A stretch of 64,000 bases of DNA, taken from the NCBI GenBank assembly GCA_964518425.1, contig CAZFGG010000003.1, positions 9,634 to 73,633 on the forward strand, given 5' to 3'. Below, one piece after another: positions 1-64,000 of the stretch. Positions within the stretch are counted from its first letter, which is position 1; every line of letters starts with the position of its first letter. Origin of the DNA: an uncultured Gammaproteobacteria bacterium (lineage in GTDB: Bacteria > Patescibacteriota > Patescibacteriia > SBBC01 > CAIJZX01). The position numbers were made by a program, and so were the translations under genes. Below the pieces are notes generated by a model, which was not told the origin of the DNA, searched no databases, and worked only from the letters and a program-made list of their open reading frames with translations.

Positions 1-71
1 TTAAAAGCCGCAACGTCATCGGCATCAAGTCCGGGAATACCTTTATCTGTTTTTGGTTTCGCTTTGGGCAT
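1..71 (-). CDS. N-terminal fragment of an unknown gene that continues beyond the window start (MPKAKPKTDKGIPGLDADDVAAF...)
   Basis: ATG at 71-69 on the minus strand; open frame with no stop to position 1; directly downstream of recO. Confidence 0.3.
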   Translation of the reverse strand, partial: MPKAKPKTDKGIPGLDADDVAAF

Positions 72-80
72 ACGACTAGT

Positions 81-854
81 CTACTCCGACGAACGGTGGA
101 CTGGCAACTCAACACGCATGACTGATCGCAAGACCCGTTCACTCCGGAGTGGCTGGTCGATCGTGTGGTGGATCATGGCTTCGATTATTTTGTGAAGGTG
201 GAGGAGCGCTGGCCGTTCCGACTGCGGCCACTGGCCAGTCCGCAGGAAGAGGAGATGATGATCATCGAGCATCAAGGCATCGACCGCCGCTTCACCACGA
301 TGCACAAATCCGTACGCTGGTTCGTAGGCCGCTAGACCTTCCAAGGGGCGGTGACATCGGCCGCAGACGTCCAGACTCGGTCGGAACCCCTCGTGAGCCA
401 AGAAGAGGCTGGCGCGTCGGAGTAAGAGTAGCCAGCGGCGACCGAGTGGCATAACGACTTCACTGGACATCTCCACCAAGCTTTGCCGGACAAGATCGTA
501 CAGTCCGGCGGTCGGTTGGGCTGGCTTGGTCATGACATCAACTAACTCGAGTAGCCACTGACTACTGACCGAAGCCACGAGGTCATCGTGGAGGACCGGA
601 AAGCGGTCAATGATGACGCTGCCGATGACCTGCTCAACCACGCGGCCGTCGGCCAGGCTGAGATCAACTTCTGTCATTGGCTCAAGCGAGCCAGCGAGCT
701 TCGAGGTGCTCTTCTTTGTCCCCCGGGCACGCACTCGTAATTGCCCGTGCTGTGGCGTCAGGACAGTTAATAATCGGTCGTGTTCACGATCGGTTGAGTG
801 ACGGAGAATAATGGCTTTGGTATGGATGACAGCCATCGAGTTACGAGAGTCCAA
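81..854 (-). CDS. recO: DNA repair protein RecO
   Basis: 257 aa; N-terminal OB-fold-like region and C-terminal CGRC zinc-finger-like motif typical of RecO; overlaps the ileS stop by 14 nt. Confidence 0.6.
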   Translation of the reverse strand: MDSRNSMAVIHTKAIILRHSTDREHDRLLTVLTPQHGQLRVRARGTKKSTSKLAGSLEPMTEVDLSLADGRVVEQVIGSVIIDRFPVLHDDLVASVSSQWLLELVDVMTKPAQPTAGLYDLVRQSLVEMSSEVVMPLGRRWLLLLRRASLFLAHEGFRPSLDVCGRCHRPLEGLAAYEPAYGFVHRGEAAVDALMLDDHHLLFLRTGQWPQSERPALLHLHKIIEAMIHHTIDQPLRSERVLRSVMRVELPVHRSSE

Positions 855-3800
855 TCGTTACTGGTCCATCAATATCGATCTGTGCTGTTTGCGTCGCCCC
901 GTCCACCGACGGCGTCACGGCTTTCGCCCGGACATCGCGTAAGAACGTTTGCGCGTAGACCTCAATGACCTTGGCGGCCATCGTCTTCGGTTCAACATGA
1001 GCGATAATCTCATCGGTCGGTTTCAGTCCGGCTGTTTTCCGCAAGGCGTTGAACTCGCGGATGAGATCGCGGAGCATACCTTCGGCCTTGAGTTCATCGG
1101 TAATGGTTGTATCAAGCGCCACATCCTCCCCCACTGCCCATTCATTTCCCGTCGGAAGTTTTTCAGTTAAGTGGATTTCTTTAACATTCAGCTCATCACG
1201 GATCACCGCATCCAGGTCTGGGCGGAGCTGTTCGGTCGTAACGACTTGCTGTAGTGGTTGGCGGACTTTCAACCCAGCTTTGGCTCGTAAACTATGTCCT
1301 TGTTCCACGACCCGACGGGCCAGGGCCATGTCGGCAACCAACCGTTCATGCATCTCCCCCACTTTGGGCCAATCTTCGAGATGGACCGATTCCATTTCAC
1401 CACCAACCAGGTGATACACATGGTCGGCGAGGAACGGCGTAAACGGCGCCATGAGTTTTGAGAGCTTCAAGAGTACGTGCTGCAGCATGGCGCTGGCCAA
1501 CGGCGCTTGGTCGCCCTTGAACCGATCGCGCGACCGCCGAACATACCACGTCGATAAATCAGTCACAAAGGCTCCGATGGCCCGGGCCGCACCAGTGATA
1601 TCATAGTGCTCAAGTCGTTCGGTCACGTCTTTTGTCAGCATGTTGACCATCGAGTGAATCCAACGGTCGAGTGGGTGCGTCGCCTGTTCCGGATCGGTGG
1701 TTGGACCTTGGTACAGTTGCCAGAAGCTGACGACGTTCATCAAGATGAGAAAAGTTTTTTTTACACCGTCATCAACAATTTTCGTGTCGAAATTTTTTGG
1801 ATCCCAGGGCTGATTCGTGGTGTACATGAACCAGCGCAAAGCGTCAGCCCCATGCTTGTCGAAGAGCTCATTCAAATCACCATAATTCTTGAGCGACTTC
1901 GATAGTTTGCGTCCTTTGGCATCGTTGAGGTGTCCGAGGACAACTACGTTTTCGTATGAGGCGTGCTTGACGACCTTGGACTTCTGCAGGAGCGTGCTGA
2001 TCGCTAAGAGCGTGTAGAACCAGCCACGCGTTTGGTCAATCGCTTCGGAAATATAGTTGGCCGGATAGGCTTTGCCCGCATCAATACTTTCCTTGTTCTC
2101 GAATGGATAATGGTATTGCGCGAACGGCATAGCACCCGAATCGAACCAAGCGTCCCCGACTTCCGGGATCCGTTTCATGGTCCCCTGGTGACATTTCTGA
2201 CAAAGCCATGTCACACCGTCAATATACGGCCGATGCGGATCAAAACTGCCGTCGAGTTGCAGCAGACCACCATGGAATTTCAGTTCTTCTGGTTGCCCAT
2301 ACGGCACGTCTTCGAACCGCGTGAGCGTCGGAATTGATTGAAGTGATGTCGCCCATTTTGTCACGAGGATCGGGTCAGCGTGCGTAACAATAACGAATGT
2401 CTTGCCTTCATGGTGAGTATCGAGATCAGACAAGAAACTGATCATCCGTCGGCGAATATCTTTCCACGTTTCTCCACCCGGCGGCGCATCGTCTAAACGC
2501 TTGGCGCGATCACCAAATTTCTCATGAAACTCTTCGATCGTTTTTTCTTCGTAGGCCGGGCCGATGTGGTATTCGTTGATGGCTGTTTCTTCAGTGACGG
2601 ACAGGCCAAGTACTTCCGCATAGATTTCAGCCGTCTCTTTGGCGCGCAAGAATTGTGAAGAGTAGAGCCCATCAACTGATTCTTTTTTCAGTTTTTCAGC
2701 ACCAGCCTTGGCTTCCGCCCGACCTGTGTCAGTCAACGGATATTTCTGGGTATTCGTCAATTCGGTATTCAGCTTGTGTTCAAGATTGAGATTCGACTCT
2801 CCATGCCGGACAAAGAAATACCTGTTGCGTGTCGGCAAATGATCCAATAACTCTTGGTATGAGCCAAGACATTCTTGATGGGCACAATCCTGATTATCAC
2901 ACTGCCAAATCGGCAGCGGTGTCCCCCAATACCGTTCACGCGAAATCGCCCAGTCTTTGACTTCGCGCAGCCATTCGCCAAACCGACCTTCTTTAATGTG
3001 ATTCGGGTACCATTTGATGCTCTCGTTATTCTTGATCAGATCATCACGAAGTTTCGACATCATGATGAACCACGTCATTTTGGCGTAGTACAACAATGGA
3101 TGTTTACACCGCCAGCAAAACGGGTAATCGTGTTTGTACTTCTCAACCTTATACAATTTCCCGTGTTCTTGTAGCCAAGCGATAATTTTTTGTTGCGTCT
3201 CCCCTGCTGGGTCTTTGACTTCTAATCCAGCCCAGGGTTTCACTAAATCATTAAACTTACCAGTAAGGTCGACCGTATGAACTTTCGGCAAGTCGAGTCG
3301 CTGGCCAAGCTTGAAGTCGTCTTCACCATACATCACAGCCGTGTGGACGATGCCTGTGCCGTCTTCGGTCGTGACGAAGTCTGCCTCGGCAATGTAATAG
3401 GCTTTCTTACCTGACTCTTTCGATAAATCAACGAAGTCGAAAAGTGGCCTGTATGCTTGCCCGAGAATTTTTTTGCCCGGAAAACTTTCGACAATTTCAT
3501 GATCACCATTAAGTTTGTGAAGCAACGCTTTGGCAATAATCACGAACTCATCTCCTGACTTAACTTTGATGTATTCAATATTCGGATCAATCGCTAAGGC
3601 GACATTCCCCGGTAATGTCCACGGTGTCGTTGTCCAGGCCAGAACAAAAGTTCCTGGTTCATCGATCAGTTCAAATTTGACGTAGACAGAATCTTCTTCA
3701 ATGTTCTGATATCCTTGCGCCACCTCGTGACTCGACAAGGCCGTGCCGCAGCGCGGACAATACGGCACCACCTTGTAATCCTGTTCCAGTAATTTCTTAT

Positions 3801-4329
3801 CCCAAATCTGCTTGTAGATCCACCACAAGCTCTCAATGTATTCCGGCTGGTAGGTAATGTAGGGATGGTCCGTGTCCAGCCAAAAACCAACGCGCTCAGT
3901 CATCTTTTCCCACAAGTCCTTATACTTCCATACGGATTCTTTGGCCTTGGCGTTGAATTTCTCGATCCCGTACTTCTCGATATCTTTCTTGCCGGAAATG
4001 CCTAAATCTTTTTCGACCTCTAATTCAACGGGCAACCCTTGGGTGTCCCAACCGGCTTTCCGTTCAACGTGAAATCCCTGCATGGTTTTGAACCGCGGGA
4101 TAATGTCCTTGAAGGCCCGGGTTTCAACGTGACCAATGTGCGGAATACCGTTGGCTGTCGGCGGTCCGTCATAAAACACAAAGTTGCCCTGGGGTGAGGA
4201 CTTGGCTAAGGTTTTCTTGAAAATGTCCTTAGCGGCCCAGTCCTTCAGGATCTCTTCTTCGAGTTCGGGGAATTTGGGGATGGGCATTAGGGCAATCGAT
4301 GAACGGTACTGATGGCGATGATTAGCCAA
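841..4329 (-). CDS. ileS: Isoleucyl-tRNA synthetase with an inserted histidine-phosphatase (PGAM-like) domain
   Basis: HIGH motif (PHIGHVETR), KMSKS motif (KLSKSL), WGTPLPIW and DAWFDSG editing/catalytic signatures; 1162 aa, about 200 aa longer than typical IleS. Confidence 0.9.
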   Translation of the reverse strand: MANHRHQYRSSIALMPIPKFPELEEEILKDWAAKDIFKKTLAKSSPQGNFVFYDGPPTANGIPHIGHVETRAFKDIIPRFKTMQGFHVERKAGWDTQGLPVELEVEKDLGISGKKDIEKYGIEKFNAKAKESVWKYKDLWEKMTERVGFWLDTDHPYITYQPEYIESLWWIYKQIWDKKLLEQDYKVVPYCPRCGTALSSHEVAQGYQNIEEDSVYVKFELIDEPGTFVLAWTTTPWTLPGNVALAIDPNIEYIKVKSGDEFVIIAKALLHKLNGDHEIVESFPGKKILGQAYRPLFDFVDLSKESGKKAYYIAEADFVTTEDGTGIVHTAVMYGEDDFKLGQRLDLPKVHTVDLTGKFNDLVKPWAGLEVKDPAGETQQKIIAWLQEHGKLYKVEKYKHDYPFCWRCKHPLLYYAKMTWFIMMSKLRDDLIKNNESIKWYPNHIKEGRFGEWLREVKDWAISRERYWGTPLPIWQCDNQDCAHQECLGSYQELLDHLPTRNRYFFVRHGESNLNLEHKLNTELTNTQKYPLTDTGRAEAKAGAEKLKKESVDGLYSSQFLRAKETAEIYAEVLGLSVTEETAINEYHIGPAYEEKTIEEFHEKFGDRAKRLDDAPPGGETWKDIRRRMISFLSDLDTHHEGKTFVIVTHADPILVTKWATSLQSIPTLTRFEDVPYGQPEELKFHGGLLQLDGSFDPHRPYIDGVTWLCQKCHQGTMKRIPEVGDAWFDSGAMPFAQYHYPFENKESIDAGKAYPANYISEAIDQTRGWFYTLLAISTLLQKSKVVKHASYENVVVLGHLNDAKGRKLSKSLKNYGDLNELFDKHGADALRWFMYTTNQPWDPKNFDTKIVDDGVKKTFLILMNVVSFWQLYQGPTTDPEQATHPLDRWIHSMVNMLTKDVTERLEHYDITGAARAIGAFVTDLSTWYVRRSRDRFKGDQAPLASAMLQHVLLKLSKLMAPFTPFLADHVYHLVGGEMESVHLEDWPKVGEMHERLVADMALARRVVEQGHSLRAKAGLKVRQPLQQVVTTEQLRPDLDAVIRDELNVKEIHLTEKLPTGNEWAVGEDVALDTTITDELKAEGMLRDLIREFNALRKTAGLKPTDEIIAHVEPKTMAAKVIEVYAQTFLRDVRAKAVTPSVDGATQTAQIDIDGPVTIGLS
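2217..2832 (-). other. Inserted histidine phosphatase / phosphoglycerate-mutase-like domain inside ileS (about aa 500-705)
   Basis: FFVRHGESNLN (RHG catalytic motif), LTDTGRAEAKAGAEKL, ETWKDIRRRM, IVTHADPI (second catalytic His). Lies between WGTPLPIW and DAWFDSG, where canonical IleS has only about 60 aa. Confidence 0.65.
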
Positions 4330-4628
4330 AGAGCGATCAGGCCAAGGAAAAATTTACCTATATTTCGGACTCGAGAACCCATCTTGGCAAATAACGATGT
4401 GATCAGAAAAATGGCGGCAATAACAGCCATGCTGGGGAAAATGAGGAAGGGCGACGTCCACGAGTCAAAAAAAATACTTTTCACGCCAGGCCGGTCAGCG
4501 ACTTGGGAAAAAGTTAGCTGGGCCACGACGACGGCCAGCATGAGCAGTACAGTCCATTTCCATCGTTCAACCGAAATGGCCCTTGTATTGTGCTTACCTT
4601 CTAGTTCTTTTTGAAGTGATGGTTCCAT
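4287..4628 (-). CDS. Small integral membrane protein (3 predicted TM helices), unknown function
   Basis: 113-aa ORF, hydrophobic segments; its 3' end overlaps the ileS start by 43 nt. Confidence 0.4.
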   Translation of the reverse strand: MEPSLQKELEGKHNTRAISVERWKWTVLLMLAVVVAQLTFSQVADRPGVKSIFFDSWTSPFLIFPSMAVIAAIFLITSLFAKMGSRVRNIGKFFLGLIALWLIIAISTVHRLP

Positions 4629-4770
4629 AAAAAATCAGCTTGTTGGCTGCTGTAGAATGGCGGGATAGGCGTGGTCATAAGATCGCGATATATCAGATCG
4701 CCAAACCAGTATATCGCACTCCGTGCCAAAGGTAAAGAAAAGCCCGACCATTATCGATCGGGCTCCGTAG

Positions 4771-5364
4771 TTAGCAGGGACTGGTTTTCCAGCCATTGCG
4801 ATGAGCCCAGCGAGATAGGGCCTGGTGAACGATGAAGTAGACAATGAGCAAGAAGAGGACTGCCAACCAACGGCCGGGAATGAAGTTCGTCATGAACCAT
4901 GTCGGACAGACGACCCAGGTCAGAACGAACCCGCCAGCGACGGCATCGAACTGGTCCCAGAAACGCCAGGGGTGGCCGCGCTCCCACCCGCCTCGGCGCT
5001 TGGCAAATGATTTGACCAAGTCACCGAGCAGCGCTCCAGCGGCCAGGGTCAGCATTGGCAGCCATCCGTCGAGGGGACCATCGATCCAGATATCACTGAG
5101 TGCTCTACTCCCAGGTCGAAAGGTCGCCCAACTGAGGAGGTGGGTCAACAGAACGGCAAAGGCTATTCCGTAGACCAGGCCCTGCCAGGTTTTTCCGTCA
5201 CCGAAGATGCGACGTCCGTCGAACCAGAGTCGCCTCCCATCAATCGGTTGGCCACCTCGACCAACGATGACCGGAAGCATATTCGCGCCAACGAGTGGGA
5301 CAGATAGCCAGAGTACCAGTCCAACGTCTTGAAAGAACACGTCGTGCCTCCGGTCCAAAGCCAA
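4771..5364 (-). CDS. CDP-archaeol synthase (CarS/DUF46) family membrane protein
   Basis: GGQPIDGRRLWFDGRRIFGDGKTWQG and GDLVKSFAKRRGGWERG match the CarS signature (PIDxGxxxxDGKRIxGDGKTWRG ... GDLxxSFIKRR.G.ERG). Confidence 0.7.
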   Translation of the reverse strand: MALDRRHDVFFQDVGLVLWLSVPLVGANMLPVIVGRGGQPIDGRRLWFDGRRIFGDGKTWQGLVYGIAFAVLLTHLLSWATFRPGSRALSDIWIDGPLDGWLPMLTLAAGALLGDLVKSFAKRRGGWERGHPWRFWDQFDAVAGGFVLTWVVCPTWFMTNFIPGRWLAVLFLLIVYFIVHQALSRWAHRNGWKTSPC

Positions 5365-5426
5365 GAAGGATGGAACAGCAACTCAACCGGGCTAATCTAA
5401 CGCCCAAGTAACGACTTGTCAATACT

Positions 5427-6572
5427 CTACCGATGCAATGCTCGATAGACTTTTATTGTGCGCCGAGCCGTTTTCTCCCAGGAAAATTGCTTGGCTCGTT
5501 TTTGCCCTTCGACTGATAATCGCTTGGCTATTTTTTCATCTGTCAGAACGGACTTCATGGCTTGGGCTAGCCCCTCAATGTCGTTCGGTTCAACCATCAA
5601 GGTGGCTTTGCCCGCTACTTCCGGAATTGACGCGGTTGAGGTGGTGATAACCGGTACGCCAATTTGCATCGCTTCAAGCACGGGCAGACCGAATCCTTCG
5701 TAGAGGGTTGGGGAAACGAAGGCAGCCGCGTGCTGCATTAAGAGAATTTTATGATTTCGCGAGACGTAGCCAATGTGTTTGACCGTTGAGGACAGGTTCA
5801 TTTTTTTGATCAAGGCTAAGATCGGTTCGCCACTAAAACCAATGCCGCCGGCTAAAACGAGCTGTGTATTTTTCACCGCTTCAGGTCGATGGATGAGCAA
5901 CCGTTTCCACGCTTCGAAGAGTACTTGTAGGTTTTTTCTCGGCTCAATCGTCCCAACGAAGAGGATATACCGTTTCGGAAGCTTGTAAAATTCCCGGACG
6001 TCATGGTCTTTGTCATGAAGATCGAGTAAAGCGGTATCAGCCGCTTCCGGAATGACCGTTATTTTTTTATCGGGGACATTGAAGAAATCTTGAATATCGC
6101 TTTTGGTCGCTTCAGAGACGGCGATAATGTGTTTCGCTCGCTTAATACTTTGCGGTACAAGGAGGCGCGTCGAGAACATTTGCGCTGGGAACCATTCCGG
6201 GTGTTTATAGATCGCTAGGTCGTGGATCGTAATGACGCTCCGCTTAGGGTAGGTCAAGGGAATTGTGTTGGCCGGGCCGTGGAAAAGATTGAGGCGGTGT
6301 TTCAATAAGGCAGCCGACACGAGCATGTGTGAATAAGCGAACGGTAAGAACCGGCTATAGCTCGAGAACGGGAAGAAGGCAATGTCCACATTCGCCTGAA
6401 CGAATTCCTGGGTCGCTTCGCGGGGCATGCGGTAATCGAAAAAGAGAACAAAAGAATTATCCTTGTCATGATCGAGTAGTGTTCGGACCAGGTGGTAGGT
6501 GTAGTGCCCGACGCCAGCTCGCTCCCCGGAATCCGGATTAAGAATAGTGCGGCAATCGATTCCGATTTTCAT
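5427..6572 (-). CDS. Glycosyltransferase family 4 (GT-B, retaining)
   Basis: 381 aa; EGFGLPVLEAMQIGVPVITT C-terminal GT1/GT4 motif. Confidence 0.8.
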   Translation of the reverse strand: MKIGIDCRTILNPDSGERAGVGHYTYHLVRTLLDHDKDNSFVLFFDYRMPREATQEFVQANVDIAFFPFSSYSRFLPFAYSHMLVSAALLKHRLNLFHGPANTIPLTYPKRSVITIHDLAIYKHPEWFPAQMFSTRLLVPQSIKRAKHIIAVSEATKSDIQDFFNVPDKKITVIPEAADTALLDLHDKDHDVREFYKLPKRYILFVGTIEPRKNLQVLFEAWKRLLIHRPEAVKNTQLVLAGGIGFSGEPILALIKKMNLSSTVKHIGYVSRNHKILLMQHAAAFVSPTLYEGFGLPVLEAMQIGVPVITTSTASIPEVAGKATLMVEPNDIEGLAQAMKSVLTDEKIAKRLSVEGQKRAKQFSWEKTARRTIKVYRALHR

Positions 6573-6811
6573 CGGGCCCGCAAACTGGCTACTTCACGAC
6601 GAATTCCATGCCATCCAAAAGCCACGAGCACCAGGCCCACGAAGAGATCAATGATTGGCGAGGCCGCGCGGAGCGTTGGCGCTGCGCCGAGACTGAGCGC
6701 CTGAGCTTGCCAGGCCGTCAGGATCAGCATGAAGAGACCAAACCCAAAGCCGCAACTAGCGGCGATGAATTGGAAATGAAGGTGTTTCATAGTCGATCTC
6801 CTTGTAGACAC
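6569..6811 (-). CDS. Small 2-TM membrane protein, unknown function
   Basis: 80-aa ORF, 4-nt overlap with the GT4 gene. Confidence 0.35.
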   Translation of the reverse strand: MSTRRSTMKHLHFQFIAASCGFGFGLFMLILTAWQAQALSLGAAPTLRAASPIIDLFVGLVLVAFGWHGIRREVASLRAR

Positions 6812-6827
6812 TATACACTCCTCATAA

Positions 6828-7727
6828 CTAAGCGCCAGTTCTTGAGGTATTCACTAGGGGGACCTCGATACGTCGGTGAACGGCCTCCCCAAACATCGCG
6901 CCTTCGCCGCTCATCCATACTTTTTCCGGCACCGCCTTGTAGATCCGCCGGGGATGCTCGCCGAGATAATTTTGGACATCGCCAGAAGTGGTGTTCTCGC
7001 GACCATAGTAGAAGAGCAAGGCCTGAGCGATTTCCCGCTCATCGGTTACTTCCTGGGCGCCCCCCTGGACATAGACACCCTCACCGGTGCCTTCTGTCGC
7101 CGTTGAATCGTACAGCACAAAAAATATTTTCGGGTTATGACGGATATTTCGGGAGTGTTGACTATCTCGATCCGATACCCAGTAAAAATTATACGCGCCG
7201 TCGTGGGCGGCGTAGACCGGGGAATTCCATGGCTGTTCCATTTCGTCGACCGTCGCGACAGTAATATAAATAACCTTCTCAATAATCTCTTTTGCTTTTT
7301 TTAACAATATGTCACCGCGGGGTACATCGACTAAGCCAGAGCGGCCCTGCACTCCGTCATCCTGACGGTCATCTTGAGAAGTGTAACTGTTCCTCGAGGT
7401 GTCATCGAGAAGTTTAAACTCGACGACCTTGATCATCGTTTCCATCGTCACCCGGTTGCCGTAGAAGTCACGATAGTGCTGGAGCATCTCAGCCATATCA
7501 CGGAACTTTTCGTGGCCAAGAAAATCCGGTTCGCTGATGGCCCCAAGTTGTTTCTCTTTGATATCAACAATTTCCGCTGTCGCGAAAACCTTACCGGTTT
7601 CCCACTCAATGAGTTCAAGGTGGTCGCCGACGGTCAGATTTTTGTCGTCAAATAACCGCCAGGTGACAGTTTTTTGTCCGTTCAGAATAAGTCGGGCCAG
7701 GTTAGTTCTAAACTTCAGCGTTTTCAT
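6828..7727 (-). CDS. ASCH domain fused to a pyridoxamine-5'-phosphate-oxidase-like (PNPOx/FMN-binding split-barrel) domain
   Basis: Likely start MKTLKF at 7727, 8 nt after the argS stop (the longer ORF to 7856 would overlap argS). N-terminal ASCH-like (ILNGQKTVTWRLFDD...ELIEWETG); C-terminal PNPOx-like (ITVATVDEMEQPWNSPVYAAHDGAYNFYWVSDRDSQHSRNIRHNPKIFFVLYDS). Confidence 0.55.
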   Translation of the reverse strand: MKTLKFRTNLARLILNGQKTVTWRLFDDKNLTVGDHLELIEWETGKVFATAEIVDIKEKQLGAISEPDFLGHEKFRDMAEMLQHYRDFYGNRVTMETMIKVVEFKLLDDTSRNSYTSQDDRQDDGVQGRSGLVDVPRGDILLKKAKEIIEKVIYITVATVDEMEQPWNSPVYAAHDGAYNFYWVSDRDSQHSRNIRHNPKIFFVLYDSTATEGTGEGVYVQGGAQEVTDEREIAQALLFYYGRENTTSGDVQNYLGEHPRRIYKAVPEKVWMSGEGAMFGEAVHRRIEVPLVNTSRTGA

Positions 7728-7735
7728 GGTCACAG

Positions 7736-9376
7736 TTACATTTTTTCCGGCGCCGACACGCCCATGAATCCTAATGTCTGAGCGAGAATACGTTTCGTCG
7801 TGATGACGAGGTCTAATCGGTGTTTCCAGACCTGTTCCTGATCGATCACCCGGCAATTGGTGTAAAATTCATGGAATTTCGTGGCTAGATCAACGGCGTA
7901 AAACGACAGTTTATGGACTTCATAGGTCCGCCCGATTTCTTCCACCAGTCGCGGAAAGTATAGCAGTGATTTCACTAAATTCAACTCCGACGTGTGCGGG
8001 TGTTCTGGGCTGGCGACGACTGGCAGCTTCTTGGTCTTGGCCAGGATACTGGCAATACGGGCGTGGGCATACTGGACATAGTAGACCGGGTTTTTGTCAG
8101 ATTTTTCTTTGGCCAGAGTCAAATCAAAATCCATGTGGGTATTGGCGCTATGCATCAGGAAAAAGAAGCGCGCCACATCGAGGCCGACCTCATCAACGAG
8201 TTCTTCGAGCGCGACGTACGTTCCGGCTCGCTTTGACATTTTCACTTCCTGACCATCTTTCATTAAGCGCACGAGTTGGACGATTTGGGCTTCGAGTTTA
8301 TGGGCAAAACCTAAGGCGGCCATGGCCGCTGTTAAGCGCGGGACATATCCGTGATGATCGGCGCCTAAAAAAATAATTTCACGGCTGACACCCCGTTCGA
8401 CGAAGCGATTATACCGTAACGCGATGTCCGATAAGAAGTAGGTTTTCTCGCCATCCGCTTTGATCAGCACACGATCCTTGTCGTCACCGAAGGCCGTCGT
8501 CCGAAACCAGATCGCCTTATCTTTCTCGTAGACTAAGTCATGATTACGGAGGAGTTGTAATACTTTCTGATCGAGCTTTTTGGCTTGCAACGTGCTTTCC
8601 CGGAACCAGGTATTGAACTTTACGCCGAGCTTCTTCGTCACGACGCGTTGCAGCTCGGCAATCATCAGGTTGAGGACGCGGCCTTTAATTTTTTCCCGCA
8701 AGGCCGCAACGTTACCAACCTTGTACATGTGGAGCTTCAATTTTTTGGCCAATTCACCGACATAGTCGCCCTGGTACAGGTTCTCCGGATAGTCCGTGGC
8801 AACCCCTTGTTGTTGCCAGTATCGTCGCAACACTGACTCAGCTAAAATGTTGACCTGATTGCCGACGTCATTCAAATAGTATTCTCGCCAAACCTTCCAG
8901 CCGTTCATGGCTAGAATATTCGATAGCGTGTCACCGGCGAAGGCACCACGACCATTTCCCAGGGTCATCGGGCCAGTTGGGTTAGCGGAAATGAATTCTA
9001 CCAGGACTTTTTTTTCTCCGCCGATTGTTGATCGGCCAAATTTCTTGTCAGCCAATATTTCTTTGACTTGTTTCATCAACCAGCTCGCCTTGAGCGTGAA
9101 GTTGATAAACCCCGGTCCGGCCATTTCTGCTTTCTCGAGTGTCGGGGCAAGATTCCCCAACTGGGCGATCAGATGCTGGGCCACATCACGCGGTTGTTCA
9201 TTGAGCTGCTTAGCGATTTTCAAGGCGACGGTTGAGGTGTAGTCGCCAAATTTCGGCTCGCTCGTCGGTTCAATCGGAATCTCAACCTCACCCGCCTTGG
9301 GGTAGGCCTTGGTGATGGCACGTTGGAGAAGTTTCCGGAGGTGCTGGTCAGGCAGGGTCATGAAAGAAGTATACAC
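7736..9376 (-). CDS. argS: Arginyl-tRNA synthetase
   Basis: 546 aa; class I motifs (ANPTGPMTLGNGRGA HIGH-like; MSKRAG KMSK-like); DALR anticodon-binding C-terminus. Confidence 0.9.
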   Translation of the reverse strand: MYTSFMTLPDQHLRKLLQRAITKAYPKAGEVEIPIEPTSEPKFGDYTSTVALKIAKQLNEQPRDVAQHLIAQLGNLAPTLEKAEMAGPGFINFTLKASWLMKQVKEILADKKFGRSTIGGEKKVLVEFISANPTGPMTLGNGRGAFAGDTLSNILAMNGWKVWREYYLNDVGNQVNILAESVLRRYWQQQGVATDYPENLYQGDYVGELAKKLKLHMYKVGNVAALREKIKGRVLNLMIAELQRVVTKKLGVKFNTWFRESTLQAKKLDQKVLQLLRNHDLVYEKDKAIWFRTTAFGDDKDRVLIKADGEKTYFLSDIALRYNRFVERGVSREIIFLGADHHGYVPRLTAAMAALGFAHKLEAQIVQLVRLMKDGQEVKMSKRAGTYVALEELVDEVGLDVARFFFLMHSANTHMDFDLTLAKEKSDKNPVYYVQYAHARIASILAKTKKLPVVASPEHPHTSELNLVKSLLYFPRLVEEIGRTYEVHKLSFYAVDLATKFHEFYTNCRVIDQEQVWKHRLDLVITTKRILAQTLGFMGVSAPEKM

Positions 9377-9568
9377 AAAAAAACCCTTGCCGTCCGCCGC
9401 TTACGGTTCGACGCCACCGCCCTCGGCAGACTATGGTCAGTGTCCCGCGCTGTCATCCCGAGCCCGTGCCGAAGGCGCGGGCAAGATTTGCCGCCAGGCA
9501 AAGATTGGCGTCGAGGGAACAGCGCGGGGCTCACCATGACAAGAATAAGACTATGCTACACTTTCCCC

Positions 9569-10015
9569 ATGCCCTCCTACGCCACGAACCGCGACGCCCA
9601 CCACGACTACACCGTTCTCGAAAAAATCGAGGCCGGTATTTCGTTGACCGGACCGGAAGTAAAATCTATTAAGGGCGGCAATCTCAGCCTGAAAGGAAGT
9701 TACGCTACCGTCACTCACAACGAACTCTGGTTGATCAACGCCCATATTGGGTTGTACAAACCCGCGGCTAGCGTTAAACAAGAACCGACGCGCTCACGCC
9801 GCCTCCTGGTCCGCCGCGCGGAGATCGATCGCCTGATCGGCAAAATGCACAGCGCCGGTTTAACCTTGGTACCGCTATCGGTCTATAGCAAGAACGGCTT
9901 AGTTAAAGTTGAGCTGGGCCTGGCTCGCGGAAAAAAAGCCTACGATAAACGGCAGAGTATCAAGAAACGGGAAGTTGAGCGGAAGATCAAACGAGCGATG
10001 AGGGTGAAGGCATGA
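9569..10015 (+). CDS. smpB: SsrA-binding protein SmpB
   Basis: ATNRDAHHDYTVLEKIEAGISLTGPEVKSIKGG... matches the SmpB N-terminus; the start was moved to the internal ATG at 9569 (the ORF track begins at 9323). Confidence 0.85.
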   Translation: MPSYATNRDAHHDYTVLEKIEAGISLTGPEVKSIKGGNLSLKGSYATVTHNELWLINAHIGLYKPAASVKQEPTRSRRLLVRRAEIDRLIGKMHSAGLTLVPLSVYSKNGLVKVELGLARGKKAYDKRQSIKKREVERKIKRAMRVKA

Positions 10016-10446
10016 GGAAAATCAATTTCACTATTCGGCTAACCAAACTCTCCGACTGCCCTGCCTGCCAACGCCTTGGCCGCGTACCGGAAATCGCTAT
10101 CGCTCCAGGTTGGTATTTACCTCTCGAATATTACCGGCGAGTGGTTCGTAGCAAACACATTTTTCTGGTGGCTGAAATGAAGAAAAAGATTATCGGTTTT
10201 GTCATCTTTGAAAAAATCGAGGCTGGCTTTCTCGGGCAATACGTTGTTGTTCATAAGAAATTCCGACATCATGGCATAGGGCTAGCGCTGTTACGTGCGG
10301 CCGAAACCGAAGCGAAAAAACGCGGCGCCTATTTTCTCCTCGGGTATGCCGTGGCAAAAAGCCAAGGCGTGCAAAAAGCCCTCAAGCACTTGGGTTATCG
10401 GCGTGGGCAATTGACGTATGAGTGGAGTAAGGGGTTGAGTCGGTAG
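10012..10446 (+). CDS. GNAT family N-acetyltransferase
   Basis: FRHHGIGLALLRAAETEAKKRGAYFLL acetyl-CoA-binding motif; ATGA overlap with the smpB stop. Confidence 0.75.
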   Translation: MRKINFTIRLTKLSDCPACQRLGRVPEIAIAPGWYLPLEYYRRVVRSKHIFLVAEMKKKIIGFVIFEKIEAGFLGQYVVVHKKFRHHGIGLALLRAAETEAKKRGAYFLLGYAVAKSQGVQKALKHLGYRRGQLTYEWSKGLSR

Positions 10447-10450
10447 ACAT

Positions 10451-10479
10451 AAAAAAACCGTGGCGTTGCCGGCCGCGGT
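10451..10479 (-). terminator. Rho-independent terminator for the minus-strand gene 10549..11007
   Basis: 8-bp GC-rich stem (CCGUGGC/GCCGCGG with one GU pair) at 10458..10479, followed on the minus strand by a T7 tract (A7 at 10451-10457 on plus). Confidence 0.5.
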
Positions 10480-10548
10480 TAGTTGCTATGTTGCACAAAT
10501 ATTGTTTCTGAAGGTGCTATCTTATGATGTGGCCGGCAGGTGGTGTTC

Positions 10549-11007
10549 CTAGTACGGCAGTTCTTGAAGCTCTGGGTTCAGTAACATGAGATACATTTCA
10601 CGCCTATTTCCGTCCTCACGGCGGCGAGAATCAAGCATGCCGTCTTCGCAATACTCATACCAGCGACCAGCGGCTTGCTCAGGTTGAAGGTTGATCCGGG
10701 CCATGTCATCCAGACCAATGGGCATCAACTCGACGAACTCTTCAAGCACCGCTAGCGTGACAAAGGCGATTTCGGGAGCAGGGTAGCGTCCCTCAAAACC
10801 AGCTTTGAGCGTCTCGCTCATGGTTTGAAGTTCGTCGCCGGTGTGAATGCCTCGAACGACTTTGTTCCGTTTGAGCGTCTCAAACACGAACCACCATCCG
10901 AGCCAATCGATGTGCCGCAACTGATTGAACAGTGTCTGGCTAAAGGATGTGTTATCCTTCCGCTCCCACTGCTCAACTTTCCGAGCAACATCTCTAATCC
11001 TATTCAT
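10549..11007 (-). CDS. Hypothetical protein (152 aa), no recognisable domain
   Basis: ORF only; convergent with the GNAT gene. Confidence 0.35.
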   Translation of the reverse strand: MNRIRDVARKVEQWERKDNTSFSQTLFNQLRHIDWLGWWFVFETLKRNKVVRGIHTGDELQTMSETLKAGFEGRYPAPEIAFVTLAVLEEFVELMPIGLDDMARINLQPEQAAGRWYEYCEDGMLDSRRREDGNRREMYLMLLNPELQELPY

Positions 11008-11122
11008 GTCCCCTCCGAGACAACTGCCGGTGACACAATGTCATCGGTCAGTTCATCGGAAAAGACGGCGGAAAGAACGACTTGCCAGGCTACACCAAAA
11101 TAGCCTTTTTGTCAATGCTAGC

Positions 11123-11151
11123 TTGACAAATCCCTTATTTTCCCCTATACT
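11123..11151 (+). promoter_or_regulatory. Sigma70-type promoter upstream of tmRNA: TTGACA-N17-TATACT
   Basis: TTGACA at 11123-11128, 17-nt spacer, TATACT at 11146-11151. A second -10 (TACAAT, 11206-11211) lies 8 nt before the tmRNA 5' end. Confidence 0.55.
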
Positions 11152-11219
11152 CTAGCCATTCAGTTAACGTTTTGGACCTTCGCCAGTCATCATTCAGCCA
11201 CGCGCTACAATGGTGACCG

Positions 11220-11622
11220 GGGGATGTTCAAACGTCGATCGATCGTTGATAGCTCGATTGGTATCATGCCGAACCGCCGACAACTTCGTAAAAATGTCGG
11301 ACATGATAAGTGCCAATACACTTCTCAGCAAACTTCGGACCGCGGTAGCTCGCGCTTTCGCGACCCCGTCGTTTGTTCCCGCCTTCGCTTAATACCGTTG
11401 GCGCATCCGTCTCCTGACTCCGGTTAGGGAATCACGGGTGTCACTTCACCGGACCGATTGGTAGACCGTTCAGTCCTAGCAATCGGTATTGTCTGAACAC
11501 CGTCATCACGACTTCTCGTTCGTTGTCTACGTGGTGACGTTATCCAACAGCGGACTATGCATGTAAGACGTACTATCGGGATATCCGTCGCCACGCGGGT
11601 GCAAGACCCGCCATCTCCACCA
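11220..11622 (+). ncRNA. ssrA: tmRNA (SsrA)
   Basis: Immediately downstream of smpB. 5' GGGGAUG pairs with 3' CAUCUCC followed by ACCA (11612-11622). T-arm-like GCGGG-UGCAAGA-CCCGC. Internal tag reading frame ends ...ATPSFVPAFA-TAA, like the Mycoplasma-type long tags that end AFA. 5' UUCAAACGUCGA resembles the conserved tmRNA UUCGACG. Confidence 0.6.
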
Positions 11623-11628
11623 AAAGCT

Positions 11629-11657
11629 ACTGTCCGAAAGGATGGTCGTTTTTGTTT
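11629..11657 (+). terminator. Rho-independent terminator after tmRNA
   Basis: ACUGUCC-GAAA-GGAUGGU hairpin (7 bp, GNRA-like loop) followed by UUUUUGUUU. Confidence 0.6.
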
Positions 11658-11690
11658 CTGCTCTCATGGTGTGCTACAGTGAATTGAGAA

Positions 11691-12164
11691 ATGAGTTCGA
11701 AAAAAAGCTCCATTCTCCCAATCGCCGTTATGGCTCTGGCCATTGTCGCGTTTTTGTTCGTCATCAACTGGGCGATCACGCCGAACCAAAAATTGCCATG
11801 GTTGACCAATAGTAGTCAGGTCAAGACGACGAACACAAACACTTCCCCTGAAGGAACAAACGTCGTGTTAGCCGGCAAGGTCTGGATATATGGTTGTCCG
11901 GCTCAGCGGGTGAATACTCCTTGCGGTGGACCGCCGCCCACCAGCGACACTATTGTGGTGTACTCTGGCAACCGATCGACGGTCGTCGCGAAACAACAGT
12001 ATGGTCAAAACGGCTCGTTCCATTTCTCGTTACCAGCTGGAACCTACATCCTGGCTCTCGGAACGTATGGCCTCAGCTCCGGTCAAAATGAGCGACAAGT
12101 GACGCTCACATCCGGCCATGACGTGACCGATCTGTCGATTCAACTCGATAGCGGGATACGATAG
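11691..12164 (+). CDS. Small secreted or membrane-anchored protein, paralog family with a conserved N-terminal leader
   Basis: N-terminus SILPIAVMALAIVAFLFVINWAITPNQKLPWLT shared with ORFs 12201..12644 and 19739..20857; C-terminal beta-rich domain. Confidence 0.55.
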   Translation: MSSKKSSILPIAVMALAIVAFLFVINWAITPNQKLPWLTNSSQVKTTNTNTSPEGTNVVLAGKVWIYGCPAQRVNTPCGGPPPTSDTIVVYSGNRSTVVAKQQYGQNGSFHFSLPAGTYILALGTYGLSSGQNERQVTLTSGHDVTDLSIQLDSGIR

Positions 12165-12200
12165 CTCAAAAACAGCTTTTCTGCTATCCTGTAAGTAGAG

Positions 12201-12644
12201 ATGCTCGAGGTCACAACACGTAAAGGAAGTGTTCTCCCCATCGCCGTCATGGCCTTTGCCATCGTGGCCTTTTTGTTCGTTATGGATTGGGCCGTCAATC
12301 CGCACCAGCGATGGCCGTGGTCGACAACTTCTGCGTCCAAAAACACAAACATCGTAGCCTGTACCCAAGAAGCCAAACTTTGTCCTGATGGAAGTTACGT
12401 TGGTCGGACTGGGCGGGACTGTGCGTTCGCGACCTGTCCGAGTGTGAACGCTAACATGTCCATCAATTCATCAAACTACAACACGAATAGTCCAGAACTC
12501 ACTCCCCAAGAGGACAAGAATAATGCCAATAGCAACACCAACGAATCAGTCTCCTGTGGCGACGCGGCCTACCGTTGTCCTGATGGCAGCTTCGTCTTCG
12601 AGGTTCCCCCGACCTGTCACTTCGCCGCCTGCCCTGGCACCTAG
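12201..12644 (+). CDS. Small secreted Cys-rich protein, same leader family; internal duplicated CPDGS...C..A.CP motif
   Basis: SVLPIAVMAFAIVAFLFVMDWAVNPHQRWPWST leader; CPDGSYVGRTGRDCAFATCP and CPDGSFVFEVPPTCHFAACP repeats; shares NTNSPELTPQED with 19739..20857. Confidence 0.55.
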   Translation: MLEVTTRKGSVLPIAVMAFAIVAFLFVMDWAVNPHQRWPWSTTSASKNTNIVACTQEAKLCPDGSYVGRTGRDCAFATCPSVNANMSINSSNYNTNSPELTPQEDKNNANSNTNESVSCGDAAYRCPDGSFVFEVPPTCHFAACPGT

Positions 12645-12723
12645 ATGTTTCTTGCGCTCCCTTAACCCTTCCGCTATACTCCTTGCAGATAAATTCCTGC
12701 CTTGACTAGTAACCAGCAAAACA

Positions 12724-13236
12724 ATTAGCGCTCGACGGTACCGCGTGAACGCGCAGATCCGCGTGCCGGAAGTCTCGGTCATCGACGAGACCGGGAAGCA
12801 CGTGGGAAATCTACCCACCGCCGACGCCTTGGCCCTCGCTCAACAGCGTGGCTATGATTTAGTTGAGATCGCGCCAATGGCCAAGCCGCCAGTCTGCAAG
12901 ATTCTTGATTTCGGCGCCTTCCAATTCCAACTTGAAAAGAAAGAACGCAAAGCCAAAGCCCACCAGAAGAAGGTTGAACTGAAGGGTATCCGCTTGACCT
13001 TCAAAATGGGCCCGCATGACCGCGACACCCGTAAAGCCCAGACGGCTAAGTTTTTGGAAGAAGGCCATAAAGTCCAGTTAGAAATGCGGCTGCGCGGCCG
13101 GGAAAACGCCCTCAAGGACCTCGCCAAGCAAGGGATGCTGGCCTTCGCTCAAGACCTTGGTTTCCCAGTCACGATTGAAACGGCACTCAACCAGGCCGGC
13201 AACCGGCTAACAATGATCATCGGCAAAAAGCGTTAA
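12724..13236 (+). CDS. infC: Translation initiation factor IF-3, probable AUU start
   Basis: VCKILDFGAFQFQ and VSVIDETGKHVGNLPTADALALAQQRGYDLVEI match IF-3. The ORF track starts at GTG 12745, but the in-frame ATT at 12724 gives an N-terminus (ISARRYRVNAQIRVPEV) that aligns with other IF-3 proteins; infC classically uses an AUU start. Confidence 0.8.
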   Translation: MSARRYRVNAQIRVPEVSVIDETGKHVGNLPTADALALAQQRGYDLVEIAPMAKPPVCKILDFGAFQFQLEKKERKAKAHQKKVELKGIRLTFKMGPHDRDTRKAQTAKFLEEGHKVQLEMRLRGRENALKDLAKQGMLAFAQDLGFPVTIETALNQAGNRLTMIIGKKR

Positions 13237-13267
13237 TCTTGCCTGCCCAGAAATTCGCGAGGGCGGG

Positions 13268-13296
13268 TTGACGTGATTTTAAGGTTCGTGTACACT
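13268..13296 (+). promoter_or_regulatory. Putative internal promoter for rpmI-rplT: TTGACG-N17-TACACT
   Basis: TTGACG at 13268-13273, 17-nt spacer, TACACT at 13291-13296, 11 nt upstream of the rpmI ATG. Confidence 0.35.
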
Positions 13297-13307
13297 CTTT
13301 CCGCATT

Positions 13308-13514
13308 ATGTCCAAGCTCAAGCTCAAAACCCACCAAGCCACGGCCAAACGGTTTCGCCAAACCGCTGGCGGTAAATTTATGAAACGGGCCGCCGGCCAG
13401 GACCATTTTAATTCCCGTGACCGCGGTGTAAAAACCATGGGCAAGCGACGCGATACGGTGGTGGCTGAGGTCAACGTTCCAGCAGTCAAGCGGCTGCTCC
13501 CCTATTCCTCATAA
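13308..13514 (+). CDS. rpmI: 50S ribosomal protein L35
   Basis: MSKLKLKTHQATAKRFRQTAGGKFMKRAAGQDHF... typical L35. Confidence 0.85.
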   Translation: MSKLKLKTHQATAKRFRQTAGGKFMKRAAGQDHFNSRDRGVKTMGKRRDTVVAEVNVPAVKRLLPYSS

Positions 13515-13517
13515 CCG

Positions 13518-13862
13518 ATGCGCGTAAAACGCGGTGTCGCCCACCTCAAGCGGCGAAAAAATTTACTGAAGCAGACCAAAGGTTTTCGTTGGAAACGGAA
13601 ATCCTCGATTCGGCTTGGCCGCCAAGCCGCCGTCCGGGCTGGCCGACATGCCTACCAGGATCGCAAGTTAAAGAAGCGTGATTTCCGGGCGTTGTGGCAA
13701 ATACGCATCAATGCGGGCGTTCGACCCTTTGACCTGAGCTACAGCCAATTCATCCACAAGCTCAAGGTGGCCAAAATTGAACTCGATCGGAAAGTATTGT
13801 CCGATTTAGCCGCCAATCAACCCGAGGTTTTTTCGGCCATCGTCAAGTTGGTCAACAGGTAA
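13518..13862 (+). CDS. rplT: 50S ribosomal protein L20
   Basis: MRVKRGVAHLKRRKNLLKQTKGF...FRALWQIRINAG matches L20. Confidence 0.9.
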   Translation: MRVKRGVAHLKRRKNLLKQTKGFRWKRKSSIRLGRQAAVRAGRHAYQDRKLKKRDFRALWQIRINAGVRPFDLSYSQFIHKLKVAKIELDRKVLSDLAANQPEVFSAIVKLVNR

Positions 13863-13954
13863 GTATTCAGTCACCGGGGCGTCATAGTGAGGTGAGGCGG
13901 GCCGTTTTTTGTTATCTATGCTATGCTAGTCTTAGCAAATAAATAACTACGCCT

Positions 13955-15907
13955 ATGCGACATACCATGTTCAAAGCCATCGCGGTCCTGACCGCCATGT
14001 TTTCGTTGTTCATGACCAGCGTTCTACCGGTCGCCGCTAAAGTTGGCGATGTCCGGACATTCTTTAGTAAAACCTATGGCGGTGACGGTGGGGACGCGAA
14101 TAGTGCCTTCCTCGATACGCCTCAAGGATTCCTCGCCGATAGTTCATGCAATCTGTACATTGCCGATACAGGTAATTACGTCATTAGAAAAATTGATACC
14201 AGTAATATCATCACGACCTACGCCGGTTCAAACAAGTACGATAAGAATAATGGCGCCCTACGGACAGCCTCGTTCCGATCGCCAACTGATATCGTTATGA
14301 GTTCGACCGGAGAATTCTATGTCAGCGATGCCGACACGAATTCTATTCGTTTAATATCCGGCTCAGTGGTCAGTACCTGGTTGAGTAACCTGAAACAACC
14401 GCAGGGCGTCGCCACTGATGGCACGTCACTGTTTGTCTCCGACACGGGGCACAATAAAATCCTGAAAGTAAACTTGACGACGAAATCGGCATCAACCTTG
14501 GCCACGCTCACCAGCCCGGGAAAAATGGTTATTCTGAATGGCACGATTTATGTCGTCCACGCTGGCTACACCGCTCTGGCGGCCGTCGACATGACTACCG
14601 GGAATGTGACCGATCTCAAGACCGGCATGCAAGATACCGAGGGTGTGACGACGTACAATAGCCAAATCTACTTCATCTCCGGCACGAATGGGACCTGGAA
14701 CTCGCTGTGGCAATATAACCCCAGTGGCGGAGCAATCACCCTCCTCCAAAATGTTCCAGAAACCGAGTGGTATAACCATGCCTCTGATCTGCTCTTTTGC
14801 GGCGGGAAAATGTACATCCTCTTCAAGGCCGGATCGAGCATCTTCACGGCTGATCTGGATGGCAGTAACCCAGTAAAAATTGCCGGACTCCACCGCTGGA
14901 ATGATCGCAACGGCGCGCTCAGCCAAGCCCTGACTGGCCGACCAACCGCTATGGCTTTGTCCCCCGATGGCAAGAAGGTCTACCTCATCGAGAACGAGAA
15001 GATCAAGGTCATCAACCTCAAGGCAAAAACCTTATCGTTCTTGGCTGGTCATGCCGACGATAACTACGTTGATGGCGTCGGCGGGGCTGCCCGGTTCAGC
15101 GGCGTCCAGCAAATCGTCATGTCGCCTGGCGGGACGAAAATCTACCTGGCCGACCGGAATAACAACCGTATCCGCGTCTTCGATCTTAAAACGTTGACGC
15201 TCTCCACGCTGACTGGAGCGGGCGGATTCAATCTCTTCAATGGCACGGCCAATGCCTATGCCGAAGGCGGACCATGTACGACAACGACCCTAGGGGTGGC
15301 CGGCTGCGCTTACTTTGACCGGCCGACCGGCATTGCCATCAGCAAGAATGGTAAAACGCTCTATGTCGCCGACAGCTTCAACCATCGAATCCGAACGGTT
15401 GACGTAGCAACCGGAAAAACGAAACTGCTGGCCGGCAGCGGGATCTCGGGCATGAAGGATGGGGTCGGTTCAGCCGCGCGGTTTAAACGGCCGTCGAACC
15501 TCCTGCTTGATAAGAATGGTTTAACCCTCTACGTGGTTGACTCTAGCGCTCACGCGATCAGCGCTATTAACCTTCATACAAAGAAAGTGACTCGCCTGAT
15601 GGGTACTGGTAAGGCCGGTTACCTCGACGGCAAGTGGAATCAAGCGGTCTTGTCCTATCCCGATACGTTGTCCTACGGACCGGCGCACACCTTACTGCTG
15701 ACGGAAGTTGGGAGCCAGCGGGTTCGGACAATCGACCTGACGAAGAAAACCATTAGCCTGGCGGCCGGATCGGGTCAGCGCGGCAATGCCAATGGTGACA
15801 AATCACATGCCACATTCAACCAGCCACGCGGCGTTCTCCTCATCTCGCCACACACCGCCTTGGTCGCCGACCAGCTGAACGATCTGATTCGCACGATAAA
15901 CCTGTAG
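13955..15907 (+). CDS. Secreted NHL-repeat beta-propeller protein
   Basis: N-terminal signal peptide; repeated NHL motifs (LYIADTGNYVIRKID, LYVADSFNHRIRTVD, IYLADRNNNRIRVFD). Confidence 0.7.
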   Translation: MRHTMFKAIAVLTAMFSLFMTSVLPVAAKVGDVRTFFSKTYGGDGGDANSAFLDTPQGFLADSSCNLYIADTGNYVIRKIDTSNIITTYAGSNKYDKNNGALRTASFRSPTDIVMSSTGEFYVSDADTNSIRLISGSVVSTWLSNLKQPQGVATDGTSLFVSDTGHNKILKVNLTTKSASTLATLTSPGKMVILNGTIYVVHAGYTALAAVDMTTGNVTDLKTGMQDTEGVTTYNSQIYFISGTNGTWNSLWQYNPSGGAITLLQNVPETEWYNHASDLLFCGGKMYILFKAGSSIFTADLDGSNPVKIAGLHRWNDRNGALSQALTGRPTAMALSPDGKKVYLIENEKIKVINLKAKTLSFLAGHADDNYVDGVGGAARFSGVQQIVMSPGGTKIYLADRNNNRIRVFDLKTLTLSTLTGAGGFNLFNGTANAYAEGGPCTTTTLGVAGCAYFDRPTGIAISKNGKTLYVADSFNHRIRTVDVATGKTKLLAGSGISGMKDGVGSAARFKRPSNLLLDKNGLTLYVVDSSAHAISAINLHTKKVTRLMGTGKAGYLDGKWNQAVLSYPDTLSYGPAHTLLLTEVGSQRVRTIDLTKKTISLAAGSGQRGNANGDKSHATFNQPRGVLLISPHTALVADQLNDLIRTINL

Positions 15908-15921
15908 CAAGAGTTTACTCC

Positions 15922-15954
15922 GACATCCAACGTCCCGGACAGGCGTTGGATGTC
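15922..15954 (+). terminator. Strong hairpin after the NHL gene stop (possible terminator; no U-tract)
   Basis: 11-bp perfect inverted repeat GACATCCAACG...CGTTGGATGTC with an 11-nt loop, 15 nt after the stop codon. Confidence 0.3.
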
Positions 15955-16031
15955 TTGCGTACCAAGAATTCACCTGGACAATCTCTCACCGTGGTGCTAC
16001 ACTCCAGCCCGACGTATTTTTGTGTCAGTCT

Positions 16032-16107
16032 GGACCCATAGTGTAGCGGTTAACACGTCTCCCTGTCACGGAGAAGATCGGGGGTTCGAATCCCCCTGGG
16101 TCCGCCA
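16032..16107 (+). tRNA. tRNA-Asp (GTC)
   Basis: Cloverleaf: acceptor GGACCCA/TGGGTCC, D-stem GTGT/ACAC, anticodon loop CTGTCAC, T-loop TTCGAAT, encoded CCA. Preceded by a TGcTACACT extended -10-like element. Confidence 0.9.
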
Positions 16108-16995
16108 ATGCCCCCGCCCATCGGTCTCGAGGGTGATGTTGCCGTCCTGATCGGTTCGTAAAATCTTCGCGCCAATACGTTGAAGATGGAGCACGGCGGT
16201 TGGGTGGGGATGATGATAGTGATTATGCAGGCCAACCGAAATAACTGCCCAAACCGGTTGAACGGCCGCCAGAAATCTCGGACCCGAGGAGAATCGTGAC
16301 CCATGGTGACCGACTTTAAGCAGATCAGCTCGAACGTTGGCGCCGCTATCGAGAATCCGATCTTCAATGTCCGTCGACGCATCGCCCATCAACATTGCTC
16401 GACTTCCGTCGCAGGCTAATCGAAGCACAATGGAACTATCGTTCACTCCCCCGCCATTCGCAGCGTTGTCATGGTCAATCGTTTCGTGGGATAGGTCACG
16501 ACCGGGCCAGAGGACATCGAGAGTTGCTGTCCCGACGTGGTATCGTTGACCTGCCACCGCCACATGCTCAGGAACATGTTGGCGATTCAATTGGTCTAAC
16601 CACGCGGCGTACGCGCCTTGACGAAACTTCAGTTCTGTTAACAGCACTTGCCGGACAACAAATCGTTGGGTTACGGCTACTAAGCCGTTGACATGATCCG
16701 CGTGCGGATGCGTCAAGACAACCAGTTCGAGATCCCGGTCTCCGGGTGGCAAAGCCCGGCTGAGTTTTTGGACCACCGTGTCATCGGGTCCGCCATCAAT
16801 CAAAATATCTTGGCCGTCCGATGTTCGAATAAACAGGCTATCACCTTGACCGATATCAAGGGCAGTAAATGTACAGCCCTGATGGACGGGGTGGGGCACG
16901 TGGCCAGCACCAAGCCAAAGGAGAAAGCTACAACTAAGCAGGAAAATTTTCAGACGCATGGGTATGTCGAAGAAGAGCGGCCGCCAAAGCAACAA
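16066..16995 (-). CDS. comEC: ComEC C-terminal-type metallo-beta-lactamase-fold domain protein, encoded separately from the ComEC membrane domain
   Basis: HPHADH metal-binding motif, GDASTD, HHGS. Predicted N-terminal signal/TM (MRLKIFLLSCSFLLWLGAG). The last 14 codons overlap tRNA-Asp on the opposite strand. Overlaps the upstream comEC ORF by 62 nt in another frame. Confidence 0.6.
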   Translation of the reverse strand: MLLWRPLFFDIPMRLKIFLLSCSFLLWLGAGHVPHPVHQGCTFTALDIGQGDSLFIRTSDGQDILIDGGPDDTVVQKLSRALPPGDRDLELVVLTHPHADHVNGLVAVTQRFVVRQVLLTELKFRQGAYAAWLDQLNRQHVPEHVAVAGQRYHVGTATLDVLWPGRDLSHETIDHDNAANGGGVNDSSIVLRLACDGSRAMLMGDASTDIEDRILDSGANVRADLLKVGHHGSRFSSGPRFLAAVQPVWAVISVGLHNHYHHPHPTAVLHLQRIGAKILRTDQDGNITLETDGRGHWRTQGDSNPRSSP

Positions 16996-18361
16996 ATACT
17001 AATCCGCTCGCAGCGGTCAAGGCAAACGGAAGGTACACCAATGACCACGGCCAGGCGGCGGCGGTCGTGATCACGCCGAGCACTATTCTGAGCACAGCGT
17101 CGGTCACCGCAATCACCGGCGTTGCCAACACTGGAATCATCAGACCGACCAAACAGAGCGTTCCTAGGCCCATGGCCAAGGGAATCAGAGGCAAAACAAG
17201 AATGTTTACGAACGATGCAGTCAATGATAACCGTCCGAATTGCCAGAGCAATAGCGGTTCAGTCGTAATGATTGCGGCGAGCGTCGTGGCTAAGTTATCG
17301 CGCAGCCCGAAAATTTCGGGGATGAAGGGCAACTGCTGAGCAAGTGGTTTTGACATGAAGACGAGGCCAATGGTCGCTAGAAACGACAACTGAAAACCCA
17401 GGTCGTGAAGCAGAATCAGCGGGTTCTGCAGCAGCATAATCAGGGCGGTATACGATAACAACCGCGCCGGATGAATCGGCCGACCGAAGAACATGCCGAC
17501 TTGGCCGATGACCGCCATGACCGCCGCCCGGACAACCGACGCTGAAGCGCCGGTCATAACGACAAACAGCAAGACGATGAGCAATCCGGGAATCCAGGCC
17601 CACCGTCGTCCGACTACGCGCACGAGCACGACCATGACGCTGTTGACGATGATCGTCACATTGAATCCCGATAGGGCAATAATGTGCGTTGTGCCGGTGG
17701 CTTGAAAGGCGCGGACGAGTTCGGCCGGCATTCCTGTTTGATTGCCGAGGATAATACCGGACAAAAGTGACGCCTGAGGTTCGTTGAAATTGTAGCGAAT
17801 GAAGTCCACTACCGATGCTTCCGTGTTTGTCAGCCATCGGCGAAGCGATGGCGGGCCGGAAGTGCTGGCCATGACTACCGCATTGAAACAACGACCCTGA
17901 ATTCCGTGCGACCATTGTCGCCATTTGGCTCGAGCGGAAAACGCTTCCAGCTGGCAAGACACGGTGAGCTGCTGGCCGCCCAGGTACTCTGGAAACGGCG
18001 GCAGACTAGCCTGGAGTCGTCCGGTCAGTTGTTCGTTACCACGACGGAGTCCTCGAAGAACAACGACCTGTTGATCGCTGTCATCCGGCAACCCAACAAT
18101 ATCGCCGGTCAGGGTCATGTGCTGACCAATATGCGTCGCCAGACCACTCACCGGCACAGCCGTCATTGTTTGCCACCGCCACACGCCGAATCCAAGACCC
18201 AAGAGAATGAGGGCCGGCAGGCGTGTTCCCCGCCAGGATAGACAAACGCATGAGATGGCCAGCGCACTCCCAACCATGGCTACCGGCGCAGCCCAAAGCT
18301 CGGCCAGGCAAATCCCGCCGCAAAAACCAATCAGGAATGAAAACAAAAATGACCGACGCAT
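16934..18361 (-). CDS. comEC: ComEC/Rec2 DNA-uptake channel, membrane (DUF4131 + Competence) domains
   Basis: 475 aa polytopic; TGTTHIIALSGFNVTII matches the ComEC competence-domain motif. Confidence 0.75.
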   Translation of the reverse strand: MRRSFLFSFLIGFCGGICLAELWAAPVAMVGSALAISCVCLSWRGTRLPALILLGLGFGVWRWQTMTAVPVSGLATHIGQHMTLTGDIVGLPDDSDQQVVVLRGLRRGNEQLTGRLQASLPPFPEYLGGQQLTVSCQLEAFSARAKWRQWSHGIQGRCFNAVVMASTSGPPSLRRWLTNTEASVVDFIRYNFNEPQASLLSGIILGNQTGMPAELVRAFQATGTTHIIALSGFNVTIIVNSVMVVLVRVVGRRWAWIPGLLIVLLFVVMTGASASVVRAAVMAVIGQVGMFFGRPIHPARLLSYTALIMLLQNPLILLHDLGFQLSFLATIGLVFMSKPLAQQLPFIPEIFGLRDNLATTLAAIITTEPLLLWQFGRLSLTASFVNILVLPLIPLAMGLGTLCLVGLMIPVLATPVIAVTDAVLRIVLGVITTAAAWPWSLVYLPFALTAASGLVFVALAAALLRHTHASENFPA

Positions 18362-18423
18362 AGACGCGATTCGGCCACCAACTTGTCGACGTGAACCTAG
18401 CTTAGAATTACTGCTTTGTCAAG

Positions 18424-19543
18424 TTAGACTTTGTCATCACTCCCGGCAACTTTAGGGCGGCCTGCCTTGACCCATCGCAAGTAGGCCTCCATAAACGGCA
18501 GGAGGTCGCCATTCAACACCTGATCGACCTGCGACGTTTCCTGCTTGGTCCGATGATCTTTGACCATCCGATAGGGCTGTAAAACGTACGACCGAATTTG
18601 ATTTCCCCAGGCCGCTTCGTGGTATTCCCCACGCAGTTTTGATTTTTCATCGGCCCGTTTTTGCAACTCAAGTTGATGAAGTTTCGCCTTAAGAATTTTC
18701 ATGGCTGTCTCCTTATTCTGCGTCTGCGATCGCTCATTCTGGACGGAGACCATAATCTTCGTCGGCAAATGGACCACCCGAACAGCCGAGTACGTTGTCT
18801 GGACGCTTTGTCCGCCATGTCCAGACGACAAGAACGTATCAATACGTAAATCTTTCGGATCGATGATTATCGACTCAATCTCTTCAAGCTCTGGCAAGAC
18901 TTCGACCAGGGCGAAGGACGTATGTCGCATTTTTTCCGCGTCAAACGGTGAGATACGGACGAGGCGATGAACACCAGCTTCGGACTTGAGATAGCCGTAG
19001 GCCAGTCGCCCTTGAACCTCAAACGTTATGCTCTTAATCCCCGCTTCTTGGGCGCGGGATTCATCGACGACTTTGGTCTTCCACCCGCGCTGCTCACAGA
19101 ATCGCAGCAGCATCCGCGACAACATCTCCGCCCAGTCCATGGCGTCCGTTCCACCGGTGCCAGCGTGAATACTGACGATCGCATTGGCTTCGTCGTGCTC
19201 ATCGCCGAGAAGTAACAAAAATTCCAGTTGCCGGTACTGGTCCTCAAGTTCAGCGACATGCTTTTCAACTTCGGGCCGCTGGGATTCCTCGGCCATGCCA
19301 GCTAACTCAATCCACGATTGAACTTCTTTTTCTATCTTCTCCCAAGACCCAACTTCATCTTTCAGCTCTTTCAAGAGGCGGCTCTTCGTTTCGGCGGTGG
19401 CCCGGTCAGCCCAAAACTCCGGCTGGCTCATCGCCTCCTCGAGCTCCCCTATCTGTTGTCGTTTTTGATCGAGGTCAAAGTAAGCCCCGTGCCGAAGCGA
19501 TCTTCGTACGGAGCGTCTCCAGTTTTCTGACCAGGTCGTTCAT
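18424..19543 (-). CDS. prfB: Peptide chain release factor 2, with a programmed +1 frameshift
   Basis: Frame 0: ATG at 19543, MNDLVRKLETLRTKIASARGLL then TGA. Continues in the +1 frame (DLDQKRQQIGELEEAMSQPEFW...); SPF and GGQ motifs. Confidence 0.9.
19474..19480 (-). other. RF2 +1 ribosomal frameshift site CUU UGA C
   Basis: Canonical heptamer CTTTGAC preceded by an SD-like GGGGC, 3 nt upstream. Confidence 0.85.
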
Positions 19544-19738
19544 GAGAGTAACTCTACAGTATTATGTTTGGGTTGTCGATATTGTCGCGACGCATCACCG
19601 TTTCTAACAAAAATCCGTGGCTCGCCGATTTATCGACTTTGATGAGAGCCCATGAATGGGCAAGTTACGTATCAACCAACCGTCGCCTCGTCCTTCGTCC
19701 TACTTCGCTTGCCCAGTACTACAACGCAGTCGTTAGTG

Positions 19739-20857
19739 CTAGGTGAAGGTGAAGGTGGAAAGAATGGTTTTGGGTACAGTGGAAGAATCGGAGCCAGCCC
19801 GTAAGAGAATGTTTCTTTCACCCGTCCAACTAGTCGGTGGTGTGCTGAATTTAATGGTAGTGGCGGGTGAACAGGATGTGCAGTTGGCTGAAGAAACAAC
19901 GGTCCAATCGCTTTGAGTGGCCATCTTATTGCCGACAGTTACTTGCGAGGTTGTGGCTGTATATTGAGCATCTTGGGTCACGAGACAACCCTGGCTAGTC
20001 GGACACACTTCAAATAAAATATTGGAGTTAGCCGGATCCGTTACTAACGCATACTCGGTTCCAAACACATTCTTTGGATCATCCGCGTGGGCGGTTTGCA
20101 AACTCCAATTCGATGGGTACTTGAACGAATACCCATACTTCGTATCAGTATACGTCTTCCACCCGGCGGTGGGATCGGTGATAACTAACGTCGACAGAAT
20201 AATTCGAAGTGTTTCGATGTCAGCCGATGTCTTTGGTTCAGAAGTAATGTTGTTGTTGGCAGTCCATCCATTCATACGATACGTTGTTAGGACGTAATAG
20301 TCGTAGTTAGGAAGATTTGTAGCCCCTAAATTCTTCCGTACGGTTTTCTTGGCTACCTGCCCAGCCAGCGTCACAGTTTCGGTGGAAATCACATTGCTAT
20401 CGTCTGTCGTTGACCCATCTGGGATAACGTAGAATAAAGACTTTGTTGTCGGCGCGGTTACCCCTGCGCCTACTGACAATGCGGGCTTTGTATCTAACGT
20501 CCAATTTGTCGGATACTTGAAAGAGAAGCCATGTGTCGAATCCGTATACGTCTTCCAATCCGCCGTTGCATCAACATCCCCGTGCGTCGGGCCGATGTTA
20601 GCATTTTGCTGATCTTCTTGGGGCGTTAGTTCGGGACTATTGGTGTTGTAGATTGGGGTGTTTACCACCTGCCCGGTATTCGTGTTCGCGGTGTTCTCCA
20701 CCTTCGTTGACCATGGCCATTTCAGCCCCGGCGAGACTGCCCAAGCGATAACGAAAATAAAAGCCGCCACGGCAAAGGCCATTACAGCGATGGGGAGAAT
20801 GGAGGCACGACGCATAGGGTTTGTTGTTATTTCTGCGGTGGATAAAGTATAGCACAA
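19739..20857 (-). CDS. Secreted protein of the conserved-leader family with two tandem about 110-aa domains
   Basis: Leader SILPIAVMAFAVAAFIFVIAWAVSPGLKWPWST; duplicated GWKTYTD..G(F/Y)SFKYP(T/S)NW(T/S)L domains. Confidence 0.55.
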   Translation of the reverse strand: MCYTLSTAEITTNPMRRASILPIAVMAFAVAAFIFVIAWAVSPGLKWPWSTKVENTANTNTGQVVNTPIYNTNSPELTPQEDQQNANIGPTHGDVDATADWKTYTDSTHGFSFKYPTNWTLDTKPALSVGAGVTAPTTKSLFYVIPDGSTTDDSNVISTETVTLAGQVAKKTVRKNLGATNLPNYDYYVLTTYRMNGWTANNNITSEPKTSADIETLRIILSTLVITDPTAGWKTYTDTKYGYSFKYPSNWSLQTAHADDPKNVFGTEYALVTDPANSNILFEVCPTSQGCLVTQDAQYTATTSQVTVGNKMATQSDWTVVSSANCTSCSPATTIKFSTPPTSWTGERNILLRAGSDSSTVPKTILSTFTFT

Positions 20858-20908
20858 AATATCAGCCCCTCCCCTGAATTCAGGGGAGGGGCTTGGGGTG
20901 GGGCGAGA

Positions 20909-22099
20909 TCACTTCCGCTCTTCCAACTTCACCGACACATCCTTCGCCTTGCCAGCGTGATAAACCTTCAGGGTGATGGTATCACCGGCGTTATAGCGAT
21001 TGAGGAGTCCAGTCAGCGTATGCTCGGTATCAATGTCCGTTCCATTCACGGAGACGATAATGTCGTTCACAACCAACCCCGCCTTCTCGGCTGGCGAACC
21101 AGAAACGACGGCTGGGCTATTGGTCGTGTCGTCAGCTTGGATCAAGGCCCCATGATTCACCGGTAATTTATTATTGTCGGCCAAGGCTTGTGTCACGACG
21201 ACGTAGCGGACACCAAGGAATGGTTTCACGATGTGTCCAACCTGCGTGACGCTGTCCAGATCGCGTTTGACGACGTTGACCGGAATGGCAAATCCAATCA
21301 ATTGCCCAGACTGGTTAACGGCCGTATTCATACCAACCACGTGCCCGGCTAAGTTCAGTAGTGGTCCGCCGGAGTTACCAGGGTTAATAGCTGCATCCGT
21401 TTGGAAAACATCTTCGAGCGTTTCCGTCTGGCCGTTTGAGTCGCCAGCCGTGATGGTCCGGGATTTACCTGATATGATCCCTTTGGTCACGGTGTTGCGG
21501 TATTCGCCCAAGGCGTTGCCGATGGCGATAACGCTCTCGCCAATTTGCACCTTATCGGAGTCATCGAACTGCAAAGTTGGCAAATTCGAGGCTTCAATTT
21601 TCACGACTGCCACATCGTTGGACGGGTCCTTAGCTAATACTTTGGCGTCGTATCGTTTGCCGTCATTCATAACAACCGTGTAACTGGCTTGATCGTCGTC
21701 GACGACGTGCTTATTGGTAATGATCGTGCCGTCGGACTTGGCAATAAATCCGCTCCCGCCACCGATCTCCTGCACGCCTGATTGGGGTTGCTGCGGAAGG
21801 CCAAAAAAATTATCAAACGGCGACGCTGGCTGTTGGCCGTAAATCTTGGAGAAGTCTTTAGAGATAATAATGCTCACCACGGCTGGATCGGCGGCTTTGA
21901 CAACATCAACAGTAGCCGAGTCTTCTTGGACCGCGAGGGTCTGGGTTTTTGTGCTCGTTCCACTGGCTGAGGTGGTTGTCGAGCTCATCGGACTGGCTAA
22001 TCGATAGCCAAACGCACCGCCAATCAAACCACCGGCGACAGCCGCAATCAGCAAGCTCAGACCAAGTGTTGACCGAGGGTTTGTCGTGGGTTCATTCAT
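20909..22099 (-). CDS. HtrA/DegP-family serine protease (trypsin-like S1C + PDZ)
   Basis: GNSGGPLLNLAGHVVGMNTA catalytic Ser motif; C-terminal PDZ (GLVVNDIIVSVNG); N-terminal TM anchor. Confidence 0.85.
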   Translation of the reverse strand: MNEPTTNPRSTLGLSLLIAAVAGGLIGGAFGYRLASPMSSTTTSASGTSTKTQTLAVQEDSATVDVVKAADPAVVSIIISKDFSKIYGQQPASPFDNFFGLPQQPQSGVQEIGGGSGFIAKSDGTIITNKHVVDDDQASYTVVMNDGKRYDAKVLAKDPSNDVAVVKIEASNLPTLQFDDSDKVQIGESVIAIGNALGEYRNTVTKGIISGKSRTITAGDSNGQTETLEDVFQTDAAINPGNSGGPLLNLAGHVVGMNTAVNQSGQLIGFAIPVNVVKRDLDSVTQVGHIVKPFLGVRYVVVTQALADNNKLPVNHGALIQADDTTNSPAVVSGSPAEKAGLVVNDIIVSVNGTDIDTEHTLTGLLNRYNAGDTITLKVYHAGKAKDVSVKLEERK

Positions 22100-22188
22100 A
22101 GAGATATCATCCTTTCTACTACAGTATGTAGTAGATGAATTCCCATGTCAACTGGCTGTTGGGATAGGGCGTCCAGCGGAGCCTGGGC

Positions 22189-22764
22189 TTACTGGATGGT
22201 AAAGACCGATGACACGACAGTCGGCGCGTTCTCCACCTGCCAATCCCCTTCGCTGGGGGCCTTGGTCATGGCCAGGTACTTCGCGGCGAAACGATAGGTC
22301 CCGGATGGAGCATTCATGACGACGTTGCCGAGTTGAGGTCCGGGGACTTGGGTATTCCATTGTGCTGTTTTGATCGTGTGACGGGTGAACGTCTCTTGAC
22401 CGAAGTGCGTTGTCGAGCAGGTTTCTTTGCTCAACGGAACGGCCATCCAGGTTTCTCCATCGCTCTGCAACTGTTGAACTTGCCACCAGCTATCGCTACA
22501 ACCGTCCGCGTGCTCGGTCAGCCAAATTGGTTTCCGACTATCGTTGCGCAAGGCAAGTAAAACCGTGTCTCCGGCCCGATAGACCTCTTTATCGATTTGG
22601 AATTTCAATCGTACCGACGACGTCATCACACTGGCTGGGTGGTCGAGGCTATCAGCCCCAGCTGTCGTGATTCTCGATTGCAGAACAAGAATGGCCAAGA
22701 CGCCCCAACCGACAATCAGTCCCAAGGAAATAGGGATGCTAACCCGCTTCGTAACGCCCATCAT
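22189..22764 (-). CDS. Hypothetical N-terminally anchored secreted protein
   Basis: 191-aa ORF with N-terminal TM; 4-nt overlap with the upstream gene. Confidence 0.35.
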   Translation of the reverse strand: MMGVTKRVSIPISLGLIVGWGVLAILVLQSRITTAGADSLDHPASVMTSSVRLKFQIDKEVYRAGDTVLLALRNDSRKPIWLTEHADGCSDSWWQVQQLQSDGETWMAVPLSKETCSTTHFGQETFTRHTIKTAQWNTQVPGPQLGNVVMNAPSGTYRFAAKYLAMTKAPSEGDWQVENAPTVVSSVFTIQ

Positions 22765-23705
22765 GATGATTGGAGGAGAGTTGATAAGGATACCGGCGTG
22801 TAGCCCTTAGCTTTCAGGTCAGTCAGCAATCCCGGGAGGAACTGCGGAGTAATATCATAGCCGGCATGGAGCAAAATAATTGCCCCAGGTTCAAGTTTAT
22901 CGAGGACACGCTGCTTCGCTTGGTCAGCCGTGACGCCATCTTTCCAATCAAAGGCATCAACCGACCAGGTCACGACGCAGTACCCAGCGGCCTTGGCGGC
23001 CGCTACGACGGCAGCGTTGGTCGCGCCAAAGGGCGGCCGGACAAGTGGTTTTGAACTCTGATTGGTCGCGTTACTAATGCTTTGGTCGGCCGACGCCAGC
23101 GATGCAGTAACCTCCTCGGGTGTGAGCGTCGTGAGATCAACGCTTTTTGCGCCATGGTTGTAGATCGCGTAGCCGGCGGAGGACACTGATTTTAGGAAGT
23201 CCGCATGGGCGTCGGCGAACGTCCCGGTGCTAAAGAAGCTGGCGGCAACTTTTTGCTGTTGTATCAGGGTCAGCACCTGCTTGGCTTGATCGTTGGCGGC
23301 GGACAGGTCAAACGTCAGCGCCACGTTCTTCTTCGTTCCGAATTGTCCAATCACACCACTACAACTATCAACCGAAAAATTCGTCCATGCTTCAGAAGTT
23401 GTCACCGAGGTGTTCGTGTTGCTATTGGTCGTCGCGACATTAACGTTCACGGACGAATTTTCGTTCAGCAGGGCAATGTCGACGGAATTGGAATTTTTTG
23501 ACGCGGCGTGGGTTGAAGGCTTCTTATGACCAAAAACCGCTCGTCCAATCAGAACGACAACCAGAATGGTCACGAGCGCGCCAAGCCAGCGCCGCCACGG
23601 GAGTGGGGACGAAGCATGACGAGGTTGGTACCGGCGAAAATCACTCATGAATAGCGACGGTTGCGCGCCGCCGTGAGTATACCACAGCCAATTGGTACAG
23701 GCCAA
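22761..23705 (-). CDS. Polysaccharide deacetylase (CE4/NodB homology) family, membrane-anchored
   Basis: RPPFGATN (RxPF), DAFDWKDG (DxxDW) and IILLHAGYD motifs. TFDLS and NHG are divergent at the metal-binding positions. Confidence 0.65.
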   Translation of the reverse strand: MACTNWLWYTHGGAQPSLFMSDFRRYQPRHASSPLPWRRWLGALVTILVVVLIGRAVFGHKKPSTHAASKNSNSVDIALLNENSSVNVNVATTNSNTNTSVTTSEAWTNFSVDSCSGVIGQFGTKKNVALTFDLSAANDQAKQVLTLIQQQKVAASFFSTGTFADAHADFLKSVSSAGYAIYNHGAKSVDLTTLTPEEVTASLASADQSISNATNQSSKPLVRPPFGATNAAVVAAAKAAGYCVVTWSVDAFDWKDGVTADQAKQRVLDKLEPGAIILLHAGYDITPQFLPGLLTDLKAKGYTPVSLSTLLQSS

Positions 23706-24198
23706 AGAAGAGCCCTGTATACCCTAGGTCGCCGAGAACGGTGTTGCGGAAAAACGGTAAGCCAGCGATATACGACTGGCCGAGGCCAGCCAGCGTGCGC
23801 ACATAGATGGTTCCAAAAGCCCAGACGGCCGCGTTCGTCACCAGGTAAAACAATGCTGAGCCAGCCAGGCTGGCGAGGATTAAGCGAGCGGTGGTGAGTC
23901 GCCGGGATAGCCACCGCCCAAGGGCGTAGCTAGCGGCGAAACTGGCGTAGATGCTGATTGTGATCGGCAGGAGGTCAAAACCAATGATCGTGTCGGCCAC
24001 GAGCATCAGTCCCAAGGGGACAACCAGGGCATATTTTCGCGGTAACGCGACGGCGCTGAGCATGGCCAGGGCGCTGACCGGAGCGATGTTCGGAGGCAAT
24101 GGCAGATAGCCAAAATGCCGGGTCACCCGCAAACCAGCGCCGATAATGATCAGCCCAATCGCGTACCAGGTCGTGAATGACCAACGTTTCATTCCCAT
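23641..24198 (-). CDS. Small polytopic membrane protein, possibly an ECF-type substrate-capture (S) component
   Basis: 185 aa, about 5-6 TM helices, the size and topology of ECF S components. Immediately downstream of two DUF4430 genes and cobO. Confidence 0.35.
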   Translation of the reverse strand: MGMKRWSFTTWYAIGLIIIGAGLRVTRHFGYLPLPPNIAPVSALAMLSAVALPRKYALVVPLGLMLVADTIIGFDLLPITISIYASFAASYALGRWLSRRLTTARLILASLAGSALFYLVTNAAVWAFGTIYVRTLAGLGQSYIAGLPFFRNTVLGDLGYTGLFFGLYQLAVVYSRRRATVAIHE

Positions 24199-24992
24199 GT
24201 GACGGTCAGCGTGTCGCCCTGACTGAGACTCGTTGAGCTCAAGTCATTGACCGCCGTCCCATTCAGCTCGACAACCCATTGCCCAGTAGCGTCGTTGGGC
24301 TGATGCAAGAACGAAGCCAGGTATATTGATGCTCCCCGGCTGACATAGGTCAATGACCCGTGGAGAGCGCTGGCCGACCGGGCCAGGGCTTCAGTCACGG
24401 TCCCGCTGGCGACCGTCGTGGTGACTGTCGTTTCGCTGGTCGGTTGACGAACAGTCACGCTGACGCTTAAGGGTTGACTGGTCTTCAATCCAAGAATCTT
24501 TCCCGATGATTCGCCTGGCAAAGTAGATGGGCTGGTTGAACGCGTGACAAAACCGGCAATGGAAACCAAGGCGACCGCCGTCAGTACCCCCACCATCGGC
24601 AAGAATCGTGACCGAGCCTGAATTAACTCGGGCGGCGCGATGAGCGGACGGGAAGAGGGGGTCGGCCCAACCTTGAGTACTGGTTGGTGGATCGCCTCGG
24701 CGTAAACAGTCTTCTCGGCTACCGCTAGCGCCGCCGGTCGGATCAAGCTCCGAAGGGCAGTCGAAACTGGGACTGCACGCTCCCCGCCCATCTTCTTGGC
24801 AGAAGTGGTTGTGGTGGACCGGCGGACTGACCGCTTCGTCGAATGAGAACTTTTCCGGCGACCCGCCGGACCTGAAGCCTTAGAAGGCTTCAAGCTTCCA
24901 CTCGATGGTATCCGTGTTCTTGGTTTGGTAGTCTTTCGCACCGACTTCAGCTTGTTTGCCATTAACGTAGAATGACCAATATTGGTGATCAC
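24189..24992 (-). CDS. DUF4430-domain protein (transcobalamin-beta-like fold), N-terminal basic/Ser-Thr-rich region and TM anchor
   Basis: C-terminal GQWVVELNGTAVNDLSSTSLSQGDTLTVTWE matches the DUF4430 signature (W.F.VNG...GD.I.W). The true start is probably internal, since the long ORF overlaps the upstream gene by 113 nt. Confidence 0.55.
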   Translation of the reverse strand: MITNIGHSTLMANKLKSVRKTTKPRTRIPSSGSLKPSKASGPAGRRKSSHSTKRSVRRSTTTTSAKKMGGERAVPVSTALRSLIRPAALAVAEKTVYAEAIHQPVLKVGPTPSSRPLIAPPELIQARSRFLPMVGVLTAVALVSIAGFVTRSTSPSTLPGESSGKILGLKTSQPLSVSVTVRQPTSETTVTTTVASGTVTEALARSASALHGSLTYVSRGASIYLASFLHQPNDATGQWVVELNGTAVNDLSSTSLSQGDTLTVTWE

Positions 24993-25260
24993 CGGGTTTC
25001 ACGCCGTCGATAGCGTTGACGAATCCGGCGGTCGAGACATCGACCGTGTGTGTAGACTTGAGCAAGTCTAAAGCATTTTTGCCAGTTTGACCAGGGTAGC
25101 GGTGACAGCTATCAGTCTCGGTCGGACATTTGACGACAACCTGGGCACTGGTATTCGTGTGAACGACTGTATTGGCATTATAGGTCTGCGTCAGACTGCA
25201 TGAAGCGCCGGTTAGGCTCAGGGTGACCAGGACCGCCAGAAGTAGTTTTTTTTGATGCAT
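24880..25260 (-). CDS. DUF4430-domain secreted/lipoprotein-like protein
   Basis: Signal peptide; KNALDLLKSTHTVDVSTAGFVNAIDGVKPGDHQYWSFYVNGKQAEVGAKDYQTKNTDTIEWKLEAF, a strong DUF4430 pattern. Confidence 0.65.
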   Translation of the reverse strand: MHQKKLLLAVLVTLSLTGASCSLTQTYNANTVVHTNTSAQVVVKCPTETDSCHRYPGQTGKNALDLLKSTHTVDVSTAGFVNAIDGVKPGDHQYWSFYVNGKQAEVGAKDYQTKNTDTIEWKLEAF

Positions 25261-25299
25261 AAGATGTTGGTGGGTTATGAATAAATCCCCGCCAACGTG

Positions 25300-25510
25300 T
25301 TGTAGCAGGTATTTTCTGTCATGGTTCGACTACCCGCTTCGCGGGCCTCGCCTCCGGCGAGGGCTCACCATGACATTGAATACTAGCCTTTCCACGAAGG
25401 TCTTGTCTTTATCCATCATTCGACGGTGATGGAAAGGTGTCCGATTGTACGGTGGCGGGACCATCCCGGAATTGCGCCGGGTTACCTACAAACAGTGTAA
25501 ATGTCCGCTA
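25300..25510 (-). promoter_or_regulatory. Candidate cobalamin riboswitch in the 265-nt leader of the DUF4430 operon
   Basis: Minus-strand GGUAACCCGGCGCAAUUCCGGGAUGGUCCCGCCACCGUACAAUCGG resembles the B12-element core (GGGAAn-CGGUGnnAAUCCnG ... CCCGCnACUGUnA), with several mismatches. Followed by GC-rich hairpins (CCUCGCC-GGA-GGCGAGG; CCCGC-GAA-GCGGG). Confidence 0.35.
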
Positions 25511-25525
25511 TCAGGGTGTCAACCA

Positions 25526-26170
25526 CTAATAATCCAATCCCCTGGTCGCAATAATCCCCTGGTAGTAGGGGTGCTTGATCATTTTCATCTCTGTCACGAG
25601 GTCTGCGTATTTCAGCATCCACGGAATTTTTTTGTGTCCGGTCCAGATGAGGTGGATATTCTTGGCTTGCTTGTCTTTCCGTCGGTCCTTCAGAAATTGT
25701 TCAACGGGTTTGCGTTCCAACAACTTTTCCTCAACCGCTGATCCGAGTTCGTCGAGAATAACGAGTTGGAATCCACCGCGAAAAACTTTTTCCCGGGCGA
25801 CGTCGAGGGCGTGCAAAGCCGCGCCCTTATGTTGCTTTTCGGCTTTACGGTCATTGAGAATCTTGTACCATCCTTCACCCATGACCTGAACTTCAACGCC
25901 AAGTTTTTTCAAGCTCGTCCGCTCCCCGCTCGGCCACTTGGCTTCTTTCATGAACTGTAAAAAAAGCACTCGCCAGCCATACCCAGCGGCCCGAACCGCC
26001 GTCCCGACCGCCGCCGTGGTTTTGCCTTTGCCGTCACCAATATACGCATGGGTCAGGCCGTGGTCAGCGGGACGGAGTTTTTTTGGAGCGCGAGGTGGCA
26101 TACATTCGTCGTCCTGAGGCTTACGAAGGACAATGTTGTCGATCGTGGTTCGAGAACCTCGCCACGACAA
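25526..26170 (-). CDS. cobO: Cob(I)alamin/corrinoid adenosyltransferase (CobA/CobO/BtuR family)
   Basis: IGDGKGKTTAAVGTAVRAAGYGWRVLFLQFMK...GE and QLVILDELG motifs of the BtuR/CobO P-loop family. Confidence 0.75.
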   Translation of the reverse strand: MSWRGSRTTIDNIVLRKPQDDECMPPRAPKKLRPADHGLTHAYIGDGKGKTTAAVGTAVRAAGYGWRVLFLQFMKEAKWPSGERTSLKKLGVEVQVMGEGWYKILNDRKAEKQHKGAALHALDVAREKVFRGGFQLVILDELGSAVEEKLLERKPVEQFLKDRRKDKQAKNIHLIWTGHKKIPWMLKYADLVTEMKMIKHPYYQGIIATRGLDY

Positions 26171-26506
26171 CTAAATTTTTATCTTCTGACTCCACCCATA
26201 CACCAGCGGCAACTGGTACCGTTTCCCCTGCCAGGCCTGGACGAATCCAACCACCATCCCGGCCACCGCCAAGGCCCAAACAATCCAGCCAATAACGGGG
26301 ATGAACCCAAAAACCGAAGCGATCAAGAGGATGACACCCTGTTTAGCGTGGAATTGAACGAACTCGTCGTTCCGTTTCACCACCAACATAATCAAGCTGA
26401 TAATCCAGACATACGACAGGGCGGCCATGATATTCTGGTCGCTCGTCGGCGGGATTTTGTTGATCTCGCTCTTAACATCTTCTTTAACTTTGTTGATGGT
26501 AGGCAT
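26171..26506 (-). CDS. DUF4870-family small membrane protein
   Basis: AALSYVWIISLIMLVV...FVQFHAKQGVILLI pattern typical of DUF4870. Confidence 0.5.
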   Translation of the reverse strand: MPTINKVKEDVKSEINKIPPTSDQNIMAALSYVWIISLIMLVVKRNDEFVQFHAKQGVILLIASVFGFIPVIGWIVWALAVAGMVVGFVQAWQGKRYQLPLVYGWSQKIKI

Positions 26507-26532
26507 AAAATATTCCTTTCGTTAGTAGTATA

Positions 26533-27369
26533 TCACTGCTTGTCCGTTGTGGATACTTTAAGGTTATCGAAACGCACCTTTGGTAAAGCGTTTAGGGTCG
26601 GATCAGATAAACCGATACCAATACGTTTTTTGCCATTAAAGGATTGTTGCATAGTGAACGTCCACTGCATTTCCGGTCCGGCGCTTTTTGTTTCAACCTT
26701 CTTTCCATCTCGGTCGTAAAAACTGAGAAAAACTCGCACCTCGTGCAGCCCTCCCGCCGTCGGTTTTGCCTCAATATAAATCTTCCCTTTGACAGCATGT
26801 TCAAGGGGAATGTCTTGGGAAAGATACACTCGGTCTTGAGCCCTTTCAGGTAATCCGTCCGGCCTCCAGTTACGCCAAATGTTGTCTTCGTCCATTTTCT
26901 TTAATGAAACTGCTCGTCGGTCGCCATCGCCAACATTAAGTATAAAAGTATTTTCAACAATCACAAATGTGTTCATCTGTTGCGTCTTAGGCGCGACGGA
27001 AAATTCTATTACAGAGTTCTCGGTCAGTGATTTTTTTGAAAGAAAATATCCTTCGGTACACCCTCCGGCGAGAGTCATTACATTACTATCCAGGACAATA
27101 CAATTTTTTAAATTTACCAAGTCTGACATATCATTAGGATCAGCAGCAAGAATCACCTTATAGGCCGGGCTAGTAATCGCAAAAACAATACCGAGCCCGT
27201 CCTTGATGATCGGGTATAGAGCTGTCAGCACCGCTGCTGCCAAAAAAAGTTCCCTTGACCGTTTAAGTGCCCATTTACGAAGAGCACCAAAACTCAGGGA
27301 GTTTTGGTGCTTCTTCTGGCGCTGTTTCCACTTGTATAAAGTCTTTTTAGGCTTTCCCCATAAGGACAT
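26533..27369 (-). CDS. Hypothetical type-II membrane protein (basic N-terminus, one TM, about 200-aa extracytoplasmic domain)
   Basis: ORF only; the region 26.5-27.4 kb is visibly AT-richer than its surroundings. Confidence 0.35.
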   Translation of the reverse strand: MSLWGKPKKTLYKWKQRQKKHQNSLSFGALRKWALKRSRELFLAAAVLTALYPIIKDGLGIVFAITSPAYKVILAADPNDMSDLVNLKNCIVLDSNVMTLAGGCTEGYFLSKKSLTENSVIEFSVAPKTQQMNTFVIVENTFILNVGDGDRRAVSLKKMDEDNIWRNWRPDGLPERAQDRVYLSQDIPLEHAVKGKIYIEAKPTAGGLHEVRVFLSFYDRDGKKVETKSAGPEMQWTFTMQQSFNGKKRIGIGLSDPTLNALPKVRFDNLKVSTTDKQ

Positions 27370-27440
27370 TTCTTTGCTTACCTGTCACGAGCGGTTTCAC
27401 CTAGTTCCGTTCGATTAGTGAGTAAATTATTATAAGTTCG

Positions 27441-30400
27441 TCAACTACACCCCGTCGTCGTCCCACACTCAATGCAGAGCATGCACGAGCCATTCCGTTT
27501 CATCTTCATCGAGCCACAGTTGGTACACGTATCGCCGGTAAAGCCTTGGGCTTTGGCCACGGCTGTCGTGTTGATCGGTGATGGACTCATGGCGACATTG
27601 TTGGCCGCAACATTGGCTGGTTTTTCAATGACGGCCGTACCCGGGAACTGTGCTTGGACCGGCTGATCGTCGTGGTTCGGCTTGATCTGGACGAGGTCTT
27701 CACGATTGAGGTATTCGTACCCAAGCAAGCGGAAGATGTAATCAAGAATCGAGGTCGACATCTTGATATTCGGATGGCCGATGACTGGGCCGGCTGGTTC
27801 GAAGCGGGTGAAGGTGAATGTTTCGACCAATTCTTCCAAGGGCATACCGTACTGTAAGCTCTTCGAGACGAGGATAGCGAAACAGTTGATCAACGAGCGG
27901 TAGGCCGCGCCGTCCTTATACATGTCGATGAAGACTTCGCCCAGCCGGCCGTCATTGTACTCACCGGTCCGGAGGAAAACTTTGTGTCCGCCGACCACAG
28001 CTTCTTGGGTCCAGCCGACGCGTTTCGGCGGCAACTTCTCTTTGACCGCCCGCATGGCCGCGATATTGTTGACCTGCTGCGGCGTCACTTCTGCCACGTC
28101 GTCGTCGACCGCGCCAAGGGCCGTGATCTCATCGTCATCAGAATTGGAGTTCAGGGGTTGTGATAATTTCGAACCGTCACGGTAGAGCGCCACCGCTTTG
28201 AGCATCATCTTCCACGAATCCCAGTAGACCTGCTTGACCTCTTCGATCGACGCTTCGGCCGGCATGTTGATCGTCTTGGAGATAGCGCCAGAGATGAATG
28301 GTTGAGTGGCGGCCATCATTTTGACGTGGGCATTGTAGGCGATGTAACGCTGACCCTTGGTGCCACATTTATTGGCGCAGTCAAAAATCGCGTAATGTTC
28401 TTCTTTTAGGTGCGGCGCGCCTTCGATAGTCATGGTCCCAACGACGTACTCATTGGCCAGGGTGATCTGATCTTTGGTGAAGCCAATCGTTTCAAGAATG
28501 TTTAAGGAGGGATCGTCAACTTTGACACCCAACCGATTGATGATGTCCGGGCCAAGCGTAGCCGGATTGAAGACGAAACGGATATCAAAGGCACCGTCCA
28601 GCGTCAATTCAATCTTGGCCAGGTCTTCGCCGGTCAATCCTTTGGCTTTGAGCGTTTCGTGATTGATGTGCGGGCTACCGAGCAAGGTGCCATGACCCTT
28701 ACAGTAGTTTTCGATGTCCACGATTTGCTGATCAGAGTACCCCAAGCGCTTGAGCGCTTTCGGCACAGATTGGTTGACGATTTTAAAGTATCCGCCGCCG
28801 GCAAGTTTCTTGAATTTCACAATGGCGAAATCCGGCTCAACACCAGTTGTATCGCAATCCATCAGTAGGCCGATCGTACCAGTCGGCGCGATAACCGTGA
28901 CTTGGGCGTTGCGGAAGCCGTAGTCTTTCCCCCACTGGAGAGCACGGTCCCAGGCTTCGCGAGCGGCTCGGATGAGGTACTCGGGCGCGGCTTTCGGGTC
29001 AATGCCCATGGGCGTAATGCTCAACCCTTCATATTCGCTGGCCGGGGCGTTGTAGGCCGCCCGACGGTGATTTCGAATAACCCGGAGCATGTGGTCTTTG
29101 TTCCGTTCATAGCCGGGGAAAGCGCCGAGGTGCGAAGCGATCTCGGCCGAAGCGGCGTAGGCTTCGCCGGTCATGATCGAGGTCAGTGAGCCCGCGATCG
29201 ACAAGGCTTGTGGCGAGTCGTACGGTACGCCCATCATCATCAAGACTGTCCCGAGGTTGGCGTAGCCGAGACCAAGCGTGCGGAAGATGTAGGACAAGCG
29301 GGCAATTTCTTTACCTGGAAATTGGGCCATCAGAACCGAAATTTCTAGAGTGATCGTCCAGAGCCGGCAGGCATGTTTGAATCCATCGACGTTGAAGGTG
29401 CCGGTTTCAGGGTTATAGAAATGGGCTAAATTGATTGACGATAAATTACAGGCCGTATCGTCGAGGAACATATACTCCGAACAGGGGTTCGAGCCGTTGA
29501 TCCGGCCGTCTTCCGGACAGGTGTGCCATTCGTTAATCGTCGTATCGAATTGTAACCCCGGGTCAGCGCAAGCCCAAGCGGCGTACGCGATTTCATCCCA
29601 CAGGTGCCGCGCCGGAACAGTCTTGGCGACGTCGCGTGTTGTCCGCCAGAGTAAATTCCAGGGCTGATCCCGCTCGACATTATCCATGTAGGTATTCGTG
29701 ACGCGGACCGTGTTGTTGGAGTTTTGACCGGCCACCGTCTGATAGGCCTCGTCTTCGAAGTGCGTAGAAAATGTTGGGAAGTCAATGTGATCATGGCCTT
29801 GCTCAACCAAAGCTAAACAGCGCTGGATGTAGCTGAGCGGAACGTGGCGTTGTCGGGCGTGACGGACGGCCTGGCCGAGCCGGGCGCTCTTGCGATAATC
29901 GGTGGTGTTCTCTTCGCTGGCCACGGCCATGATGACGTTGAGTTCGTGGTTGTTGATTTTGCTTCCGGCCACCAGGTCGGCGACTTTCTGTTCTTCTTCC
30001 ACTTTCCAATCAATGAACTGTTCAATATCTGGATGATCGACGTCGACCACGACCATTTTGGCCGCCCGCCGGGTCGTGCCGCCAGATTGGATGGCGCCGG
30101 CGCTGCGATCGAAGATTTTCAGGAAAGACATCAAGCCGGAACTATGACCGCCGCCGGACAATTTCTCTTCCCGGCCGCGCAGGGCCGAGAAGTTCGATCC
30201 GGTCCCGGAACCAAATTTGAACAGCCGCGCTTCACGCGTGACCAGGTCGAAAATACCGCCCTCGTTGACGAGATCATCGTTGATTTTCTGAATGAAGCAG
30301 GCGTGCGGCTGGGGGTGGGTATAGGCGTCCGTTGATTCTTTCAAAACACCGCTCTGCGGATCAATGTAGTAGTGCCCCTGAGGCGTACCAGTAATCCCGT

Positions 30401-30944
30401 AGGCCCACTGCAAGCCCGTGTTAAACCACTGCGGCGAGTTCGGCGCGCCCATTTGGCGGATCAGGGTGTGTTCCATTTCGTCCTGGTACGCTTGAGCGTC
30501 ATCGGTCGAAAAGAAATAGCCGTGTTGCTCACCCCACCAGCGCCAGGTTCCCGCTAACCGTCGGACGACTTGTTGAGCGCTTCGTTCCGGCCCAAGAATC
30601 TGGCGACCGTCGGTCCCAAGAATTGGTGAGCCGTCAACATGGACCTGGGGTACACCAGCCTTGCGGAAGTATTTCTGGGCGATAATGTCCGTCGCGACCT
30701 GGCTCCAGGTGACTGGTACCTCGACATCCTTAATCTCCTTGACGACCGTTCCATCAGGATTCTTAATGATGGAACTGCGTTTTTCATATTGCAATTGCTC
30801 GAGCGGATCCTGCCCGGCCATGGTGAACTGCCGTTGGATCTTCATCCCCGGTCCACGTTTCTTCGGTACAGCCGCAACTGGTTGATCAACCGACGCTGCT
30901 TGCGTGCGCAAGCGATCAGGAGAAGAGGTGGTGGTCGCGGGCAT
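27441..30944 (-). CDS. nrdJ: Adenosylcobalamin-dependent class II ribonucleotide reductase, long form with C-terminal Zn-ribbon
   Basis: [25 protein letters not shown]-terminus typical of NrdJ (so the true start may be M34 at 30845); NPCSEY active-site region; C-terminal [22 protein letters not shown]. Confidence 0.85.
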
Positions 30945-30984
30945 GGAACCGAGTAGTTAGATGAATAAAAGTAAATGTCGTTAT

Positions 30985-31458
30985 TTATTTGGTTGAACCT
31001 TTTCGCTTTTTTTTGGTCAGCCGGTTCAACTCATCTTTGAACGATTCAACATCTTGGAATTGGCGATAGACTGAGGCGAAACGAATGTAGGCTACCTGAT
31101 CGACCCGTTGGAGACGCTTCATGACAATCTCGCCAATCTGCTGGGAGGTAATCTCGGTCCGACCGCGGAGCTGAATGTCGCGTTCAATTTGCCCCACCAG
31201 CTTTTTGAAGGTTTGCCCAGTGATGGATCGTTTCTCCGTCGCTCGACGAAGCCCAGCTTCCATCTTCTCGCGGCTGTAGGGTTCCCGTCGGCCATCTCGT
31301 TTCATGACCGTCAGGTTCAGAATTTCGACTTCTTCGATCGTCGAAAAACGATAACCGCAGCGATCACACTCTCGGCGGCGGCGGATGGCCAGACCCTCAT
31401 CGGTCACCCGGGAGTCCATGACGCTGGTATCAGGATTGTGGCAAGAAGGGCACTTCAT
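30985..31458 (-). CDS. nrdR: Transcriptional repressor NrdR (Zn-ribbon + ATP-cone)
   Basis: MKCPSCHNPDTSVMDSRVTDEG...CDRCGYRFST Zn ribbon; ATP-cone (VMKRDGRREPYSREKM). Confidence 0.9.
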   Translation of the reverse strand: MKCPSCHNPDTSVMDSRVTDEGLAIRRRRECDRCGYRFSTIEEVEILNLTVMKRDGRREPYSREKMEAGLRRATEKRSITGQTFKKLVGQIERDIQLRGRTEITSQQIGEIVMKRLQRVDQVAYIRFASVYRQFQDVESFKDELNRLTKKKRKGSTK

Positions 31459-31594
31459 CGTCGCAAAGCAGGATGGTGGAGGTGGCCATGAAGAAACCCC
31501 AGCCCGCTGGTCAGGACCTCGGGTCTGGATGGACGGCCAAATTGTTCAATGTTCTTGGAGTTTGTCTTCGCCGCCGTGGTTGGGGCGGGTCAAT

Positions 31595-31649
31595 CACTAC
31601 ATCTAGTACTGTTATGGGGTAGTATACTACTACATCTAGGGTTGGTCAA
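31595..31649 (-). promoter_or_regulatory. nrdR-nrdJ promoter (TTGACC-N17-TATACT) with two NrdR boxes
   Basis: Minus strand: -35 TTGACC (31649-31644), 17-nt spacer, -10 TATACT (31626-31621). Box 1 (plus 31627-31642, ACTACATCTAGGGT) lies in the spacer. Box 2 (plus 31595-31610, CACTACATCTAGTACT) lies over the predicted TSS. Centres 32 bp apart; both match the aCACtATATaTAGTGt consensus at 11-12 of 16 positions. Confidence 0.6.
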
Positions 31650-31749
31650 GAATGGCTATTTCCGATGATTTCTTAAGAAAATGACTTGTTTCACGTTTGC
31701 CGAACTTCCTTTTCCGACACATGTCTCCCCTAGCGCTGTGGACAAGTGC

Positions 31750-33318
31750 TTATTGCCCGAGCAATCCGTCCGGCCATGACGGTAAGGGTCGGTCCTCTTG
31801 CCCAAGACGTTGGTAAAGATAGACTCGGTCGTCATGATAGACTTGCCGATAGGCTGGAGATCCATCGAGCCATGGAATCAGGCGATCAAGCATAACTTTT
31901 TCAGCCAGACGCTTATCATTCGTCATTAGTTGGGGGTCGAATTTTCTGGCCAGGATAACGATGTAGTCGACGGAGGTAATACCATTCGGTAATAACTGTA
32001 CCACTGGCCGCTCAGCGAGAAGCGGGCCGAGATTTTGCGTGAGCGCGACCGATGATCGACCAGGAATCATGGCCAGGGCCCGCTGCACCTGGGGAGTCAG
32101 GTGTTCACGCCAGCGGACAATGGGCCAGCGATTTTGCTCGCTCGTCGCCGTCAAGGGGCTGAACGCATAGGTCGACAACACGCTTCCCCCGAGGATGAGT
32201 ATGCTCAGTCCAACATCGACGAATCGGCGTAGCGGCGCCCAGTGCCGTAGCCAGGCCCATCCAAAGCACGTACTCAAGAACAGGAATGGAATAAATAGCG
32301 CGTGATAATGGAGAACGACAGTCTGCATGTTCGGGCTATCGGATAGCCAGTACAGCAGAACTTCTGGGGTAGCCAAGAAAACGATGGGGCTCAGTAATGG
32401 CCCAATGATTCCCAGAGGTAACGCCAGCTGCACCGCTGAGTGGAGATGGATTGAAGTAAAAAGCTTGTGGGCGACGGTAGACGGATGAAGCAGATGACTC
32501 AGGATTCCTGCCAGCCCGTCATCGTGTTCACTAAAAAACTTGTAGGCGAAGCTAGCCGGTAACGCCGGACGAGAGAGTGGGATAATGATCGCTATTTGGA
32601 GGACAGCCCAAGCCCAAGGAATCGCTAAGGCCCATCCAGCTAAACGGCGGCGATGTTGCCACCAGGCCACGGCCCCAGCCAGGAGACCTAGTGTTATTCC
32701 AGCTTGTTCTTTAGTCAGGAGCGCTAAACTAAGCCACATCCAAAACAGGCGATCTCGACGATCAAGGAGTGCGTCCATCGCCGCCAAGAAAAAAGTAACG
32801 GCCAGGGTCACAGCATGAAATTCAAACATGGTGGCAAACTGCAGCGGGGAATAGAACAAGTAGACCAGTGCCAGTATCCAAGCTGGCCACGGTCCGAGGA
32901 GGCGCCGGGCTAAGCGATACAGAAACCAAGCGCCGACGGCAACGACTGTCGCTTGGACAATCAGCAAGAGTTCCGCCGTGTGACCAAACCAACTCAGCGG
33001 CGCCAAGAGGGCCAACACATAGTCAGCGTGAATGCTAGTTCGCGGGGCTGTCCAGCCATGAACCCCGCCCGGACCGAGTTCCGGATTCGTAAAGGTAAAA
33101 CCGAAACCATGTCCGACCCGCCAAACCGTCTGCGTCATGATGCCGAGATCGTACCAGCCGGCATTGAAATTATGAGCGCGGGCAATAGAAAACCAACTGA
33201 AGAAAACCGCGTACACTCCAATCGCCACCCAGAGTAGGCGCTGCATCCAGCGTTCTAGGATCGATCGCGTAAAAGGAGGCGTGTGCTTCATGGATGATAC
33301 GCAGCGACCCCGCCTCAA
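31750..33318 (-). CDS. DUF2079-like polytopic membrane protein (possible GT-C-like glycosyltransferase)
   Basis: 522 aa, more than 10 TM helices with a C-terminal soluble domain; the real start is probably MKHTPPF (aa 10). Confidence 0.45.
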   Translation of the reverse strand: MRRGRCVSSMKHTPPFTRSILERWMQRLLWVAIGVYAVFFSWFSIARAHNFNAGWYDLGIMTQTVWRVGHGFGFTFTNPELGPGGVHGWTAPRTSIHADYVLALLAPLSWFGHTAELLLIVQATVVAVGAWFLYRLARRLLGPWPAWILALVYLFYSPLQFATMFEFHAVTLAVTFFLAAMDALLDRRDRLFWMWLSLALLTKEQAGITLGLLAGAVAWWQHRRRLAGWALAIPWAWAVLQIAIIIPLSRPALPASFAYKFFSEHDDGLAGILSHLLHPSTVAHKLFTSIHLHSAVQLALPLGIIGPLLSPIVFLATPEVLLYWLSDSPNMQTVVLHYHALFIPFLFLSTCFGWAWLRHWAPLRRFVDVGLSILILGGSVLSTYAFSPLTATSEQNRWPIVRWREHLTPQVQRALAMIPGRSSVALTQNLGPLLAERPVVQLLPNGITSVDYIVILARKFDPQLMTNDKRLAEKVMLDRLIPWLDGSPAYRQVYHDDRVYLYQRLGQEDRPLPSWPDGLLGQ

Positions 33319-33345
33319 GCGGGGTCGAAAACAAGCATCAAAAAA

Positions 33346-34509
33346 TTAAAGCATTTTCTTCCGGATGAAGGCCGGAATTTCTAAATCGTCTTCGGGCGCC
33401 TTGGGCACGACTGGCGACGACACTGGCTTCATGGGCATGGCTGTCGGTGTCGCTCTCGGCCGCTCGGGCACGCTCGGCATCTCCATGGCTGGAGACATAT
33501 TCGTCGCGGCCGCCACAACTTTTCTGGCTGATCGACCGCCGCCCTTTCCGAACCCTGTGGCAATAACCGTGATTTTCAGTTCGTCTTTCAGTGATTCGTC
33601 GATGACGGCGCCAAAGATAATCTTGGCATTGGCGTCGGCCGATTGGGTGATGACCCGCGCCGCTTCATTGACCTCGTACATACTCATATTCTGTCCGCCG
33701 GTAACGGTAAAGAGAATACCTTTCGCTCCATCAATCGGCATTTCTAACAACGGAGAATCAATGGCCGCTTTGGCCGCATCAACCGAACGATTGTCACCCG
33801 TCGCTCGACCAATACCCATCAACGCCGTGCCTTGTTCTTTCATGATCGCTTTGACGTCAGCAAAGTCGACGTTGATTAATCCTGGGACAGTAATGAGTTC
33901 GGCGATACCTTGGATACCTTGGCGAAGGACGTCGTCGACGACCTGGAACGATTCGAGAAGCGACGTTTTCTTGTCGATGATCTGGAGCAGACGGTCATTC
34001 GGGATGGTGATGATGGTATCAACATTTTCCGCTAAGGCTGAATATCCGACGTCGGCGATCTGACGGCGCTGGGCGCCTTCGAAGGAAAAAGGCTTGGTCA
34101 CCACGGCCACGGTCAGCGCTCCAGCATCGCGGGCAATTTCCGCCACGAGCGGCGCCGCGCCGGTTCCCGTCCCGCCGCCTAACCCGCAGGTAATAAAAAC
34201 CATGTCGCTCCCCTTGAGGATTTCATGGAGTTCTTCCTGGTCTTCTTCAGCGGCTTTGCGTCCGACTTCCGGATCCATTCCCGCTCCGAGTCCTCGGGTT
34301 ACCGTTTTGCCAATGTGGACTTTCGTGGGAGCGGCATTGTGATGCAAGGCTTGGGCGTCGGTATTGACAGCCACAAATTCAATCCCCCGGATTTTATGTT
34401 GCATCATCCGATTGAGGGCTGAGCCTCCTGATCCGCCGACGCCAACGACCTTGATCTTGGCGAAGGTTTCGATATCGGGTTTCACTTCCATAGTCGGGCG
34501 AGGGGTCAT
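33346..34509 (-). CDS. ftsZ: Cell division GTPase FtsZ
   Basis: GGGTGTGAAP tubulin signature; 387 aa. Confidence 0.95.
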   Translation of the reverse strand: MTPRPTMEVKPDIETFAKIKVVGVGGSGGSALNRMMQHKIRGIEFVAVNTDAQALHHNAAPTKVHIGKTVTRGLGAGMDPEVGRKAAEEDQEELHEILKGSDMVFITCGLGGGTGTGAAPLVAEIARDAGALTVAVVTKPFSFEGAQRRQIADVGYSALAENVDTIITIPNDRLLQIIDKKTSLLESFQVVDDVLRQGIQGIAELITVPGLINVDFADVKAIMKEQGTALMGIGRATGDNRSVDAAKAAIDSPLLEMPIDGAKGILFTVTGGQNMSMYEVNEAARVITQSADANAKIIFGAVIDESLKDELKITVIATGFGKGGGRSARKVVAAATNMSPAMEMPSVPERPRATPTAMPMKPVSSPVVPKAPEDDLEIPAFIRKKML

Positions 34510-34717
34510 GATGGAATTAGTCTACCAAAGTCATCAGGGTTGAGCAACTGGTCCCGGGCCAACTGAACACCAGAAGTGTTCAAGCCCTTACCGAACGGCT
34601 AGCCACCACACAAACATGAACGCCATGACAGCCAGCAACGAAATAACGGCCGGGGTCAGGGTATCGGTTTTTTTGACTGACGGTTTGTTTGCCATAGGCA
34701 CAATGAGTGAATAAAGA

Positions 34718-35965
34718 TTATGGAAGGAAGCCTTTAAACCACTTACGCATCGTATCGACCGTATCGGTCACGGCCGTCAATCGACCAGGTAGGGCGCGAA
34801 GTAATCCGCCTGAACCGCCACTGTTCCCCGCCGCCCAGCTCGCTAACCCGAGAGCCGTGGTGAATGCTGGGTCATTGATTTTGTCGATAGCGCTGCTATA
34901 TCCTTCTGGGAAGCCGATACTCGCCGGCAATCGGAATTCTCGTTTGGCCACGTCGACCATGCCGGGTAATTTTGCTCCGCCCCCAGTCAAGATAACGCCG
35001 GCCGGTAAAAGCCCAGCGCGGTCAATGTGTTGTAGCTCTCGCTCGGCTAACGACAAGATTTCTTCAACCCGGGCGGCGATAATATCAGCTACCTGTTTTC
35101 GTGAGACCGTTGTGTTCTCGCCTCCGAGCTCGGACAGATTGATATCATCGTGTTTGCCGACTTCGGTTGGAAGCGCCGTGCCGAATTCTGTTTTCACTTT
35201 TTCCGCTAGATCAATCCCAATCCGTAGGCCTATGGCCACGTCATTCGTCACGTGACTCGCGCCAACCGGGAAGATCTTCGTATGAAGAACATCCCCTTCT
35301 TCGAAAACGAGAAGGCTCGTGGTATTCGCGCCGATGTTGACCAAGGCAACGCCCAAGTCCTTTTGGCGCTTCGTCACGCAAGCTAGTGATGAGGCTAGTG
35401 CCGCCAGGACCAGATCATCAATACTGACACCGGTGCGGTAGATGGCTTTTTGAAGATTCTTAATATTCGAGGTCAAGCCTTGGATAATCTGGGCGTCCAC
35501 TTCTAACCGCATACCGGACATACCAATAGGGTCCTTGACCCCGTGCTGATTGTCAACCGTGAACGACCGCGGGATGACGTGGAGAATTTCGTAGTTCGGC
35601 GGCGTGGCAACGGCCTGGGCGGCTTCGAGAACGCGATCAACGTCATTGGGTTTTATTTCTCCATCAGCCTTGGCGACGGCGACAATACCGTGGCTCTCTT
35701 GGGAGGTAATCTGAGGACCATTAATCGCCACGGTCGCGTGCTCAACCGGGACCCCAGTCATCCGTTCGACTTTTTCTAAGGTCGACGACAATGACGACAC
35801 CGCATCATCAATACTCGTGATGGTGCCCTTGGTGATTCCTTCCGCTGGCCCTTCCGCCGCCCCAAGAATATGCAGTCCTTCCTGGTTGGGATGACGTTGG
35901 GCTACGATGACCCGGATAGCAGATGAACCAACATCTAATCCGGTAAACAGTTCGGTTTTCGCCAT
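34718..35965 (-). CDS. ftsA: Cell division protein FtsA
   Basis: Actin-like ATPase; GLDVGSSAIRV phosphate-1 motif; 415 aa; directly upstream of ftsZ. Confidence 0.9.
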   Translation of the reverse strand: MAKTELFTGLDVGSSAIRVIVAQRHPNQEGLHILGAAEGPAEGITKGTITSIDDAVSSLSSTLEKVERMTGVPVEHATVAINGPQITSQESHGIVAVAKADGEIKPNDVDRVLEAAQAVATPPNYEILHVIPRSFTVDNQHGVKDPIGMSGMRLEVDAQIIQGLTSNIKNLQKAIYRTGVSIDDLVLAALASSLACVTKRQKDLGVALVNIGANTTSLLVFEEGDVLHTKIFPVGASHVTNDVAIGLRIGIDLAEKVKTEFGTALPTEVGKHDDINLSELGGENTTVSRKQVADIIAARVEEILSLAERELQHIDRAGLLPAGVILTGGGAKLPGMVDVAKREFRLPASIGFPEGYSSAIDKINDPAFTTALGLASWAAGNSGGSGGLLRALPGRLTAVTDTVDTMRKWFKGFLP

Positions 35966-36069
35966 AAGCTAGACTGACCGATAAGGCATAGTGTCAATAG
36001 TATACATAAAAAATGACAAAAAGACGAGGCTGTGGATAACATGGACTGAACACTTTTTGTGTTCAGTGA

Positions 36070-36429
36070 TTAGAGGTGAGGCCAAAAAATGAGTAGGCCA
36101 ATAATAATTGCCGCCATCGTTGTGATGAGTACGGCTGCGGCCATGAAGTCCTTAATCACTCGGACATAGGGGTGAACCCGCGGTTCCAAGAGACCAGTGA
36201 ATCGTTCAACAATCGTGTTGACGAGCTCTAGATTGAGGATGGTACTGATGACCAGGATAAGGATGATTGCCTCAAGTCGACTGACGCCGAAGAACAGCAT
36301 GGCTAGCACGACCACCCCGGCCGCCACTAGATGAATGCGAAAACTGTTTTCCGTCGCGATCGCTTGGCGCAATCCCTGGCGAGCATAGCCGAAGCTGCGG
36401 CGAAAGCGGGACCAGCTAATCGTTGTCAT
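36070..36429 (-). CDS. dgkA: Prokaryotic diacylglycerol/undecaprenol kinase
   Basis: 119 aa, 3 TM; FRIHL and ELVNTIVE motifs of the DAGK_prokar family. Confidence 0.8.
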   Translation of the reverse strand: MTTISWSRFRRSFGYARQGLRQAIATENSFRIHLVAAGVVVLAMLFFGVSRLEAIILILVISTILNLELVNTIVERFTGLLEPRVHPYVRVIKDFMAAAVLITTMAAIIIGLLIFWPHL

Positions 36430-36866
36430 GGGTGGAGGAGGTGTTCGTACCGTTGCCAGCGACGTTGCTCGGCAGGCGTCTGATGATCCAGGTTCAGCAA
36501 GTGAATGAGGCCATGCTCCAGGAGAAAACGTAGGTGCTGGCGATACGATCGATTGTGCAGCCGAGCTTCCGACCGAATAACGGCCGGACAGAGAATAATT
36601 TCACCCCACAACGCTTGGCTGCCTTCAGCGATCGGAAGTCGCGGATAGTGAAAGGATAAGACGTTGGTCGGTTTATCCTTTCGTCGGTAGGTCCGATTCA
36701 GCTGGCGACTTCTGGCCGGCCCAACAATGCTGATCGACAGCGCTCCCGCATGTGCCGGTAAACGTCGTCGAGCCGTGGCCGCCCAGGATGTTAGCGTCCG
36801 ATCGCTGACCCCGCTGACGGCTAGTTGACGAACATCAATGCGCCCGGCAGGTTTAGCTAGCGACAA
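36426..36866 (-). CDS. ybeY: rRNA maturation endoribonuclease YbeY
   Basis: LLEHGLIHLLNLDH = HGxLHLxGxDH zinc-binding motif. Confidence 0.85.
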   Translation of the reverse strand: MSLAKPAGRIDVRQLAVSGVSDRTLTSWAATARRRLPAHAGALSISIVGPARSRQLNRTYRRKDKPTNVLSFHYPRLPIAEGSQALWGEIILCPAVIRSEARLHNRSYRQHLRFLLEHGLIHLLNLDHQTPAEQRRWQRYEHLLHP

Positions 36867-37923
36867 GTTTGAAGCTACGAACGATCACGTCAAACGTGGT
36901 TCGATAATTGACTTGCGTTAATGAACCGGTGTTGTACTGGATGCTGTAAACTTTCGTATCTTTGAACAGATAGGCCGTGCTCTGGTCTTCGCTGTAGATG
37001 CCTTCTAACCCGTTGACCGCAAAGGTTGTTAGCTGATCGGTGTTGGCCGCAGGGTTATTTGTTTTGTACCAGTCCTTCGGCGCTAATCGATTTGGATTGT
37101 CGTTGATCGCGACTTGGAAAAATTCTCCCGTTTGCTGCGTCGGCGTCACGAGGAGTCCACCGCTCTGATCAGCGGTTGCCGTCCAGCTGGTTGGAATAAG
37201 AAGACTGTAGATTTTCCCACTGTCTTCGACTCGCTTAACCAACCCCGACGTTTCGAGCTGACCAGCGCCTTTAGGATTATATCCGAGGTAAAGTTCTCCG
37301 ACGATCGTGCCATCAGCCCGAACTTGTTTGCCATCAATAAACCCATCAGCGTCGGTATCAGCTTTCGCCGCATCGGTTCCGTAAACCGCTTCTTCAACGT
37401 CGGTCAGTCCATCACTATCCGTGTCAGTTGACGAGGGCAGGGGTCCAGTCGGAGTAACAGTCGTATTCGTATTGGCATTTGTGCTGACGTTAGTATTCGC
37501 GTTGGCGGTGATGTTCGTATTCTGATTCAAGTTGCCATTCGCGTTCTCGTTGGTGATGCTATTCGTATTTTCATTGGCCGCGTTGACCGACGTGTTCGTA
37601 TTTCGATTCACCCGGTTGGTCACGACAACGTTGACCGAATTGCTGTTCGTCTTGTTCAGCACATTCTGGAAGACGTACAGACCGGCGAACCCAAGCCCAC
37701 CCAGGACAGCCACCACAATAAGAATAATGACCAGCTTTTTCGTCGAATTTGATCCGGCCGGAGGCCCTCCAGCGGCGCGGAATCGTTCCGGCATGGAATG
37801 CACCTGCGGCGCCATGTTGGGCGATGGGGGCGGAGTCATCCCCGGGGTTGGAGGAGTCATGCCGGGAGAGGGAATGATCGGATTCAATGGATTAGAGCTT
37901 GGTTGTGATTGGTCTTCAAACAT
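36853..37923 (-). CDS. Membrane-anchored secreted protein with an Asn/Thr-rich low-complexity linker, thrombospondin-type-3 (TSP3) Ca-binding repeats and a C-terminal beta-rich domain
   Basis: TDTDSDGLTDVEEAVYGTDAAKADTDADGFIDGKQ TSP3-like repeats; NxNTN low-complexity tract. Confidence 0.5.
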   Translation of the reverse strand: MFEDQSQPSSNPLNPIIPSPGMTPPTPGMTPPPSPNMAPQVHSMPERFRAAGGPPAGSNSTKKLVIILIVVAVLGGLGFAGLYVFQNVLNKTNSNSVNVVVTNRVNRNTNTSVNAANENTNSITNENANGNLNQNTNITANANTNVSTNANTNTTVTPTGPLPSSTDTDSDGLTDVEEAVYGTDAAKADTDADGFIDGKQVRADGTIVGELYLGYNPKGAGQLETSGLVKRVEDSGKIYSLLIPTSWTATADQSGGLLVTPTQQTGEFFQVAINDNPNRLAPKDWYKTNNPAANTDQLTTFAVNGLEGIYSEDQSTAYLFKDTKVYSIQYNTGSLTQVNYRTTFDVIVRSFKLVAS

Positions 37924-37934
37924 ACTGGCGGGGG

Positions 37935-38453
37935 TTATTTAGTTGGTGACTGATGAATAGCTTGATTGACATCAAATAGAGTACCACTTCCATTCGGATT
38001 CGTCCCGCGCCGGACTTCGAGTCCATCCGAAGCGCCATCATTATCGGTGTCAGGATTGAGGGGGTTGGTGTGATAAATCTTGACCTCGTCGTAGTCAGAT
38101 AGACCGTCCCCGTCGGTGTCTGCTTGCGCTGGATTCGTCCCGATTTTCTCCTCATCCGCGTCCGGCAATCCGTCGAGGTCTTGGTCGGCAATCGTCGTGA
38201 CCGAATACCGCCGGAAGGTGGGGTTGGTTTTTTTGCCCGGCGTCGTTTGGTTTCCGACCACGACCGGAGTCGCTGTGTTAGATGTCGGTGTCGATCGATT
38301 GGATTGAAGGAGCGGGGCTAACGCGACGATCCCAACCAAAACCACCACCGTCCCTCCTAGTATAACGAATCGGCGGTTACGCGCCAACCACGACTCCGCT
38401 ACCGGTTCGGGTGGCAGTTGGGGGTACTGGCTGGAATTCAGATCATCAGCCAT
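37935..38453 (-). CDS. Small membrane-anchored protein with thrombospondin type-3 repeats
   Basis: DQDLDGLPDADEEKIGTNPAQADTDGDGLSDYDEVKIYHTNPLNPDTDNDGASDGLEV. Confidence 0.55.
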   Translation of the reverse strand: MADDLNSSQYPQLPPEPVAESWLARNRRFVILGGTVVVLVGIVALAPLLQSNRSTPTSNTATPVVVGNQTTPGKKTNPTFRRYSVTTIADQDLDGLPDADEEKIGTNPAQADTDGDGLSDYDEVKIYHTNPLNPDTDNDGASDGLEVRRGTNPNGSGTLFDVNQAIHQSPTK

Positions 38454-38455
38454 GG

Positions 38456-41400
38456 TTATGAGGAGGTCAGTTTATAATTGAAACAGCCACAACTCGAACC
38501 AGCTTGCGACGTGCAGGGGTTATCGGGCGGTTGCGGGCTTGGGAAGAACGTTGATTCCATATGTCCATAGAGGGAGTACGTCGAGCCATCAGAGTGGTAG
38601 AGATAGACATGGGAATTCGATGGACATTGGAACGCGTGCTGCGGTTCATTCCAGCAGGTCGAGCCATCATACCCACTAGGACAGGCCGGGCTAAAGGTAT
38701 TCGCTGGATCGGTCGACAAAGATTTATTCAGGGTTTGTCCAAGCGTCGCCTGCCAGGACGGCCAGGACGATGTGCTGAAGCCTGGTAAGTAGGTTCCGCT
38801 TTGGAGGGTCGGGTAGCTGCCGTGTAAAGTTTTGTAATTATCGAGGGCAACCTTGACCGAGGCCAGGTCCTGTCCCCGCTTCGTGTCGTTGAGAATTGCC
38901 TGCTTGGTAAAGCTATCTTGGTTGATGTTGAACATGAGCTGACTCGTCATTTGATCATAGATCTGTTTCGTCGCGTCAGAAGCATTGTTTGAGTTGTAGT
39001 CGAAGACAAACATCAATCCGGTCGGCGTGCCGCTGGTACTGACATCCGTCACACCAATGTAGGTTGTCGTGCCGGTCCGGACCGCCGGATAACCGCTGAC
39101 CGAGGTGGTCGCGGCACCAGTTTGCGTCGGGAAGCGCTGAATGAACCAGTCGTAGGGCGACAATATTTGCGGGTTGTTGAAGATCAGAATACCAATGGTA
39201 TCGCGCGATGCCTGCGATTCTTTGAAGAAAAAGCTTTTGAGCCGCGTTGGATCTTGGCTAGCTGATGCATCGATGACTGGGTAAGAGAAGTTCGGTAAAA
39301 GCTGCGTGTTGTTTTGTCCGCGGCAGTAAAAGAGTTTGAAATTCCAAGTACTATCGGTATACCCGGAGTTGGCGGGTTGACCAGGGACATCCCACGGATT
39401 GTCACAGATATCCACGTTGATATCTGTTCGCCCGGTCCGCTCAGGTTTATCGTTTTGATTGAGGCTATTGAATGTCACTTTGGCCTTGGCTTCAGCGTAG
39501 GTCTTGCCGTTGGCCTTGGCCGTAACAACGGCCGTACTGGCCAAGAGGTTTTTGGTCGTCGGATCCATAACGGCCGTCGCGACCGCGTCATTTCCCGACA
39601 GCCATGACCAGTCCCAGCTGTAGACTTGGTCAATGTTCTGCAACTGTTCGCCATTGGCGGCGTAAGCTTTGGCGACTGGCGTCGGCGCTGCGGTTTGGTT
39701 GACCGCGGTCAGGAGATAGGTGTTCTCCAGAATCCCGACGTGATCGAGCGTACAAATGTTCGCTCCGGTAGTAAATTTCAGCGGCGAACCGCCGACGTCA
39801 GCCAGAACTCCTTTATCACTACGCAGCGATGTCTGACCAGCGGTCGTCGTTAAGAAAAATTGCTGCGCCGCGCCGGCCGTCAGTAACCCTGGGCTATAGG
39901 TTATCGTCGATTGGTTATTCGCTGTCGTCAGGCCAATGCTTCCGTTCACGACCGTCGCACCGTCCTGATATCGAACCGTCGAGGGCGTGACAGTTGATCC
40001 GTCGAGGGGCGTGCTGAACGTCACTTGAGCGGCCGTGTTCCGACAGGCGTTTGGGCTGTTTTGGGGCGGCTGGAAACTGATGATCTTCGGTTTCAATTGG
40101 CAACAGCCAATTGACGCACCGGCCGGCAACGCGCAGCCGCGCGGCGCATTCGTCGCATCGTTGCTGCAGACCGCCGCGTCGCTAGCACATTGATCAGCCA
40201 AGGGGCAGCCTCCCGGACCTGAACCATTTGGATCGTTCACAAAGAAAGGCCAGGGGTTCGACTCCGCACCATCGTTCATCACCCGGACCTCGCTATCCCC
40301 TAGCCCGGCCAAAGCCGGGACGGCCGTATCAATGGTCGCCTTAGAACCAATGTCGCTCCAACTATTGTAGGTCGACATGACAACTGGGGTAGCACCAGAG
40401 ATAAGTTTCGTGACGTTCACTTGGTCCTGGGCCGTGCGCTTGGCTGGTTCATCGGCGCCAAAGCGTATGCCGGTCGCGGTCAACGAGCTGTTGGGCAGAC
40501 CATTACCCGGATTGAGGTGACAGAGTCCAGGATAGACCTTGGTATTGACGGTAAAATCATTAGGAGAGGTCGCTTGTTTGCTGTCGCCACGGGTAATTTG
40601 GACTGGGCCCGTCACGGCGTCATTCGTTGGGTCATTCGTCGGCGAATCGAGCTTCGGTACCTCCCGAACAATCCGTTCATTTTCCCAGGTGGCAGCCGCT
40701 GAACCACAAATAGTGGTATTGGGATCAAGGCCATCTTGATCGTCAGCTGCACCGGCACCGCCGAGGAAAGTCACTTTGCTCTTGGCCGTATCATATCCGC
40801 CAAACCAACACCCCTTGATTGTCGTCCATGTCCCGACGGAACCATTGTCTGGTTCGAAACCATTGACGACTGGTGTGCACGCATTATTGACACAGGTTGA
40901 GGCTGAACAGGACTCGCCGTACTTATTTTTCTTGCATTGTGAGTCGTCAGTACAGGACGTTGGGTTATACGTAATCTTGACCGTATTTGATTGTTTACCA
41001 AGTACCTTCGTGAAGACGCCTTCTTGTCCAACCGCCGGACCAGTCGGCGGGTTGGCGGCAATATTTTGGACTGGGGAGGTTCCGGTGATCGATGTTGATT
41101 GCAGATCAAAAACATGTGGCTCGCTGCTCGTCGCCGGGGCCGTCCAATCGAACGTTTCGCTTTGATTGACGATGTGACAGGCAGCATCAACGACGTTTGC
41201 CGGCAGAGCCAGGGAGAACGGCGCCTGCTGGAAGGTTGCGTCTGATTGCTGGATAACGACTCCGCTGATTTGACACCCTTGGGTACTGGTCGTGAATTGC
41301 CAAGTATACGGTGCCGACAAAGCTTTACCACCCGCGGACGGATCAGCTTTCACACCGGTCGTGATCGTTACTTGGTAGAGCGTGTTTGCCGTCAAAGGAT

Positions 41401-44152
41401 TCGTCGGTTTCAGGAGGAAGGACTTTGTTCCCTGCTGGGTGACTGTATATGCCACTGTACCAGCACAGGTCGTGGTGTTCGTACAAGAATTCAGGATGAT
41501 ATTCGTAGTGTTGATCGTCGAGGCATCCATGCCTAACGTAAAATCAGCGGAAATATCGGCCGTCAAACAGACATTATTGTCACCGTGATACGGATTCGGG
41601 CTAGGCGTAATTCCTGACTGAACGTTGCAGGCCGGATTATCAACGACCGTAGGCACTCCCGTGACCGGCGGTTGAACGTCGAAGATGACGGGATTACTCT
41701 TGATGACACCTTGCTCAACTCGGACAGTACTTTGGCCAATCGATGTCCCCACCGCAACGTTGACTTGGTCGATTTGGGTGTTATGCCAGTTCGTGGCCGG
41801 GTTGGTTATCGGCCAACCGGATACTGGCGGGTAACCACTCGCCGTGACCTTGCTTTGCCCAGCAGTGTAGGCTCCAAATCCATCGCCGGAGGCCGATAGG
41901 GTTGTACCAACCTGACCTTGATTGGGATTGAGCGAGTAGAGGCAGATACCATTACCGCCACTTCCAGCATCGAGTAGGAAATTCGAGGTAGGTGTGATGG
42001 CGCTCTTGAGAACACCGATTTGGCCACCATAATCAACGCTGACCTGGTAGGGATGTGGTCCCCCAGCCGGCAGCGACCCGGCCTGAACTTTAGAAACAAT
42101 GCTCTGCTGATTCCAAGCACCATTCGGAACCGTTTGGTTTACCCCGCCCAAGGTCAATGTATCATTGGCACCTGGCGTCAGAATGCCTGGTTTCAAGAAA
42201 TATGAACCGAGGACGGAAACGCAAGCCCCGTTCTGACCTTCGCCTGGTTGGACGCTGGTCACGACTGGCGGTTGGATGCACTTATCGGCGGCCGCAACGG
42301 TAAAGCTCCAGGGTCCTTGCGACGGAGCGTCAGCGAGTGGGTTTGCCTGCGTTCCGGTATCACCATAGTTGAGTGTGTCGCCGTTGACATTGATCGTCAA
42401 ATCAGAGTTAACGCCGACATGATAGGTCGTTCCGGGAGTCAGGTCGACGCTCTCCGGAGTAAAGGCATAGATCTTACAGGTGTTGAGTTGGTTGTTCGGA
42501 TCGAACTGGTCAACCACCGAGAAACTCCTGTTCATGTCCGGAAAGTTTCGGCCATTGCTCACATGTGATCCCGGCGTACCCGGATTACAGGCGAACACTC
42601 CACTCCCCACTTTCCACATCGAGGTGTTGTATTGAATAAACACTTTCGTTGAAGGGCAGGCGTTGGCAAAGCCATCGGTTGGATAGACTTGGGCCACGCC
42701 GGGCGTAACGTCATTGGTTTCAAACACCCAGCTATATGGCGCGGTCATGGCCGTACCGCACAGGTTCCGGAAATTCTCGACCACGACTTTGTACCAGGTA
42801 AAGCTGTCAAACAATGTGTCCTTCAGCTGCAGCCACGCACCCATCCCGTCTGGGCTGCGCCGAATATCAAACAGGGTCGGGTCTAAGGGCTTGGTCGCAT
42901 CATACGTCCCGCCGGTCCCATCATTCGGATCGGGCGGTGCCGTAAACTTGTAGACGCGGAAGTTTTGGGTCGTGATTGAGGCTTTATCAATAGCGTTATT
43001 GAATTGAATGTTCAGCGCCGCATTGCGTGGAATATTCCGGTCAGGATGGGCCGTGGAGTTAGCGGCCAAGTAGGCTGACGATGGTTGCGTACTTACTTCC
43101 TGCAAGGCCGGCCCATCCGTATCGCTCCCGGCTTTGAAGATCCATGTCAAGGTACCATCCGTACTTTCTTGGCAATGTTCACCGGGAAAACTATCGCCAA
43201 TAATCGGAATTCCCGGTTGCTGCTGACAATGGAGGAGAACGCGCTGAAGTGTATCGCTGAGCGCGGATTTAGCGGTATTCCGCGGAATGGTTAAGCGGTA
43301 GAACCGGCCCGCTTCAAAATATCGATTGTCTGGGCTGGCCGGGTCTGTTGAAAATGACAGGTGATAGAACGTAACGGTATTTTGATCAGCGAGCCATTCC
43401 GCCTTTGTGCTCCCCTTGGCGCCGGCCGGAGTAGTGCCGGCCGTGAAGACTTGGTTATCAACGGGTTTCGGTGTGCCAGGGTTATTACAATGAGACGCGT
43501 CGCTGGAAGCATCACACGCTTCGACGATCAACTTCGGATGGTCGACGTCACCGTTGGCTTCGACCGCGGCTTTGACCGAGGCGGCGGTCACATCCGTATT
43601 GAAGGTCAAGCTGATATTGCTCGATCGGGGGACATTCTGGCTGAAATCGGGGGCGGCCGCACAAGAGGTAATCGCCGTCAAATCGAACGTGCTCGTCGTT
43701 GAGCAGAGTGGGCAAGGCGGGTTGCAGTTTACAACGCAGGGGGGATTATTATTTCCGGTCACGTTCGTCGCCGTTTTAACGACGAACAAGACAATCGCCC
43801 AGGCCAGTAGAATAATGACCAGGCCAATAGCGGCCTGGAGAATAACTTGTTTGGCTTTCTCAACCCGCTGTTCATTCCCAGCCGCGGTCAACCACAAGTA
43901 GCCACCATAGATCATGTACGCCACGGCCACCAGTGTGACAAAACCTAAAGCCCAGCGGATGATATTGAGAACGGTTTTTTGTAGGTCCGCGTTGCCTAAA
44001 CCAACCTGGCTACCAACCGATTCAATACTAAACGTCGTCTGGGCGAAGAGATGATGCGGTCCAATCAGCAGCGTCACCAACGCCACCGCTACCCCGATGA
44101 AGAGGCCGACGGCGAAGGGATGGCGCGGTCTCAGCATGGAGAGACGTCGCAT
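38456..44152 (-). CDS. Giant (1898 aa) cell-surface protein with a VirB2/TrbC-pilin-like N-terminal double-TM hairpin
   Basis: Signal peptide, then IIRWALGFVTLVAVAYMIYGGYLWLTAAGNEQRVEKAKQVILQAAIGLVIILLAWAIVLFVV (two TM helices around a short loop). The rest is Cys-containing and beta-rich, consistent with Ig-like domains. Confidence 0.6.
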   Translation of the reverse strand: MRRLSMLRPRHPFAVGLFIGVAVALVTLLIGPHHLFAQTTFSIESVGSQVGLGNADLQKTVLNIIRWALGFVTLVAVAYMIYGGYLWLTAAGNEQRVEKAKQVILQAAIGLVIILLAWAIVLFVVKTATNVTGNNNPPCVVNCNPPCPLCSTTSTFDLTAITSCAAAPDFSQNVPRSSNISLTFNTDVTAASVKAAVEANGDVDHPKLIVEACDASSDASHCNNPGTPKPVDNQVFTAGTTPAGAKGSTKAEWLADQNTVTFYHLSFSTDPASPDNRYFEAGRFYRLTIPRNTAKSALSDTLQRVLLHCQQQPGIPIIGDSFPGEHCQESTDGTLTWIFKAGSDTDGPALQEVSTQPSSAYLAANSTAHPDRNIPRNAALNIQFNNAIDKASITTQNFRVYKFTAPPDPNDGTGGTYDATKPLDPTLFDIRRSPDGMGAWLQLKDTLFDSFTWYKVVVENFRNLCGTAMTAPYSWVFETNDVTPGVAQVYPTDGFANACPSTKVFIQYNTSMWKVGSGVFACNPGTPGSHVSNGRNFPDMNRSFSVVDQFDPNNQLNTCKIYAFTPESVDLTPGTTYHVGVNSDLTINVNGDTLNYGDTGTQANPLADAPSQGPWSFTVAAADKCIQPPVVTSVQPGEGQNGACVSVLGSYFLKPGILTPGANDTLTLGGVNQTVPNGAWNQQSIVSKVQAGSLPAGGPHPYQVSVDYGGQIGVLKSAITPTSNFLLDAGSGGNGICLYSLNPNQGQVGTTLSASGDGFGAYTAGQSKVTASGYPPVSGWPITNPATNWHNTQIDQVNVAVGTSIGQSTVRVEQGVIKSNPVIFDVQPPVTGVPTVVDNPACNVQSGITPSPNPYHGDNNVCLTADISADFTLGMDASTINTTNIILNSCTNTTTCAGTVAYTVTQQGTKSFLLKPTNPLTANTLYQVTITTGVKADPSAGGKALSAPYTWQFTTSTQGCQISGVVIQQSDATFQQAPFSLALPANVVDAACHIVNQSETFDWTAPATSSEPHVFDLQSTSITGTSPVQNIAANPPTGPAVGQEGVFTKVLGKQSNTVKITYNPTSCTDDSQCKKNKYGESCSASTCVNNACTPVVNGFEPDNGSVGTWTTIKGCWFGGYDTAKSKVTFLGGAGAADDQDGLDPNTTICGSAAATWENERIVREVPKLDSPTNDPTNDAVTGPVQITRGDSKQATSPNDFTVNTKVYPGLCHLNPGNGLPNSSLTATGIRFGADEPAKRTAQDQVNVTKLISGATPVVMSTYNSWSDIGSKATIDTAVPALAGLGDSEVRVMNDGAESNPWPFFVNDPNGSGPGGCPLADQCASDAAVCSNDATNAPRGCALPAGASIGCCQLKPKIISFQPPQNSPNACRNTAAQVTFSTPLDGSTVTPSTVRYQDGATVVNGSIGLTTANNQSTITYSPGLLTAGAAQQFFLTTTAGQTSLRSDKGVLADVGGSPLKFTTGANICTLDHVGILENTYLLTAVNQTAAPTPVAKAYAANGEQLQNIDQVYSWDWSWLSGNDAVATAVMDPTTKNLLASTAVVTAKANGKTYAEAKAKVTFNSLNQNDKPERTGRTDINVDICDNPWDVPGQPANSGYTDSTWNFKLFYCRGQNNTQLLPNFSYPVIDASASQDPTRLKSFFFKESQASRDTIGILIFNNPQILSPYDWFIQRFPTQTGAATTSVSGYPAVRTGTTTYIGVTDVSTSGTPTGLMFVFDYNSNNASDATKQIYDQMTSQLMFNINQDSFTKQAILNDTKRGQDLASVKVALDNYKTLHGSYPTLQSGTYLPGFSTSSWPSWQATLGQTLNKSLSTDPANTFSPACPSGYDGSTCWNEPQHAFQCPSNSHVYLYHSDGSTYSLYGHMESTFFPSPQPPDNPCTSQAGSSCGCFNYKLTSS

Positions 44153-44173
44153 CGGTAATCGTTGTTTCGTTGG

Positions 44174-44614
44174 TTAGTGAAGTTTGGCTTTGACGGCGGC
44201 CGAGACGCGGCTACCGTCGGCTTGACCTTTGACTTTGGCCATGGCGGCGGACATAACTTTTCCGAAATCCTTTGGGGTTGGTTGAAGCTCGGCAATGACC
44301 GAGGACACAATCTGGTCTAATTCATGATCGCTGAGCTGCGTTGGCAAGTATTCCATCAATTCCTGCAATTCAGCATTTTCGTCGGCCACCTTGTCCGCCC
44401 GCCCAGCCTGTTGGTACATGGCGATGGCCTCGCGTCGTCGTTTCGCCTCGGTCGTCATGACCGCGATGATCTCCTGGTCGCTCAGTGGATGGTGAACCTC
44501 AATTTCAGCGTTTTTGATCGCCGCTTTGATCAAGCGCAAGAGATTGACCTTGACCTGATGGTGCCCCTTGAAGGCGACCTTGTAGTCTTCTTCGATCTGC
44601 TCGAGCAGGGCCAT
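44174..44614 (-). CDS. GatB/YqeY domain protein
   Basis: 146 aa matching the YqeY family. Confidence 0.7.
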   Translation of the reverse strand: MALLEQIEEDYKVAFKGHHQVKVNLLRLIKAAIKNAEIEVHHPLSDQEIIAVMTTEAKRRREAIAMYQQAGRADKVADENAELQELMEYLPTQLSDHELDQIVSSVIAELQPTPKDFGKVMSAAMAKVKGQADGSRVSAAVKAKLH

Positions 44615-44615
44615 G

Positions 44616-44894
44616 CTAAATCGTTCGAGGAATGGGCGGCAGGCGCTTACGCGGCTTGCCTCGTTTCTTTAAATCAAACTCTTCAAGTTTTCCCATTTTG
44701 CGGAGTATTTCTCGCTGTTCGCGAATACCCTTGCGACGAAGCGCGTCGTCCCGCTGTTCGCGTTTATTCGGCGAGGGTTCGTAAAAACGGCGTTTCTTAG
44801 CTCGAATGAGCACGCCGGATTGCTGGACCCGCTTGGTAAAGCGTCGGACCAGGCTTTCGCTTGATTCGTTATCACGTTTTTTGACTTCAACCAT
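44616..44894 (-). CDS. rpsU: 30S ribosomal protein S21
   Basis: MVEVKKRDNESSESLVRRFTKRVQQSGVLIRAKKRRFYEPSPNKRE typical S21. Start moved to ATG 44894, which has an AGGAGGTG Shine-Dalgarno 7 nt upstream (the track ORF starts at 44957). Confidence 0.85.
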   Translation of the reverse strand: MVEVKKRDNESSESLVRRFTKRVQQSGVLIRAKKRRFYEPSPNKREQRDDALRRKGIREQREILRKMGKLEEFDLKKRGKPRKRLPPIPRTI

Positions 44895-44991
44895 GCAGGC
44901 ACACCTCCTTTTCAGACTCGCCGCTTGAGCGGCGAACAACAAATAGTAGATGGCCAAACTCTACCATCTTTTTGTCACTTCGTCAAACGCT

Positions 44992-45438
44992 TCAAACCAT
45001 CCGTCCTAGCAGCTGACCACCCAAAAGATGGAGATGGACGTGGTCGACCTCCTGACCACCATGGCGACGGACGTTGAAGACAAGGCGGTAGCCATCGGTT
45101 TCAATCCCCTGCTCGGCCGCCAAGACCTTCGCTCGCCAGAGCATCCGACCGAGGATATCCTGTTGGCCTTGGGTCATGTCGGCCACTGAGGCCATGACAT
45201 GATCTTTCGGGATAATCAGCAGATGGACTGATGCTTTCGGATGAATGTCCTTGAAGGCCATCAGTTGATCGTCCTCGAACACCGTCGCACTCGGTATCTC
45301 ACCGGCCGCGATCCGGCAAAAGAGACACTCCGGATCACGCATCGTCTGCTCCGTCATCAATCGGCGGCATCGGAGTTTCTTCGGGCTCATCATCCGGCTG
45401 CTGATACCGATCAAGGCGTTCAGGCGCGACTTGACCAA
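44992..45438 (-). CDS. HIT-family (histidine triad) nucleotide hydrolase
   Basis: HVHLHLLGG HIT motif; the true start is probably MTEQTM or MRDPE (45357 or 45342), overlapping the hisS stop. Confidence 0.75.
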   Translation of the reverse strand: MVKSRLNALIGISSRMMSPKKLRCRRLMTEQTMRDPECLFCRIAAGEIPSATVFEDDQLMAFKDIHPKASVHLLIIPKDHVMASVADMTQGQQDILGRMLWRAKVLAAEQGIETDGYRLVFNVRRHGGQEVDHVHLHLLGGQLLGRMV

Positions 45439-46741
45439 TCACCGGGGCAACACCATTCGTCTTTGTCTTTTCGAGTCGTTTTTTAATCTCGCCAACCGCT
45501 TTCTTGAAATCCACAACTTCCTGGATTCCGTTCTCCATGTCGCGGATTAAAATCGTATCATCCATTAATTCTTTTTGACCGACAATCAGCGTGTACTGAG
45601 CGCCGAGTTTATTGGCCATTTCCAGTTGCTGTTTAAGTCCGTCCTTGATCAGGTTCTCCGATACCCGGATACCTTCAGATCGAAACTGCTCGAAGAGTTT
45701 CAACATTTTCTTCCGGGCCGGTTCTCCTAACTGAGCTAAGAAAATTTCCGGACGGGCAGGAGGCGGTGGATTAATTTGTCGTTCTTTGAGCTGAAGTAGC
45801 AGTCGTTCAACGCCGCCAGCAAAACCGGCAGCCGGGGTCGGACGGCCCCCGAGGTTTTCGACCAGCGTATCATAGCGCCCCCCGCCACCGAGGCTGCTTT
45901 GGCCGGAATCATCGCCGACCGGCCAGAACTCCCAGACTGTTCGGTTGTAGTAATCCAAGCCGCGGACAAGGCGCGGATTCAAGACGAAGGCGACCTCGAC
46001 TTCATCGAGATATCCAACGACTTCTTGAAAGTGCAGTTGGGAAGCTTCATCAAGATAATCAATGATCTGCGGCGCGTCGGTCAGGAGACCCTGAATGACT
46101 GGGTCTTTACTGTCGAGTAATCGCAACGGGTTCTTTTGTAGGAGTAGGCGGTGATCTTCGGTCAGCTCAGATTTTTTTGTTCGGAAAAACGCCTGGAGAG
46201 CTTTAATGTATTGTTGACGAGATGTTTTGTCGCCGAGGCTGTTGATTTGGATGGTCGTTTCAAGACCGAGCGTACTATAGATTGCTCGAGCCAACAGAAT
46301 GAGTTGGGCTTCAATGATTGGCTGGGGGGCGCCGAGAACCTCAAAACCAAATTGCCAGAACTGTCGATACCGTCCAGCCTGTGGCCGGTCATGGCGGAAA
46401 AACGGCCCGAAGTACCAGAGCTTGACCGGCTGAGGCAGGTTAAGCATGCCATGTTCGATGTAGCTGCGGACAACGCTGGCCGTTCCTTCAGGCCGCAGGC
46501 TCACGTTGTCACCGTTTTTATCGACAAAGGAATACATTTCCTTTTGGATATCTGATCCTTCCCCGACCGACCGGGTGAAGAGCGACGTGGCTTCGAGGAC
46601 CGGAGTTTCAATTCGTTCAAATCCGTACAAAGTTGCTAGAGAACGAACCGTATCAAAGAACCACCACCAGTACGGTTGGTCGGCTGGCAAGATGTCTTTC
46701 ATGCCGCGCAGCAGTTGCGGAGTAGGAGCCTCTTTAGCCAT
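45335..46741 (-). CDS. hisS: Histidyl-tRNA synthetase
   Basis: Class II motifs; GGGRYDTLVENLGGRPTPAAGFAGGVERL histidine-binding and motif-3 regions. Confidence 0.9.
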   Translation of the reverse strand: MAKEAPTPQLLRGMKDILPADQPYWWWFFDTVRSLATLYGFERIETPVLEATSLFTRSVGEGSDIQKEMYSFVDKNGDNVSLRPEGTASVVRSYIEHGMLNLPQPVKLWYFGPFFRHDRPQAGRYRQFWQFGFEVLGAPQPIIEAQLILLARAIYSTLGLETTIQINSLGDKTSRQQYIKALQAFFRTKKSELTEDHRLLLQKNPLRLLDSKDPVIQGLLTDAPQIIDYLDEASQLHFQEVVGYLDEVEVAFVLNPRLVRGLDYYNRTVWEFWPVGDDSGQSSLGGGGRYDTLVENLGGRPTPAAGFAGGVERLLLQLKERQINPPPPARPEIFLAQLGEPARKKMLKLFEQFRSEGIRVSENLIKDGLKQQLEMANKLGAQYTLIVGQKELMDDTILIRDMENGIQEVVDFKKAVGEIKKRLEKTKTNGVAPVIGQVAPERLDRYQQPDDEPEETPMPPIDDGADDA

Positions 46742-46743
46742 GG

Positions 46744-47451
46744 TTATTGGGATGGAACGACAGGCGCTTTGTACTCAATGACTGGGGTCTGGAACGTTCG
46801 GGCTCGATAGACTGGCCAGGCTCGAACGGCGGTCCGGCCGATAATTTGCGTACGCATAACCGGACCAAAGATCCGTGAATCAAGGCTGGCTGGTCGGTTA
46901 TCGCCTAAGACATAGAATTCGTTTTGACCGAGTGTCACGTCAAGGTGGCCAAAGGTTATCCGATCAGGCGGCAAATATTCTGATTCATTAAGGATGGCGC
47001 CGTCCGGATGAGCTGTATCAAAAACAGTTATTTCACCATCATTAATTGTTAAGCGGTCGCCGGGAAGGCCGATAACTCGTTTAATCAGAAATTCGCTGGG
47101 TTGGCTAGGATTTCGCAAAACAATGACGTCTCCGCGGGCCGGCTGGTGCAACCGGTAGGACAATTCATCAATGATGAGATATTCATTGTCATGAAAGTTC
47201 GGTTCCATCGACGCCCCCTTGACGTAGAACGGCTGGAGAATAAAGAACCTGATCGGAATAATGATCGCGAAGGCGATGACGATGATTTTGACAAGTTCCG
47301 CGGCAAAACTCCCAGCTGATCGATTGAAGCTCGGGAGAAAGTCTGATCGTTTTTCTGTAGCGGCCAATTTCCGTAAGTCAGTGCTCATACCACGAAAACG
47401 GCGTGGGTCACCAAGTGGGTTTTCCGGAGTAGACGTTGGAGAAGTAGGCAT
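46744..47451 (-). CDS. lepB: Signal peptidase I (S26)
   Basis: GASMEPNF (catalytic Ser box) and GDNRPASLDSR box E. Confidence 0.85.
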   Translation of the reverse strand: MPTSPTSTPENPLGDPRRFRGMSTDLRKLAATEKRSDFLPSFNRSAGSFAAELVKIIVIAFAIIIPIRFFILQPFYVKGASMEPNFHDNEYLIIDELSYRLHQPARGDVIVLRNPSQPSEFLIKRVIGLPGDRLTINDGEITVFDTAHPDGAILNESEYLPPDRITFGHLDVTLGQNEFYVLGDNRPASLDSRIFGPVMRTQIIGRTAVRAWPVYRARTFQTPVIEYKAPVVPSQ

Positions 47452-47465
47452 GAAGAGAAAAATTG

Positions 47466-47542
47466 TGGTGGTCGCACCTGGACTCGAACCAGGGACCTTT
47501 CCGATGTGAACGGAACGCTCTAACCAACTGAGCTATGCGACC
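47466..47542 (-). tRNA. tRNA-Val (CAC)
   Basis: Minus-strand cloverleaf GGTCGCA...TTCACAT anticodon loop...TTCGAGT...TGCGACC-A-CCA. Confidence 0.9.
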
Positions 47543-47625
47543 GAATCAACCGAGGAAGGCCCGTCACCGCTAAAATTGGCCAAGAATAGCCACAGGATAC
47601 CACGATTTTCTGACCATGGCAAGGG

Positions 47626-48315
47626 TTAACGTCGAGACAGGCGCCAGGCTAAGCGAAGGTCTTCAATAATGATGGACCAGGAGAATTTTGATTGGCCTGC
47701 CCGTCGATCGGTAAAGACCATCGGCACTTCGGCCACCCGGGCTCCCGCTCGCCGCGCCAGCCAGGTCATTTCCATCAACCACGCGTATCCGCGCCCCTCC
47801 ATTGTCTGTGCCAGGATCCGGTTCAAGATGTCAGCCCGCCAAGCTTTGTAGCCAGTACTCCAGTCGTGAATGTCCCATCCAAGCAGAAGCCGGATATAGA
47901 CATTCCCGAAAGTGCTGATCCAGCGTCGAAACCAAACAATATTGACCCGGCCACCAGGCACATAGCGCGAAGCAATAACCACATCATGGTTATCGAGTGC
48001 GGCCAAGAGCGCCGGAATGAGGCTGGGCGGATGTGATCGATCAGCGTCGAGTTGAATAATCGCCTGCGCGCCATGTTCCAGGGCATAACGAAAACCTGCT
48101 TGGTAGGCGGTGCCCAGCCCAGCTTTAGCTGGGCGATGGATGACATGAATCCGAGGATGCTGCTGATGGAGTTCATCCGCTAGCTGCCCCGTCCCATCGG
48201 GTGAATTGTCATCAACCACGACGACATCAACGTCTCCAATGCTGAAAATTTCGTCGATCAGCGGCTTGAGGTTGTCCCGCTCGTTGTAGGTCGGCGTAAC
48301 GATCCAGGTGGTCAT
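47626..48315 (-). CDS. GT2 polyprenol-phosphate glycosyltransferase (DPM1-like)
   Basis: VTPTYNERDNL, VVVDDNSPDGT and QLDADRSH GT-A motifs. Confidence 0.8.
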   Translation of the reverse strand: MTTWIVTPTYNERDNLKPLIDEIFSIGDVDVVVVDDNSPDGTGQLADELHQQHPRIHVIHRPAKAGLGTAYQAGFRYALEHGAQAIIQLDADRSHPPSLIPALLAALDNHDVVIASRYVPGGRVNIVWFRRWISTFGNVYIRLLLGWDIHDWSTGYKAWRADILNRILAQTMEGRGYAWLMEMTWLARRAGARVAEVPMVFTDRRAGQSKFSWSIIIEDLRLAWRLSRR

Positions 48316-49991
48316 GACGATCGACGGCGGCTCGGGCGCCGGGGTCGAGAGCGACGCGTCGGTCGTTCAAGATCGCGCTCGATATTTTCCAATGATTCTT
48401 CAACTTCAAGATCGGACAACTGCTTCCGACGAACCTGTCGGCGAAGTGTATCAATTTCTTCTTCCGCCCTGAGATCCCGTTGGTGCATCCGTTGGACAGC
48501 CACCAGGAGCCGGATCATGGTCCAGGTAATCAACCCTGCGAAAAAGATCAGAGCCAGCGTGGCGACCGGAAGAAATGCTACGGTGGCAATTGGCCGACCG
48601 CCCAGCAGAACGGAGTGCCCGCTCACAACGAGTGGGACTGGATCGCTCGCCACGCTCACTTGGCCGTCAGGGCCCATTGCAACAGCGGTGACGTTGTAAT
48701 GACCGGGACGAAAAACCTGATCGGTCGCGAGGGTCCACGGCGCTCGAACCGTTACCCCGCTCGCTAGCGCTGAAGGATCAACTTGTCCAGCGACCGATTG
48801 TCCAACCGCCTGACCATTAACATAGACCGTGACCGTATCTCCGGCGTTAGCGGTTCCCTTCACCTCCAGGCGGTCAAGGAGAAGCAGTGGACTGGTCAGA
48901 CTGGTGATCGTAGGAGCCTGGTAGCCTTCTTGTCCAACGGTCACTTCACTCGCGGTACTATTTCCAGCTTTATCAACCGCCGTGACCACGACCGTATGTT
49001 GCCCAGATTTCAGATCAGTCAGGGTAGCCGGACTAGAAACCGTCGTGGCCGGAACGCCGTCGAGGGATACTGTGTAGTGATCAACTCCGCTCGTGGCATC
49101 AGTCGTTTCGAACTGGACCTGGGGAGTCGGGTCTGATGGTCCCCGATCACGGATGACGGAGAGCGTGAAGTGGTCTGGTGCCGTATGGTCGTATTGCAGA
49201 CGGAATCGCTTCAGTCCGCCCCAGCCATCGCTGGTATGACTCTGGAGTACAAAATACCATACACCATCTGCGGGGAGAGAAACGCTGGCGGCAGTCAACG
49301 TTGTTTCGGTGAATTGATCGGGCGTAGCATTCGCGTCTTGGGTCAGAGCATATCGAAAACTCGTCACTCCGGATGGCTGTGACCACGTCATACTGGCTTG
49401 GCTCTGCTGGTACCAAGCATTTTCGCTTGGATGAGTAGTCGAGCTCACCGATGGCAGCGTCGGACTAGGGTTCGACGGAGCGGGTGTCGGAGTCGAGGCG
49501 GCCGTGACGGTGATTGAGGCTGTCCCGACACTCGTTAAAATATCAGTACCTTGCCCGTCATTCGCCAAGACCTTAGCTCCGCTGATTGAAAGATCCGCTT
49601 GGCCAACGGCGGTGGCTCGAAAAGTTGCGGAAATGATTTTCCCTCCGCTACCCGTATATCCTGGACTTGGTAAGCCGCCAGAAAGGGTAATACGTCCAGT
49701 GCTATTCGAACCGCTTGGCTGGACTGCCCAAAAGCTAAAAATTGATCCGCTCGTACTGAGGGAACTCAGTTGGAGGCGATTGGTTGAAAAAACAATGGTC
49801 GCTTCGGCAGCATTAATGGCTTGTCCGCCGGTGTTCACTTTTAAGGATAAGGTCACCGTCGAGCCAACTGCAAGAGATTTGCTGGCTGGGCTAAAATAGA
49901 GGCTCGCCCCAGCAGCCTTGGCGGGCTGCGCCCAAACGCTCACCAGTGTCCAGGCAAGCATGACCGTCAGTAAAGAAATTCGTCGGATCAT
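48312..49991 (-). CDS. Cohesin-domain surface protein with a C-terminal TM anchor and charged coiled-coil tail (paralog 1)
   Basis: Signal peptide; cohesin-like about 140-aa beta-sandwich (ASLYFSPASKSLAVGSTVTLSLKVNTGGQAINAAEATIVF...ISATFRATAVGQADLSI); second beta domain (GVWYFVLQSHTSDGW); C-terminal TM plus RRKQLSDLEVEESLENIERDLERP. Confidence 0.6.
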   Translation of the reverse strand: MIRRISLLTVMLAWTLVSVWAQPAKAAGASLYFSPASKSLAVGSTVTLSLKVNTGGQAINAAEATIVFSTNRLQLSSLSTSGSIFSFWAVQPSGSNSTGRITLSGGLPSPGYTGSGGKIISATFRATAVGQADLSISGAKVLANDGQGTDILTSVGTASITVTAASTPTPAPSNPSPTLPSVSSTTHPSENAWYQQSQASMTWSQPSGVTSFRYALTQDANATPDQFTETTLTAASVSLPADGVWYFVLQSHTSDGWGGLKRFRLQYDHTAPDHFTLSVIRDRGPSDPTPQVQFETTDATSGVDHYTVSLDGVPATTVSSPATLTDLKSGQHTVVVTAVDKAGNSTASEVTVGQEGYQAPTITSLTSPLLLLDRLEVKGTANAGDTVTVYVNGQAVGQSVAGQVDPSALASGVTVRAPWTLATDQVFRPGHYNVTAVAMGPDGQVSVASDPVPLVVSGHSVLLGGRPIATVAFLPVATLALIFFAGLITWTMIRLLVAVQRMHQRDLRAEEEIDTLRRQVRRKQLSDLEVEESLENIERDLERPTRRSRPRRPSRRRSS

Positions 49992-51412
49992 AGGGACGGG
50001 GCGGGTGGTGGAGGGGGCATGGTCGGAGGCGGAGGCGGAATCGTTGGCGAGACAGGCGTCGTTACCGTTGGAGGGACCGTCATATCGAGGTTGTGTTGAA
50101 CGAGTACTTGCGCTCGTTGAAGTTCATTTAATTCCCGCTGCAACTGATCAGATTTTTTTCGAGCGTCTTTCTCTAACGTCGCTAAGTCATGCTGGAATGT
50201 CGAGCGAATCCGGAGACGACGCACGATGAGGATCGTCAAGGCAATCAAGAGCAAGACCCCGAGTCCGAGAACGACAGCGTTAGCAACTGCTGGATTTCGC
50301 AATAATGGTACCCGGGCGAAGAACGATAGTCCAGCGGCCGTGACCGTTAATGTGACGCTGCCATCGGTCGCGTTGCCGGCCCGGTCGAAAGCCCGAACTT
50401 GCCATGCATACTTGCCAGCGGCCAAGGGGTTGATGATGTAGGGACTGGATGTTTCAACAAACAGCGTGTTGCCGGAACCGTCGCCACCGAGCGTCACTTG
50501 TCGAACTTCATAGTGATCGAGTCCCGAAGCTGCGTCCGTCGTTAAAAAACGTAAGGTTGTCGTATCTTGAGTGGTGACAATTGATTGGTCGATTTTCGGC
50601 GTGAACCCCGCGGGGGGCGTCGTGTCGATCTGGACCGGGTAGGACGTCGTTCCGCCCCAACTGACCGTCAGGGCCCGGATGTGAAAATACCAAACGCCAT
50701 CACTCGTAGCCTTGACGCTCGCTGAGGTTTGGGTCGTATCCACTTTTTCGTCGGGTGTCGACTTGGCCGTTTGATCGAAACTGTAGCTGTAGCCAAGTGC
50801 GCTGTCGATCGGTTCCCAGGCGAGTTGGACCTGGGAATTGCTATACCACTCATTACTATCCGGATGGGTCGGACTAGTCACGACCGGGCCAGCAGGGGGA
50901 GGGGTTTTGAGAGTAAGTTGAGCGGTCCCACTGCTGGTTAAGATGTTTGTTCCTTTGCCGTCGTTCCGTAAAACTTGTGAGGTCGGAGCAAACTTTATGG
51001 TGGCCGGGCCGGGTGATTTAACGCGAAACGTAACCGTGCTAATAACGCCGCCACTCGTTTTAATACCAGGGTTTGGCAGGCCTCCTTGAAAATGAATCGT
51101 GCCGTCGGTGTTAGAATACGACGGGGCAGTGACCCAAATCGAGATAAACGACGTACTGGCGACCGGATTAACGACTTGGAGTTTATCAGCCGGAAAAAGA
51201 ATATCAGCTTGGACCGCGTTGATGGCTTCCCCGCCAGTATCAACCAGGAACGACACGTCAATCGTACTACCGACTTCGTAGGTACCAGCTAGCGGTGAGA
51301 TGCTCAAGCTGGCGCCAGAGGCATACACAATTCGCCCCGTCGCGAGAAGTAGGATCAAGCTGAGCCCGACCGTCAGTGACCGACGCCCTGAGCCTGTGAT
51401 CTGTCGGACCAT
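49988..51412 (-). CDS. Cohesin-domain surface protein with C-terminal TM and Pro-rich tail (paralog 2)
   Basis: Same architecture (GASLSISPLAGTYEVGSTIDVSFLVDTGGEAINAVQADILF...; GVWYFHIRALTVSWGG; C-terminal TM plus a coiled-coil and PPPPPTMPPPPP). Start set to MVRQITG (51412) to avoid overlapping paralog 3. Confidence 0.6.
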   Translation of the reverse strand: MVRQITGSGRRSLTVGLSLILLLATGRIVYASGASLSISPLAGTYEVGSTIDVSFLVDTGGEAINAVQADILFPADKLQVVNPVASTSFISIWVTAPSYSNTDGTIHFQGGLPNPGIKTSGGVISTVTFRVKSPGPATIKFAPTSQVLRNDGKGTNILTSSGTAQLTLKTPPPAGPVVTSPTHPDSNEWYSNSQVQLAWEPIDSALGYSYSFDQTAKSTPDEKVDTTQTSASVKATSDGVWYFHIRALTVSWGGTTSYPVQIDTTPPAGFTPKIDQSIVTTQDTTTLRFLTTDAASGLDHYEVRQVTLGGDGSGNTLFVETSSPYIINPLAAGKYAWQVRAFDRAGNATDGSVTLTVTAAGLSFFARVPLLRNPAVANAVVLGLGVLLLIALTILIVRRLRIRSTFQHDLATLEKDARKKSDQLQRELNELQRAQVLVQHNLDMTVPPTVTTPVSPTIPPPPPTMPPPPPAPSL

Positions 51413-51434
51413 AGGCGGTGAGTATACCACAAGC

Positions 51435-52556
51435 TTAGCGCCGACGTTGGCGTCGCGTGAAGAACAAAACTCCGCCGACAACGATGACGACAGCGGCTGT
51501 CGCAAGGCTATCGCGGACGAGAACCGAGTGTCCAGTCAGGTGAATGGTTGCCGCACGTTCATTACCAGCCTGATCGCGAACGATAATCATCGCGTCATGG
51601 CCGCGCCACTCCGGCTTGATGACGAGCGGACTGGTCACTATTCCTTTGTCCACGTTGCCGACGCGAAGGTGGGCATCAGCTACCCCCGAGGTGGTGTCCG
51701 TGGTCGTCCAACTCATCGTCGGTTGCCCGTTCGTTTGGCTCGACGGGAGCAGCAGGATAGAAAATGGTGATGGCGGTTCGCGATCGAGGAGGAACCTGTA
51801 CTGACTCACGCGAGACCAAACACCATCCCCAACTTCACTTTTGATGGTGAAAAAATACACGCCGTCGCTCAAGCCATCGTAGTCAACCGAACCTGGCATT
51901 GGTTCGGCGGTGTCATCGGGGACATCATCAATTTTTGAAGATAACCGGTAGCTATAGATCGTTCCGGATGGAATCGTCCAACGAACATGAATCGTGTCAA
52001 TGGCCGTCCATCGATCAGGTGTCGGGATCGTCGAGGCATCGAGCGGAATACTCTGGACCAGCGTGTCGGCCAGCATCACATCGAGAGGTGAGCTCGTCAG
52101 ATCTAAGCGAGTTCCCTGACCATCATTCAGGTAGGCTGATGATATTTTTTGTTGGAGTGAGATCTGCCCGATGCCCGAGGCGAGACTGCGGAAGACCAGC
52201 GTCGCGACGGGAGCATCAATGGCGACTAATCCATGTGGCCGCCCAGCAACGAGACTAACCGTGCCGCTGTGGTTGTCCCATCCTGGTTCTTCCGGCCAGA
52301 GTGTCCAAATCGACTGCTGCCGCTCAACGCGCAGAAGTTCAAATTGAGTGCTGCTGAAGGCCAGGTGAAGATCGACCGCATTAATGATTCGGCCAAGACT
52401 ATCCATCCGGACCTCAACGCTGACGGTATCACCGGCCCGAACAAGGCCCGCCGGTCCAACGAGATGAACGTTCGGACTGGAGGCAGCCATGGCCGGCCGA
52501 ATGAATGCCAACCCAGCCACGGCGATGACGATGATGGCGTATCTTATCCGGTCCAT
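51435..52556 (-). CDS. Cohesin-domain surface protein with C-terminal TM (paralog 3)
   Basis: VHLVGPAGLVRAGDTVSVEVRMDSLGRIINAVDLHLAF...; GVYFFTIKSEVGDGVW; C-terminal TM plus RRQRRR. Confidence 0.55.
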   Translation of the reverse strand: MDRIRYAIIVIAVAGLAFIRPAMAASSPNVHLVGPAGLVRAGDTVSVEVRMDSLGRIINAVDLHLAFSSTQFELLRVERQQSIWTLWPEEPGWDNHSGTVSLVAGRPHGLVAIDAPVATLVFRSLASGIGQISLQQKISSAYLNDGQGTRLDLTSSPLDVMLADTLVQSIPLDASTIPTPDRWTAIDTIHVRWTIPSGTIYSYRLSSKIDDVPDDTAEPMPGSVDYDGLSDGVYFFTIKSEVGDGVWSRVSQYRFLLDREPPSPFSILLLPSSQTNGQPTMSWTTTDTTSGVADAHLRVGNVDKGIVTSPLVIKPEWRGHDAMIIVRDQAGNERAATIHLTGHSVLVRDSLATAAVVIVVGGVLFFTRRQRRR

Positions 52557-53863
52557 TGGAAGAGCATAATACTAAAGTCTGTCAGGTCAACGCGACCATC
52601 GTGATTGATGTCCGCCCGGCTGTTACTCGGATTCGTCTGGCGCCAGAAGAACAAGAGGATACTAAAATCGACGATGTTGACCTGGCCATCACCATTCAGG
52701 TCGGCCGGCGGCTTGCCATCGAACAAGCCCAGTGGGTTCACCGCGAAGGTCACGACCGCGCTCGCTTCGGAGGCAACACTACCACCGAGCACGGCCCGGG
52801 CCTGAGCTGTGTGTGTTCCAACACCTAAGGCTGTTGTATCAACTGATTTTGACCAGCGTCCTTGATCATCTGGATTGAGCGTAAATGACGTCGCTTGGAC
52901 TGAGTGGACGGTAAGTGTCAGGGCGCTGTCTGGAGTCGTCGTACCGGAAATAAGGACCGGCGTACCAATCTTAACGGTCCTGGTATTAATCGCGATCGAG
53001 GGACCAAGAAAGACGCCGCTAATGAAGGTCGTGGTGCTCGGGCTCAACGTTAAAGCAAAGGTGACTGGGCTCAGGACATTCTGCTGGTCATCGGTACCAT
53101 CGACTTCATAGACGACGGCTCCGGTCGGCTGATCGGAGAGGGTAATCGAAAACCTTGCTTGCGCATCAGCCGGCGTCGTGTTCACTAATTGACCATTACG
53201 GTTGATGGTCACCGTCGCGGTCGGAGCGGCATACCCGCTGAAGATGACGGTTGGGTTGGTCGGACCGGGCGGGGTGGTTTCTACCACTTCCGCTGACACC
53301 ACAACTTGGTCACTGCTGAGAACCGATAAAAAAAACTGGAAAGTATCAATTGGTGTTACGCCATTGGTGGTCGTCAGGTTAACAATCAGTCCCTGGGCCG
53401 GTGGCGGCGTTCCCAATTTAGCAATTGACCCGTCCGTCACGGACCAGCCATAGAGGGTTCCGGCGACCAAGGGACCGACCCCACTGACCGTGATGGTGTC
53501 AACGCTGCTCGAGCCGCTGCCTTGAACACAGTCGGCAGTGAGTGTTCCCGGTAGCGGCGTCGCGTTTTCTGTCACCCCCTCCGGACTACTGATGCCGCTG
53601 ACGCTCAAATCTACACCGGCCGTCCGGCACCACTGGCCGTCATCGCCGTCGGGAAAATCAAAAACAACGGTATTTGAAGAACCCGGGAGAGAAGTAGCTG
53701 GATTAAAAAAAACTTGATGAACTTCGCCCCCAGCCAAGTTGGCCTGTTGTCGCATCAAGTAATCCCGAACTTGGCTCAAACTACCAGCGTGAGCTCCGTG
53801 GGCGGAGAAGGCAAAAAACGTGATGACGACGAGACAGGCTAATCGCCAACGTTCCAGCCTCAT
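52544..53863 (-). CDS. Secreted dockerin-containing protein
   Basis: C-terminal tandem dockerin Ca-binding repeats DLNGDGQVNIVDFSILLFFW and DINHDGRVDLTDFSIMLFQW. The N-terminal about 150 aa (DDGQWCRTAGVDLSVSGI) is homologous to the N-termini of 54897..55979 and 56018..57118. Confidence 0.75.
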   Translation of the reverse strand: MRLERWRLACLVVITFFAFSAHGAHAGSLSQVRDYLMRQQANLAGGEVHQVFFNPATSLPGSSNTVVFDFPDGDDGQWCRTAGVDLSVSGISSPEGVTENATPLPGTLTADCVQGSGSSSVDTITVSGVGPLVAGTLYGWSVTDGSIAKLGTPPPAQGLIVNLTTTNGVTPIDTFQFFLSVLSSDQVVVSAEVVETTPPGPTNPTVIFSGYAAPTATVTINRNGQLVNTTPADAQARFSITLSDQPTGAVVYEVDGTDDQQNVLSPVTFALTLSPSTTTFISGVFLGPSIAINTRTVKIGTPVLISGTTTPDSALTLTVHSVQATSFTLNPDDQGRWSKSVDTTALGVGTHTAQARAVLGGSVASEASAVVTFAVNPLGLFDGKPPADLNGDGQVNIVDFSILLFFWRQTNPSNSRADINHDGRVDLTDFSIMLFQWTG

Positions 53864-53869
53864 GGAGAA

Positions 53870-54859
53870 TTACTTCTTCGGGGATCCGCTGGCCCGGCGG
53901 ATAATCATGGCGTTATACTGCCGGAGGCCAATGACCAGGGCATAGATGACGGCCACAATCACGAGAAGAATAACCAGCAATAATTGCCATGGGAAAATGG
54001 TGAATCGGACGGTTCCAACGAGTGGTTGGTTGGTGCTACCGTAGGTCAAATTCAAGCTAGCGGTATACGTCCCTAAGGCGAAATTGTGCCACTCGGCTCC
54101 AACTTCGTGGAAGAACCCTCCGCGTCCCTGGTCAACGCTACTTTTCGCCCAGGCGACGTCAAAGTGCCGAGACGAGTTTGGCAAAATAGCTCCGCGGCTA
54201 GAATTGAAGACGAGCGAGGCTGTCTGCCCGCCAAACATGTTATGAATAACGACTGTTCCTTCTGGACGGATATGAACGTTGCCAGTGTTGTTAATAACCG
54301 TTTCAATCGTTACCGGCGGACGCGTAAACGATCGGGTTCCACTTTTGACGACAAGGCTTTCAACCTTGGCCGATTCATTCAGCTGTCCTTGGACAGTCAG
54401 AATGATCAACGTTCCGATTTTTGAAGCAATCAAGACTGTTCCGCCCTGCCCGGCGTTCGGTTGAGTGCCGAAGAACAAGGCCGCGTAGTGACCGCCCGGA
54501 GCGGCATCTTTCGGAACGGTGATCGTGACCGGGACAGTCACGTTCTCGTTTGGCGCTAAGGCGTATTGTGTCGGCTTGACCGAAATCCATGAAGCCAAGT
54601 CTTCTTGTTTTCCTTGCGGATCAAACTTCGGCGTTCCATCTTCGTCAGCCGCGGTAAAGTTCGACGTTGACGTAAACAATGTCACCGGGTCAGACGACTC
54701 ATTGTAGAGCTTGATTGACGTGGTCAATGACTCACCGGGTTGGGCACCAAATTCAAGACTCGGCGGAACAAGTGTAATCGCTCGGGCGGCTGGAGAAAAG
54801 AATATTGCCCCGATGATGATAATAACTGAGGCCAGTGCTCGAGTAATGTTTTTGTTCAT
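53870..54859 (-). CDS. DUF916/DUF3324-like cell-surface protein (signal peptide, two Ig-like domains, C-terminal TM plus basic tail)
   Basis: 329 aa; architecture identical to the WxL-cluster CscA-type proteins of Firmicutes; C-terminus WQLLLVILLVIVAVIYALVIGL-RQYNAMIIRRASGSPKK. Confidence 0.45.
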   Translation of the reverse strand: MNKNITRALASVIIIIGAIFFSPAARAITLVPPSLEFGAQPGESLTTSIKLYNESSDPVTLFTSTSNFTAADEDGTPKFDPQGKQEDLASWISVKPTQYALAPNENVTVPVTITVPKDAAPGGHYAALFFGTQPNAGQGGTVLIASKIGTLIILTVQGQLNESAKVESLVVKSGTRSFTRPPVTIETVINNTGNVHIRPEGTVVIHNMFGGQTASLVFNSSRGAILPNSSRHFDVAWAKSSVDQGRGGFFHEVGAEWHNFALGTYTASLNLTYGSTNQPLVGTVRFTIFPWQLLLVILLVIVAVIYALVIGLRQYNAMIIRRASGSPKK

Positions 54860-54896
54860 GGTTGTGTCCCCTCCAGGATTAATACTGTTGGTTCTT

Positions 54897-55979
54897 TTAA
54901 AACTTCCCCGTCGTCACTAAGGTACTGGTGCTCGTGTAACTACCAGCTTTCGTTGTGCCAGAGACACCAGCGCCAAAGCATAGGGTCGTTGTCTGCGCAC
55001 TGACTGGAGCGCTGGCAGAGGCAAAGCTTTGGAAAGATGTTGAGAGTGCCGTCAGGTTGGTCGTGCTGGTAGTGGTAGCACAGGATGTTGGGTTCCACTG
55101 GGCGATCGTGTTGCCGGATTGTGAAGACGAAGCGCCATAGCCTTCGTTACCGATGGCTAACGTGCTACCAGGGACGTTCTGGATTGTGTTGCTACCGGAA
55201 GTAAGCGTCGCGTTGTAGTTCACTAAGGAGGCATAGCCGTTGGCACCATTCGTCGTGACTTGGCTGGTAATACCGGCTTGGTTGATGTGACCGGTATCGA
55301 GGGTACCGAGTGAAGCGGTGTTGGCACTCAGGACAACCGTCAAGGTTGGATTGACCGTGGCTGACACGGCGACTTGGTCGTTCGAAATAATTGAGAGAGC
55401 GACGGTTCCCGAATCAACATCGGCCGAGGCTCCCGTTTGGGTTTTGACGGTGACCTGAATGTCGTTCGCTGCGGCTGAGGTCGTTCCCAGTAAAGCGGTT
55501 GGCGATCCGGCTTGGGCAATGCGGACACCATATTTTGTCGTGCCGGACAGTGCCGCGACGTTGCTAATGGTAATCGTATCTGGCGTTTGGCTACAGGCGG
55601 TGCTGAAGCTGCTCGAGGAGGTCAAGGCTGAAGCTGATTCTGTCGCACCGGTTGGGTTGGTAATACCGGTCGCGACTAAGTCTGAGCCGGTCGTTCGGCA
55701 CCACTTGGTATTGTGGTTAGCGCCAGAGGGGAAGATGATCACGACTTTGCCGCCCGAAGAAACCGCGCTGACCGTTGTGAAAAAGACTTCCAGTTGCAAT
55801 CCGCTGGCGAGGTCCGCGATTTGGCGACTGAGGTAAACACGAGGAGTTGAGAGAGTACCAACGGCAAAAGCATTGTTGATCGGATACGAACAAACAAGAA
55901 GGCTCAGTACGCCAATCAATGCTGTCCAACGTGACAAACGGATTCTCTGGCTCTTAGTGATTATAGGGAGGTTCTTCAT
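54897..55979 (-). CDS. Secreted surface protein, paralog A, with the conserved C-terminal module ending ...LVTTGKF
   Basis: Signal peptide; N-terminal domain shared with the dockerin protein; C-terminal about 150 aa nearly identical to paralog B and homologous to the C-terminus of the giant protein 57205..63972. Confidence 0.55.
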   Translation of the reverse strand: MKNLPIITKSQRIRLSRWTALIGVLSLLVCSYPINNAFAVGTLSTPRVYLSRQIADLASGLQLEVFFTTVSAVSSGGKVVIIFPSGANHNTKWCRTTGSDLVATGITNPTGATESASALTSSSSFSTACSQTPDTITISNVAALSGTTKYGVRIAQAGSPTALLGTTSAAANDIQVTVKTQTGASADVDSGTVALSIISNDQVAVSATVNPTLTVVLSANTASLGTLDTGHINQAGITSQVTTNGANGYASLVNYNATLTSGSNTIQNVPGSTLAIGNEGYGASSSQSGNTIAQWNPTSCATTTSTTNLTALSTSFQSFASASAPVSAQTTTLCFGAGVSGTTKAGSYTSTSTLVTTGKF

Positions 55980-56017
55980 ATCGTCCAGGCTAGAATGAAA
56001 AGTAGTTAGAGGGTGTA

Positions 56018-57118
56018 TTAAAACTTCCCCGTTGTCACTAAGGTACTGGTGCTCGTGTAACTACCGGCTTTGGTTGTGCCGGAGACACCCGCGCCAAAGC
56101 ACAGGGTGGTCGTTTGGGCGCTCACCGGAGCACTGGCGGAAGCAAATGATTTGAAGCTCGTGGAGAGGGCCGTCAGGTTGGTGGTACTGGTAGTCGTAGA
56201 ACATGCCGTCGGGTTCCACTGAGCAATCGTATTGCCAGATTGTGAAGATGCCGCACCATAACCTTCGTTACCAATGGCTAAGGTGCTACCAGGCACATCT
56301 TGGATGGTGTTACTTCCAGACGTGAGGGTAGCATTGTAGTTCACTAGTGACGCATAGCCATTGGCACCATTCGTCGTGACTTGGCTGGTAATACCGGCTT
56401 GGTTGATGTGACCGGTATCGAGGGTACCGAGTGAAGCGGTGTTGGCACTCAGGACAACCGTCAAGGTTGGATTGACCGTGGCTGACACGGCGACTTGGTC
56501 GTTGGTGATGAGAGACATGGCCAAGGTTCCACTATCGATATCTACCGATGAGTTGTTTGTCGTCGTCACTAAGACCTGAATATCGTTACCGGCCGAGGCG
56601 GCCGTCCCGAGTAGGGCGGTCGGTGATCCTGCTTGAGCGATTTGAACACCATACTTGGTTGTCGCTGAAAGGGTCGTGAAGTTGGCCACGATAATCTTGT
56701 CAAAGCTACTGCCACCAGATCCTTGGGTACAGCTCGCGGTGACTGAACCGCCGGGTAGGGTCGTGGCACTTTCCGTCGCGCCGGTTGGGTTAGCAATGCC
56801 GGTCACCACTAAATCGGTTCCAGCCGTCCGACACCATTTGCCATCGTCGGCATCGGGAAACTGTAGGGTGATTTTCGCGCTCGCACCACCCGTCACTGAA
56901 CTGACCGTCGTGAAGAATACTTGGTGGGTAATGCCGCTGGCGACATCCGCTTGCTGCCGGCTCAAGTAGTCTCGAGGAGTGCTCAGGACCCCGACCGCCA
57001 GAGCGTTACGAATAGGCAGGCTAGAAAACGCCAGTCCAAGAATTGTGAGAACAGCAAAAAAACGGGCGAAAATGGCTCGCGTTGTTTTATTTGGTCCAGA
57101 CCGAAATTTCATGGTCAT
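56018..57118 (-). CDS. Secreted surface protein, paralog B (same family)
   Basis: Over 120 bp of 100% DNA identity with paralog A (55261-55380 versus 56381-56500), embedded in about 85-90% identity elsewhere. Confidence 0.55.
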   Translation of the reverse strand: MTMKFRSGPNKTTRAIFARFFAVLTILGLAFSSLPIRNALAVGVLSTPRDYLSRQQADVASGITHQVFFTTVSSVTGGASAKITLQFPDADDGKWCRTAGTDLVVTGIANPTGATESATTLPGGSVTASCTQGSGGSSFDKIIVANFTTLSATTKYGVQIAQAGSPTALLGTAASAGNDIQVLVTTTNNSSVDIDSGTLAMSLITNDQVAVSATVNPTLTVVLSANTASLGTLDTGHINQAGITSQVTTNGANGYASLVNYNATLTSGSNTIQDVPGSTLAIGNEGYGAASSQSGNTIAQWNPTACSTTTSTTNLTALSTSFKSFASASAPVSAQTTTLCFGAGVSGTTKAGSYTSTSTLVTTGKF

Positions 57119-57204
57119 AATTGGAAAATAGTCTTGTTTTTCTTTGTTTTTACTTATTTCTGTCTATAGTATAGCACTTCCTGACAAAATGGTCAATCCA
57201 CAGG

Positions 57205-60200
57205 CTAGAACCGACCAGTTGTCACAACCGTCAAATTGCTTGTGTAGGCCCCAGGGACTTGCGTTCCTGATAGAGCGGTCAGAAGGCAGAGCGTCGTAGC
57301 CTGTCCAGAAACCGTGCCCGATGACGAAGCGAAGCTCTTAGCAGAGGTAGACAGCGGCGTGGCGCTTGAGGCACTGGCCGTCGTGGCGCAGCTTGTCGGG
57401 TTCCACTGGGCAATCGTGTTGCCGGCCTGAGAAGTTGAGGCCCCGAACCCGGACGTACCAGCCGACATGTTGTTCGGCGGTGATCCCGTCGTATCGGCAA
57501 TTGTGTTGGCACCGCTCTGGAGGGTGTGGTCGTAGCTTACAACCGAGACGTATCCCCCGCTCCCCGTGGTCGTGACGGTGCTAGAAATACTTCCTTGGTA
57601 GACTTGGCCAGTGGTTAGCGTTCCAAACGCTACTGAGTTGCCGGATAAACTGACCGTCAGCTTCGCAAAGGTCCAACAATCATTATCTCCTTCGTTCTTA
57701 TTTGTGCCATCGGAAGCATCAATCACTCCACCCGTACTACTACAAGCTTCGGAATCTTTGACGCTGGCAAAGGTAATCGTTCTTGAACCACTGCCAGCGT
57801 TGATATGCCACTGTGAACCTCCGGCTGAACTGTGCAGAGTGACAAAGTGTCCGGATGTTCCACTGAAGTTGATGGCGGTTAACGTATAGGTTGAACCGGC
57901 GTTGAACCGGAGCTTGACGTCGTTGGTCGCGGCGGTAAACGTATTGTTCGTCGTCAGTCCGCTAGCCAGAATAACTGACGGCGACGAATCGGGATCAGAA
58001 CCGGAACTGTTGGTGATGGTTAAATTGTAGAACGTCGGCGACCCGCTGACAGTTTGTTGCGACGAGCCATTGAGGGTTAACGTATTATTCGTTGTCGGGG
58101 TAAACGTACCATTCGAGGCATCAAAGTTTCCGCTGACTGTCCAAGCTCCCGTACCGGTCGTGATCGCCGGAGTAGCTGATCCCCCTTTGGTATAGGTCAG
58201 GTTTCCGGTCAGGTTGACCACCGGGTTATTCGATCCAGAGAGCGTCAGTATCTGACTTTGGCTAGCACCAGTAATAATTTTTAGATTAGCGCTAAGGTTG
58301 TGCGTCCCGGCTGACATTGTCACGCTTCTGACGTTGGCCGTATTACCGTAGATTTCTACGTCACCACCATAGGTTCGGTTTGACATCGTCACGTTTCCGC
58401 TGACCGTATCAAAGCGGACAATACTATTAACCGTGCCGGTCGTGGGGAAAGCGGTGCCCGTGTTTTGATAGTTCAGGGTACCCGTATTGCCGCCAATGGT
58501 CCCGCTCAGGCTCAGCGTCGTGCCGCTCGTCCCAGACAAGGTGAGCGTCCGGCTAGCGTTGAGTGTTAGCGTCTTCGTGTTGTTGACGGTGAGCGTTGTG
58601 CCGACCGTCAGGTCAGATGTCGCTAAACTGATGGTGCCACCGATCGTCAGACTACTTAACGTCGCTGAACCACCAGTCAGGTTTTTACTTGTCCCGTCCA
58701 TGGTCAACGTACTCGTCCCAGCGGTAACCGTACCATTCGTCAGGTCGACGTTGCCGCTCATTGTCCATGTCCCACTCCCCATGGTCATTGTCGGCGTGCC
58801 GCTCGAGGGTTTACTAAAGGCGAAGTCCCCGGTGAGATTGACCGTTGGGTTATTCGTTGCTCCGGCTAACGTCACGTTCTGAGAATTGTTCGCGGTAATT
58901 GTTAATGTACCCGAGAGTGTGTGCGTACTGGATAACATGGTCACCGTGCGGGCTGACGACCCGGAATTGTTGTAGATTTCTACATTACCACCATAGGTTC
59001 GATTGCTCATCGTTTGATTGCCGCCGGTGGCGTCGAACCGTAGGGGCGAAGAAATTGTTCCGGTCGTCGGGAAAGCGGTTGTGCTTTGATAAACGAGCGT
59101 TCCGCTACCGCTGATAGTCCCGTTTAAGTTTAAGGTTGAACCAGAATGTGTCAGTGTTCGGCTGGCTCCCAGTGATAGTGTGTCACCGGTCGCAACCGTG
59201 ACCGTGCCGGAGGCAGTAAGATCACTACCACTAAGCGTGACGGTGCCCGTGCTTTCTGGATCAATGTTCAAGCCGCTGAGCGTAGCGTTGCCGCCAGTGA
59301 TCGTGGCCGCAGTGCCTTCCATCAGGACTGTCGATGATCCCGCGGTAATCGTCCCGCCGGTCATATCAAGATTACCGGCAATAATATGCGTCGCGTTGGC
59401 TAGAGTGATCGTGCCCGACAGCGTTAAGTTGTATAAAGCATTACTGTCCGTCGTCAGTGTCTTGCTCGAGCCGTTCATGACCAGCGTCGGCGTACCGGCC
59501 GAAACGTATCCAACGCGCATGACCGGTGGAACCGTACCTTCACTCGAATCAAAGAATTGATCAACGTCATTAATATAATTCGTGGCCACGGTAATATCCC
59601 CAGCAATACGCGATTTGACGTCACTCGTCGCCGTAGCACCGAGTTGATAATACTTGCGACCGGTCGACGTCCAATCTGTGGCCGTAGCATAGGTCTGTGA
59701 AACACCTTGTCGGGCATACATCCCTCCGGGAGCGCCTGAACTACAGCTGCTGGCATCGATACTATCGACGTTGGTCCGGCCGATAAGAACTTGCCCGCTG
59801 GCGGCAGTCGAAACATTCACCATGAGCTGCGACGAGGTAATGGTCGATGAACCGAGTCCGGAAAAGGCCGTCGATAGGCTAAAGCGCATAGCTGACTTAT
59901 AGGTATCTTCGTCGTAGGGGTAGTTACTGACGCAATCCCCACCCGTGACATGCGCAACTTCTAAGCTTGCGCCGCTCGCGCCCTGACATGAGTAGATGGT
60001 CGATTGAAGATCACAGCCCAGTCCAGCATCGTCAAAGTGCATGTCTTGAAAAACTGTCCGATCCCAGGCGGGGTTGATCACTTTTACCTGCGGCGCATAG
60101 AATCCACTAGTGAAATCAACGTTGCCGCTAACCGTCCACGTTCCACTGCCAGCTACCAGCACTTCTTCCCCACTGCCCGTACCGGTGTAGTCGAGATCGC

Positions 60201-63200
60201 CAGTGATATTGATCGTCGGATTTTGGGCACTACCGTCAACCGTGACGTCAGCCGCGCCATTGGCATTGAGATAGAAATGGCTGGAGAAGGTGAGCGTCTG
60301 CGAACCAGCCGTCCCTAGGGTAACTGTTCGTAGCGTCGAGGCTGAGTTGTTGTAAAACTCGACTTGGCCGCCATACGTTCGGGCCGAGGCGGTTTGATTG
60401 TTGTTCGTAGCATCAAATCGGAGATGCGAACTGATCGTGCCCGAGGTGGGAAACGTCGTACTGCTTTGATAGACATACGTTCCGGAACCGGTGATTGTCC
60501 CGTTGAGCGTGAGCGTGGCGCCTGAATGGGTTAAGGTTCGGTTGACATTAATCGTGAGTGTTTTTGGAGAGTCGATTTGCAGTGTCCCCGACACCGTCAA
60601 ATCGGTATTTTGCAACGTCGTATCGTCAGAAATCGTCAGGGCGCTCAGCGTTTTTCCTCCGCCATCAATTGTTTTTGTCGACCCAGTCATAACGACTGTT
60701 GACGTACCAGCCGTCAACCCAGTCGAGCCAATGTTGAGATTGCCAGCCAAAGTATGGGTCGCGCTGGCTAAAGTAATCGTTCCACCGCCAGAGGTCGTGA
60801 AATTGTTTAATGTCTTTCCGTTCGACGTTAGCGTACCCGTGCCGTTCATGGCGAGCGTGCCAGAGTTATGGTTGAACGTGGTGACGTTTGTCAGGTCAAA
60901 GTTACCGCCGACAGTCCAGGTGTTCGAACCCATCGACAAGGTGATCGCGCCGTTGGCCGTTGAAGCGGTTACGTTGCCGGTAACATTGACCGCCGGGTTA
61001 TTCGTATTTCCAGCGATGATCATCGCCCCGCTACCGGTCGTTTGCATATCGAAATATCCAGAGAGCGTGTGCGTGCCATTCCCCAGTGTGAAGGTTCGCG
61101 ATGAACTCGAGGTGTTCAGAACTTCGATTGAACCATAATCCGTTCGAACCGCCGACGTCATGGCATTCGTGACCATGTCGTACCGGAGGATCAGAACGGC
61201 GGCGAGGGTGCCAGTCGTCGGGAAGGCTGTCGATGAACGGTAAATTAATTTTCCCGGCCCGTTGATCGTCCCATTCAGCGTCAAGGCACTGGCTCCAGTA
61301 TTCGAAAGCGTCAGTGTCCGACCGCTGTTCAGGGTGATGCTCTTCGTATTATCTACTTGCAATGTATTTGACGCCGTCAGATCGGTATTTTGTAAAGTTT
61401 CAGAACCGGAAATGGTCAAGTTGTACAAGGTTTGCCCACCTCCATCGATCGTCTTACTTGAACCGGTCATGGCGATCGTTGATGTGCCGGCGGTAATCGT
61501 CGCGCTCGAACCAAGCGTCAGGTTTCCGGCCAGCGTGTGCGTCGCGCTGGCTAAAGTAATAGCTCCTGATCCTGAGGTCGTGACGTTATTGAGGGTCTTA
61601 CCGTTCGAGGTTAGTGTTCCAGTTCCATTGAGTGCGAGAGTTCCCGAGTTATGGTTCAAGGTCGTAACGTTTGTCAGGTCAAAGTTGCCACCAACGGTCC
61701 ACGTATTCGAACCCATCGACAAGGTAATTGCGCCGCTGGCCGTCGAAGCTGTCACATTAGTCGTGACGTTGACTGCTGGATTATTGGTATCCGTCGCCAC
61801 GATCATCGCACCGCTGCCGGTCGTTTGCATGTCGAAGTATCCAGAGAGCGTGTGCGTCCCGTTACCGATCGTGAGCGTTCGGGACGAGCTGGAAGAGTTG
61901 AATGCCTCAATCGAACCATAGTCGGTCCGCACAGCCGACGTCATAGCGTTCGTGACCATGTCGTACCGAAGAATAAGGACTGCCGCTAAAGTCCCGGTCG
62001 TTGGGAAGGCTGTTGATGAACGGTAGATCAGGCGACCAGGACCGTTGATAGTGCCATTTAAGGTCAGCGCGCTCGCGCCAGTGTTCGACAGGGTGAGCGT
62101 CCGGCTGCTGTTGAGCGTAATACTATTCGTATTGTCTACCTGAAGGGTGCTCGAGACAGTTAAATCAGTGTTTTGTAAAGTCTCCGAACCTGAAATGGTT
62201 AGATTATTGAGGGTCAATCCTCCGCCATCAATCGTTTTCGAGGAACCGTTCATGACAACCGTCGATGTTCCGGCGGTTAATCCAACCGAGCCTAAGGTCA
62301 GGTTGCCAGTAATCGTATGCGTCGCATTGGCCAAGGTAACAGTTCCTATACCGGAGGTGGTGAAGTTGCCTAGGGTGCTGCTCCCCGTTGTGAGGGTTCC
62401 TGTACCGTTCATTACTAGCGTTCCTCCGCTTGAGGTAAACGTTCCTGAGTTTGTGAAGCTGCCACCAACGGTTAGTGAATTTGCGTCTGATGCGACGAAA
62501 ATGGCCGAGGCTGCGATGGTCATCGTGCTGGTCACAGTGATGGTTGGATCATTCGTTACGTTGGTAAACGTTAGGGCGTTCGTCCCGTTGCCGACGGTCA
62601 GGCTACCTTGGACGCCGAACGCGCCAGACTGGCCCGTATACGTTACCGTCCCAGCTGGCGTCAGGTTCAAGGTCCCGTAGTTTTGGGTCGAAACGTTTTG
62701 CGCGCTGGTTTGCTTATAGGTCGTCGTGCTTGTTGAGCCAAAGGTGTAGGTCGTGAAACCGGTCGGGAACGTTTGTGTTGTCCCGTCCATTTGGAAGGTG
62801 GCCAGGTTCTTCACTTCAAATGTTTTGCCGCTGGCGCCGGTGATATTGAGACTCCCGTTCTTAAACAGGACGCTCGACGTTGAACCGTCGCCGACCGTTA
62901 GGTTTCCGGTTAAGGTGGTAGCCGTCGGAGCTGCGTCTGGGGAAGCACCGCTGGCATTCGTATTCAGAATTTGCAGGTCATTGTACTGCGCTCCCGCGTT
63001 ACCCCAGGTGAAGTAGACCGTTTGGGCGGCTGAACCATTATAAACCCATTTACAGCCGGATGAACCAGGCGTCGAGGTGGCGCTGCCGGGATTGGTGATC
63101 GATCCGGAAATTTTTACTGTGGCCGCACCGCCGGAACAGTCAATCACTTGGTCAGCCACTGTCGCGTTCGAGGCGAAGGACAGACTGGTTGAGGCGGTCA

Positions 63201-63972
63201 TGGTTAATGTCCCGGTCGTCAAGATAATTTTATTAATGAAGTTGCCGGTATTTCCGCCGCTGAAGGTGATCGTTCCCGACACTTCGGCGGTCCCGGCGTT
63301 TATCAACCAACTACTAATCACTTGGTTATTGACCGGTTGGGTCAGGGCCACACTGCCAGAAATATTGAGGTCAATCCCGCTCGCTTGGGTAAAGGTGGTG
63401 GCCGTGTTGTTTGGGTTCCAGGTCAAGTTTCCACCGCCGATGGTGGCGTTGGTATTGAGTGTATAAGAAGAACCATTACCAAGGACCATGCCATAGAACG
63501 GCGTCAAGGATGACCCCCCGATGGTTTTGCTTGAGCCAATGAAGACAATGGTTTGGTTGCCGCCAGTAAATGGTGTCGTACTATTGTTCGTCCAGTTACC
63601 GGCGATCGTGAACCCAGCCACCATATTTAATGTCACCCCGGAATCAATGAAGAAATTCGGGTAGGTATAGGATCCCGGACGACCGTTGGCCGTGAAATGG
63701 AAATTTGACGTTGAATCGAAGGTACAGGTGCAGCCAGGAATAAAGTCTCCGCCGCTATTGACCGTTGCCGCGCCGCTCGTCGTAATTTTCGTATTGCCAC
63801 TCGTCCCAGCAAAGGTAAAGGCACCAACCGAGGTTATCGTTCCCGTACTGGCTTTCAGCTCAGCGGCGGTGACGGTACCGCCCGTGATTGAAATCGTCCC
63901 GGCCGTCAACGTGCAGGTCAGCATGTCGACTGTCGTTTTGCCGGTCTGGGCGGCAGTTGAGCTGCTGGTCAT
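57205..63972 (-). CDS. Giant (at least 2255 aa) Thr/Ser/Gly/Asn-rich repetitive adhesin-like protein carrying the shared C-terminal ...VTTGRF module; may extend beyond the window end
   Basis: Tandem about 260-aa repeats (NGTGTLTSNGKTLNN..TSG.G.ITLASATHTLAGNL...), beta-helix-like composition; C-terminal about 150 aa homologous to paralogs A and B. Confidence 0.6.
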   Translation of the reverse strand: MTSSSTAAQTGKTTVDMLTCTLTAGTISITGGTVTAAELKASTGTITSVGAFTFAGTSGNTKITTSGAATVNSGGDFIPGCTCTFDSTSNFHFTANGRPGSYTYPNFFIDSGVTLNMVAGFTIAGNWTNNSTTPFTGGNQTIVFIGSSKTIGGSSLTPFYGMVLGNGSSYTLNTNATIGGGNLTWNPNNTATTFTQASGIDLNISGSVALTQPVNNQVISSWLINAGTAEVSGTITFSGGNTGNFINKIILTTGTLTMTASTSLSFASNATVADQVIDCSGGAATVKISGSITNPGSATSTPGSSGCKWVYNGSAAQTVYFTWGNAGAQYNDLQILNTNASGASPDAAPTATTLTGNLTVGDGSTSSVLFKNGSLNITGASGKTFEVKNLATFQMDGTTQTFPTGFTTYTFGSTSTTTYKQTSAQNVSTQNYGTLNLTPAGTVTYTGQSGAFGVQGSLTVGNGTNALTFTNVTNDPTITVTSTMTIAASAIFVASDANSLTVGGSFTNSGTFTSSGGTLVMNGTGTLTTGSSTLGNFTTSGIGTVTLANATHTITGNLTLGSVGLTAGTSTVVMNGSSKTIDGGGLTLNNLTISGSETLQNTDLTVSSTLQVDNTNSITLNSSRTLTLSNTGASALTLNGTINGPGRLIYRSSTAFPTTGTLAAVLILRYDMVTNAMTSAVRTDYGSIEAFNSSSSSRTLTIGNGTHTLSGYFDMQTTGSGAMIVATDTNNPAVNVTTNVTASTASGAITLSMGSNTWTVGGNFDLTNVTTLNHNSGTLALNGTGTLTSNGKTLNNVTTSGSGAITLASATHTLAGNLTLGSSATITAGTSTIAMTGSSKTIDGGGQTLYNLTISGSETLQNTDLTASNTLQVDNTKSITLNSGRTLTLSNTGASALTLNGTINGPGKLIYRSSTAFPTTGTLAAVLILRYDMVTNAMTSAVRTDYGSIEVLNTSSSSRTFTLGNGTHTLSGYFDMQTTGSGAMIIAGNTNNPAVNVTGNVTASTANGAITLSMGSNTWTVGGNFDLTNVTTFNHNSGTLAMNGTGTLTSNGKTLNNFTTSGGGTITLASATHTLAGNLNIGSTGLTAGTSTVVMTGSTKTIDGGGKTLSALTISDDTTLQNTDLTVSGTLQIDSPKTLTINVNRTLTHSGATLTLNGTITGSGTYVYQSSTTFPTSGTISSHLRFDATNNNQTASARTYGGQVEFYNNSASTLRTVTLGTAGSQTLTFSSHFYLNANGAADVTVDGSAQNPTINITGDLDYTGTGSGEEVLVAGSGTWTVSGNVDFTSGFYAPQVKVINPAWDRTVFQDMHFDDAGLGCDLQSTIYSCQGASGASLEVAHVTGGDCVSNYPYDEDTYKSAMRFSLSTAFSGLGSSTITSSQLMVNVSTAASGQVLIGRTNVDSIDASSCSSGAPGGMYARQGVSQTYATATDWTSTGRKYYQLGATATSDVKSRIAGDITVATNYINDVDQFFDSSEGTVPPVMRVGYVSAGTPTLVMNGSSKTLTTDSNALYNLTLSGTITLANATHIIAGNLDMTGGTITAGSSTVLMEGTAATITGGNATLSGLNIDPESTGTVTLSGSDLTASGTVTVATGDTLSLGASRTLTHSGSTLNLNGTISGSGTLVYQSTTAFPTTGTISSPLRFDATGGNQTMSNRTYGGNVEIYNNSGSSARTVTMLSSTHTLSGTLTITANNSQNVTLAGATNNPTVNLTGDFAFSKPSSGTPTMTMGSGTWTMSGNVDLTNGTVTAGTSTLTMDGTSKNLTGGSATLSSLTIGGTISLATSDLTVGTTLTVNNTKTLTLNASRTLTLSGTSGTTLSLSGTIGGNTGTLNYQNTGTAFPTTGTVNSIVRFDTVSGNVTMSNRTYGGDVEIYGNTANVRSVTMSAGTHNLSANLKIITGASQSQILTLSGSNNPVVNLTGNLTYTKGGSATPAITTGTGAWTVSGNFDASNGTFTPTTNNTLTLNGSSQQTVSGSPTFYNLTITNSSGSDPDSSPSVILASGLTTNNTFTAATNDVKLRFNAGSTYTLTAINFSGTSGHFVTLHSSAGGSQWHINAGSGSRTITFASVKDSEACSSTGGVIDASDGTNKNEGDNDCWTFAKLTVSLSGNSVAFGTLTTGQVYQGSISSTVTTTGSGGYVSVVSYDHTLQSGANTIADTTGSPPNNMSAGTSGFGASTSQAGNTIAQWNPTSCATTASASSATPLSTSAKSFASSSGTVSGQATTLCLLTALSGTQVPGAYTSNLTVVTTGRF
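58400..62700. repeat. Tandem about 770-790-bp intragenic repeats (about 5 units; the two central units are almost identical) within the giant adhesin gene
   Basis: Reverse-frame ORFs at 60491..61138 and 61262..61921 are near-identical copies offset by 771 bp; further copies at about 58.5, 59.2 and 62.1 kb. Confidence 0.7.
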
Positions 63973-64000
63973 GGCAAAACCATTGGTGACAGTTAACGTG

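Follow-up and report, generated by a model that had tools for sequence, protein, structure and literature searches.

Aminoacyl-tRNA synthetases are among the best-studied enzymes, and the additions known in them are editing, tRNA-binding and protein-interaction modules. What is a phosphatase-like segment doing in the middle of a gene for isoleucyl-tRNA synthetase (IleRS)? The gene in question, ileS, lies on the minus strand at positions 841–4287 of a 64,000-nucleotide stretch of DNA (the window), in a genome that we place in the Patescibacteria (candidate phyla radiation). It occupies a single uninterrupted open frame that extends from 841 upstream to a TTG at 4329, giving a frame of 1162 aa; the start is likely the ATG at 4285–4287, which gives a product of 1148 aa, and both this start and the stop codon (841–843) were checked directly on the window sequence. 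The 1148-aa product is 100% identical to a database protein of the same length (P0008). Residue numbers below refer to the 1162-aa frame that begins at the TTG.

The predicted product is an intact type-2 IleRS. It scores 829.3 bits against the equivalog model for ileS (NCBIfam TIGR00392, cut-off 621.4), and it matches Pfam tRNA-synt_1 (E = 2.6e-111) in two separate stretches. Direct translation places HIGH, the class I active-site signature, at 4129–4140 and the KMSKS loop, here KLSKS, at 1894–1908; both are intact, as is the reading frame, in line with the initial annotation's view of an in-frame acquisition and not a pseudogene. The CP1 editing domain matches 1wk8 (E = 3e-34), and the anticodon-binding domain (Anticodon_1, E = 1.5e-27) and type-2 C-terminal domain (DUF5915, E = 7.7e-17) fill positions 865–1668. 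The closest known systems are the type-2, eukaryote-like bacterial enzymes, represented by IleRS2 of P. megaterium (8c8v/8c9d) and the T. thermophilus enzyme (1ile), with which the product shares HIGH, KMSKS, CP1 editing, a zinc-binding CP3 and DUF5915 (E = 2e-241). An AF2 model of the full-length product (pLDDT 93, pTM 0.88) superimposes on 8c8v/8c9d with a TM-score of 0.84. The protein is, as had been noted, about 200 aa longer than canonical IleRS: it has 1148 aa, its nearest relatives lacking the insert have 938–986 aa, and P. megaterium IleRS2 has 1032 aa.

The extra segment does fall between the conserved WGTPLPIW (2905–2928) and DAWFDSG (2134–2154) elements, each located by direct translation. 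In an alignment with 8c8v, the closest solved IleRS, about 194 residues stand in place of a loop of about 4 residues (9–11 in the insert-less Patescibacteria IleRS of locus L016). This alignment sets the insert, a complete histidine-phosphatase domain of 194 aa (residues 498–691), at 2257–2838 on the minus strand, with junctions that read …DHLP/TRNRY… and …LLQL/DGSF…. The range first proposed, 2217–2832, is off by a few codons and includes 14 canonical CP3 residues (DGSFDPHRPYID). On one side of the insert lies the first half of the CP3 zinc knuckle, C-x4-C, at 2884–2901 (C477 and C482, which are C463 and C468 of the 1148-aa protein). On the other, at 2191–2253, the alignment to 8c8v resumes with the canonical DGSFDPHRPYID segment and the C-x2-C (C710 and C713) that closes the knuckle. 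The codons on both sides were verified, and all four cysteines are at least 90% conserved among 117 relatives. CP3, the zinc-binding subdomain of T. thermophilus IleRS (PMC7191050), is a connective peptide at the periphery of the Rossmann fold and varies in structure. The alignment and the cysteine conservation place the insertion in the CP3 zinc-knuckle loop, between the two cysteine pairs, and not in the catalytic core proper, as the earlier description had it. Base composition shows no break across the insert, and in the full-length AF2 model the linkers and domain are rigid, with pLDDT above 90 over both junctions.

The inserted segment belongs by profile to branch 1 of the histidine phosphatase superfamily. 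Pfam His_Phos_1 (PF00300) matches residues 505–656 (2362–2817) with 114 bits against a gathering cut-off of 21.7 (E = 9.3e-33), and free-standing phosphatases of 189–204 aa can be aligned with the segment over their full length. Modeled alone with AF2, it reaches a pLDDT of 94.1 (about 94 also inside the full-length model) and a pTM of 0.92, and the model has the alpha/beta fold of the superfamily: Foldseek pairs it at a probability of 1.00, with TM-scores of 0.76–0.80, with PhoE/YhfR of Geobacillus stearothermophilus (1h2e, 1ebb), the glucosyl-3-phosphoglycerate phosphatase GpgP (Rv2419c, 4qih) and the phosphoserine phosphatase iPSP1 of Hydrogenobacter thermophilus (4ij5). PhoE is also its best sequence match among solved structures (E = 1e-12). 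The profile search and the structure prediction, both proposed at the outset as checks, thus give the same identification.

The three motifs originally cited for this segment are all present: RHGES at 2794–2808, LTDTGRAEA at 2710–2736 and IVTHADPI at 2368–2391. From these motifs and the alignments, a full catalytic set can be assigned, with every codon verified. R508 and H509 of the RHG motif lie at 2803–2808, H509 being the predicted phospho-accepting nucleophile; R562 (2644–2646) and H650 of IVTHADPI (2380–2382) are the second arginine and second histidine of the phosphate pocket; and E586 (2572–2574) is the predicted general acid/base. The insert, as judged from its sequence, carries the RHG nucleophile, second Arg, second His and acidic donor that characterize branch 1. 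Among 140 insert-bearing IleRS, R508, H509, R562 and H650 are invariant, and the E586 position holds Glu in 135 sequences and Asp in the other 5, with a mean identity over the whole nested domain of only 35%; the set was also found in each of the 25 copies checked in tandem, fused or free form. Because the nucleophile, both arginines, the glutamate and the second histidine are conserved in nested and tandem copies alike, the nested domain has apparently retained catalysis; every residue that histidine-phosphatase chemistry requires is in place.

Assignment to a functional subfamily gave a different result. The insert does not reach the curated cut-off of any NCBIfam phosphatase or mutase family with a defined function. 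Its best E-value (1.2e-25) is to NF038349 (dPGM_arch), the model of the short archaeal cofactor-dependent phosphoglycerate mutase (dPGM), where it scores 90.6 against a cut-off of 225, and the CobC and PspA models come next. The other scores are 36.7 against 81.7 for TIGR01258 (pgm_1, also dPGM), 70.3 against 162.9 for the alpha-ribazole phosphatase CobC (TIGR03162), 65.6 against 350 and 39.7 against 277 for the phosphoserine phosphatases PspA and iPSP (NF045917 and NF009994), and 26.8 against 74.5 for the phosphohistidine phosphatase SixA (TIGR00249); the curated cut-off for GpmB was likewise missed. In E. coli dPGM the substrate is bound by R90, Y92 and N186, which lie next to the catalytic Glu and the second His, and there is a C-terminal capping tail. 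By that numbering the insert reads E586-Y-H-I in place of R-x-Y after the glutamate, and H650-A-D, with Asp and not Asn two residues after the second histidine; the domain rejoins CP3 straight after its last strand and has no C-terminal tail. PhoE, GpgP and iPSP1, all compact histidine phosphatases, are of the same size as the insert (about 190–210 aa) and share with it RHG, the second Arg, Glu and the second His. Identity to the insert is only 23–27%, however, and the second histidine of the insert is followed by a motif of its own, H-[GA]-D-P. The context also differs, as they stand alone in metabolic settings and the domain described here is nested in, or operonic with, tRNA synthetases.

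The architecture is widespread. A survey of related IleRS, which had been suggested as a further check, found the insert in about 95 of the best 120 relatives, with Patescibacteria as the source in every named case. A word-index search with the insert alone had returned 7 matches and made the domain appear nearly unique, which full-length and exhaustive HMMER searches showed to be a sensitivity artefact. NCBI, JGI, ENA and Logan together contain well over 100 sequences, assembled independently of one another, that have the nested architecture, and public databases list the proteins simply as "class I tRNA ligase family protein" or "isoleucine--tRNA ligase". The putative nested phosphatase is not peculiar to this genome but common in Patescibacteria IleRS, and its predicted catalytic residues are conserved across a large and old clade. 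The predicted ileS product is, in our assessment, a real and uncharacterized bifunctional synthetase that joins IleRS and histidine phosphatase modules. The domain has also been lost repeatedly while IleRS was kept. Two close relatives without the insert (L012 and L082) have no phosphatase copy within 6–7 kb of ileS, from which it follows that IleRS works without the phosphatase in cis. The 64-kb window itself holds no second phosphatase of the same family.

The gene neighborhood suggests where the domain came from. In the window, argS (arginyl-tRNA synthetase, 546 aa; Pfam Arg_tRNA_synt_N, tRNA-synt_1d and DALR_1) lies at 7736–9376 on the minus strand, separated from ileS by four or five genes, and is the ancestral operon neighbor of ileS. 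Downstream, recO (81–854, minus strand; RecO_N and RecO_C) shares 14 bases with the end of ileS, and the same ileS-recO order is found in four related loci (L001, L012, L016 and L082). Related loci are arranged either as argS, phosphatase, ileS or as argS followed by ileS with the phosphatase nested. Of the eight nearest free-standing homologs examined, six have ileS as a neighbor, and in five of these cases argS flanks the other side.

A metagenome scan extended this picture. It used two peptide patterns taken from the four closest free-standing operonic proteins, so that the following counts are biased toward that subfamily: among 62 phosphatase loci, 37 had the order argS, phosphatase, ileS (26 complete and 11 cut by contig ends), 23 had the nested form, one more was nested with a frameshift (L073), and one was left unassigned. 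None of the 62 showed a free-standing copy beside unrelated genes. All 23 of the "free" loci that held both halves of IleRS had an IleRS without the insert, and free and nested forms were never found together in these loci. The argS/ileS context is nearly exclusive across divergent lineages, with GC contents of 32–51% and insert identities of about 35%. As free and nested forms replace each other, and as drift over the rest of the domain has spared the catalytic residues, the phosphatase probably has a role that is under selection and connected with the translation apparatus.

We infer that the nested domain derives from the free-standing phosphatase of the argS-ileS operon, the free gene being the likelier ancestor. 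In two rough neighbor-joining trees, one for the phosphatase domain and one for the N-terminal half of IleRS, both built by a distance method without support values, free, nested and insert-less states are interleaved, which suggests several transitions or an exchange of ileS alleles. The argS-phosphatase-ileS order speaks for a so far undescribed association of a phosphatase with the enzymes of tRNA charging.

IleRS is one of several partners of this domain. An ArgRS carries it as a C-terminal fusion (P0259), a ValRS carries it in a different loop (P0250), and a ValRS-like protein (P0128) has two sites with four copies between them. Each of the ValRS and ArgRS fusions is represented by one to three proteins. 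IleRS with two tandem copies were also found, and arrays of 2–4 copies are present in some proteins. We read these as independent couplings to class Ia synthetases. A conserved, apparently active phosphomonoesterase in IleRS, on ArgRS, in ValRS and between argS and ileS would constitute a new kind of synthetase addition. The translation apparatus to which its function would be tied is that of the candidate phyla radiation, which makes up a vast and little-understood share of bacterial diversity.

Comparable arrangements can be found on both sides of the fusion. The CP1 editing domains of IleRS, ValRS and LeuRS, and the N-acetyltransferase of the "ileS_w_GNAT" family (NF040702), are likewise enzymatic modules added to class Ia synthetases, with connective-peptide loops of the Rossmann fold as insertion points. 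Editing domains are universal and hydrolyze aminoacyl esters, whereas the insert has a phosphomonoesterase fold, for which we found no curated NCBIfam family in a synthetase. On the phosphatase side, mycobacterial RnhC (Rv2228c) combines RNase HI with a CobC-like histidine acid phosphatase (PMC5224475; 10.1101/2022.11.09.515703), and so also unites a nucleic-acid enzyme and a branch-1 histidine phosphatase in one polypeptide. The insert matches the RnhC-type model NF005567 below its cut-off (E = 4.7e-21), and an RNase H-phosphatase protein (P0003) was among the matches of the first insert search. In RnhC, however, the fusion is end to end, with another partner enzyme, in another lineage and outside any synthetase operon, whereas here the domain is nested. 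Full-text literature searches found no description of a phosphatase within a synthetase, which agrees with the initial impression that the architecture is undescribed.

Taken as a whole, we think it probable, with appreciable room for doubt, that this is a bifunctional IleRS whose phosphatase came from an operon partner and does a job tied to class Ia synthetases. Chemically, a phosphomonoester would be hydrolyzed through a phospho-His509 intermediate, with the phosphate held by R508, R562 and H650 and with E586 acting as general acid/base. The job would be tied to the class Ia synthetases that the domain accompanies (ArgRS, IleRS and ValRS), and the domain would work beside the synthetase on a phosphorylated small molecule or a phosphorylated tRNA end, as opposed to being an unrelated metabolic enzyme. 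As initially suggested, the domain may act on a nucleotide or phospho-substrate linked to charging, or it may be a moonlighting domain; we favor a functional link to the synthetases because of the operon membership together with the repeated fusions to class Ia enzymes. Against it, a fusion of neighboring genes need not reflect any mechanism that they share, one ancestral gene order could account for the association with ArgRS as well as that with IleRS, and IleRS functions without the domain in cis in L012 and L082.

The strongest rival is possible though on the whole unlikely: a housekeeping metabolic histidine phosphatase or mutase that lay in a constitutive translation operon and became fused to its neighbors during genome streamlining, with no mechanistic link. 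It could be a phosphoserine phosphatase, a nucleotide phosphatase resembling CobC, or a short dPGM that would account for the "missing PGM" in some Parcubacteria. The ranking of NCBIfam E-values, with dPGM first and CobC and PspA behind it, fits such an origin, but every equivalog cut-off is missed by a wide margin, and the residues after the glutamate and second histidine, along with the absent tail, differ from those of dPGM in E. coli numbering. The window contains no PGM gene, although it is a small part of the genome, and per-gene annotation would miss a domain hidden in IleRS; is the "missing" phosphoglycerate mutase of some Parcubacteria located inside a synthetase gene? Metabolic reconstructions that assign one function to each gene will overlook nested domains such as this one. 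The genome does use adenosylcobalamin, having a class II RNR and a corrinoid adenosyltransferase, which is in favor of this rival. Ready fusion of adjacent genes and the repeated loss of the domain without loss of IleRS are also expected for a housekeeping enzyme, but the different sites in ValRS and the arrays of 2–4 copies are hard to explain for a glycolytic one, and the near-exclusive argS/ileS context exceeds chance adjacency.

If the preferred reading of a synthetase-linked phosphatase is carried further, the domain may be a third catalytic site of Patescibacteria class Ia synthetases, a dedicated activity that works in cis where nested or fused and in trans where its gene stands between argS and ileS. 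Its task would be to free the 3' end of the tRNA held by the synthetase from a phosphate block (3'-phosphate, 2',3'-cyclic phosphate or a toxin-added 3'-pyrophosphate) or to process some other phosphorylated intermediate of charging. We regard this extension as speculative and distinctly unlikely as formulated; if true, it would mean a new quality-control or repair step inside aminoacylation.

The narrower version confined to tRNA-end repair, in which a blocking phosphate is taken off the 3' CCA end to restore a chargeable 2'/3'-OH, is a longer shot still. Do Patescibacteria remove a phosphate as a step in charging or repairing tRNA? The domain is repeatedly coupled to enzymes that have the tRNA 3' end as substrate (IleRS, ValRS and ArgRS), and its catalytic residues are conserved. 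No histidine-phosphatase-superfamily member is known to us to have RNA ends as substrate, the median pI of 6.1 for the nested domains (near neutral to slightly acidic) does not suggest RNA binding, and a contact between CP3 and tRNA is not reported in the IleRS structural literature examined. A block of the required kind does exist, as toxSAS toxins, which are toxic small alarmone synthetases, pyrophosphorylate tRNA CCA ends and thereby prevent aminoacylation (10.1101/2021.04.30.441581; PMC11559606), and RnhC offers a precedent for a histidine acid phosphatase joined to a nucleic-acid enzyme (PMC5224475).

A non-catalytic role, whether as a sensor that regulates IleRS on binding a phosphorylated metabolite or as a structural element (a brace or a docking surface), appears highly improbable. 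Histidine-phosphatase folds do serve as non-catalytic modules elsewhere, as in the tau55 domain of yeast TFIIIC, and the rigid modeling across both junctions would suit such a role. Binding-only modules, however, usually lose the nucleophile or acid, and here the nucleophile, both arginines, the acidic residue and the second histidine are conserved in the 140 nested domains and in every extra tandem copy. Finally, an assembly chimera, pseudogene or intein-like mobile insertion, which the metagenome-assembled source from an uncultured lineage and the frameshift in L073 might bring to mind, is effectively refuted by the unbroken frame and composition, the well over 100 independent assemblies that share the architecture, the lack of any Hint/intein Pfam match, junctions unlike those of self-splicing elements (which have Cys/Ser on the N-side and His-Asn plus Cys/Ser/Thr on the C-side), and the conservation of host motifs and catalytic residues.

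As to isoelectric points, nested domains have a median pI of 6.1, and free forms range from 4.9 to 10.2, tracking the AT content of their genomes.

The ileS gene occupies a single uninterrupted frame on the minus strand of the window (4329 to 841 in its ORF listing), as the initial annotation had read it, with the HIGH (4129–4140) and KLSKS (1894–1908) motifs intact on direct translation, and every motif quoted there for the synthetase and its insert is present. The probable start codon is the ATG at 4285–4287, giving a product of 1148 aa that a full-length protein search finds identical to a database protein (P0008); residue numbers used here are those of the 1162-aa frame counted from the TTG at 4329, from which 14 is subtracted for the 1148-aa protein. 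A Pfam scan of the frame matches four families: tRNA-synt_1 in two stretches (E = 2.6e-111), His_Phos_1 (PF00300, residues 505–656, E = 9.3e-33, 114 bits against a cut-off of 21.7), Anticodon_1 and DUF5915. The base composition of the window shows no break in GC content or skew at the insert.

The closest solved structure to this IleRS is the type-2 enzyme of Priestia megaterium (8c8v, E = 2e-241). Numbered from the Pro after the start Met, residues 7–482 match residues 12–477 of the 8c8v chain and residues 677–1039 match 482–849, and approximately 194 residues (2257–2838, minus strand) stand in place of a loop of about 4. On the same strand, a C-x4-C pair (2884–2901) lies on one flank of the insert and a C-x2-C pair (2191–2202) on the other, both checked by codon, and each of the four cysteines is conserved in at least 90% of 117 relatives. 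The subdomain holding the insert is CP3, the connective peptide that links CP2 with the Rossmann fold's second half; it is zinc-binding in T. thermophilus IleRS, and its topology varies among IleRS lineages (PMC7191050). The cysteine flanks and the alignment, together with this role of CP3, indicate that the nesting site is peripheral and variable; the initial annotation was right that the domain is present in frame, whereas its placement in the catalytic core proper does not hold.

Host enzyme and guest domain both look functional. With 829 bits against a cut-off of 621.4, the whole protein passes the ileS equivalog model of NCBIfam, and a full-length AlphaFold2 model built on 117 sequences (mean pLDDT 93.0, pTM 0.88) superimposes on IleRS2 structures with a target-normalised TM of 0.84. 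Within this model the ten-residue pLDDT blocks of the insert range from 80 to 98 with a mean of about 94, and both junctions exceed 90. Modelled alone, the insert adopts the phosphatase fold that had been proposed for it (pLDDT 94.1, pTM 0.92), with TM values of 0.76–0.80 to the compact histidine phosphatases iPSP1 (4ij5/4ij6), GpgP Rv2419c (4qih, 4pz9) and PhoE (1h2e, 1ebb), the last being its best solved relative by sequence (E = 1.4e-12); agreement with the longer dPGMs is poorer (TM about 0.6 on their own length). The insert thus has the entire histidine-phosphatase fold, and its catalytic set is conserved: in 140 insert-bearing IleRS, R508, H509, S558, R562, H650 and G536 are invariant, position 586 is Glu in 135 and Asp in five, and E620 and R628 are kept in 139. 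As this near-invariance persists while mean pairwise identity in the insert is just 35% (57% for the N-terminal part of IleRS, 50% for the second catalytic half plus anticodon domain), the pattern is that of a fast-drifting domain whose catalytic residues appear to be held by selection.

The fusion is common within one large bacterial group. A word-index search with the insert as sole query returns just seven proteins, a misleadingly small number; with the full-length query, about 95 of the best 120 IleRS matches carry PF00300 plus IleRS domains, and so the survey of relatives called for by the initial annotation finds the insert to be widespread. Named sources among these 120 are Candidatus Kerfeldbacteria, Uhrbacteria, Komeilibacteria, Pacebacteria and "Patescibacteria group", and three matches carry Baltobacteraceae or Marinimicrobia labels, which we suspect reflect mis-binning. 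The closest match in the genome collection is a Kerfeldbacteria MAG with 70% identity in the region searched and the gene order of the window. An exhaustive HMMER search with the insert gives 11,167 matches at E ≤ 0.001, whose best 150 cluster representatives include about 95 complete or fragmentary IleRS that carry the domain at this same site and about 50 free-standing proteins of 160–300 aa.

Free-standing homologues of 189–204 aa align to the insert from its first through its last residue, indicating that the insert is a whole-gene-sized copy. Genomic context was looked up for eight of the closest free-standing homologues. Five (P0153, P0154, P0162, P0166 and P0170) show an argS–phosphatase–ileS arrangement with few-base gaps or overlaps, one (P0134) sits on a short contig, upstream of ileS by 119 bases, and two (P0156 and P0164) have unrelated gene contexts. 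In one complete locus (L016), a divergent smpB is followed by argS (514 aa), phosphatase (193 aa), ileS (938 aa), a small gene and recO, and the IleRS has a short CP3 loop, "…ELREKAKISSEINDLHRPYID…". Four free-standing proteins were used to seed a metagenome scan, which yielded 64 loci, 62 of them with the phosphatase: free-standing in a complete argS–phosphatase–ileS order in 26, in the same order cut by a contig end in 11, nested in CP3 in 23, nested and frameshifted in one, and not assignable on a short contig in one. None of the 62 has a free-standing copy beside unrelated genes. Wherever both ileS halves are present in free loci (23 of 23), they are only 55–175 bases apart, leaving no room for an insert; the free and nested forms are therefore mutually exclusive. 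Upstream sequence is available for 16 nested loci, and in these argS still lies ahead of ileS, within 100 bases in nine. The window's own block agrees: smpB and argS come first, followed, beyond genes for a glycosyltransferase, a CarS-like protein and an ASCH-PNPOx protein, by ileS and recO. An origin of the nested domain from such a free-standing gene of the argS–ileS operon is well supported.

In the frameshifted locus (L073, 193–3138), the N-terminal IleRS part is in another frame than the phosphatase and C-terminal part, which reflects a frameshift introduced in sequencing or a gene in decay. In the ASCH-PNPOx frame (6831–7856, minus strand) an ASCH domain is joined to a pyridoxamine-5'-phosphate-oxidase-like domain; the true start of this frame probably lies further in, since in its listed form it runs about 120 bases into the argS 3' end. 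In the SmpB frame (9323–10012, plus strand), about 85 extra N-terminal residues precede the SmpB domain, and the true start may be downstream; a tmRNA gene (11220–11622, plus strand, 84.8 bits) follows 1.2 kb downstream.

In rough distance trees of IleRS, computed without the insert columns, enzymes lacking the insert fall within insert-bearing groups at several points, and free and nested states are interleaved in both the IleRS and the phosphatase trees. Two insert-less close relatives with the same synteny (L012 and L082) have no phosphatase of this family within 6–7 kb. The trees are compatible with several transitions, or with ileS allele exchange followed by loss of the redundant copy, and we claim no count. 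The insert-less ileS of L012 is 73% identical to the window enzyme and no longer adjoins argS; an IS200/IS605-type Y1 transposase gene (3413–4054) lies immediately upstream.

The domain is tightly linked, physically and genetically, to ArgRS and ValRS as well as IleRS. It is fused after the DALR domain of an ArgRS (P0259) with recO directly next, and inserted in a ValRS (P0250; L004, 8001–11225) after "DTWFSS…LGWPY", in a loop about 30 residues past the IleRS site. A ValRS-like protein (P0128) carries four copies at two sites, one after "PQWF" and the others starting after "WWGHRIPVWY", the CP3-equivalent site, and several IleRS of up to 1468 aa hold two tandem copies in CP3 (P0136, P0151, P0158, P0185, P0214, P0159 and P0210). 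Every tandem, fused and inserted copy examined keeps the Arg, His, Arg, Glu/Asp, His set. In one P0185 copy the E620 and R628 positions are occupied by Gln; other tandem copies keep the catalytic residues. Locus L002 (8001–10070; also L003) encodes such an ArgRS of 689 aa, with the histidine-phosphatase domain at its C-terminus and recO directly after it, the place that ileS takes in the window.

The insert would be expected to hydrolyse a phosphomonoester via phospho-His509, in a role that is probably connected to the synthetases. The main rival is that it may be an ordinary metabolic enzyme, merely a neighbour of synthetase genes, and per-gene annotation would indeed miss such an enzyme when it is concealed in ileS. 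However, the insert falls below every curated cut-off of functionally defined NCBIfam phosphatase/mutase families, including dPGM_arch (NF038349, 90.6 bits against 225), CobC (TIGR03162, 70.3 against 162.9), PspA (NF045917, 65.6 against 350) and SixA (TIGR00249, 26.8 against 74.5), and it has neither the substrate residues nor the tail of dPGM-type enzymes; the occurrence of tandem arrays and of separate ValRS insertion sites also argues against this rival. A speculative special case of a synthetase-connected role would be repair of tRNAs whose 3' ends have been phosphorylated, for example by toxSAS toxins (10.1101/2021.04.30.441581; PMC11559606).

The window protein is a synthetase with an accessory domain from a known phosphatase superfamily. 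The mycobacterial RNase H–acid phosphatase fusion RnhC offers an architectural precedent (PMC5224475), and an IleRS with an added enzyme domain is not without parallel, since NCBIfam has a special model for IleRS with an N-acetyltransferase domain (NF040702), at least one other such class. Full-text literature searches turned up no account of a histidine phosphatase within a tRNA synthetase or next to one, in keeping with the initial view that the architecture is undescribed. The sequences are public but unremarked, NCBI naming them only "class I tRNA ligase family protein" or "isoleucine--tRNA ligase", and the case, built on sequence and models, should be of high interest to synthetase and CPR specialists.

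Elsewhere in the window, a HIT-family (HinT-like) nucleotide hydrolase gene (44995–45438, minus strand) overlaps the start of hisS (45338–46741, minus strand) by about 100 bases, another case of a small nucleotide/phosphate hydrolase encoded immediately next to a synthetase. A 1167-aa class II (B12-dependent) ribonucleotide reductase with a TSCPD domain (27444–30944, minus strand) adjoins NrdR (30988–31458, minus strand) and lies near a corrinoid adenosyltransferase (CobA/BtuR; 25529–26170, minus strand); the barrel-domain match of the reductase is in two stretches, which may mark another insertion. Two very large minus-strand frames, one of 1898 aa (38459–44152) with a type IV secretion pilin-like N-terminus and a bacterial Ig-like domain and one of 2255 aa (57205–63972), have neighbours with cohesin and dockerin domains, and together these look like a surface or attachment gene cluster.

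Follow-up and report, generated by a model that had tools for sequence, protein, structure and literature searches.

Three genes in the 64,000-nucleotide stretch of DNA analysed here (the window) encode proteins that share an N-terminal leader of about 40 residues in front of unrelated ectodomains. The leader is homologous among its carriers and is specific to Kerfeldbacteria-type bacteria of the Candidate Phyla Radiation (CPR). Most likely it tethers variable surface domains to the cell membrane, and we see about an even chance that it does so as a signal anchor of N-in/C-out topology that stays uncleaved, with a helix held constant by an interaction common to the family. The prevailing view is that CPR bacteria live attached to other cells; to our knowledge, almost nothing is known of how they display surface proteins. 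As a sequence-specific N-terminal anchor on a modular, fast-changing set of ectodomains, the leader is easily searched for and offers a simple way to inventory the surface proteome of one CPR phylum.

A lineage-restricted leader

All three ORFs, here genes A, B and C, were confirmed (Table 1), with one amendment: gene C had been read from a TTG at 20857, which overlaps a -10-like box, but starts at the ATG at 20815 (MRRASILP), as does database protein P0004. The three-way alignment bears out the shared N-terminus described in the sequence-only reading, with 22 invariant positions over the first ~50 residues, among them L-P-I-A-V-M-A, W-A, P and P-W. The leader opens with basic residues, continues as a hydrophobic helix of 22 residues (ILPIAVMAFAIVAFLFV..WA) and closes with the motif P..(K/R)WPWST next to the membrane; a Thr/Asn-rich linker and the ectodomain follow. 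Across the family the three parts take the form of a start M-R-[KR]-[GAS] of 3-6 residues, a very hydrophobic 22-residue helix [NST]-[IV]-L-P-I-A-x-M-A-F-A-I-V-[AG]-F-L-F-x-x-[D/x]-[WY]-[AS]-[IV], and an interfacial motif x-P-x-x-[KR]-W-P-W-S-[TV], of which TPNQKLPWLT in gene A is a degenerate version (xPxxKWPWST).

The likeness exceeds chance and generic hydrophobicity. A profile of the leader scores 82-91 bits on the three proteins (A, 82.7; B, 91.4; C, 85.4), while the next-best ORF among all six-frame ORFs of the window reaches 9 bits. An exhaustive HMMER search with this profile among 1.84 billion representative sequences retrieved 73 proteins at E < 1e-3, nearly all with the match at the N-terminus; B (identical to database protein P0003), C and the closest relative were found at E = 1e-23 to 1e-26, and gene A is missing from that collection. 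The family amounts to about 70 protein clusters worldwide. Named matches are metagenome-assembled genomes (MAGs) of Candidatus Kerfeldbacteria, and the housekeeping proteins of the window are 56-77% identical to their Kerfeldbacteria counterparts, in the same gene order. The earlier proposal of an N-terminal module for targeting or anchoring, specific and confined to one lineage, is supported, and the ectodomains joined to it are unrelated.

Other collections contributed little. A word-indexed homologue search returned 2-6 short proteins, a metagenome scan six loci, mostly short, and a viral scan no match; literature searches found no description of the leader. Pfam and NCBIfam hold no model of it, as judged by scanning A, B, C and the 70 relatives, in which the ectodomains gave PsbP-like matches only. 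Sequence searches of the PDB with A and B found no match. The leader profile itself matched only designer beta-propeller repeats in the PDB, through a resemblance over 15 residues (D-x-S-x-x-G-K-W-x-W) in which no stretch passes alone; we judged this match spurious.

Table 1. Positions of the leader genes, their parts and neighbouring elements in the window
Feature	Position	Strand	Description or basis
tmRNA gene (context)	11220..11622	+	Rfam RF00023, 84.8 bits
Extended -10-like box TGTGCTACAGT, putative	11670..11680	+	Read from sequence; 10 nt upstream of gene A ATG
Gene A	11691..12164	+	157 aa; leader (residues 1-39), T/N-rich linker, predicted all-beta ectodomain
Gene A transmembrane helix ILPIAVMALAIVAFLFVINWAI, residues 8-29	11712..11777	+	AF2 helix 9-29; hydropathy
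Gene A juxtamembrane motif TPNQKLPWLT	11778..11807	+	Alignments, family column statistics
Extended -10-like box TCTGCTATCCT, putative	12180..12190	+	Upstream of gene B
Gene B (P0003)	12201..12644	+	147 aa; leader, 4-Cys module, linker with NTNSPELTPQED, second 4-Cys module
Gene B transmembrane helix VLPIAVMAFAIVAFLFVMDWAV, residues 11-32	12231..12296	+	AF2 pLDDT about 90; hydropathy 2.65
Gene B juxtamembrane motif NPHQRWPWST	12297..12326	+	Family consensus
Gene B first 4-Cys module CTQEAKLCPDGSYVGRTGRDCAFATCP	12360..12440	+	Invariant residues; AF2 beta-hairpin, pLDDT 75-85
Gene B linker motif NTNSPELTPQED	12480..12515	+	Common to gene C
Gene B second 4-Cys module CGDAAYRCPDGSFVFEVPPTCHFAACP, divergent	12555..12635	+	Internal repeat; BLAST to relatives' first module
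Gene C (P0004)	19739..20815	-	358 aa; leader, linker with NTNSPELTPQED, two PsbP-like domains
Gene C ectodomain, two tandem PsbP-like (Mog1/PsbP fold) domains	19742..20557	-	Pfam; BLAST to relatives' ectodomains
Gene C linker motif NTNSPELTPQED	20612..20647	-	Common to gene B
Gene C juxtamembrane motif SPGLKWPWST	20705..20734	-	Sequence comparison
Gene C transmembrane helix ILPIAVMAFAVAAFIFVIAWAV, residues 6-27	20735..20800	-	Alignment; hydropathy 2.84
Extended -10-like box TGTGCTATACT, putative	20846..20856	-	Upstream of gene C, just after HtrA terminator hairpin

Ectodomains behind the leader

The ectodomain of gene C belongs to a known fold. It matches PsbP_2 (Pfam PF18933) at E = 2.4e-10 with 41.2 bits, above the gathering cut-off of 27, and PsbP at E = 9.9e-9 with 35.9 bits against a cut-off of 23.5. 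Both domains open with (D/G)WKTYTD, and ILSTFTFT closes the second. PsbP-like profile matches recur in 24 of the 70 relatives.

Gene B carries a small cysteine-rich module in two copies. In the first, 26 family members agree without exception at C54, C61, D63, G64, R69, C74, F76 and C79, and nothing in Pfam or the PDB matches it. The AF2 model, built on a 26-sequence alignment, places strands at 123-125 and 132-134 of the second copy with lower confidence. Gene A has no Pfam match and only weak NCBIfam matches; its AF2 model, computed from a single sequence and of low confidence (pLDDT 50), shows six strands after the helix.

The Thr/Asn-rich linker was said to be common to two of the genes, and NTNSPELTPQED is indeed found in both B and C; it is absent elsewhere in the window and from the 70 relatives. 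At the DNA level, 33 of the 39 nucleotides of the gene B linker stretch YNTNSPELTPQED are the same in gene C, and all six differences are synonymous.

Genomic setting

The leader genes occupy recurrent positions among housekeeping genes. The order SmpB-(GNAT)-tmRNA-[1-2 leader genes]-infC-rpmI-rplT is kept in the window and in four related loci (L002, L003, L007 and L012), the infC side of the same slot is seen in two more (L001 and L010), and the ectodomains encoded within it differ among genomes. L004 and L005 have another slot in common, L21-[leader gene]-RecR. Neighbours of the leader genes include ribosomal, tRNA-synthetase, ComEC, RF2, HtrA and RecR genes; upstream of gene C, a terminator hairpin at 20864-20893 closes the HtrA gene.

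A dedicated peptidase, sortase or rhomboid had been proposed to co-occur with the leader. None was found in the window, and no partner or peptidase gene adjoins the family genes in the window or the related loci. The sole signal peptidase of the window is an ordinary LepB (Peptidase_S26, E = 3.6e-42) at 46744-47451, 34 kb away. Other exported proteins of the window rely on signal peptides of the ordinary kind or on anchors unrelated to the leader, so the leader is not required for export in general.

The leader as a proposed uncleaved signal anchor

The proteins were earlier described as secreted. This is doubtful, and membrane anchoring fits better: the hydrophobic segment spans 22 residues, is extremely apolar and lacks an AxA motif in two of the three proteins. 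AF2 predicts a single helix (residues 11-32 in B, with pLDDT about 90; 9-29 in A) that passes into disorder. No other N-terminal 19-mer of the window is as hydrophobic as those of the three leaders, which have Kyte-Doolittle values of 2.65-2.86, the highest belonging to gene A. In the same window the anchor of LepB reaches 2.64, and clearly cleavable signal peptides with AxA sites reach 1.99-2.16.

In its layout the leader resembles a generic type II signal anchor: the cytoplasmic start is short and basic, a single hydrophobic helix of ~20 residues follows, aromatic residues form a belt at the outer interface, and the C-terminal domain is external. Ordinary anchors, however, are conserved in hydrophobicity only, whereas the 14 consecutive residues L-P-I-A-x-M-A-F-A-I-V-x-F-L of the leader show a mean pairwise identity of 76% among 61 proteins, a conservation that could partly stem from the few, closely related genomes sampled. 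Most columns of this core are 84-100% conserved, on every face of the helix. Across genomes that share the 76%-identical core, IF3 is just 68-75% identical, and the ectodomains are unrelated.

We infer topology, non-cleavage and the existence of a partner as follows. The leader module would be inserted through the general Sec/SRP route with its N-terminus inside and would stay uncleaved, as a type II signal anchor. The flexible Thr/Asn-rich linker would then let it hold modular ectodomains—PsbP-like domains, the 4-Cys mini-domain, a beta-sandwich and others—on display at the outer face of the cell membrane. The helix probably makes a sequence-specific contact common to all members, whether these bind a single membrane partner or one another, since all of its faces are conserved far beyond the needs of anchoring alone. 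If a partner exists, the leader indicates a dedicated display or processing route; if none does, it is the well-conserved anchor of a lineage-specific paralogous family, useful for annotation but unsurprising. Exosortase-, rhombosortase- and SipW-type systems were discovered from such signals by phylogenetic profiling, and the leader offers a lead of the same kind for partner discovery.

Several known signal types can be set aside. The Tat signal, a twin-arginine motif S/T-R-R-x-F-L-K ahead of an h-region of weak hydrophobicity, is not represented: gene C alone has RR, with KK or RK in A and B, the hydrophobicity of the h-region is extreme, and TIGR01409 gives no match. Signals of the PEP-CTERM type, to which an analogy had been drawn, and of the LPXTG type consist of a C-terminal motif followed by a transmembrane helix and a basic tail. 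They are likewise absent, as the C-termini end in domain strands (e.g. ILSTFTFT) and have no hydrophobic segment, and the signal of the leader proteins is N-terminal. The YSIRK-G/S and KxYKxGKxW motifs are closer in kind, being conserved N-terminal export motifs on otherwise unrelated surface proteins of one lineage. These motifs imply a special export route or site, and occupy the n-region of signal peptides that are cleaved off proteins with C-terminal LPXTG anchors. In the leader, by contrast, it is the helix itself that is conserved, the proteins have no C-terminal anchor, and the NCBIfam models of the YSIRK and KxYKxGKxW signal domains give no match at E <= 1.

Possible prepilin-like processing

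A class III-like signal is one alternative, which we consider improbable. Under it, a prepilin-type peptidase acting on the cytoplasmic side would cut [KR]-[GAS]↓[NST]-[IV]-L-P-I-A, leaving the conserved hydrophobic domain as the scaffold that assembles different ectodomains into a pilus-like or bindosome-like surface structure. Prepilin peptidases need G, A or S at -1, the charge at -2 matters in archaea, and an acidic residue at +5 (E/D) is not universal there (PMC4371748). The archaeal-type pattern of PibD/FlaK substrates, K/R at -2 with G/A/S at -1 (PMC4371748), is present in all three proteins (KKS↓S in A, RKG↓S in B and RRA↓S in C). Among 57 relatives, ~86% have G/A/S at the putative -1 (G in 63%, A in 21%; the residue is other than these two in 16%) and 65% have K/R immediately before it. 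Conservation is highest, on all faces, in the first 14-15 residues of the helix, its cytoplasmic two-thirds, as expected for packing in a filament core.

Precedents for such a family exist in archaea: the six PilA pilins of H. volcanii have a conserved H-domain in common (PMC4371748), and the sugar-binding proteins of Sulfolobus are the bindosome case (PMC3047682). Like Haloferax volcanii PilA1-6 and these binding proteins, the leader proteins are dispersed paralogues with a conserved N-terminal hydrophobic domain and variable extracellular, C-terminal parts, and they place a basic residue and G/A/S directly before that domain. Unlike them, the leader departs from both the bacterial and the archaeal pilin rules downstream of -1, varies at -1 itself, and gives way to a disordered linker, with no alpha-1 helix carrying on and no pilin head.

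The sequence-only reading did not recognize a bacterial class III pilin signal in the leader, and we concur. The Gly that bacterial type IV pilins keep invariant at -1, after a short basic leader, is replaced by S in A and A in C, and B alone of the three has G. In the terms of the GFTLIE-type rule (Pfam N_methyl PF07963, TIGR02532), the leader has N/S/T and not F/M at +1, Pro at +4, and Ile in place of E/D at +5; neither PF07963 nor TIGR02532 matches at E <= 1. An hhalign comparison with ten bacterial pilin N-termini gave a probability of 1.5% over nine columns. In true pilins the -1 residue is the most conserved of all; here ~14% of the members lack G/A/S at this position, and its conservation falls below that of the helix core. 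In the window no ORF of the GFxxxE type with the form of a pilin was found, and the 64 kb and the short related loci show no pilin motif, no A24 prepilin peptidase and no PilB/PilC-type assembly or other pilus genes.

A further reading, to which we likewise assign a low probability, takes the leader as a true sorting signal for machinery specific to this CPR lineage, perhaps a non-canonical prepilin-type or intramembrane peptidase and an assembly platform. The product would be a single surface array in which many different ectodomains are gathered by way of their identical helices, a bacterial equivalent of the bindosome of archaea, and these episymbiotic cells would use it for host contact.

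Possible signal peptidase cleavage

Another possibility, in our view equally improbable, is a leader that functions as a Sec signal peptide of unusual length and is cut by signal peptidase I or a specialised paralogue after ...W/Y-[AS]↓[IV]-x-P, which would release proteins bearing an N-terminal x-P-x-x-K-W-P-W-S as a surface-retention or sorting tag. All 57 relatives have S or A at the would-be -1, W-P-W-S is conserved right after the putative cut, as for a mature N-terminal signal, and a LepB is encoded in the window. Substrates of signal peptidase I have small neutral residues at -3 and -1 (AxA) after an h-region of 7-15 residues. Only gene C has such a site (A-W-A↓V). At the would-be -3 position gene A has N, and gene B, like 58% of the family, has D; the von Heijne -3/-1 rule disfavours both there, and more broadly charged or large polar residues, making these poor cleavage sites. 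The 22-residue core is also anchor-like in hydropathy when set against the cleavable signals of the window. Finally, the subfamily TTPLVIAIMAFAVVAFLFLIDTAINPDGS and several other members keep the helix without W-P-W-S, so the helix, and not a mature N-terminus, is the constrained part.

Conservation of peptide and DNA

The leader was earlier described as conserved at the DNA level. The genes are indeed similar there, but nucleotide identity over 35 codons is just 70%, with 8-12 of the 35 codons differing synonymously in each gene pair. This identity is what the peptide itself demands and no more, and together with the many synonymous differences it shows purifying selection on the leader peptide, not to a recombination cassette. 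An RNA-level element in the leader was considered as well and is ruled out by the location of the variation at synonymous third positions.

The cassette reading, one of the earlier proposals, in which gene conversion keeps the 5' ends identical while surface genes exchange or switch expression sites, is largely refuted and strikes us as barely credible: tandem pairs or triplets exist (A with B in the window, and others in L003, L006 and L015), ectodomain modules are shuffled among family members and a 13-residue linker motif is common to B and C, but the similarity stops exactly where the conserved peptide ends, the -10-like box alone is shared upstream of A, B and C, no repeats, invertase or integrase lie nearby, the same housekeeping slots are occupied in genomes whose core proteins are just 56-77% identical, and even in L015, where the leader start is duplicated, synonymous sites differ. 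The Mycoplasma Vlp and Vsa proteins are the obvious comparison, as multigene surface families with a shared N-terminal export sequence before variable regions. Those families have a lipobox Cys and near-identical 5' DNA, and undergo site-specific recombination. The leader, by contrast, combines its 70% DNA identity with the absence of Cys; no Cys occurs within the first 50 residues of A, B or C, in agreement with the earlier view that it contains no lipobox (L-[AS]-[GA]-C).

Under the signal-anchor reading, the family would have grown by tandem duplication and by swapping of ectodomain modules behind a leader held constant by purifying selection. The antisense ORFs opposite the leaders, which had been remarked on as mirroring them, are artefacts of the leader similarity.

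A conserved leader in three genes of the window

Genes A, B and C (table) encode proteins with a common layout: a basic start (KKS, RKG and RRA, respectively), a 22-residue hydrophobic helix, (I/V)LPIAVMA(F/L)A(I/V)(V/A)AF(L/I)FV(I/M)xWA(I/V), a juxtamembrane motif, xPxx(K/R)(W/L)PW(S/L)T, a Thr/Asn-rich low-complexity linker, and then an ectodomain. The near-identity of their N-termini, noticed in the sequence-only reading, is borne out by 22 invariant columns in the first ~50 residues of a three-way alignment. A leader HMM scores the three genes at 82-91 bits versus 9 bits for the next-best of all six-frame ORFs, and together with a fuzzy motif search over the same ORFs it finds exactly three leader copies in the window. 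The gene C ORF proposed in that reading stands, but its 5′ limit does not: the start chosen by the ORF finder, a TTG at 20857, overlaps a -10-like box, whereas the publicly deposited protein (P0004, 358 aa) starts from the ATG at 20815 and begins MRRASILP. The linker motif described as common to two genes, NTNSPELTPQED, is indeed present in B (12480-12515) and C (20612-20647) only. AlphaFold2 predicts a single helix at residues 11-32 of gene B (pLDDT ~90; 26-sequence alignment) and at residues 9-29 of gene A, each followed by disorder. At leader profile positions 25-39 (D-Y-S-I-x-x-G-K-W-P-W-S), the juxtamembrane motif weakly resembles the blade motif of designed beta-propellers in the PDB (Bagel, Cake, Scone). 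Not one stretch passed alone, so the match is probably due to chance, though the resemblance may hint at a beta-hairpin.

Coordinates of leader genes and associated features (window positions unless a locus in another genome or contig, L004 or L012, is named)
Feature	Position	Strand	Remarks
Gene A	11691-12164	+	157 aa ORF
Gene B	12201-12644	+	147 aa ORF
Gene C	ends 19739	-	ORF with leader N-terminus
tmRNA gene	11220-11622	+	Rfam RF00023, 84.8 bits
LepB	46744-47451		ordinary; sole signal peptidase found in window
Candidate glycosylation gene	31750-33318	-	GT-C-type membrane protein, DUF2079/PMT_2-like by Pfam
Candidate glycosylation gene	47626-48315	-	polyprenol-phosphate sugar synthase (GT2)-like, by eye
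Candidate glycosylation gene	5427-6572	-	
Candidate glycosylation gene	L012 12564-14657		YfhO
Candidate glycosylation gene	L004 14410-16005		GT-C protein-like, by eye

The leader family and its lineage

With the leader profile as query, an exhaustive HMMER search of 1.84 billion representative proteins retrieved 73 proteins at E < 1e-3, of which 41 also pass E < 1e-10; almost every match lies at the extreme N-terminus, and a few weak matches are repeat proteins. From column statistics, the consensus of 57 anchored sequences is M-R-[KR]-[GA]-[NST]-[IV]-L-P-I-A-[VL]-M-A-F-A-[IL]-V-[AG]-F-L-[FL]-x-x-D-[YW]-[SA]-[IV]-x-P-x-x-K-W-P-W-S. The 14-residue core has a mean pairwise identity of 76% (61 proteins), with most columns 84-100% conserved on all helix faces. 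Such rarity and column conservation argue against a similarity limited to generic signal-peptide composition. Since the core is conserved on every face and the subfamily TTPLVIAIMAFAVVAFLFLIDTAINPDGS keeps the helix in the absence of W-P-W-S, the helix is the constrained element of the leader.

The leader has no match in Pfam or NCBIfam, no curated model, and no description that we could find in the literature. It fails the defining tests for Tat, YSIRK/KxYKxGKxW, lipobox and bacterial class III signals, the last two in agreement with the sequence-only reading. It would work like a signal anchor and, in being one conserved N-terminal export element carried by unrelated surface proteins, is also reminiscent of YSIRK-type signal domains and of pilins with a common H-domain. 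We rate it an undescribed, phylum-restricted form of conserved N-terminal targeting/anchoring domains. It opens a way into the surface proteome of a CPR lineage and gives a clear idea on which to base a search for partners, but reveals no mechanism past anchoring.

Named matches come from Candidatus Kerfeldbacteria MAGs (Parcubacteria group, Patescibacteria), and a viral scan found no family member on viral contigs. The housekeeping proteins RecO, IleRS, GT4, ArgRS, SmpB, IF3, L20, ComEC and RF2 of the window are 48-84% identical to those of Kerfeldbacteria-type loci, with gene order kept. One genomic slot, SmpB-(GNAT)-tmRNA-[one or two leader genes]-infC-rpmI-rplT, is found in the window and in loci L002, L003, L007 and L012 (only the infC side is visible in L001 and L010), and its ectodomains vary from genome to genome. 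The tmRNA gene of the window, which is not among ARAGORN predictions, lies 69 nt upstream of gene A; a promoter-like site close to consensus (TTGACA-17-TATACT, 11123-11151) and a terminator-like hairpin (11629-11646) accompany it. In L002, L003, L007 and L012, too, a tmRNA is found immediately upstream of leader genes, in three of them on the opposite strand. A second slot, L21-[leader gene]-RecR, is common to L004 and L005. Locus L004 (CAYLHT010000004.1) is labelled 'uncultured Gammaproteobacteria', but its slot and gene order (ribosomal protein cluster, SecY, Adk, Map, Glycos_transf_4 gene, [leader gene], RecR, DnaB) match the CPR locus L005, so the contig was probably mis-binned.

Leader genes commonly occur as tandem pairs or triplets (window, L003, L006, L015). 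The L015 array (266-4578) comprises three genes (426, 537 and 465 aa), of which the second has a divergent leader (MRRASILPIAIMIGAVAAFLIVGYFALPW). In relatives P0008, P0011, P0032 and P0033, a partial leader start (MRKGxILPIA) is followed by P-S-T-S-S-G-Q-A-R, ~20 residues and the complete leader. The two leader-start copies at L015 3181-3300 differ at synonymous sites and therefore stem from duplication or insertion within the leader long ago rather than from a recent target-site duplication.

Proposed anchoring, with processing and recombination as rival readings

The leaders of A, B and C surpass every other N-terminal 19-mer of the window in hydrophobicity: their Kyte-Doolittle values (2.65-2.86) equal or exceed that of the true anchor of LepB (2.64), versus 1.99-2.16 for the clearly cleavable AxA signal peptides of an NHL protein and the cohesin/dockerin/Ig-like surface-protein cluster. 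The reading we find best supported, at about even credence, is an uncleaved N-in/C-out signal anchor whose helix is constrained by a shared interaction. The leader would be inserted via the general Sec route, remain uncleaved in this orientation and tether modular ectodomains via the flexible linker. Because conservation all round the helix goes far beyond anchoring needs, the helix probably makes a shared sequence-specific contact. The dedicated peptidase suggested earlier did not emerge, the sole signal peptidase of the window, LepB, being of the ordinary kind, and the surroundings of the leader-family members yielded no partner gene.

Cleavage by signal peptidase I after the invariant S/A, exposing K-W-P-W-S as a retention tag, appears less likely. 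It is possible for gene C, which has the only AxA-like site (A-W-A), but the would-be -3 residue is unfavourable in gene A (N), gene B (D) and 58% of the family (D), the leaders are more hydrophobic than cleavable signals, and some family members do not have W-P-W-S. Prepilin-like processing before the helix likewise appears less likely. Two features fit the relaxed rule given for prepilin peptidases (PMC4371748): [KR]-[GAS] immediately precedes the helix, and conservation peaks over the helix's cytoplasmic two-thirds. These features recall the Haloferax PilA1-6 proteins, which have a common H-domain (PMC4371748), and the Sulfolobus bindosome proteins, a precedent for such processing (PMC3047682). 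However, positions +1, +4 and +5 are occupied by N/S/T, Pro and Ile, respectively; ~14% of members have no G/A/S before the helix; pilin profiles in Pfam and NCBIfam give no match, hhalign gives 1.5% probability against ten pilin N-termini, and the helix is followed by a disordered linker.

The shared recombination cassette proposed earlier is rejected because the leader DNA of A, B and C is only ~70% identical, with 8-12 purely synonymous codon differences per gene pair (35 codons), and its similarity is confined to the stretch from the S-I-L-P to the P-W-S-T codons. The upstream alignment suggested for detecting cassette boundaries yields only a TGnTAxxxT box in common. Conservation at the DNA level is thus real but limited, and the antisense ORFs, although present, simply mirror it. 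In the DNA of the B/C linker motif, too, six of 39 nt differ, all of them synonymously. These comparisons indicate that selection, not recombination, is behind the leader similarity.

Ectodomains and other features of the window

The ectodomains of A, B and C are mutually unrelated, and those of the family are mosaics built from few modules. That of gene A is predicted to be all-beta and lies outside any assigned family; that of gene C has two PsbP-like domains. Gene B carries two copies (12360-12440 and 12555-12635) of a 27-residue module, C-T-x-E-A-K-L-C-P-D-G-S-x-V-G-R-x-G-P-x-C-x-F-x-x-C-P, present in ~25 of 70 relatives. Across 26 relatives its four Cys and its D, G, R and F never vary, and Pfam and PDB give no match. 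The AlphaFold2 model of the module is a small beta-hairpin (pLDDT 75-85), probably a mini-domain stabilised by disulfides or metal. The candidate glycosylation genes lie near family genes, and the family linkers, rich in N-x-T/S and Thr runs, are possibly glycosylated.

The RF2 gene (prfB; 19431-19543, minus strand) contains the classical site for programmed +1 frameshifting, CTT TGA C, with GGGG ahead of it; the 335-aa ORF at 18424-19431 is the downstream frame only, the true start being the ATG at 19543. A long cluster at 48312-63972 (minus strand) encodes secreted proteins whose AxA signal peptides are of the ordinary type; cohesin, dockerin, Ig-like and WxL-interacting-like domains are among those it includes. 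It ends in a 2255-aa ORF almost at the window edge and may be a separate surface-assembly system.

Follow-up and report, generated by a model that had tools for sequence, protein, structure and literature searches.

A probable vitamin B12 salvage locus with a compact cobalamin riboswitch in a Kerfeldbacteria-like CPR bacterium

Introduction

BtuM is a solitary S-component-like transporter of vitamin B12. Cobalamin and cobinamide are transported by ECF-CbrT, whose structure has been solved (PDB 6FNP; Santos et al. 2018, PMC5997447), and CbrT without its ECF module did not support B12 uptake (PMC5997447). In Lactobacillales, CbrT is encoded in an nrdJ-cbrS-cbrT-pduO cluster (PMC5997447). The Lactobacillus sakei genes lsa1836-1840 encode an ECF-like transporter together with transcobalamin alpha- and beta-like proteins, and have been proposed to form a heme importer (bioRxiv 10.1101/864751).

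Here we describe a related locus within a 64-kb window, i.e. the whole stretch of DNA that was analysed. We conclude that it probably serves the salvage of vitamin B12 (corrinoid) in a tiny, Kerfeldbacteria-like CPR (Patescibacteria) bacterium of groundwater type, with the architecture of the Lactobacillales nrdJ-cbrS-cbrT-pduO cluster and under cobalamin riboswitch control. The large DUF6580 family of unnamed membrane proteins thereby gains a likely function.

Results and discussion

Organization of the locus

The locus and its neighbours comprise the following features:

30985..31458, minus strand: nrdR, repressor of RNR gene transcription (PF22811 and PF03477)
27441..30944, minus strand: nrdJ, class II (adenosylcobalamin-dependent) ribonucleotide reductase (PF08471, E 3e-35; PF02867, E 3e-125; TSCPD)
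25526..26170, minus strand: cobO/btuR-type ATP:corrinoid adenosyltransferase, maximal ORF (PF02572, E 6e-50)
25525..25261, minus strand: leader, 265 nt
24880..25260, minus strand: first DUF4430 protein (CbrS-like), 126 aa (PF14478, E 1.4e-16)
24189..24992, minus strand: second DUF4430-fold protein (AF2 model and Foldseek)
23641..24198, minus strand: DUF6580 membrane protein, 185 aa (PF20221, E 2e-39)
22761..23705, minus strand: polysaccharide deacetylase gene (PF01522, E 3e-23)

The order on the minus strand (cobO, the leader, the gene of a DUF4430 lipoprotein, then those of a further membrane-anchored protein and of a membrane protein with six helices) is the four-gene order described in an earlier, sequence-only reading of the window. 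The class II nrdJ lies 1.3 kb from this locus, and nrdR is the first gene of a conserved block: nrdR-nrdJ precede the locus in many related loci, and the nrdR-nrdJ-cobO-DUF4430-DUF6580 block as a whole is recurrent across many Patescibacteria. The polysaccharide deacetylase gene, which overlaps the end of the DUF6580 gene and is syntenic across many loci, is possibly co-transcribed with it.

Both the class II-specific N-terminal domain and the RNR barrel are present in NrdJ (PF08471 and PF02867), consistent with its earlier assignment as an adenosylcobalamin-dependent enzyme. The imported cofactor is probably used by NrdJ, and no other RNR was found among the larger ORFs scanned in the 64-kb window; the earlier statement that the organism must import B12 for DNA synthesis goes beyond what a window of this size can establish. 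CobO, likewise assigned to the CobO/BtuR type before, scored 170 bits against PF02572 (gathering score 25.7) and 138.6 bits against the TIGR00708 equivalog, under its cut-off of 167.75. Its start is probably the ATG at 26101, giving a product of 191 aa, and orthologues are 190-191 aa long. Since cobO sits upstream of both the promoter and the riboswitch, it is outside the riboswitch-controlled operon; the sequence-only reading had counted it in one uptake unit with the DUF4430 genes.

Comparison with Lactobacillus-type systems

Lactobacillales contigs with CbrT homologues carry nrdJ - DUF4430 - DUF4430 - CbrT - PduO. In the CPR locus the uptake genes come in the same order, with a six-helix S-component-type protein of ~180 aa encoded directly after the one or two DUF4430 genes, and in both cases a corrinoid adenosyltransferase gene and an nrdJ of class II stand alongside. 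Given this matching gene set, the locus is a variant of an already known B12 system rather than one of an uncharacterised kind. The two systems nevertheless differ in the family of the membrane protein (PF20221, DUF6580, in the CPR locus vs PF12822 for CbrT), in the adenosyltransferase (CobO/BtuR-type vs PduO-type), and in the cobalamin riboswitch of the CPR operon, none being detected at gathering level in two Lactobacillales loci. Unlike the Lactobacillales ECF-CbrT, the CPR system is also without a known ECF module.

The L. sakei operon resembles the CPR operon in combining an S component with extracellular transcobalamin-like capture proteins, but it also encodes an ATPase and T components, and the paper that describes it reports neither a riboswitch nor a link to nrdJ (bioRxiv 10.1101/864751). 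In the literature searched, we found no binding or transport data on any DUF4430 or DUF6580 protein. Overall, the functional picture drawn in the sequence-only reading was upheld for the riboswitch, both extracytoplasmic folds and the CbrT homology, and needs correction as to cobO, which is outside the regulated operon, as to obligate import, and as to the uncharacterised status of a DUF4430/small-permease/CobO unit, which was overstated in view of the Lactobacillales cluster and ECF-CbrT transport (PMC5997447).

A compact cobalamin riboswitch in the leader

The leader contains the following elements:

25494..25522, minus strand: sigma-70-type promoter TTGACA-17-TACACT (promoter scan, 10/12 matches)
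25386..25489, minus strand: compact cobalamin riboswitch aptamer (RF00174 at 23.0 bits, matches to models R1 and R2, helix and kissing-loop covariation)
25487-84 / 25438-35, minus strand: P3
25481-77 / 25469-65, minus strand: P4
25462-61 / 25455-54, minus strand: P5, with L5 UCCCG at 25460-56
25452-50 / 25443-41, minus strand: P6
B12-box remnant of the aptamer: CGGACACCU
25433-27 / 25418-12, minus strand: hairpin A
Aptamer linker: AAAGACAAGA
25400-397 / 25390-87, minus strand: P13, with L13 CGUGGA at 25396-91
25278..25385, minus strand: expression platform (terminator-like site, RNAalifold, constrained folding)
25383..25309, minus strand: hairpin B, variable, with an inserted branched element
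25309..25288, minus strand: hairpin C, terminator-like, then GAUUUAUUCA

The core motif quoted in the sequence-only reading was found at 25487..25440. The Rfam model proposed there as a check, RF00174, does match the leader (25526..25415, 23.0 bits, E 7e-4 in a 501-nt search) but falls short of its gathering score of 31.5 bits, and the site was not reported in a whole-window run at the gathering threshold. The window's clade scores under all Rfam gathering thresholds, as do the close relatives L081, L083, L085, and L002; at the same position in other loci (L004, L008, L028, L010, L036, L057, L041, L043, and L019), cobalamin-clan matches reach gathering level. R2, a covariance model trained on 17 related elements from outside the window's clade, gave a single match in the 64-kb window, at 25489..25386, with 78.6 bits (E 2e-15). 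Within 820 kb, 45 related RNA elements were identified; 44 share the strand of DUF6580, and for at least 28 the first gene past the riboswitch, immediately downstream, encodes a DUF4430 protein. Such elements precede DUF4430/DUF6580 operons in more than 30 Patescibacteria loci.

Across the related elements, 90.8% of helix cells are paired (61.9% in shuffles), and six of six helices covary, with a score of 0.529 compared to 0.145 in shuffles. The first four helices, which form the P3-P6 four-way junction, are 79-100% paired, with compensatory changes. L5 (UCCCG) pairs with L13 (CG(U)GGA) in a kissing loop that connects the aptamer to the expression platform, and for which 89.5% of cells are paired over the 45 elements and covariation is 0.132 (0.038 in shuffles); its pair 97-366, for instance, occurs as CG in 14 of the sequences and as GC in 12. 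That every helix covaries, and the kissing loop as well, speaks for a fold kept by selection. Together with the R2 score, these data indicate that the 265-nt leader holds a genuine cobalamin riboswitch with predicted ligand binding, as had been suggested from the letters alone.

The aptamer lacks a P6 extension, and it resembles the cobalamin riboswitches without this peripheral element (Rfam clan CL00101: RF00174 and RF01689, AdoCbl-II), which we take to be class II of the structural literature. Like these, it keeps the P3-P6 four-way junction, the conserved L4 loop GCAAUU, a B12-box remnant and the L5-L13 kissing loop, and relatives of the window's element have a platform of the terminator type. 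It differs from them in that the promoter abuts P3 and thus leaves no 5' strand for P1/P2; in the five clade members, the sequence upstream shows no complementarity to the strand past P3, and no such closing helix was found. Instead, a local hairpin (hairpin A, helix 5) forms 3' of P3 in place of P1 and is followed by a conserved AAAGACAAG linker, and the third base of L13 is bulged.

Promoter, expression platform, and proposed mechanism

The promoter begins 4 nt past the cobO stop codon, and its consensus alone places the predicted transcription start at ~25489-25487, the first base of P3. It is kept in five homologous leaders as TTGAC(A/G/C) and TA(C/T)A(A/C)(T/A) with a spacer of 15-17 nt (17 nt in 4/5), the sequence of the spacer not being conserved. 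Downstream of the aptamer, RNAalifold predicted an alternative pairing in which the 5' half of hairpin C binds L13 together with the 3' side of P13, and constrained folding reproduced the antiterminator and terminator states. This arrangement recurs in L008 and L003, and canonical U-tract terminators occupy the same place in relatives. In the window's clade, intrinsic termination is uncertain because the U-tract past hairpin C is poor (GAUUUAUUCA).

We propose that transcription from the promoter just past cobO would yield an RNA starting at helix P3 of the compact riboswitch. Bound cobalamin would lead the L5-L13 kissing loop to lock P13, leaving hairpin C able to form and stopping transcription ahead of the first gene. 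In the ligand-free state, an antiterminator would arise from pairing of L13 and the P13 3' strand to hairpin C's 5' half, and the operon would be read through. The two membrane-tethered transcobalamin-beta-like (DUF4430-fold) proteins may then capture corrinoids at the cell surface, the DUF6580 protein, a distant CbrT relative, may carry them across the membrane, and CobO, encoded upstream and outside the switch, would supply the class II reductase NrdJ with adenosylated cofactor.

Extracytoplasmic DUF4430-fold proteins

The first DUF4430 protein scored 61.1 bits against PF14478 (gathering score 23.8), carries a lipoprotein-type signal peptide and Cys, and resembles the transcobalamin beta domain weakly in sequence; we propose that it is a surface corrinoid binder. 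The gene of the second protein probably starts at 24962 or 24893 (the NCBI call is 234 aa), and in its product a basic N-terminal tail is combined with a single membrane helix and, outside the cytoplasm, a module like the beta domain. It has no Pfam match, PF14478 being absent even at E 10, and only 12 homologues were found. Its alignment to DUF4430 by hhalign is in register and weak (E 9e-4). The AF2 model of its ectodomain (pLDDT >90, residues 30-123) was matched by Foldseek to the bacterial DUF4430 structure 3u7z (E 4e-5, TM 0.62 query and 0.76 target) and to the beta domains of transcobalamin, haptocorrin, and intrinsic factor (overall E 4e-5 to 1e-3, probability 1.0). A transcobalamin-beta/DUF4430 fold is thus supported for both small proteins, for the second by predicted structure; their previous description as two DUF4430 proteins is borne out by fold, and for the second protein not by HMM.

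This fold is shared with the beta domain of mammalian transcobalamin, haptocorrin, and intrinsic factor. Those proteins also have an alpha domain (an alpha/alpha toroid), whereas the window's operon encodes two beta-like proteins and no alpha-like one; the CPR proteins are in addition membrane-tethered, unlike the mammalian ones, and their B12 binding is putative. Elsewhere among CPR loci, the DUF4430 and DUF6580 genes flank a gene for a secreted alpha/alpha-toroid protein, which is sometimes fused to DUF4430.

The DUF6580 membrane protein

In an hmmsearch of the PDB with the DUF6580 profile (E<=10), the sole match was CbrT (6fnp_A, E 3.4e-4). Alignment of DUF6580 to the CbrT family by hhalign gave a probability of 88.8% (E 2.5e-6) over 66 columns, covering TM1-3 only, and the motifs PNV-PV and S(D/N)-IGF are common to both over these helices. 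The AF2 model of the protein (pLDDT 92.7) has six long helices, and its Foldseek matches to the S components FolT and PanT were not significant (E 0.3-1.2). The S-component HMM PF12822 did not match the protein, for which PF20221 alone was reported at E<=0.01, while the CbrT fragment itself does match PF12822. These profile comparisons make DUF6580 a distant homologue of CbrT, the ECF S component specific for B12, as the sequence-only reading had guessed, and we propose that it is a corrinoid-translocating S component.

Alternative readings

The energy for transport by DUF6580 could come from an ECF module encoded elsewhere, or DUF6580 could act alone. The latter reading, in which DUF6580 is an ECF-module-independent corrinoid transporter fed directly by the tethered DUF4430 proteins, would leave the genes and the RNA as described, and we regard it as possible but doubtful. 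Its precedent is BtuM, also a small six-helix membrane protein for which B12 import without a neighbouring ECF module is proposed, albeit one with no sequence match to DUF6580, whose profile picked out CbrT and no other PDB entry at E<=10. A search for Walker A and LSGGQ motifs revealed no ABC or ECF ATPase gene in the 64-kb window. Likewise, none of 80 related loci has an ECF-type ATPase/EcfT set or an EcfT/CbiQ-type gene within 5 kb of DUF6580, the only ABC ATPases at this distance being two in locus L078, one a half-transporter with a fused membrane domain and the other beside an ABC-2 permease gene. DUF6580 moreover forms a separate family (PF20221) whose invariant residues are different, and a very widespread one (6424 cluster representatives). 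However, the absence of a nearby module says little because group II ECF systems have theirs elsewhere in the genome. CbrT, the closest solved relative, needs its ECF module (PMC5997447).

That the cargo would be another tetrapyrrole or an incomplete corrinoid, such as heme or cobinamide, instead of cobalamin is very unlikely: CbrT does carry cobinamide (PMC5997447), and lsa1836-1840, an ECF operon that also encodes proteins like transcobalamin alpha and beta, has been read as a heme importer (bioRxiv 10.1101/864751), but this proposal is based on docking, cobalamin-clan riboswitches are predicted to control the CPR operon in more than 30 loci, and the operon is linked to an adenosyltransferase and the AdoCbl-dependent NrdJ. 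We also consider it unlikely, if somewhat less so, that the RNA of the leader is a riboswitch relic, decayed or without regulatory function, or that it acts on translation rather than transcription. The sub-threshold Rfam score, the missing P1/P2, and the weak U-tract would fit such a reading, and start-codon accessibility could matter because genes of the window's organism are mostly without Shine-Dalgarno sites; in L081, L083, and L085 the start codon is inside a hairpin. Against this, the covariation described above points to selection on the fold, clear intrinsic terminators occur in close relatives, and L13 co-varies with the loop of hairpin C (CGUGGA with ..CACG.., CGGGGA with ..CCCGAAG..).

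A probable B12 import-and-activation locus beside a class II ribonucleotide reductase

Homologues of the window's proteins and the related loci are labelled Candidatus Kerfeldbacteria by their sources, and the window accordingly derives from a Candidatus Kerfeldbacteria-like organism within the Candidate Phyla Radiation (CPR). The gene block of interest spans 31458 to 22761 on the minus strand, with the gene order correctly described in an earlier sequence-only reading, and includes the features below (window positions, strand, identity).

First gene of the block (-): nrdR
(-): nrdJ, class II ribonucleotide reductase (PF08471, E 3e-35; PF02867, E 3e-125)
26533..27369 (-): 278-aa protein, no family match
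26171..26506 (-): small DUF4870 membrane protein
(-): cobO/btuR, corrinoid adenosyltransferase (PF02572, E 6e-50)
265-nt gap between cobO/btuR and the DUF4430 gene
25522..25494 (-): promoter TTGACA-17-TACACT, from a promoter scan
(-): 126-aa DUF4430 protein with lipoprotein-like signal peptide (PF14478, E 1.4e-16)
24992..24189 (-): second ORF, up to 267 aa, no match in Pfam or NCBIfam searches
(-): 185-aa membrane protein, DUF6580 (PF20221, E 2e-39)
22761..23705 (-): polysaccharide deacetylase, overlapping the 3' end of the DUF6580 gene

The adenosyltransferase assignment made in that reading was upheld by the PF02572 match, and no second ribonucleotide reductase was seen among the larger ORFs scanned in the window. 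The block nrdR-nrdJ-(DUF4870)-cobO-DUF4430-(second protein)-DUF6580-deacetylase recurs in many Patescibacteria. The DUF4870 gene is kept between nrdJ and cobO in Kerfeldbacteria-type loci, and the 278-aa protein adjoins it. The deacetylase gene, for which no link to B12 is evident, lies downstream of DUF6580 in many Patescibacteria loci, and the two may therefore share one transcript.

A compact cobalamin riboswitch

At gathering level, an Rfam search of the whole window returned no riboswitch. A permissive local search of 25150-25650 did align the core of the cobalamin riboswitch RF00174, with the P6 extension shrunk from 79 to 8 nt, at a score (23.0 bits against a gathering score of 31.5) that is borderline when taken alone; the predicted RF00174 match thus holds for the core and falls short of the family threshold. 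We nevertheless regard this element as a riboswitch because comparison with related loci decides the matter. Four close relatives (L081, L083, L085 and L002; L-numbers denote related DUF6580-bearing loci of other genomes) have leaders homologous to that of the window, and gathering-level riboswitches of the cobalamin clan occupy the same place in L004, L008, L028, L010, L036, L057, L041, L043 and L019. Searching 820 kb of related loci with R1, a covariance model built on the compact form, gave 45 elements, of which 44 are on the DUF6580 strand; at least 28 lie directly 5' of a DUF4430 gene, and the remainder precede operons ending in DUF6580. The R1 alignment, which was fitted to the model and is hence biased toward its structure, had 90.8% of cells paired (61.9% in shuffles) and a covariation score of 0.529 (0.145 in shuffles, at most 0.148 in slid controls), with compensatory changes in every helix. 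A further model (R2), built from 17 elements with the window's clade excluded, matched the 64-kb window exactly once, at 25489..25386 (78.6 bits, E 2e-15).

Cobalamin riboswitches are defined by a tertiary contact between loops L5 and L13. Here L5 UCCCG pairs with L13 CG-U-GGA, the third L13 base being bulged, and the second L5 base and fifth L13 base covary across the family (CG in 14 sequences, GC in 12). A test for contiguous L5/L13 complementarity found nothing because of that bulged base, while a column-wise test succeeded. Together with the R2 match and the covariation in every helix, this pairing bears out the candidate B12 riboswitch proposed from sequence inspection.

All five leaders of the window's clade carry a -35 box TTGAC(A/G/C) and a -10 box TA(C/T)A(A/C)(T/A), separated by a spacer of 15-17 nt (17 nt in four of the five) whose sequence is not conserved, and the -10 box ends 6-12 nt before helix P3. 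Rfam's P1/P2 were rejected for the window, as their 5' strand is this conserved promoter and the supposed P1 3' strand is the 5' half of hairpin A, a local hairpin 3' of P3. Hairpin A itself covaries (UCCAUCA/UGAUGGA in the window, UCCCC/GGGGA in L083, CUCCGC/GCGGAG in L081, ACCGCC/GGCGGU in L008). Given a promoter over the P1/P2 5' stretch and this covariation, the RNA most likely begins at P3, with the start site placed from the promoter consensus; the P3-P6 core is then followed by hairpin A, by a linker of conserved sequence, AAAGACAAG, and by P13/L13. In canonical relatives, L010 among them, P1 is normal and hairpin A is absent. The compact form is thus most probably one in which the promoter abuts P3, a 3' hairpin replaces P1 and the P6 extension is gone. 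It escapes current Rfam thresholds, a point of consequence when regulons are predicted from metagenomes.

The aptamers of L081 (6627-6668), L003, L004 and L005 contain inserted hairpins rich in CCCUCUCC/GGAGAGG in P6 or P4 loops, and the compact core therefore tolerates variable extensions. L043 has tandem cobalamin-type matches at 3115-3197 and 3258-3352 (+), 5' of a 504-aa protein of unknown function and DUF6580, and a third match on the opposite strand at 7972-8093 (-).

Expression platform

An evident intrinsic terminator with a U-tract lies 3' of P13 in L008, L063, L003, L004, L005 and L028. At the homologous position, the window's clade has hairpin C (25309..25288) followed by GAUUUAUUCA, classed as terminator-like in our scan. 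RNAalifold pairs L13 and the P13 3' strand with the loop and 5' strand of hairpin C, and the partners change together (CGUGGA with ..CACG.. or ..UACG..; CGGGGA with ..CCCGAAG..). In constrained folding of seven sequences (the window, L081, L083, L085, L002, L008 and L003), the free platform formed the antiterminator, and a formed P13 with L13 unavailable gave the terminator hairpin. From this folding logic and the covarying L13/hairpin C partners, we propose that the riboswitch would act as an OFF switch on transcription. The U-tract after hairpin C is weak in the window's clade, which leaves room for control there by a mode other than transcription termination. A reading of GGGGA 5' of the start codon as a Shine-Dalgarno sequence sequestered by L5 was rejected, as it lies 22-30 nt from the AUG and the window's genes generally lack such sequences.

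Most long ORFs of the window have no Shine-Dalgarno-like motif within 22 nt 5' of the start codon, and ..AACC precedes many start codons. Hairpin B, also part of the platform, carries in the window (25378..25314, -) and in L085 a branched insert, GUCAUGG...CCAUGAC around two GC-rich hairpins, that is absent from L081, L083 and L002.

DUF6580 and the DUF4430-fold proteins

An AlphaFold model of DUF6580 (31 sequences; pLDDT 92.7) has six long helices, and in a Foldseek search against the PDB its only sensible matches were S components of ECF transporters, at non-significant E-values (FolT, probability 0.95, TM 0.51/0.55; also PanT and 5edl). The sequence profile was clearer, with a single PDB match, 6fnp_A (E 3.4e-4). 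This chain is, by its PF12822 match, the S component of ECF-CbrT, the structure being that of the Lactobacillus delbrueckii complex (PMC5997447). Comparison with a CbrT-family alignment in hhalign (probability 88.8%, E 2.5e-6, covering TM1-3) likewise detected remote homology, in line with the S-component-like role suggested earlier for this protein. Corrinoid uptake is a well-supported predicted function for DUF6580, a family of 6,424 50%-identity cluster representatives (E<=1e-3) that no paper in the literature searched mentions; the search on B12 uptake in Patescibacteria or CPR also returned nothing relevant.

Of the two DUF4430 proteins proposed from sequence, the first stands by its PF14478 match; the second, encoded by the second ORF, has no HMM match and is DUF4430 by predicted fold. 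Its family is narrow (12 homologues, all Kerfeldbacteria- or Patescibacteria-type), with a basic N-terminal tail, one membrane helix and a C-terminal module of ~95 residues. Structure prediction was needed since the HMMs were silent and profile-profile comparison with DUF4430, in register but weak (probability 23%, E 9e-4), was only suggestive. The module was modelled confidently (pLDDT >90, residues 30-123), and Foldseek matched it to the bacterial DUF4430 structure 3u7z (E 4e-5) and to the beta domains of transcobalamin, haptocorrin and intrinsic factor (E 4e-5 to 1e-3, probability 1.0). On its modelled fold, the second protein appears to be a divergent second transcobalamin-beta-like protein, giving an unrecognised branch of DUF4430-fold proteins a predicted function in corrinoid uptake. 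A metagenome scan with the window's DUF4430 protein as query found no relatives. The idea that BtuH of Bacteroides is a DUF4430 protein proved wrong; BtuH-type binders are DUF4465.

Relation to known B12 uptake systems

In other lineages, the operon consists of riboswitch, DUF4430, a large secreted alpha/alpha-toroid protein and DUF6580 (toroid genes at L072 2176-3981, L011 2734-4443, L016 2858-4918, L055 1698-4562 and L069 2427-4913). The toroid protein has prenyltransferase- or squalene-cyclase-like repeats, matches Cobalamin_bind weakly and in some cases is fused to DUF4430, as in L072, where the fusion yields a complete transcobalamin-like architecture. Between them, toroid protein and DUF4430 make up both halves of a transcobalamin-like binder. 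For a related Lactobacillus sakei operon, which encodes transcobalamin alpha- and beta-like proteins, a heme interpretation has been put forward (bioRxiv 10.1101/864751).

In lactobacilli, CbrT, a B12-specific S component, is encoded in an nrdJ-cbrS-cbrT-pduO cluster, and ECF-CbrT transports cobalamin and cobinamide, CbrT by itself being inactive (PMC5997447). Contigs with CbrT homologues show the order nrdJ, DUF4430, DUF4430, CbrT, PduO-type adenosyltransferase. With the same kinds of genes, the CPR locus belongs to the same class of unit: rather than the uncharacterised uptake system that the sequence-only reading had supposed, it is a variant of the lactobacillar one, although its S-component family is divergent, its adenosyltransferase is non-orthologous and a riboswitch has been added. 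The functional interpretation in that reading was otherwise largely right. Our analysis shows that many small-genome Patescibacteria keep a dedicated and probably feedback-regulated B12 import-and-activation unit beside a B12-dependent ribonucleotide reductase, so that B12 would be a concrete currency in their reliance on other microbes.

How transport is energised bears on whether DUF6580 acts with an ECF module (EcfA/EcfA'/EcfT). A motif search of the window for Walker A and LSGGQ detected no ABC or ECF ATPase, and exact look-ups of window proteins, made to follow the contig toward a possible ECF module, matched no record. Of 80 loci, L078 alone has ABC ATPases within 5 kb of DUF6580. These are a half-transporter with a fused membrane domain and an ATPase adjoining an ABC-2 permease gene; no EcfT/CbiQ-type gene lies close by. 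Group II ECF systems, meanwhile, encode their module elsewhere in the genome. We regard it as rather unlikely that DUF6580 is a solitary, module-independent B12 transporter that receives its ligand from membrane-tethered, split transcobalamin-like proteins and is controlled by a minimal cobalamin riboswitch starting at P3. Were it so, DUF6580 would add a second kind to the solitary S-component B12 importers and be the main B12 entry route of the CPR, and DNA synthesis in these reduced cells would depend on corrinoids from neighbours or hosts.

Other features of the window

A 1162-aa IleRS-like class I aminoacyl-tRNA synthetase (841..4329, -; tRNA-synt_1 and Anticodon_1) contains an internal histidine-phosphatase domain (His_Phos_1, residues 505-656, E 9e-33). 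One tmRNA (84.8 bits) and two tRNA genes were found, at 11220..11622 (+), 16032..16104 (+) and 47469..47542 (-). Three proteins, encoded at 11691..12164 (+), 12201..12644 (+) and 19739..20857 (-), have almost the same membrane segment at the N terminus (..ILPIAVMAFAIVAF..), suggesting that they form a small paralogous family of anchored surface proteins.
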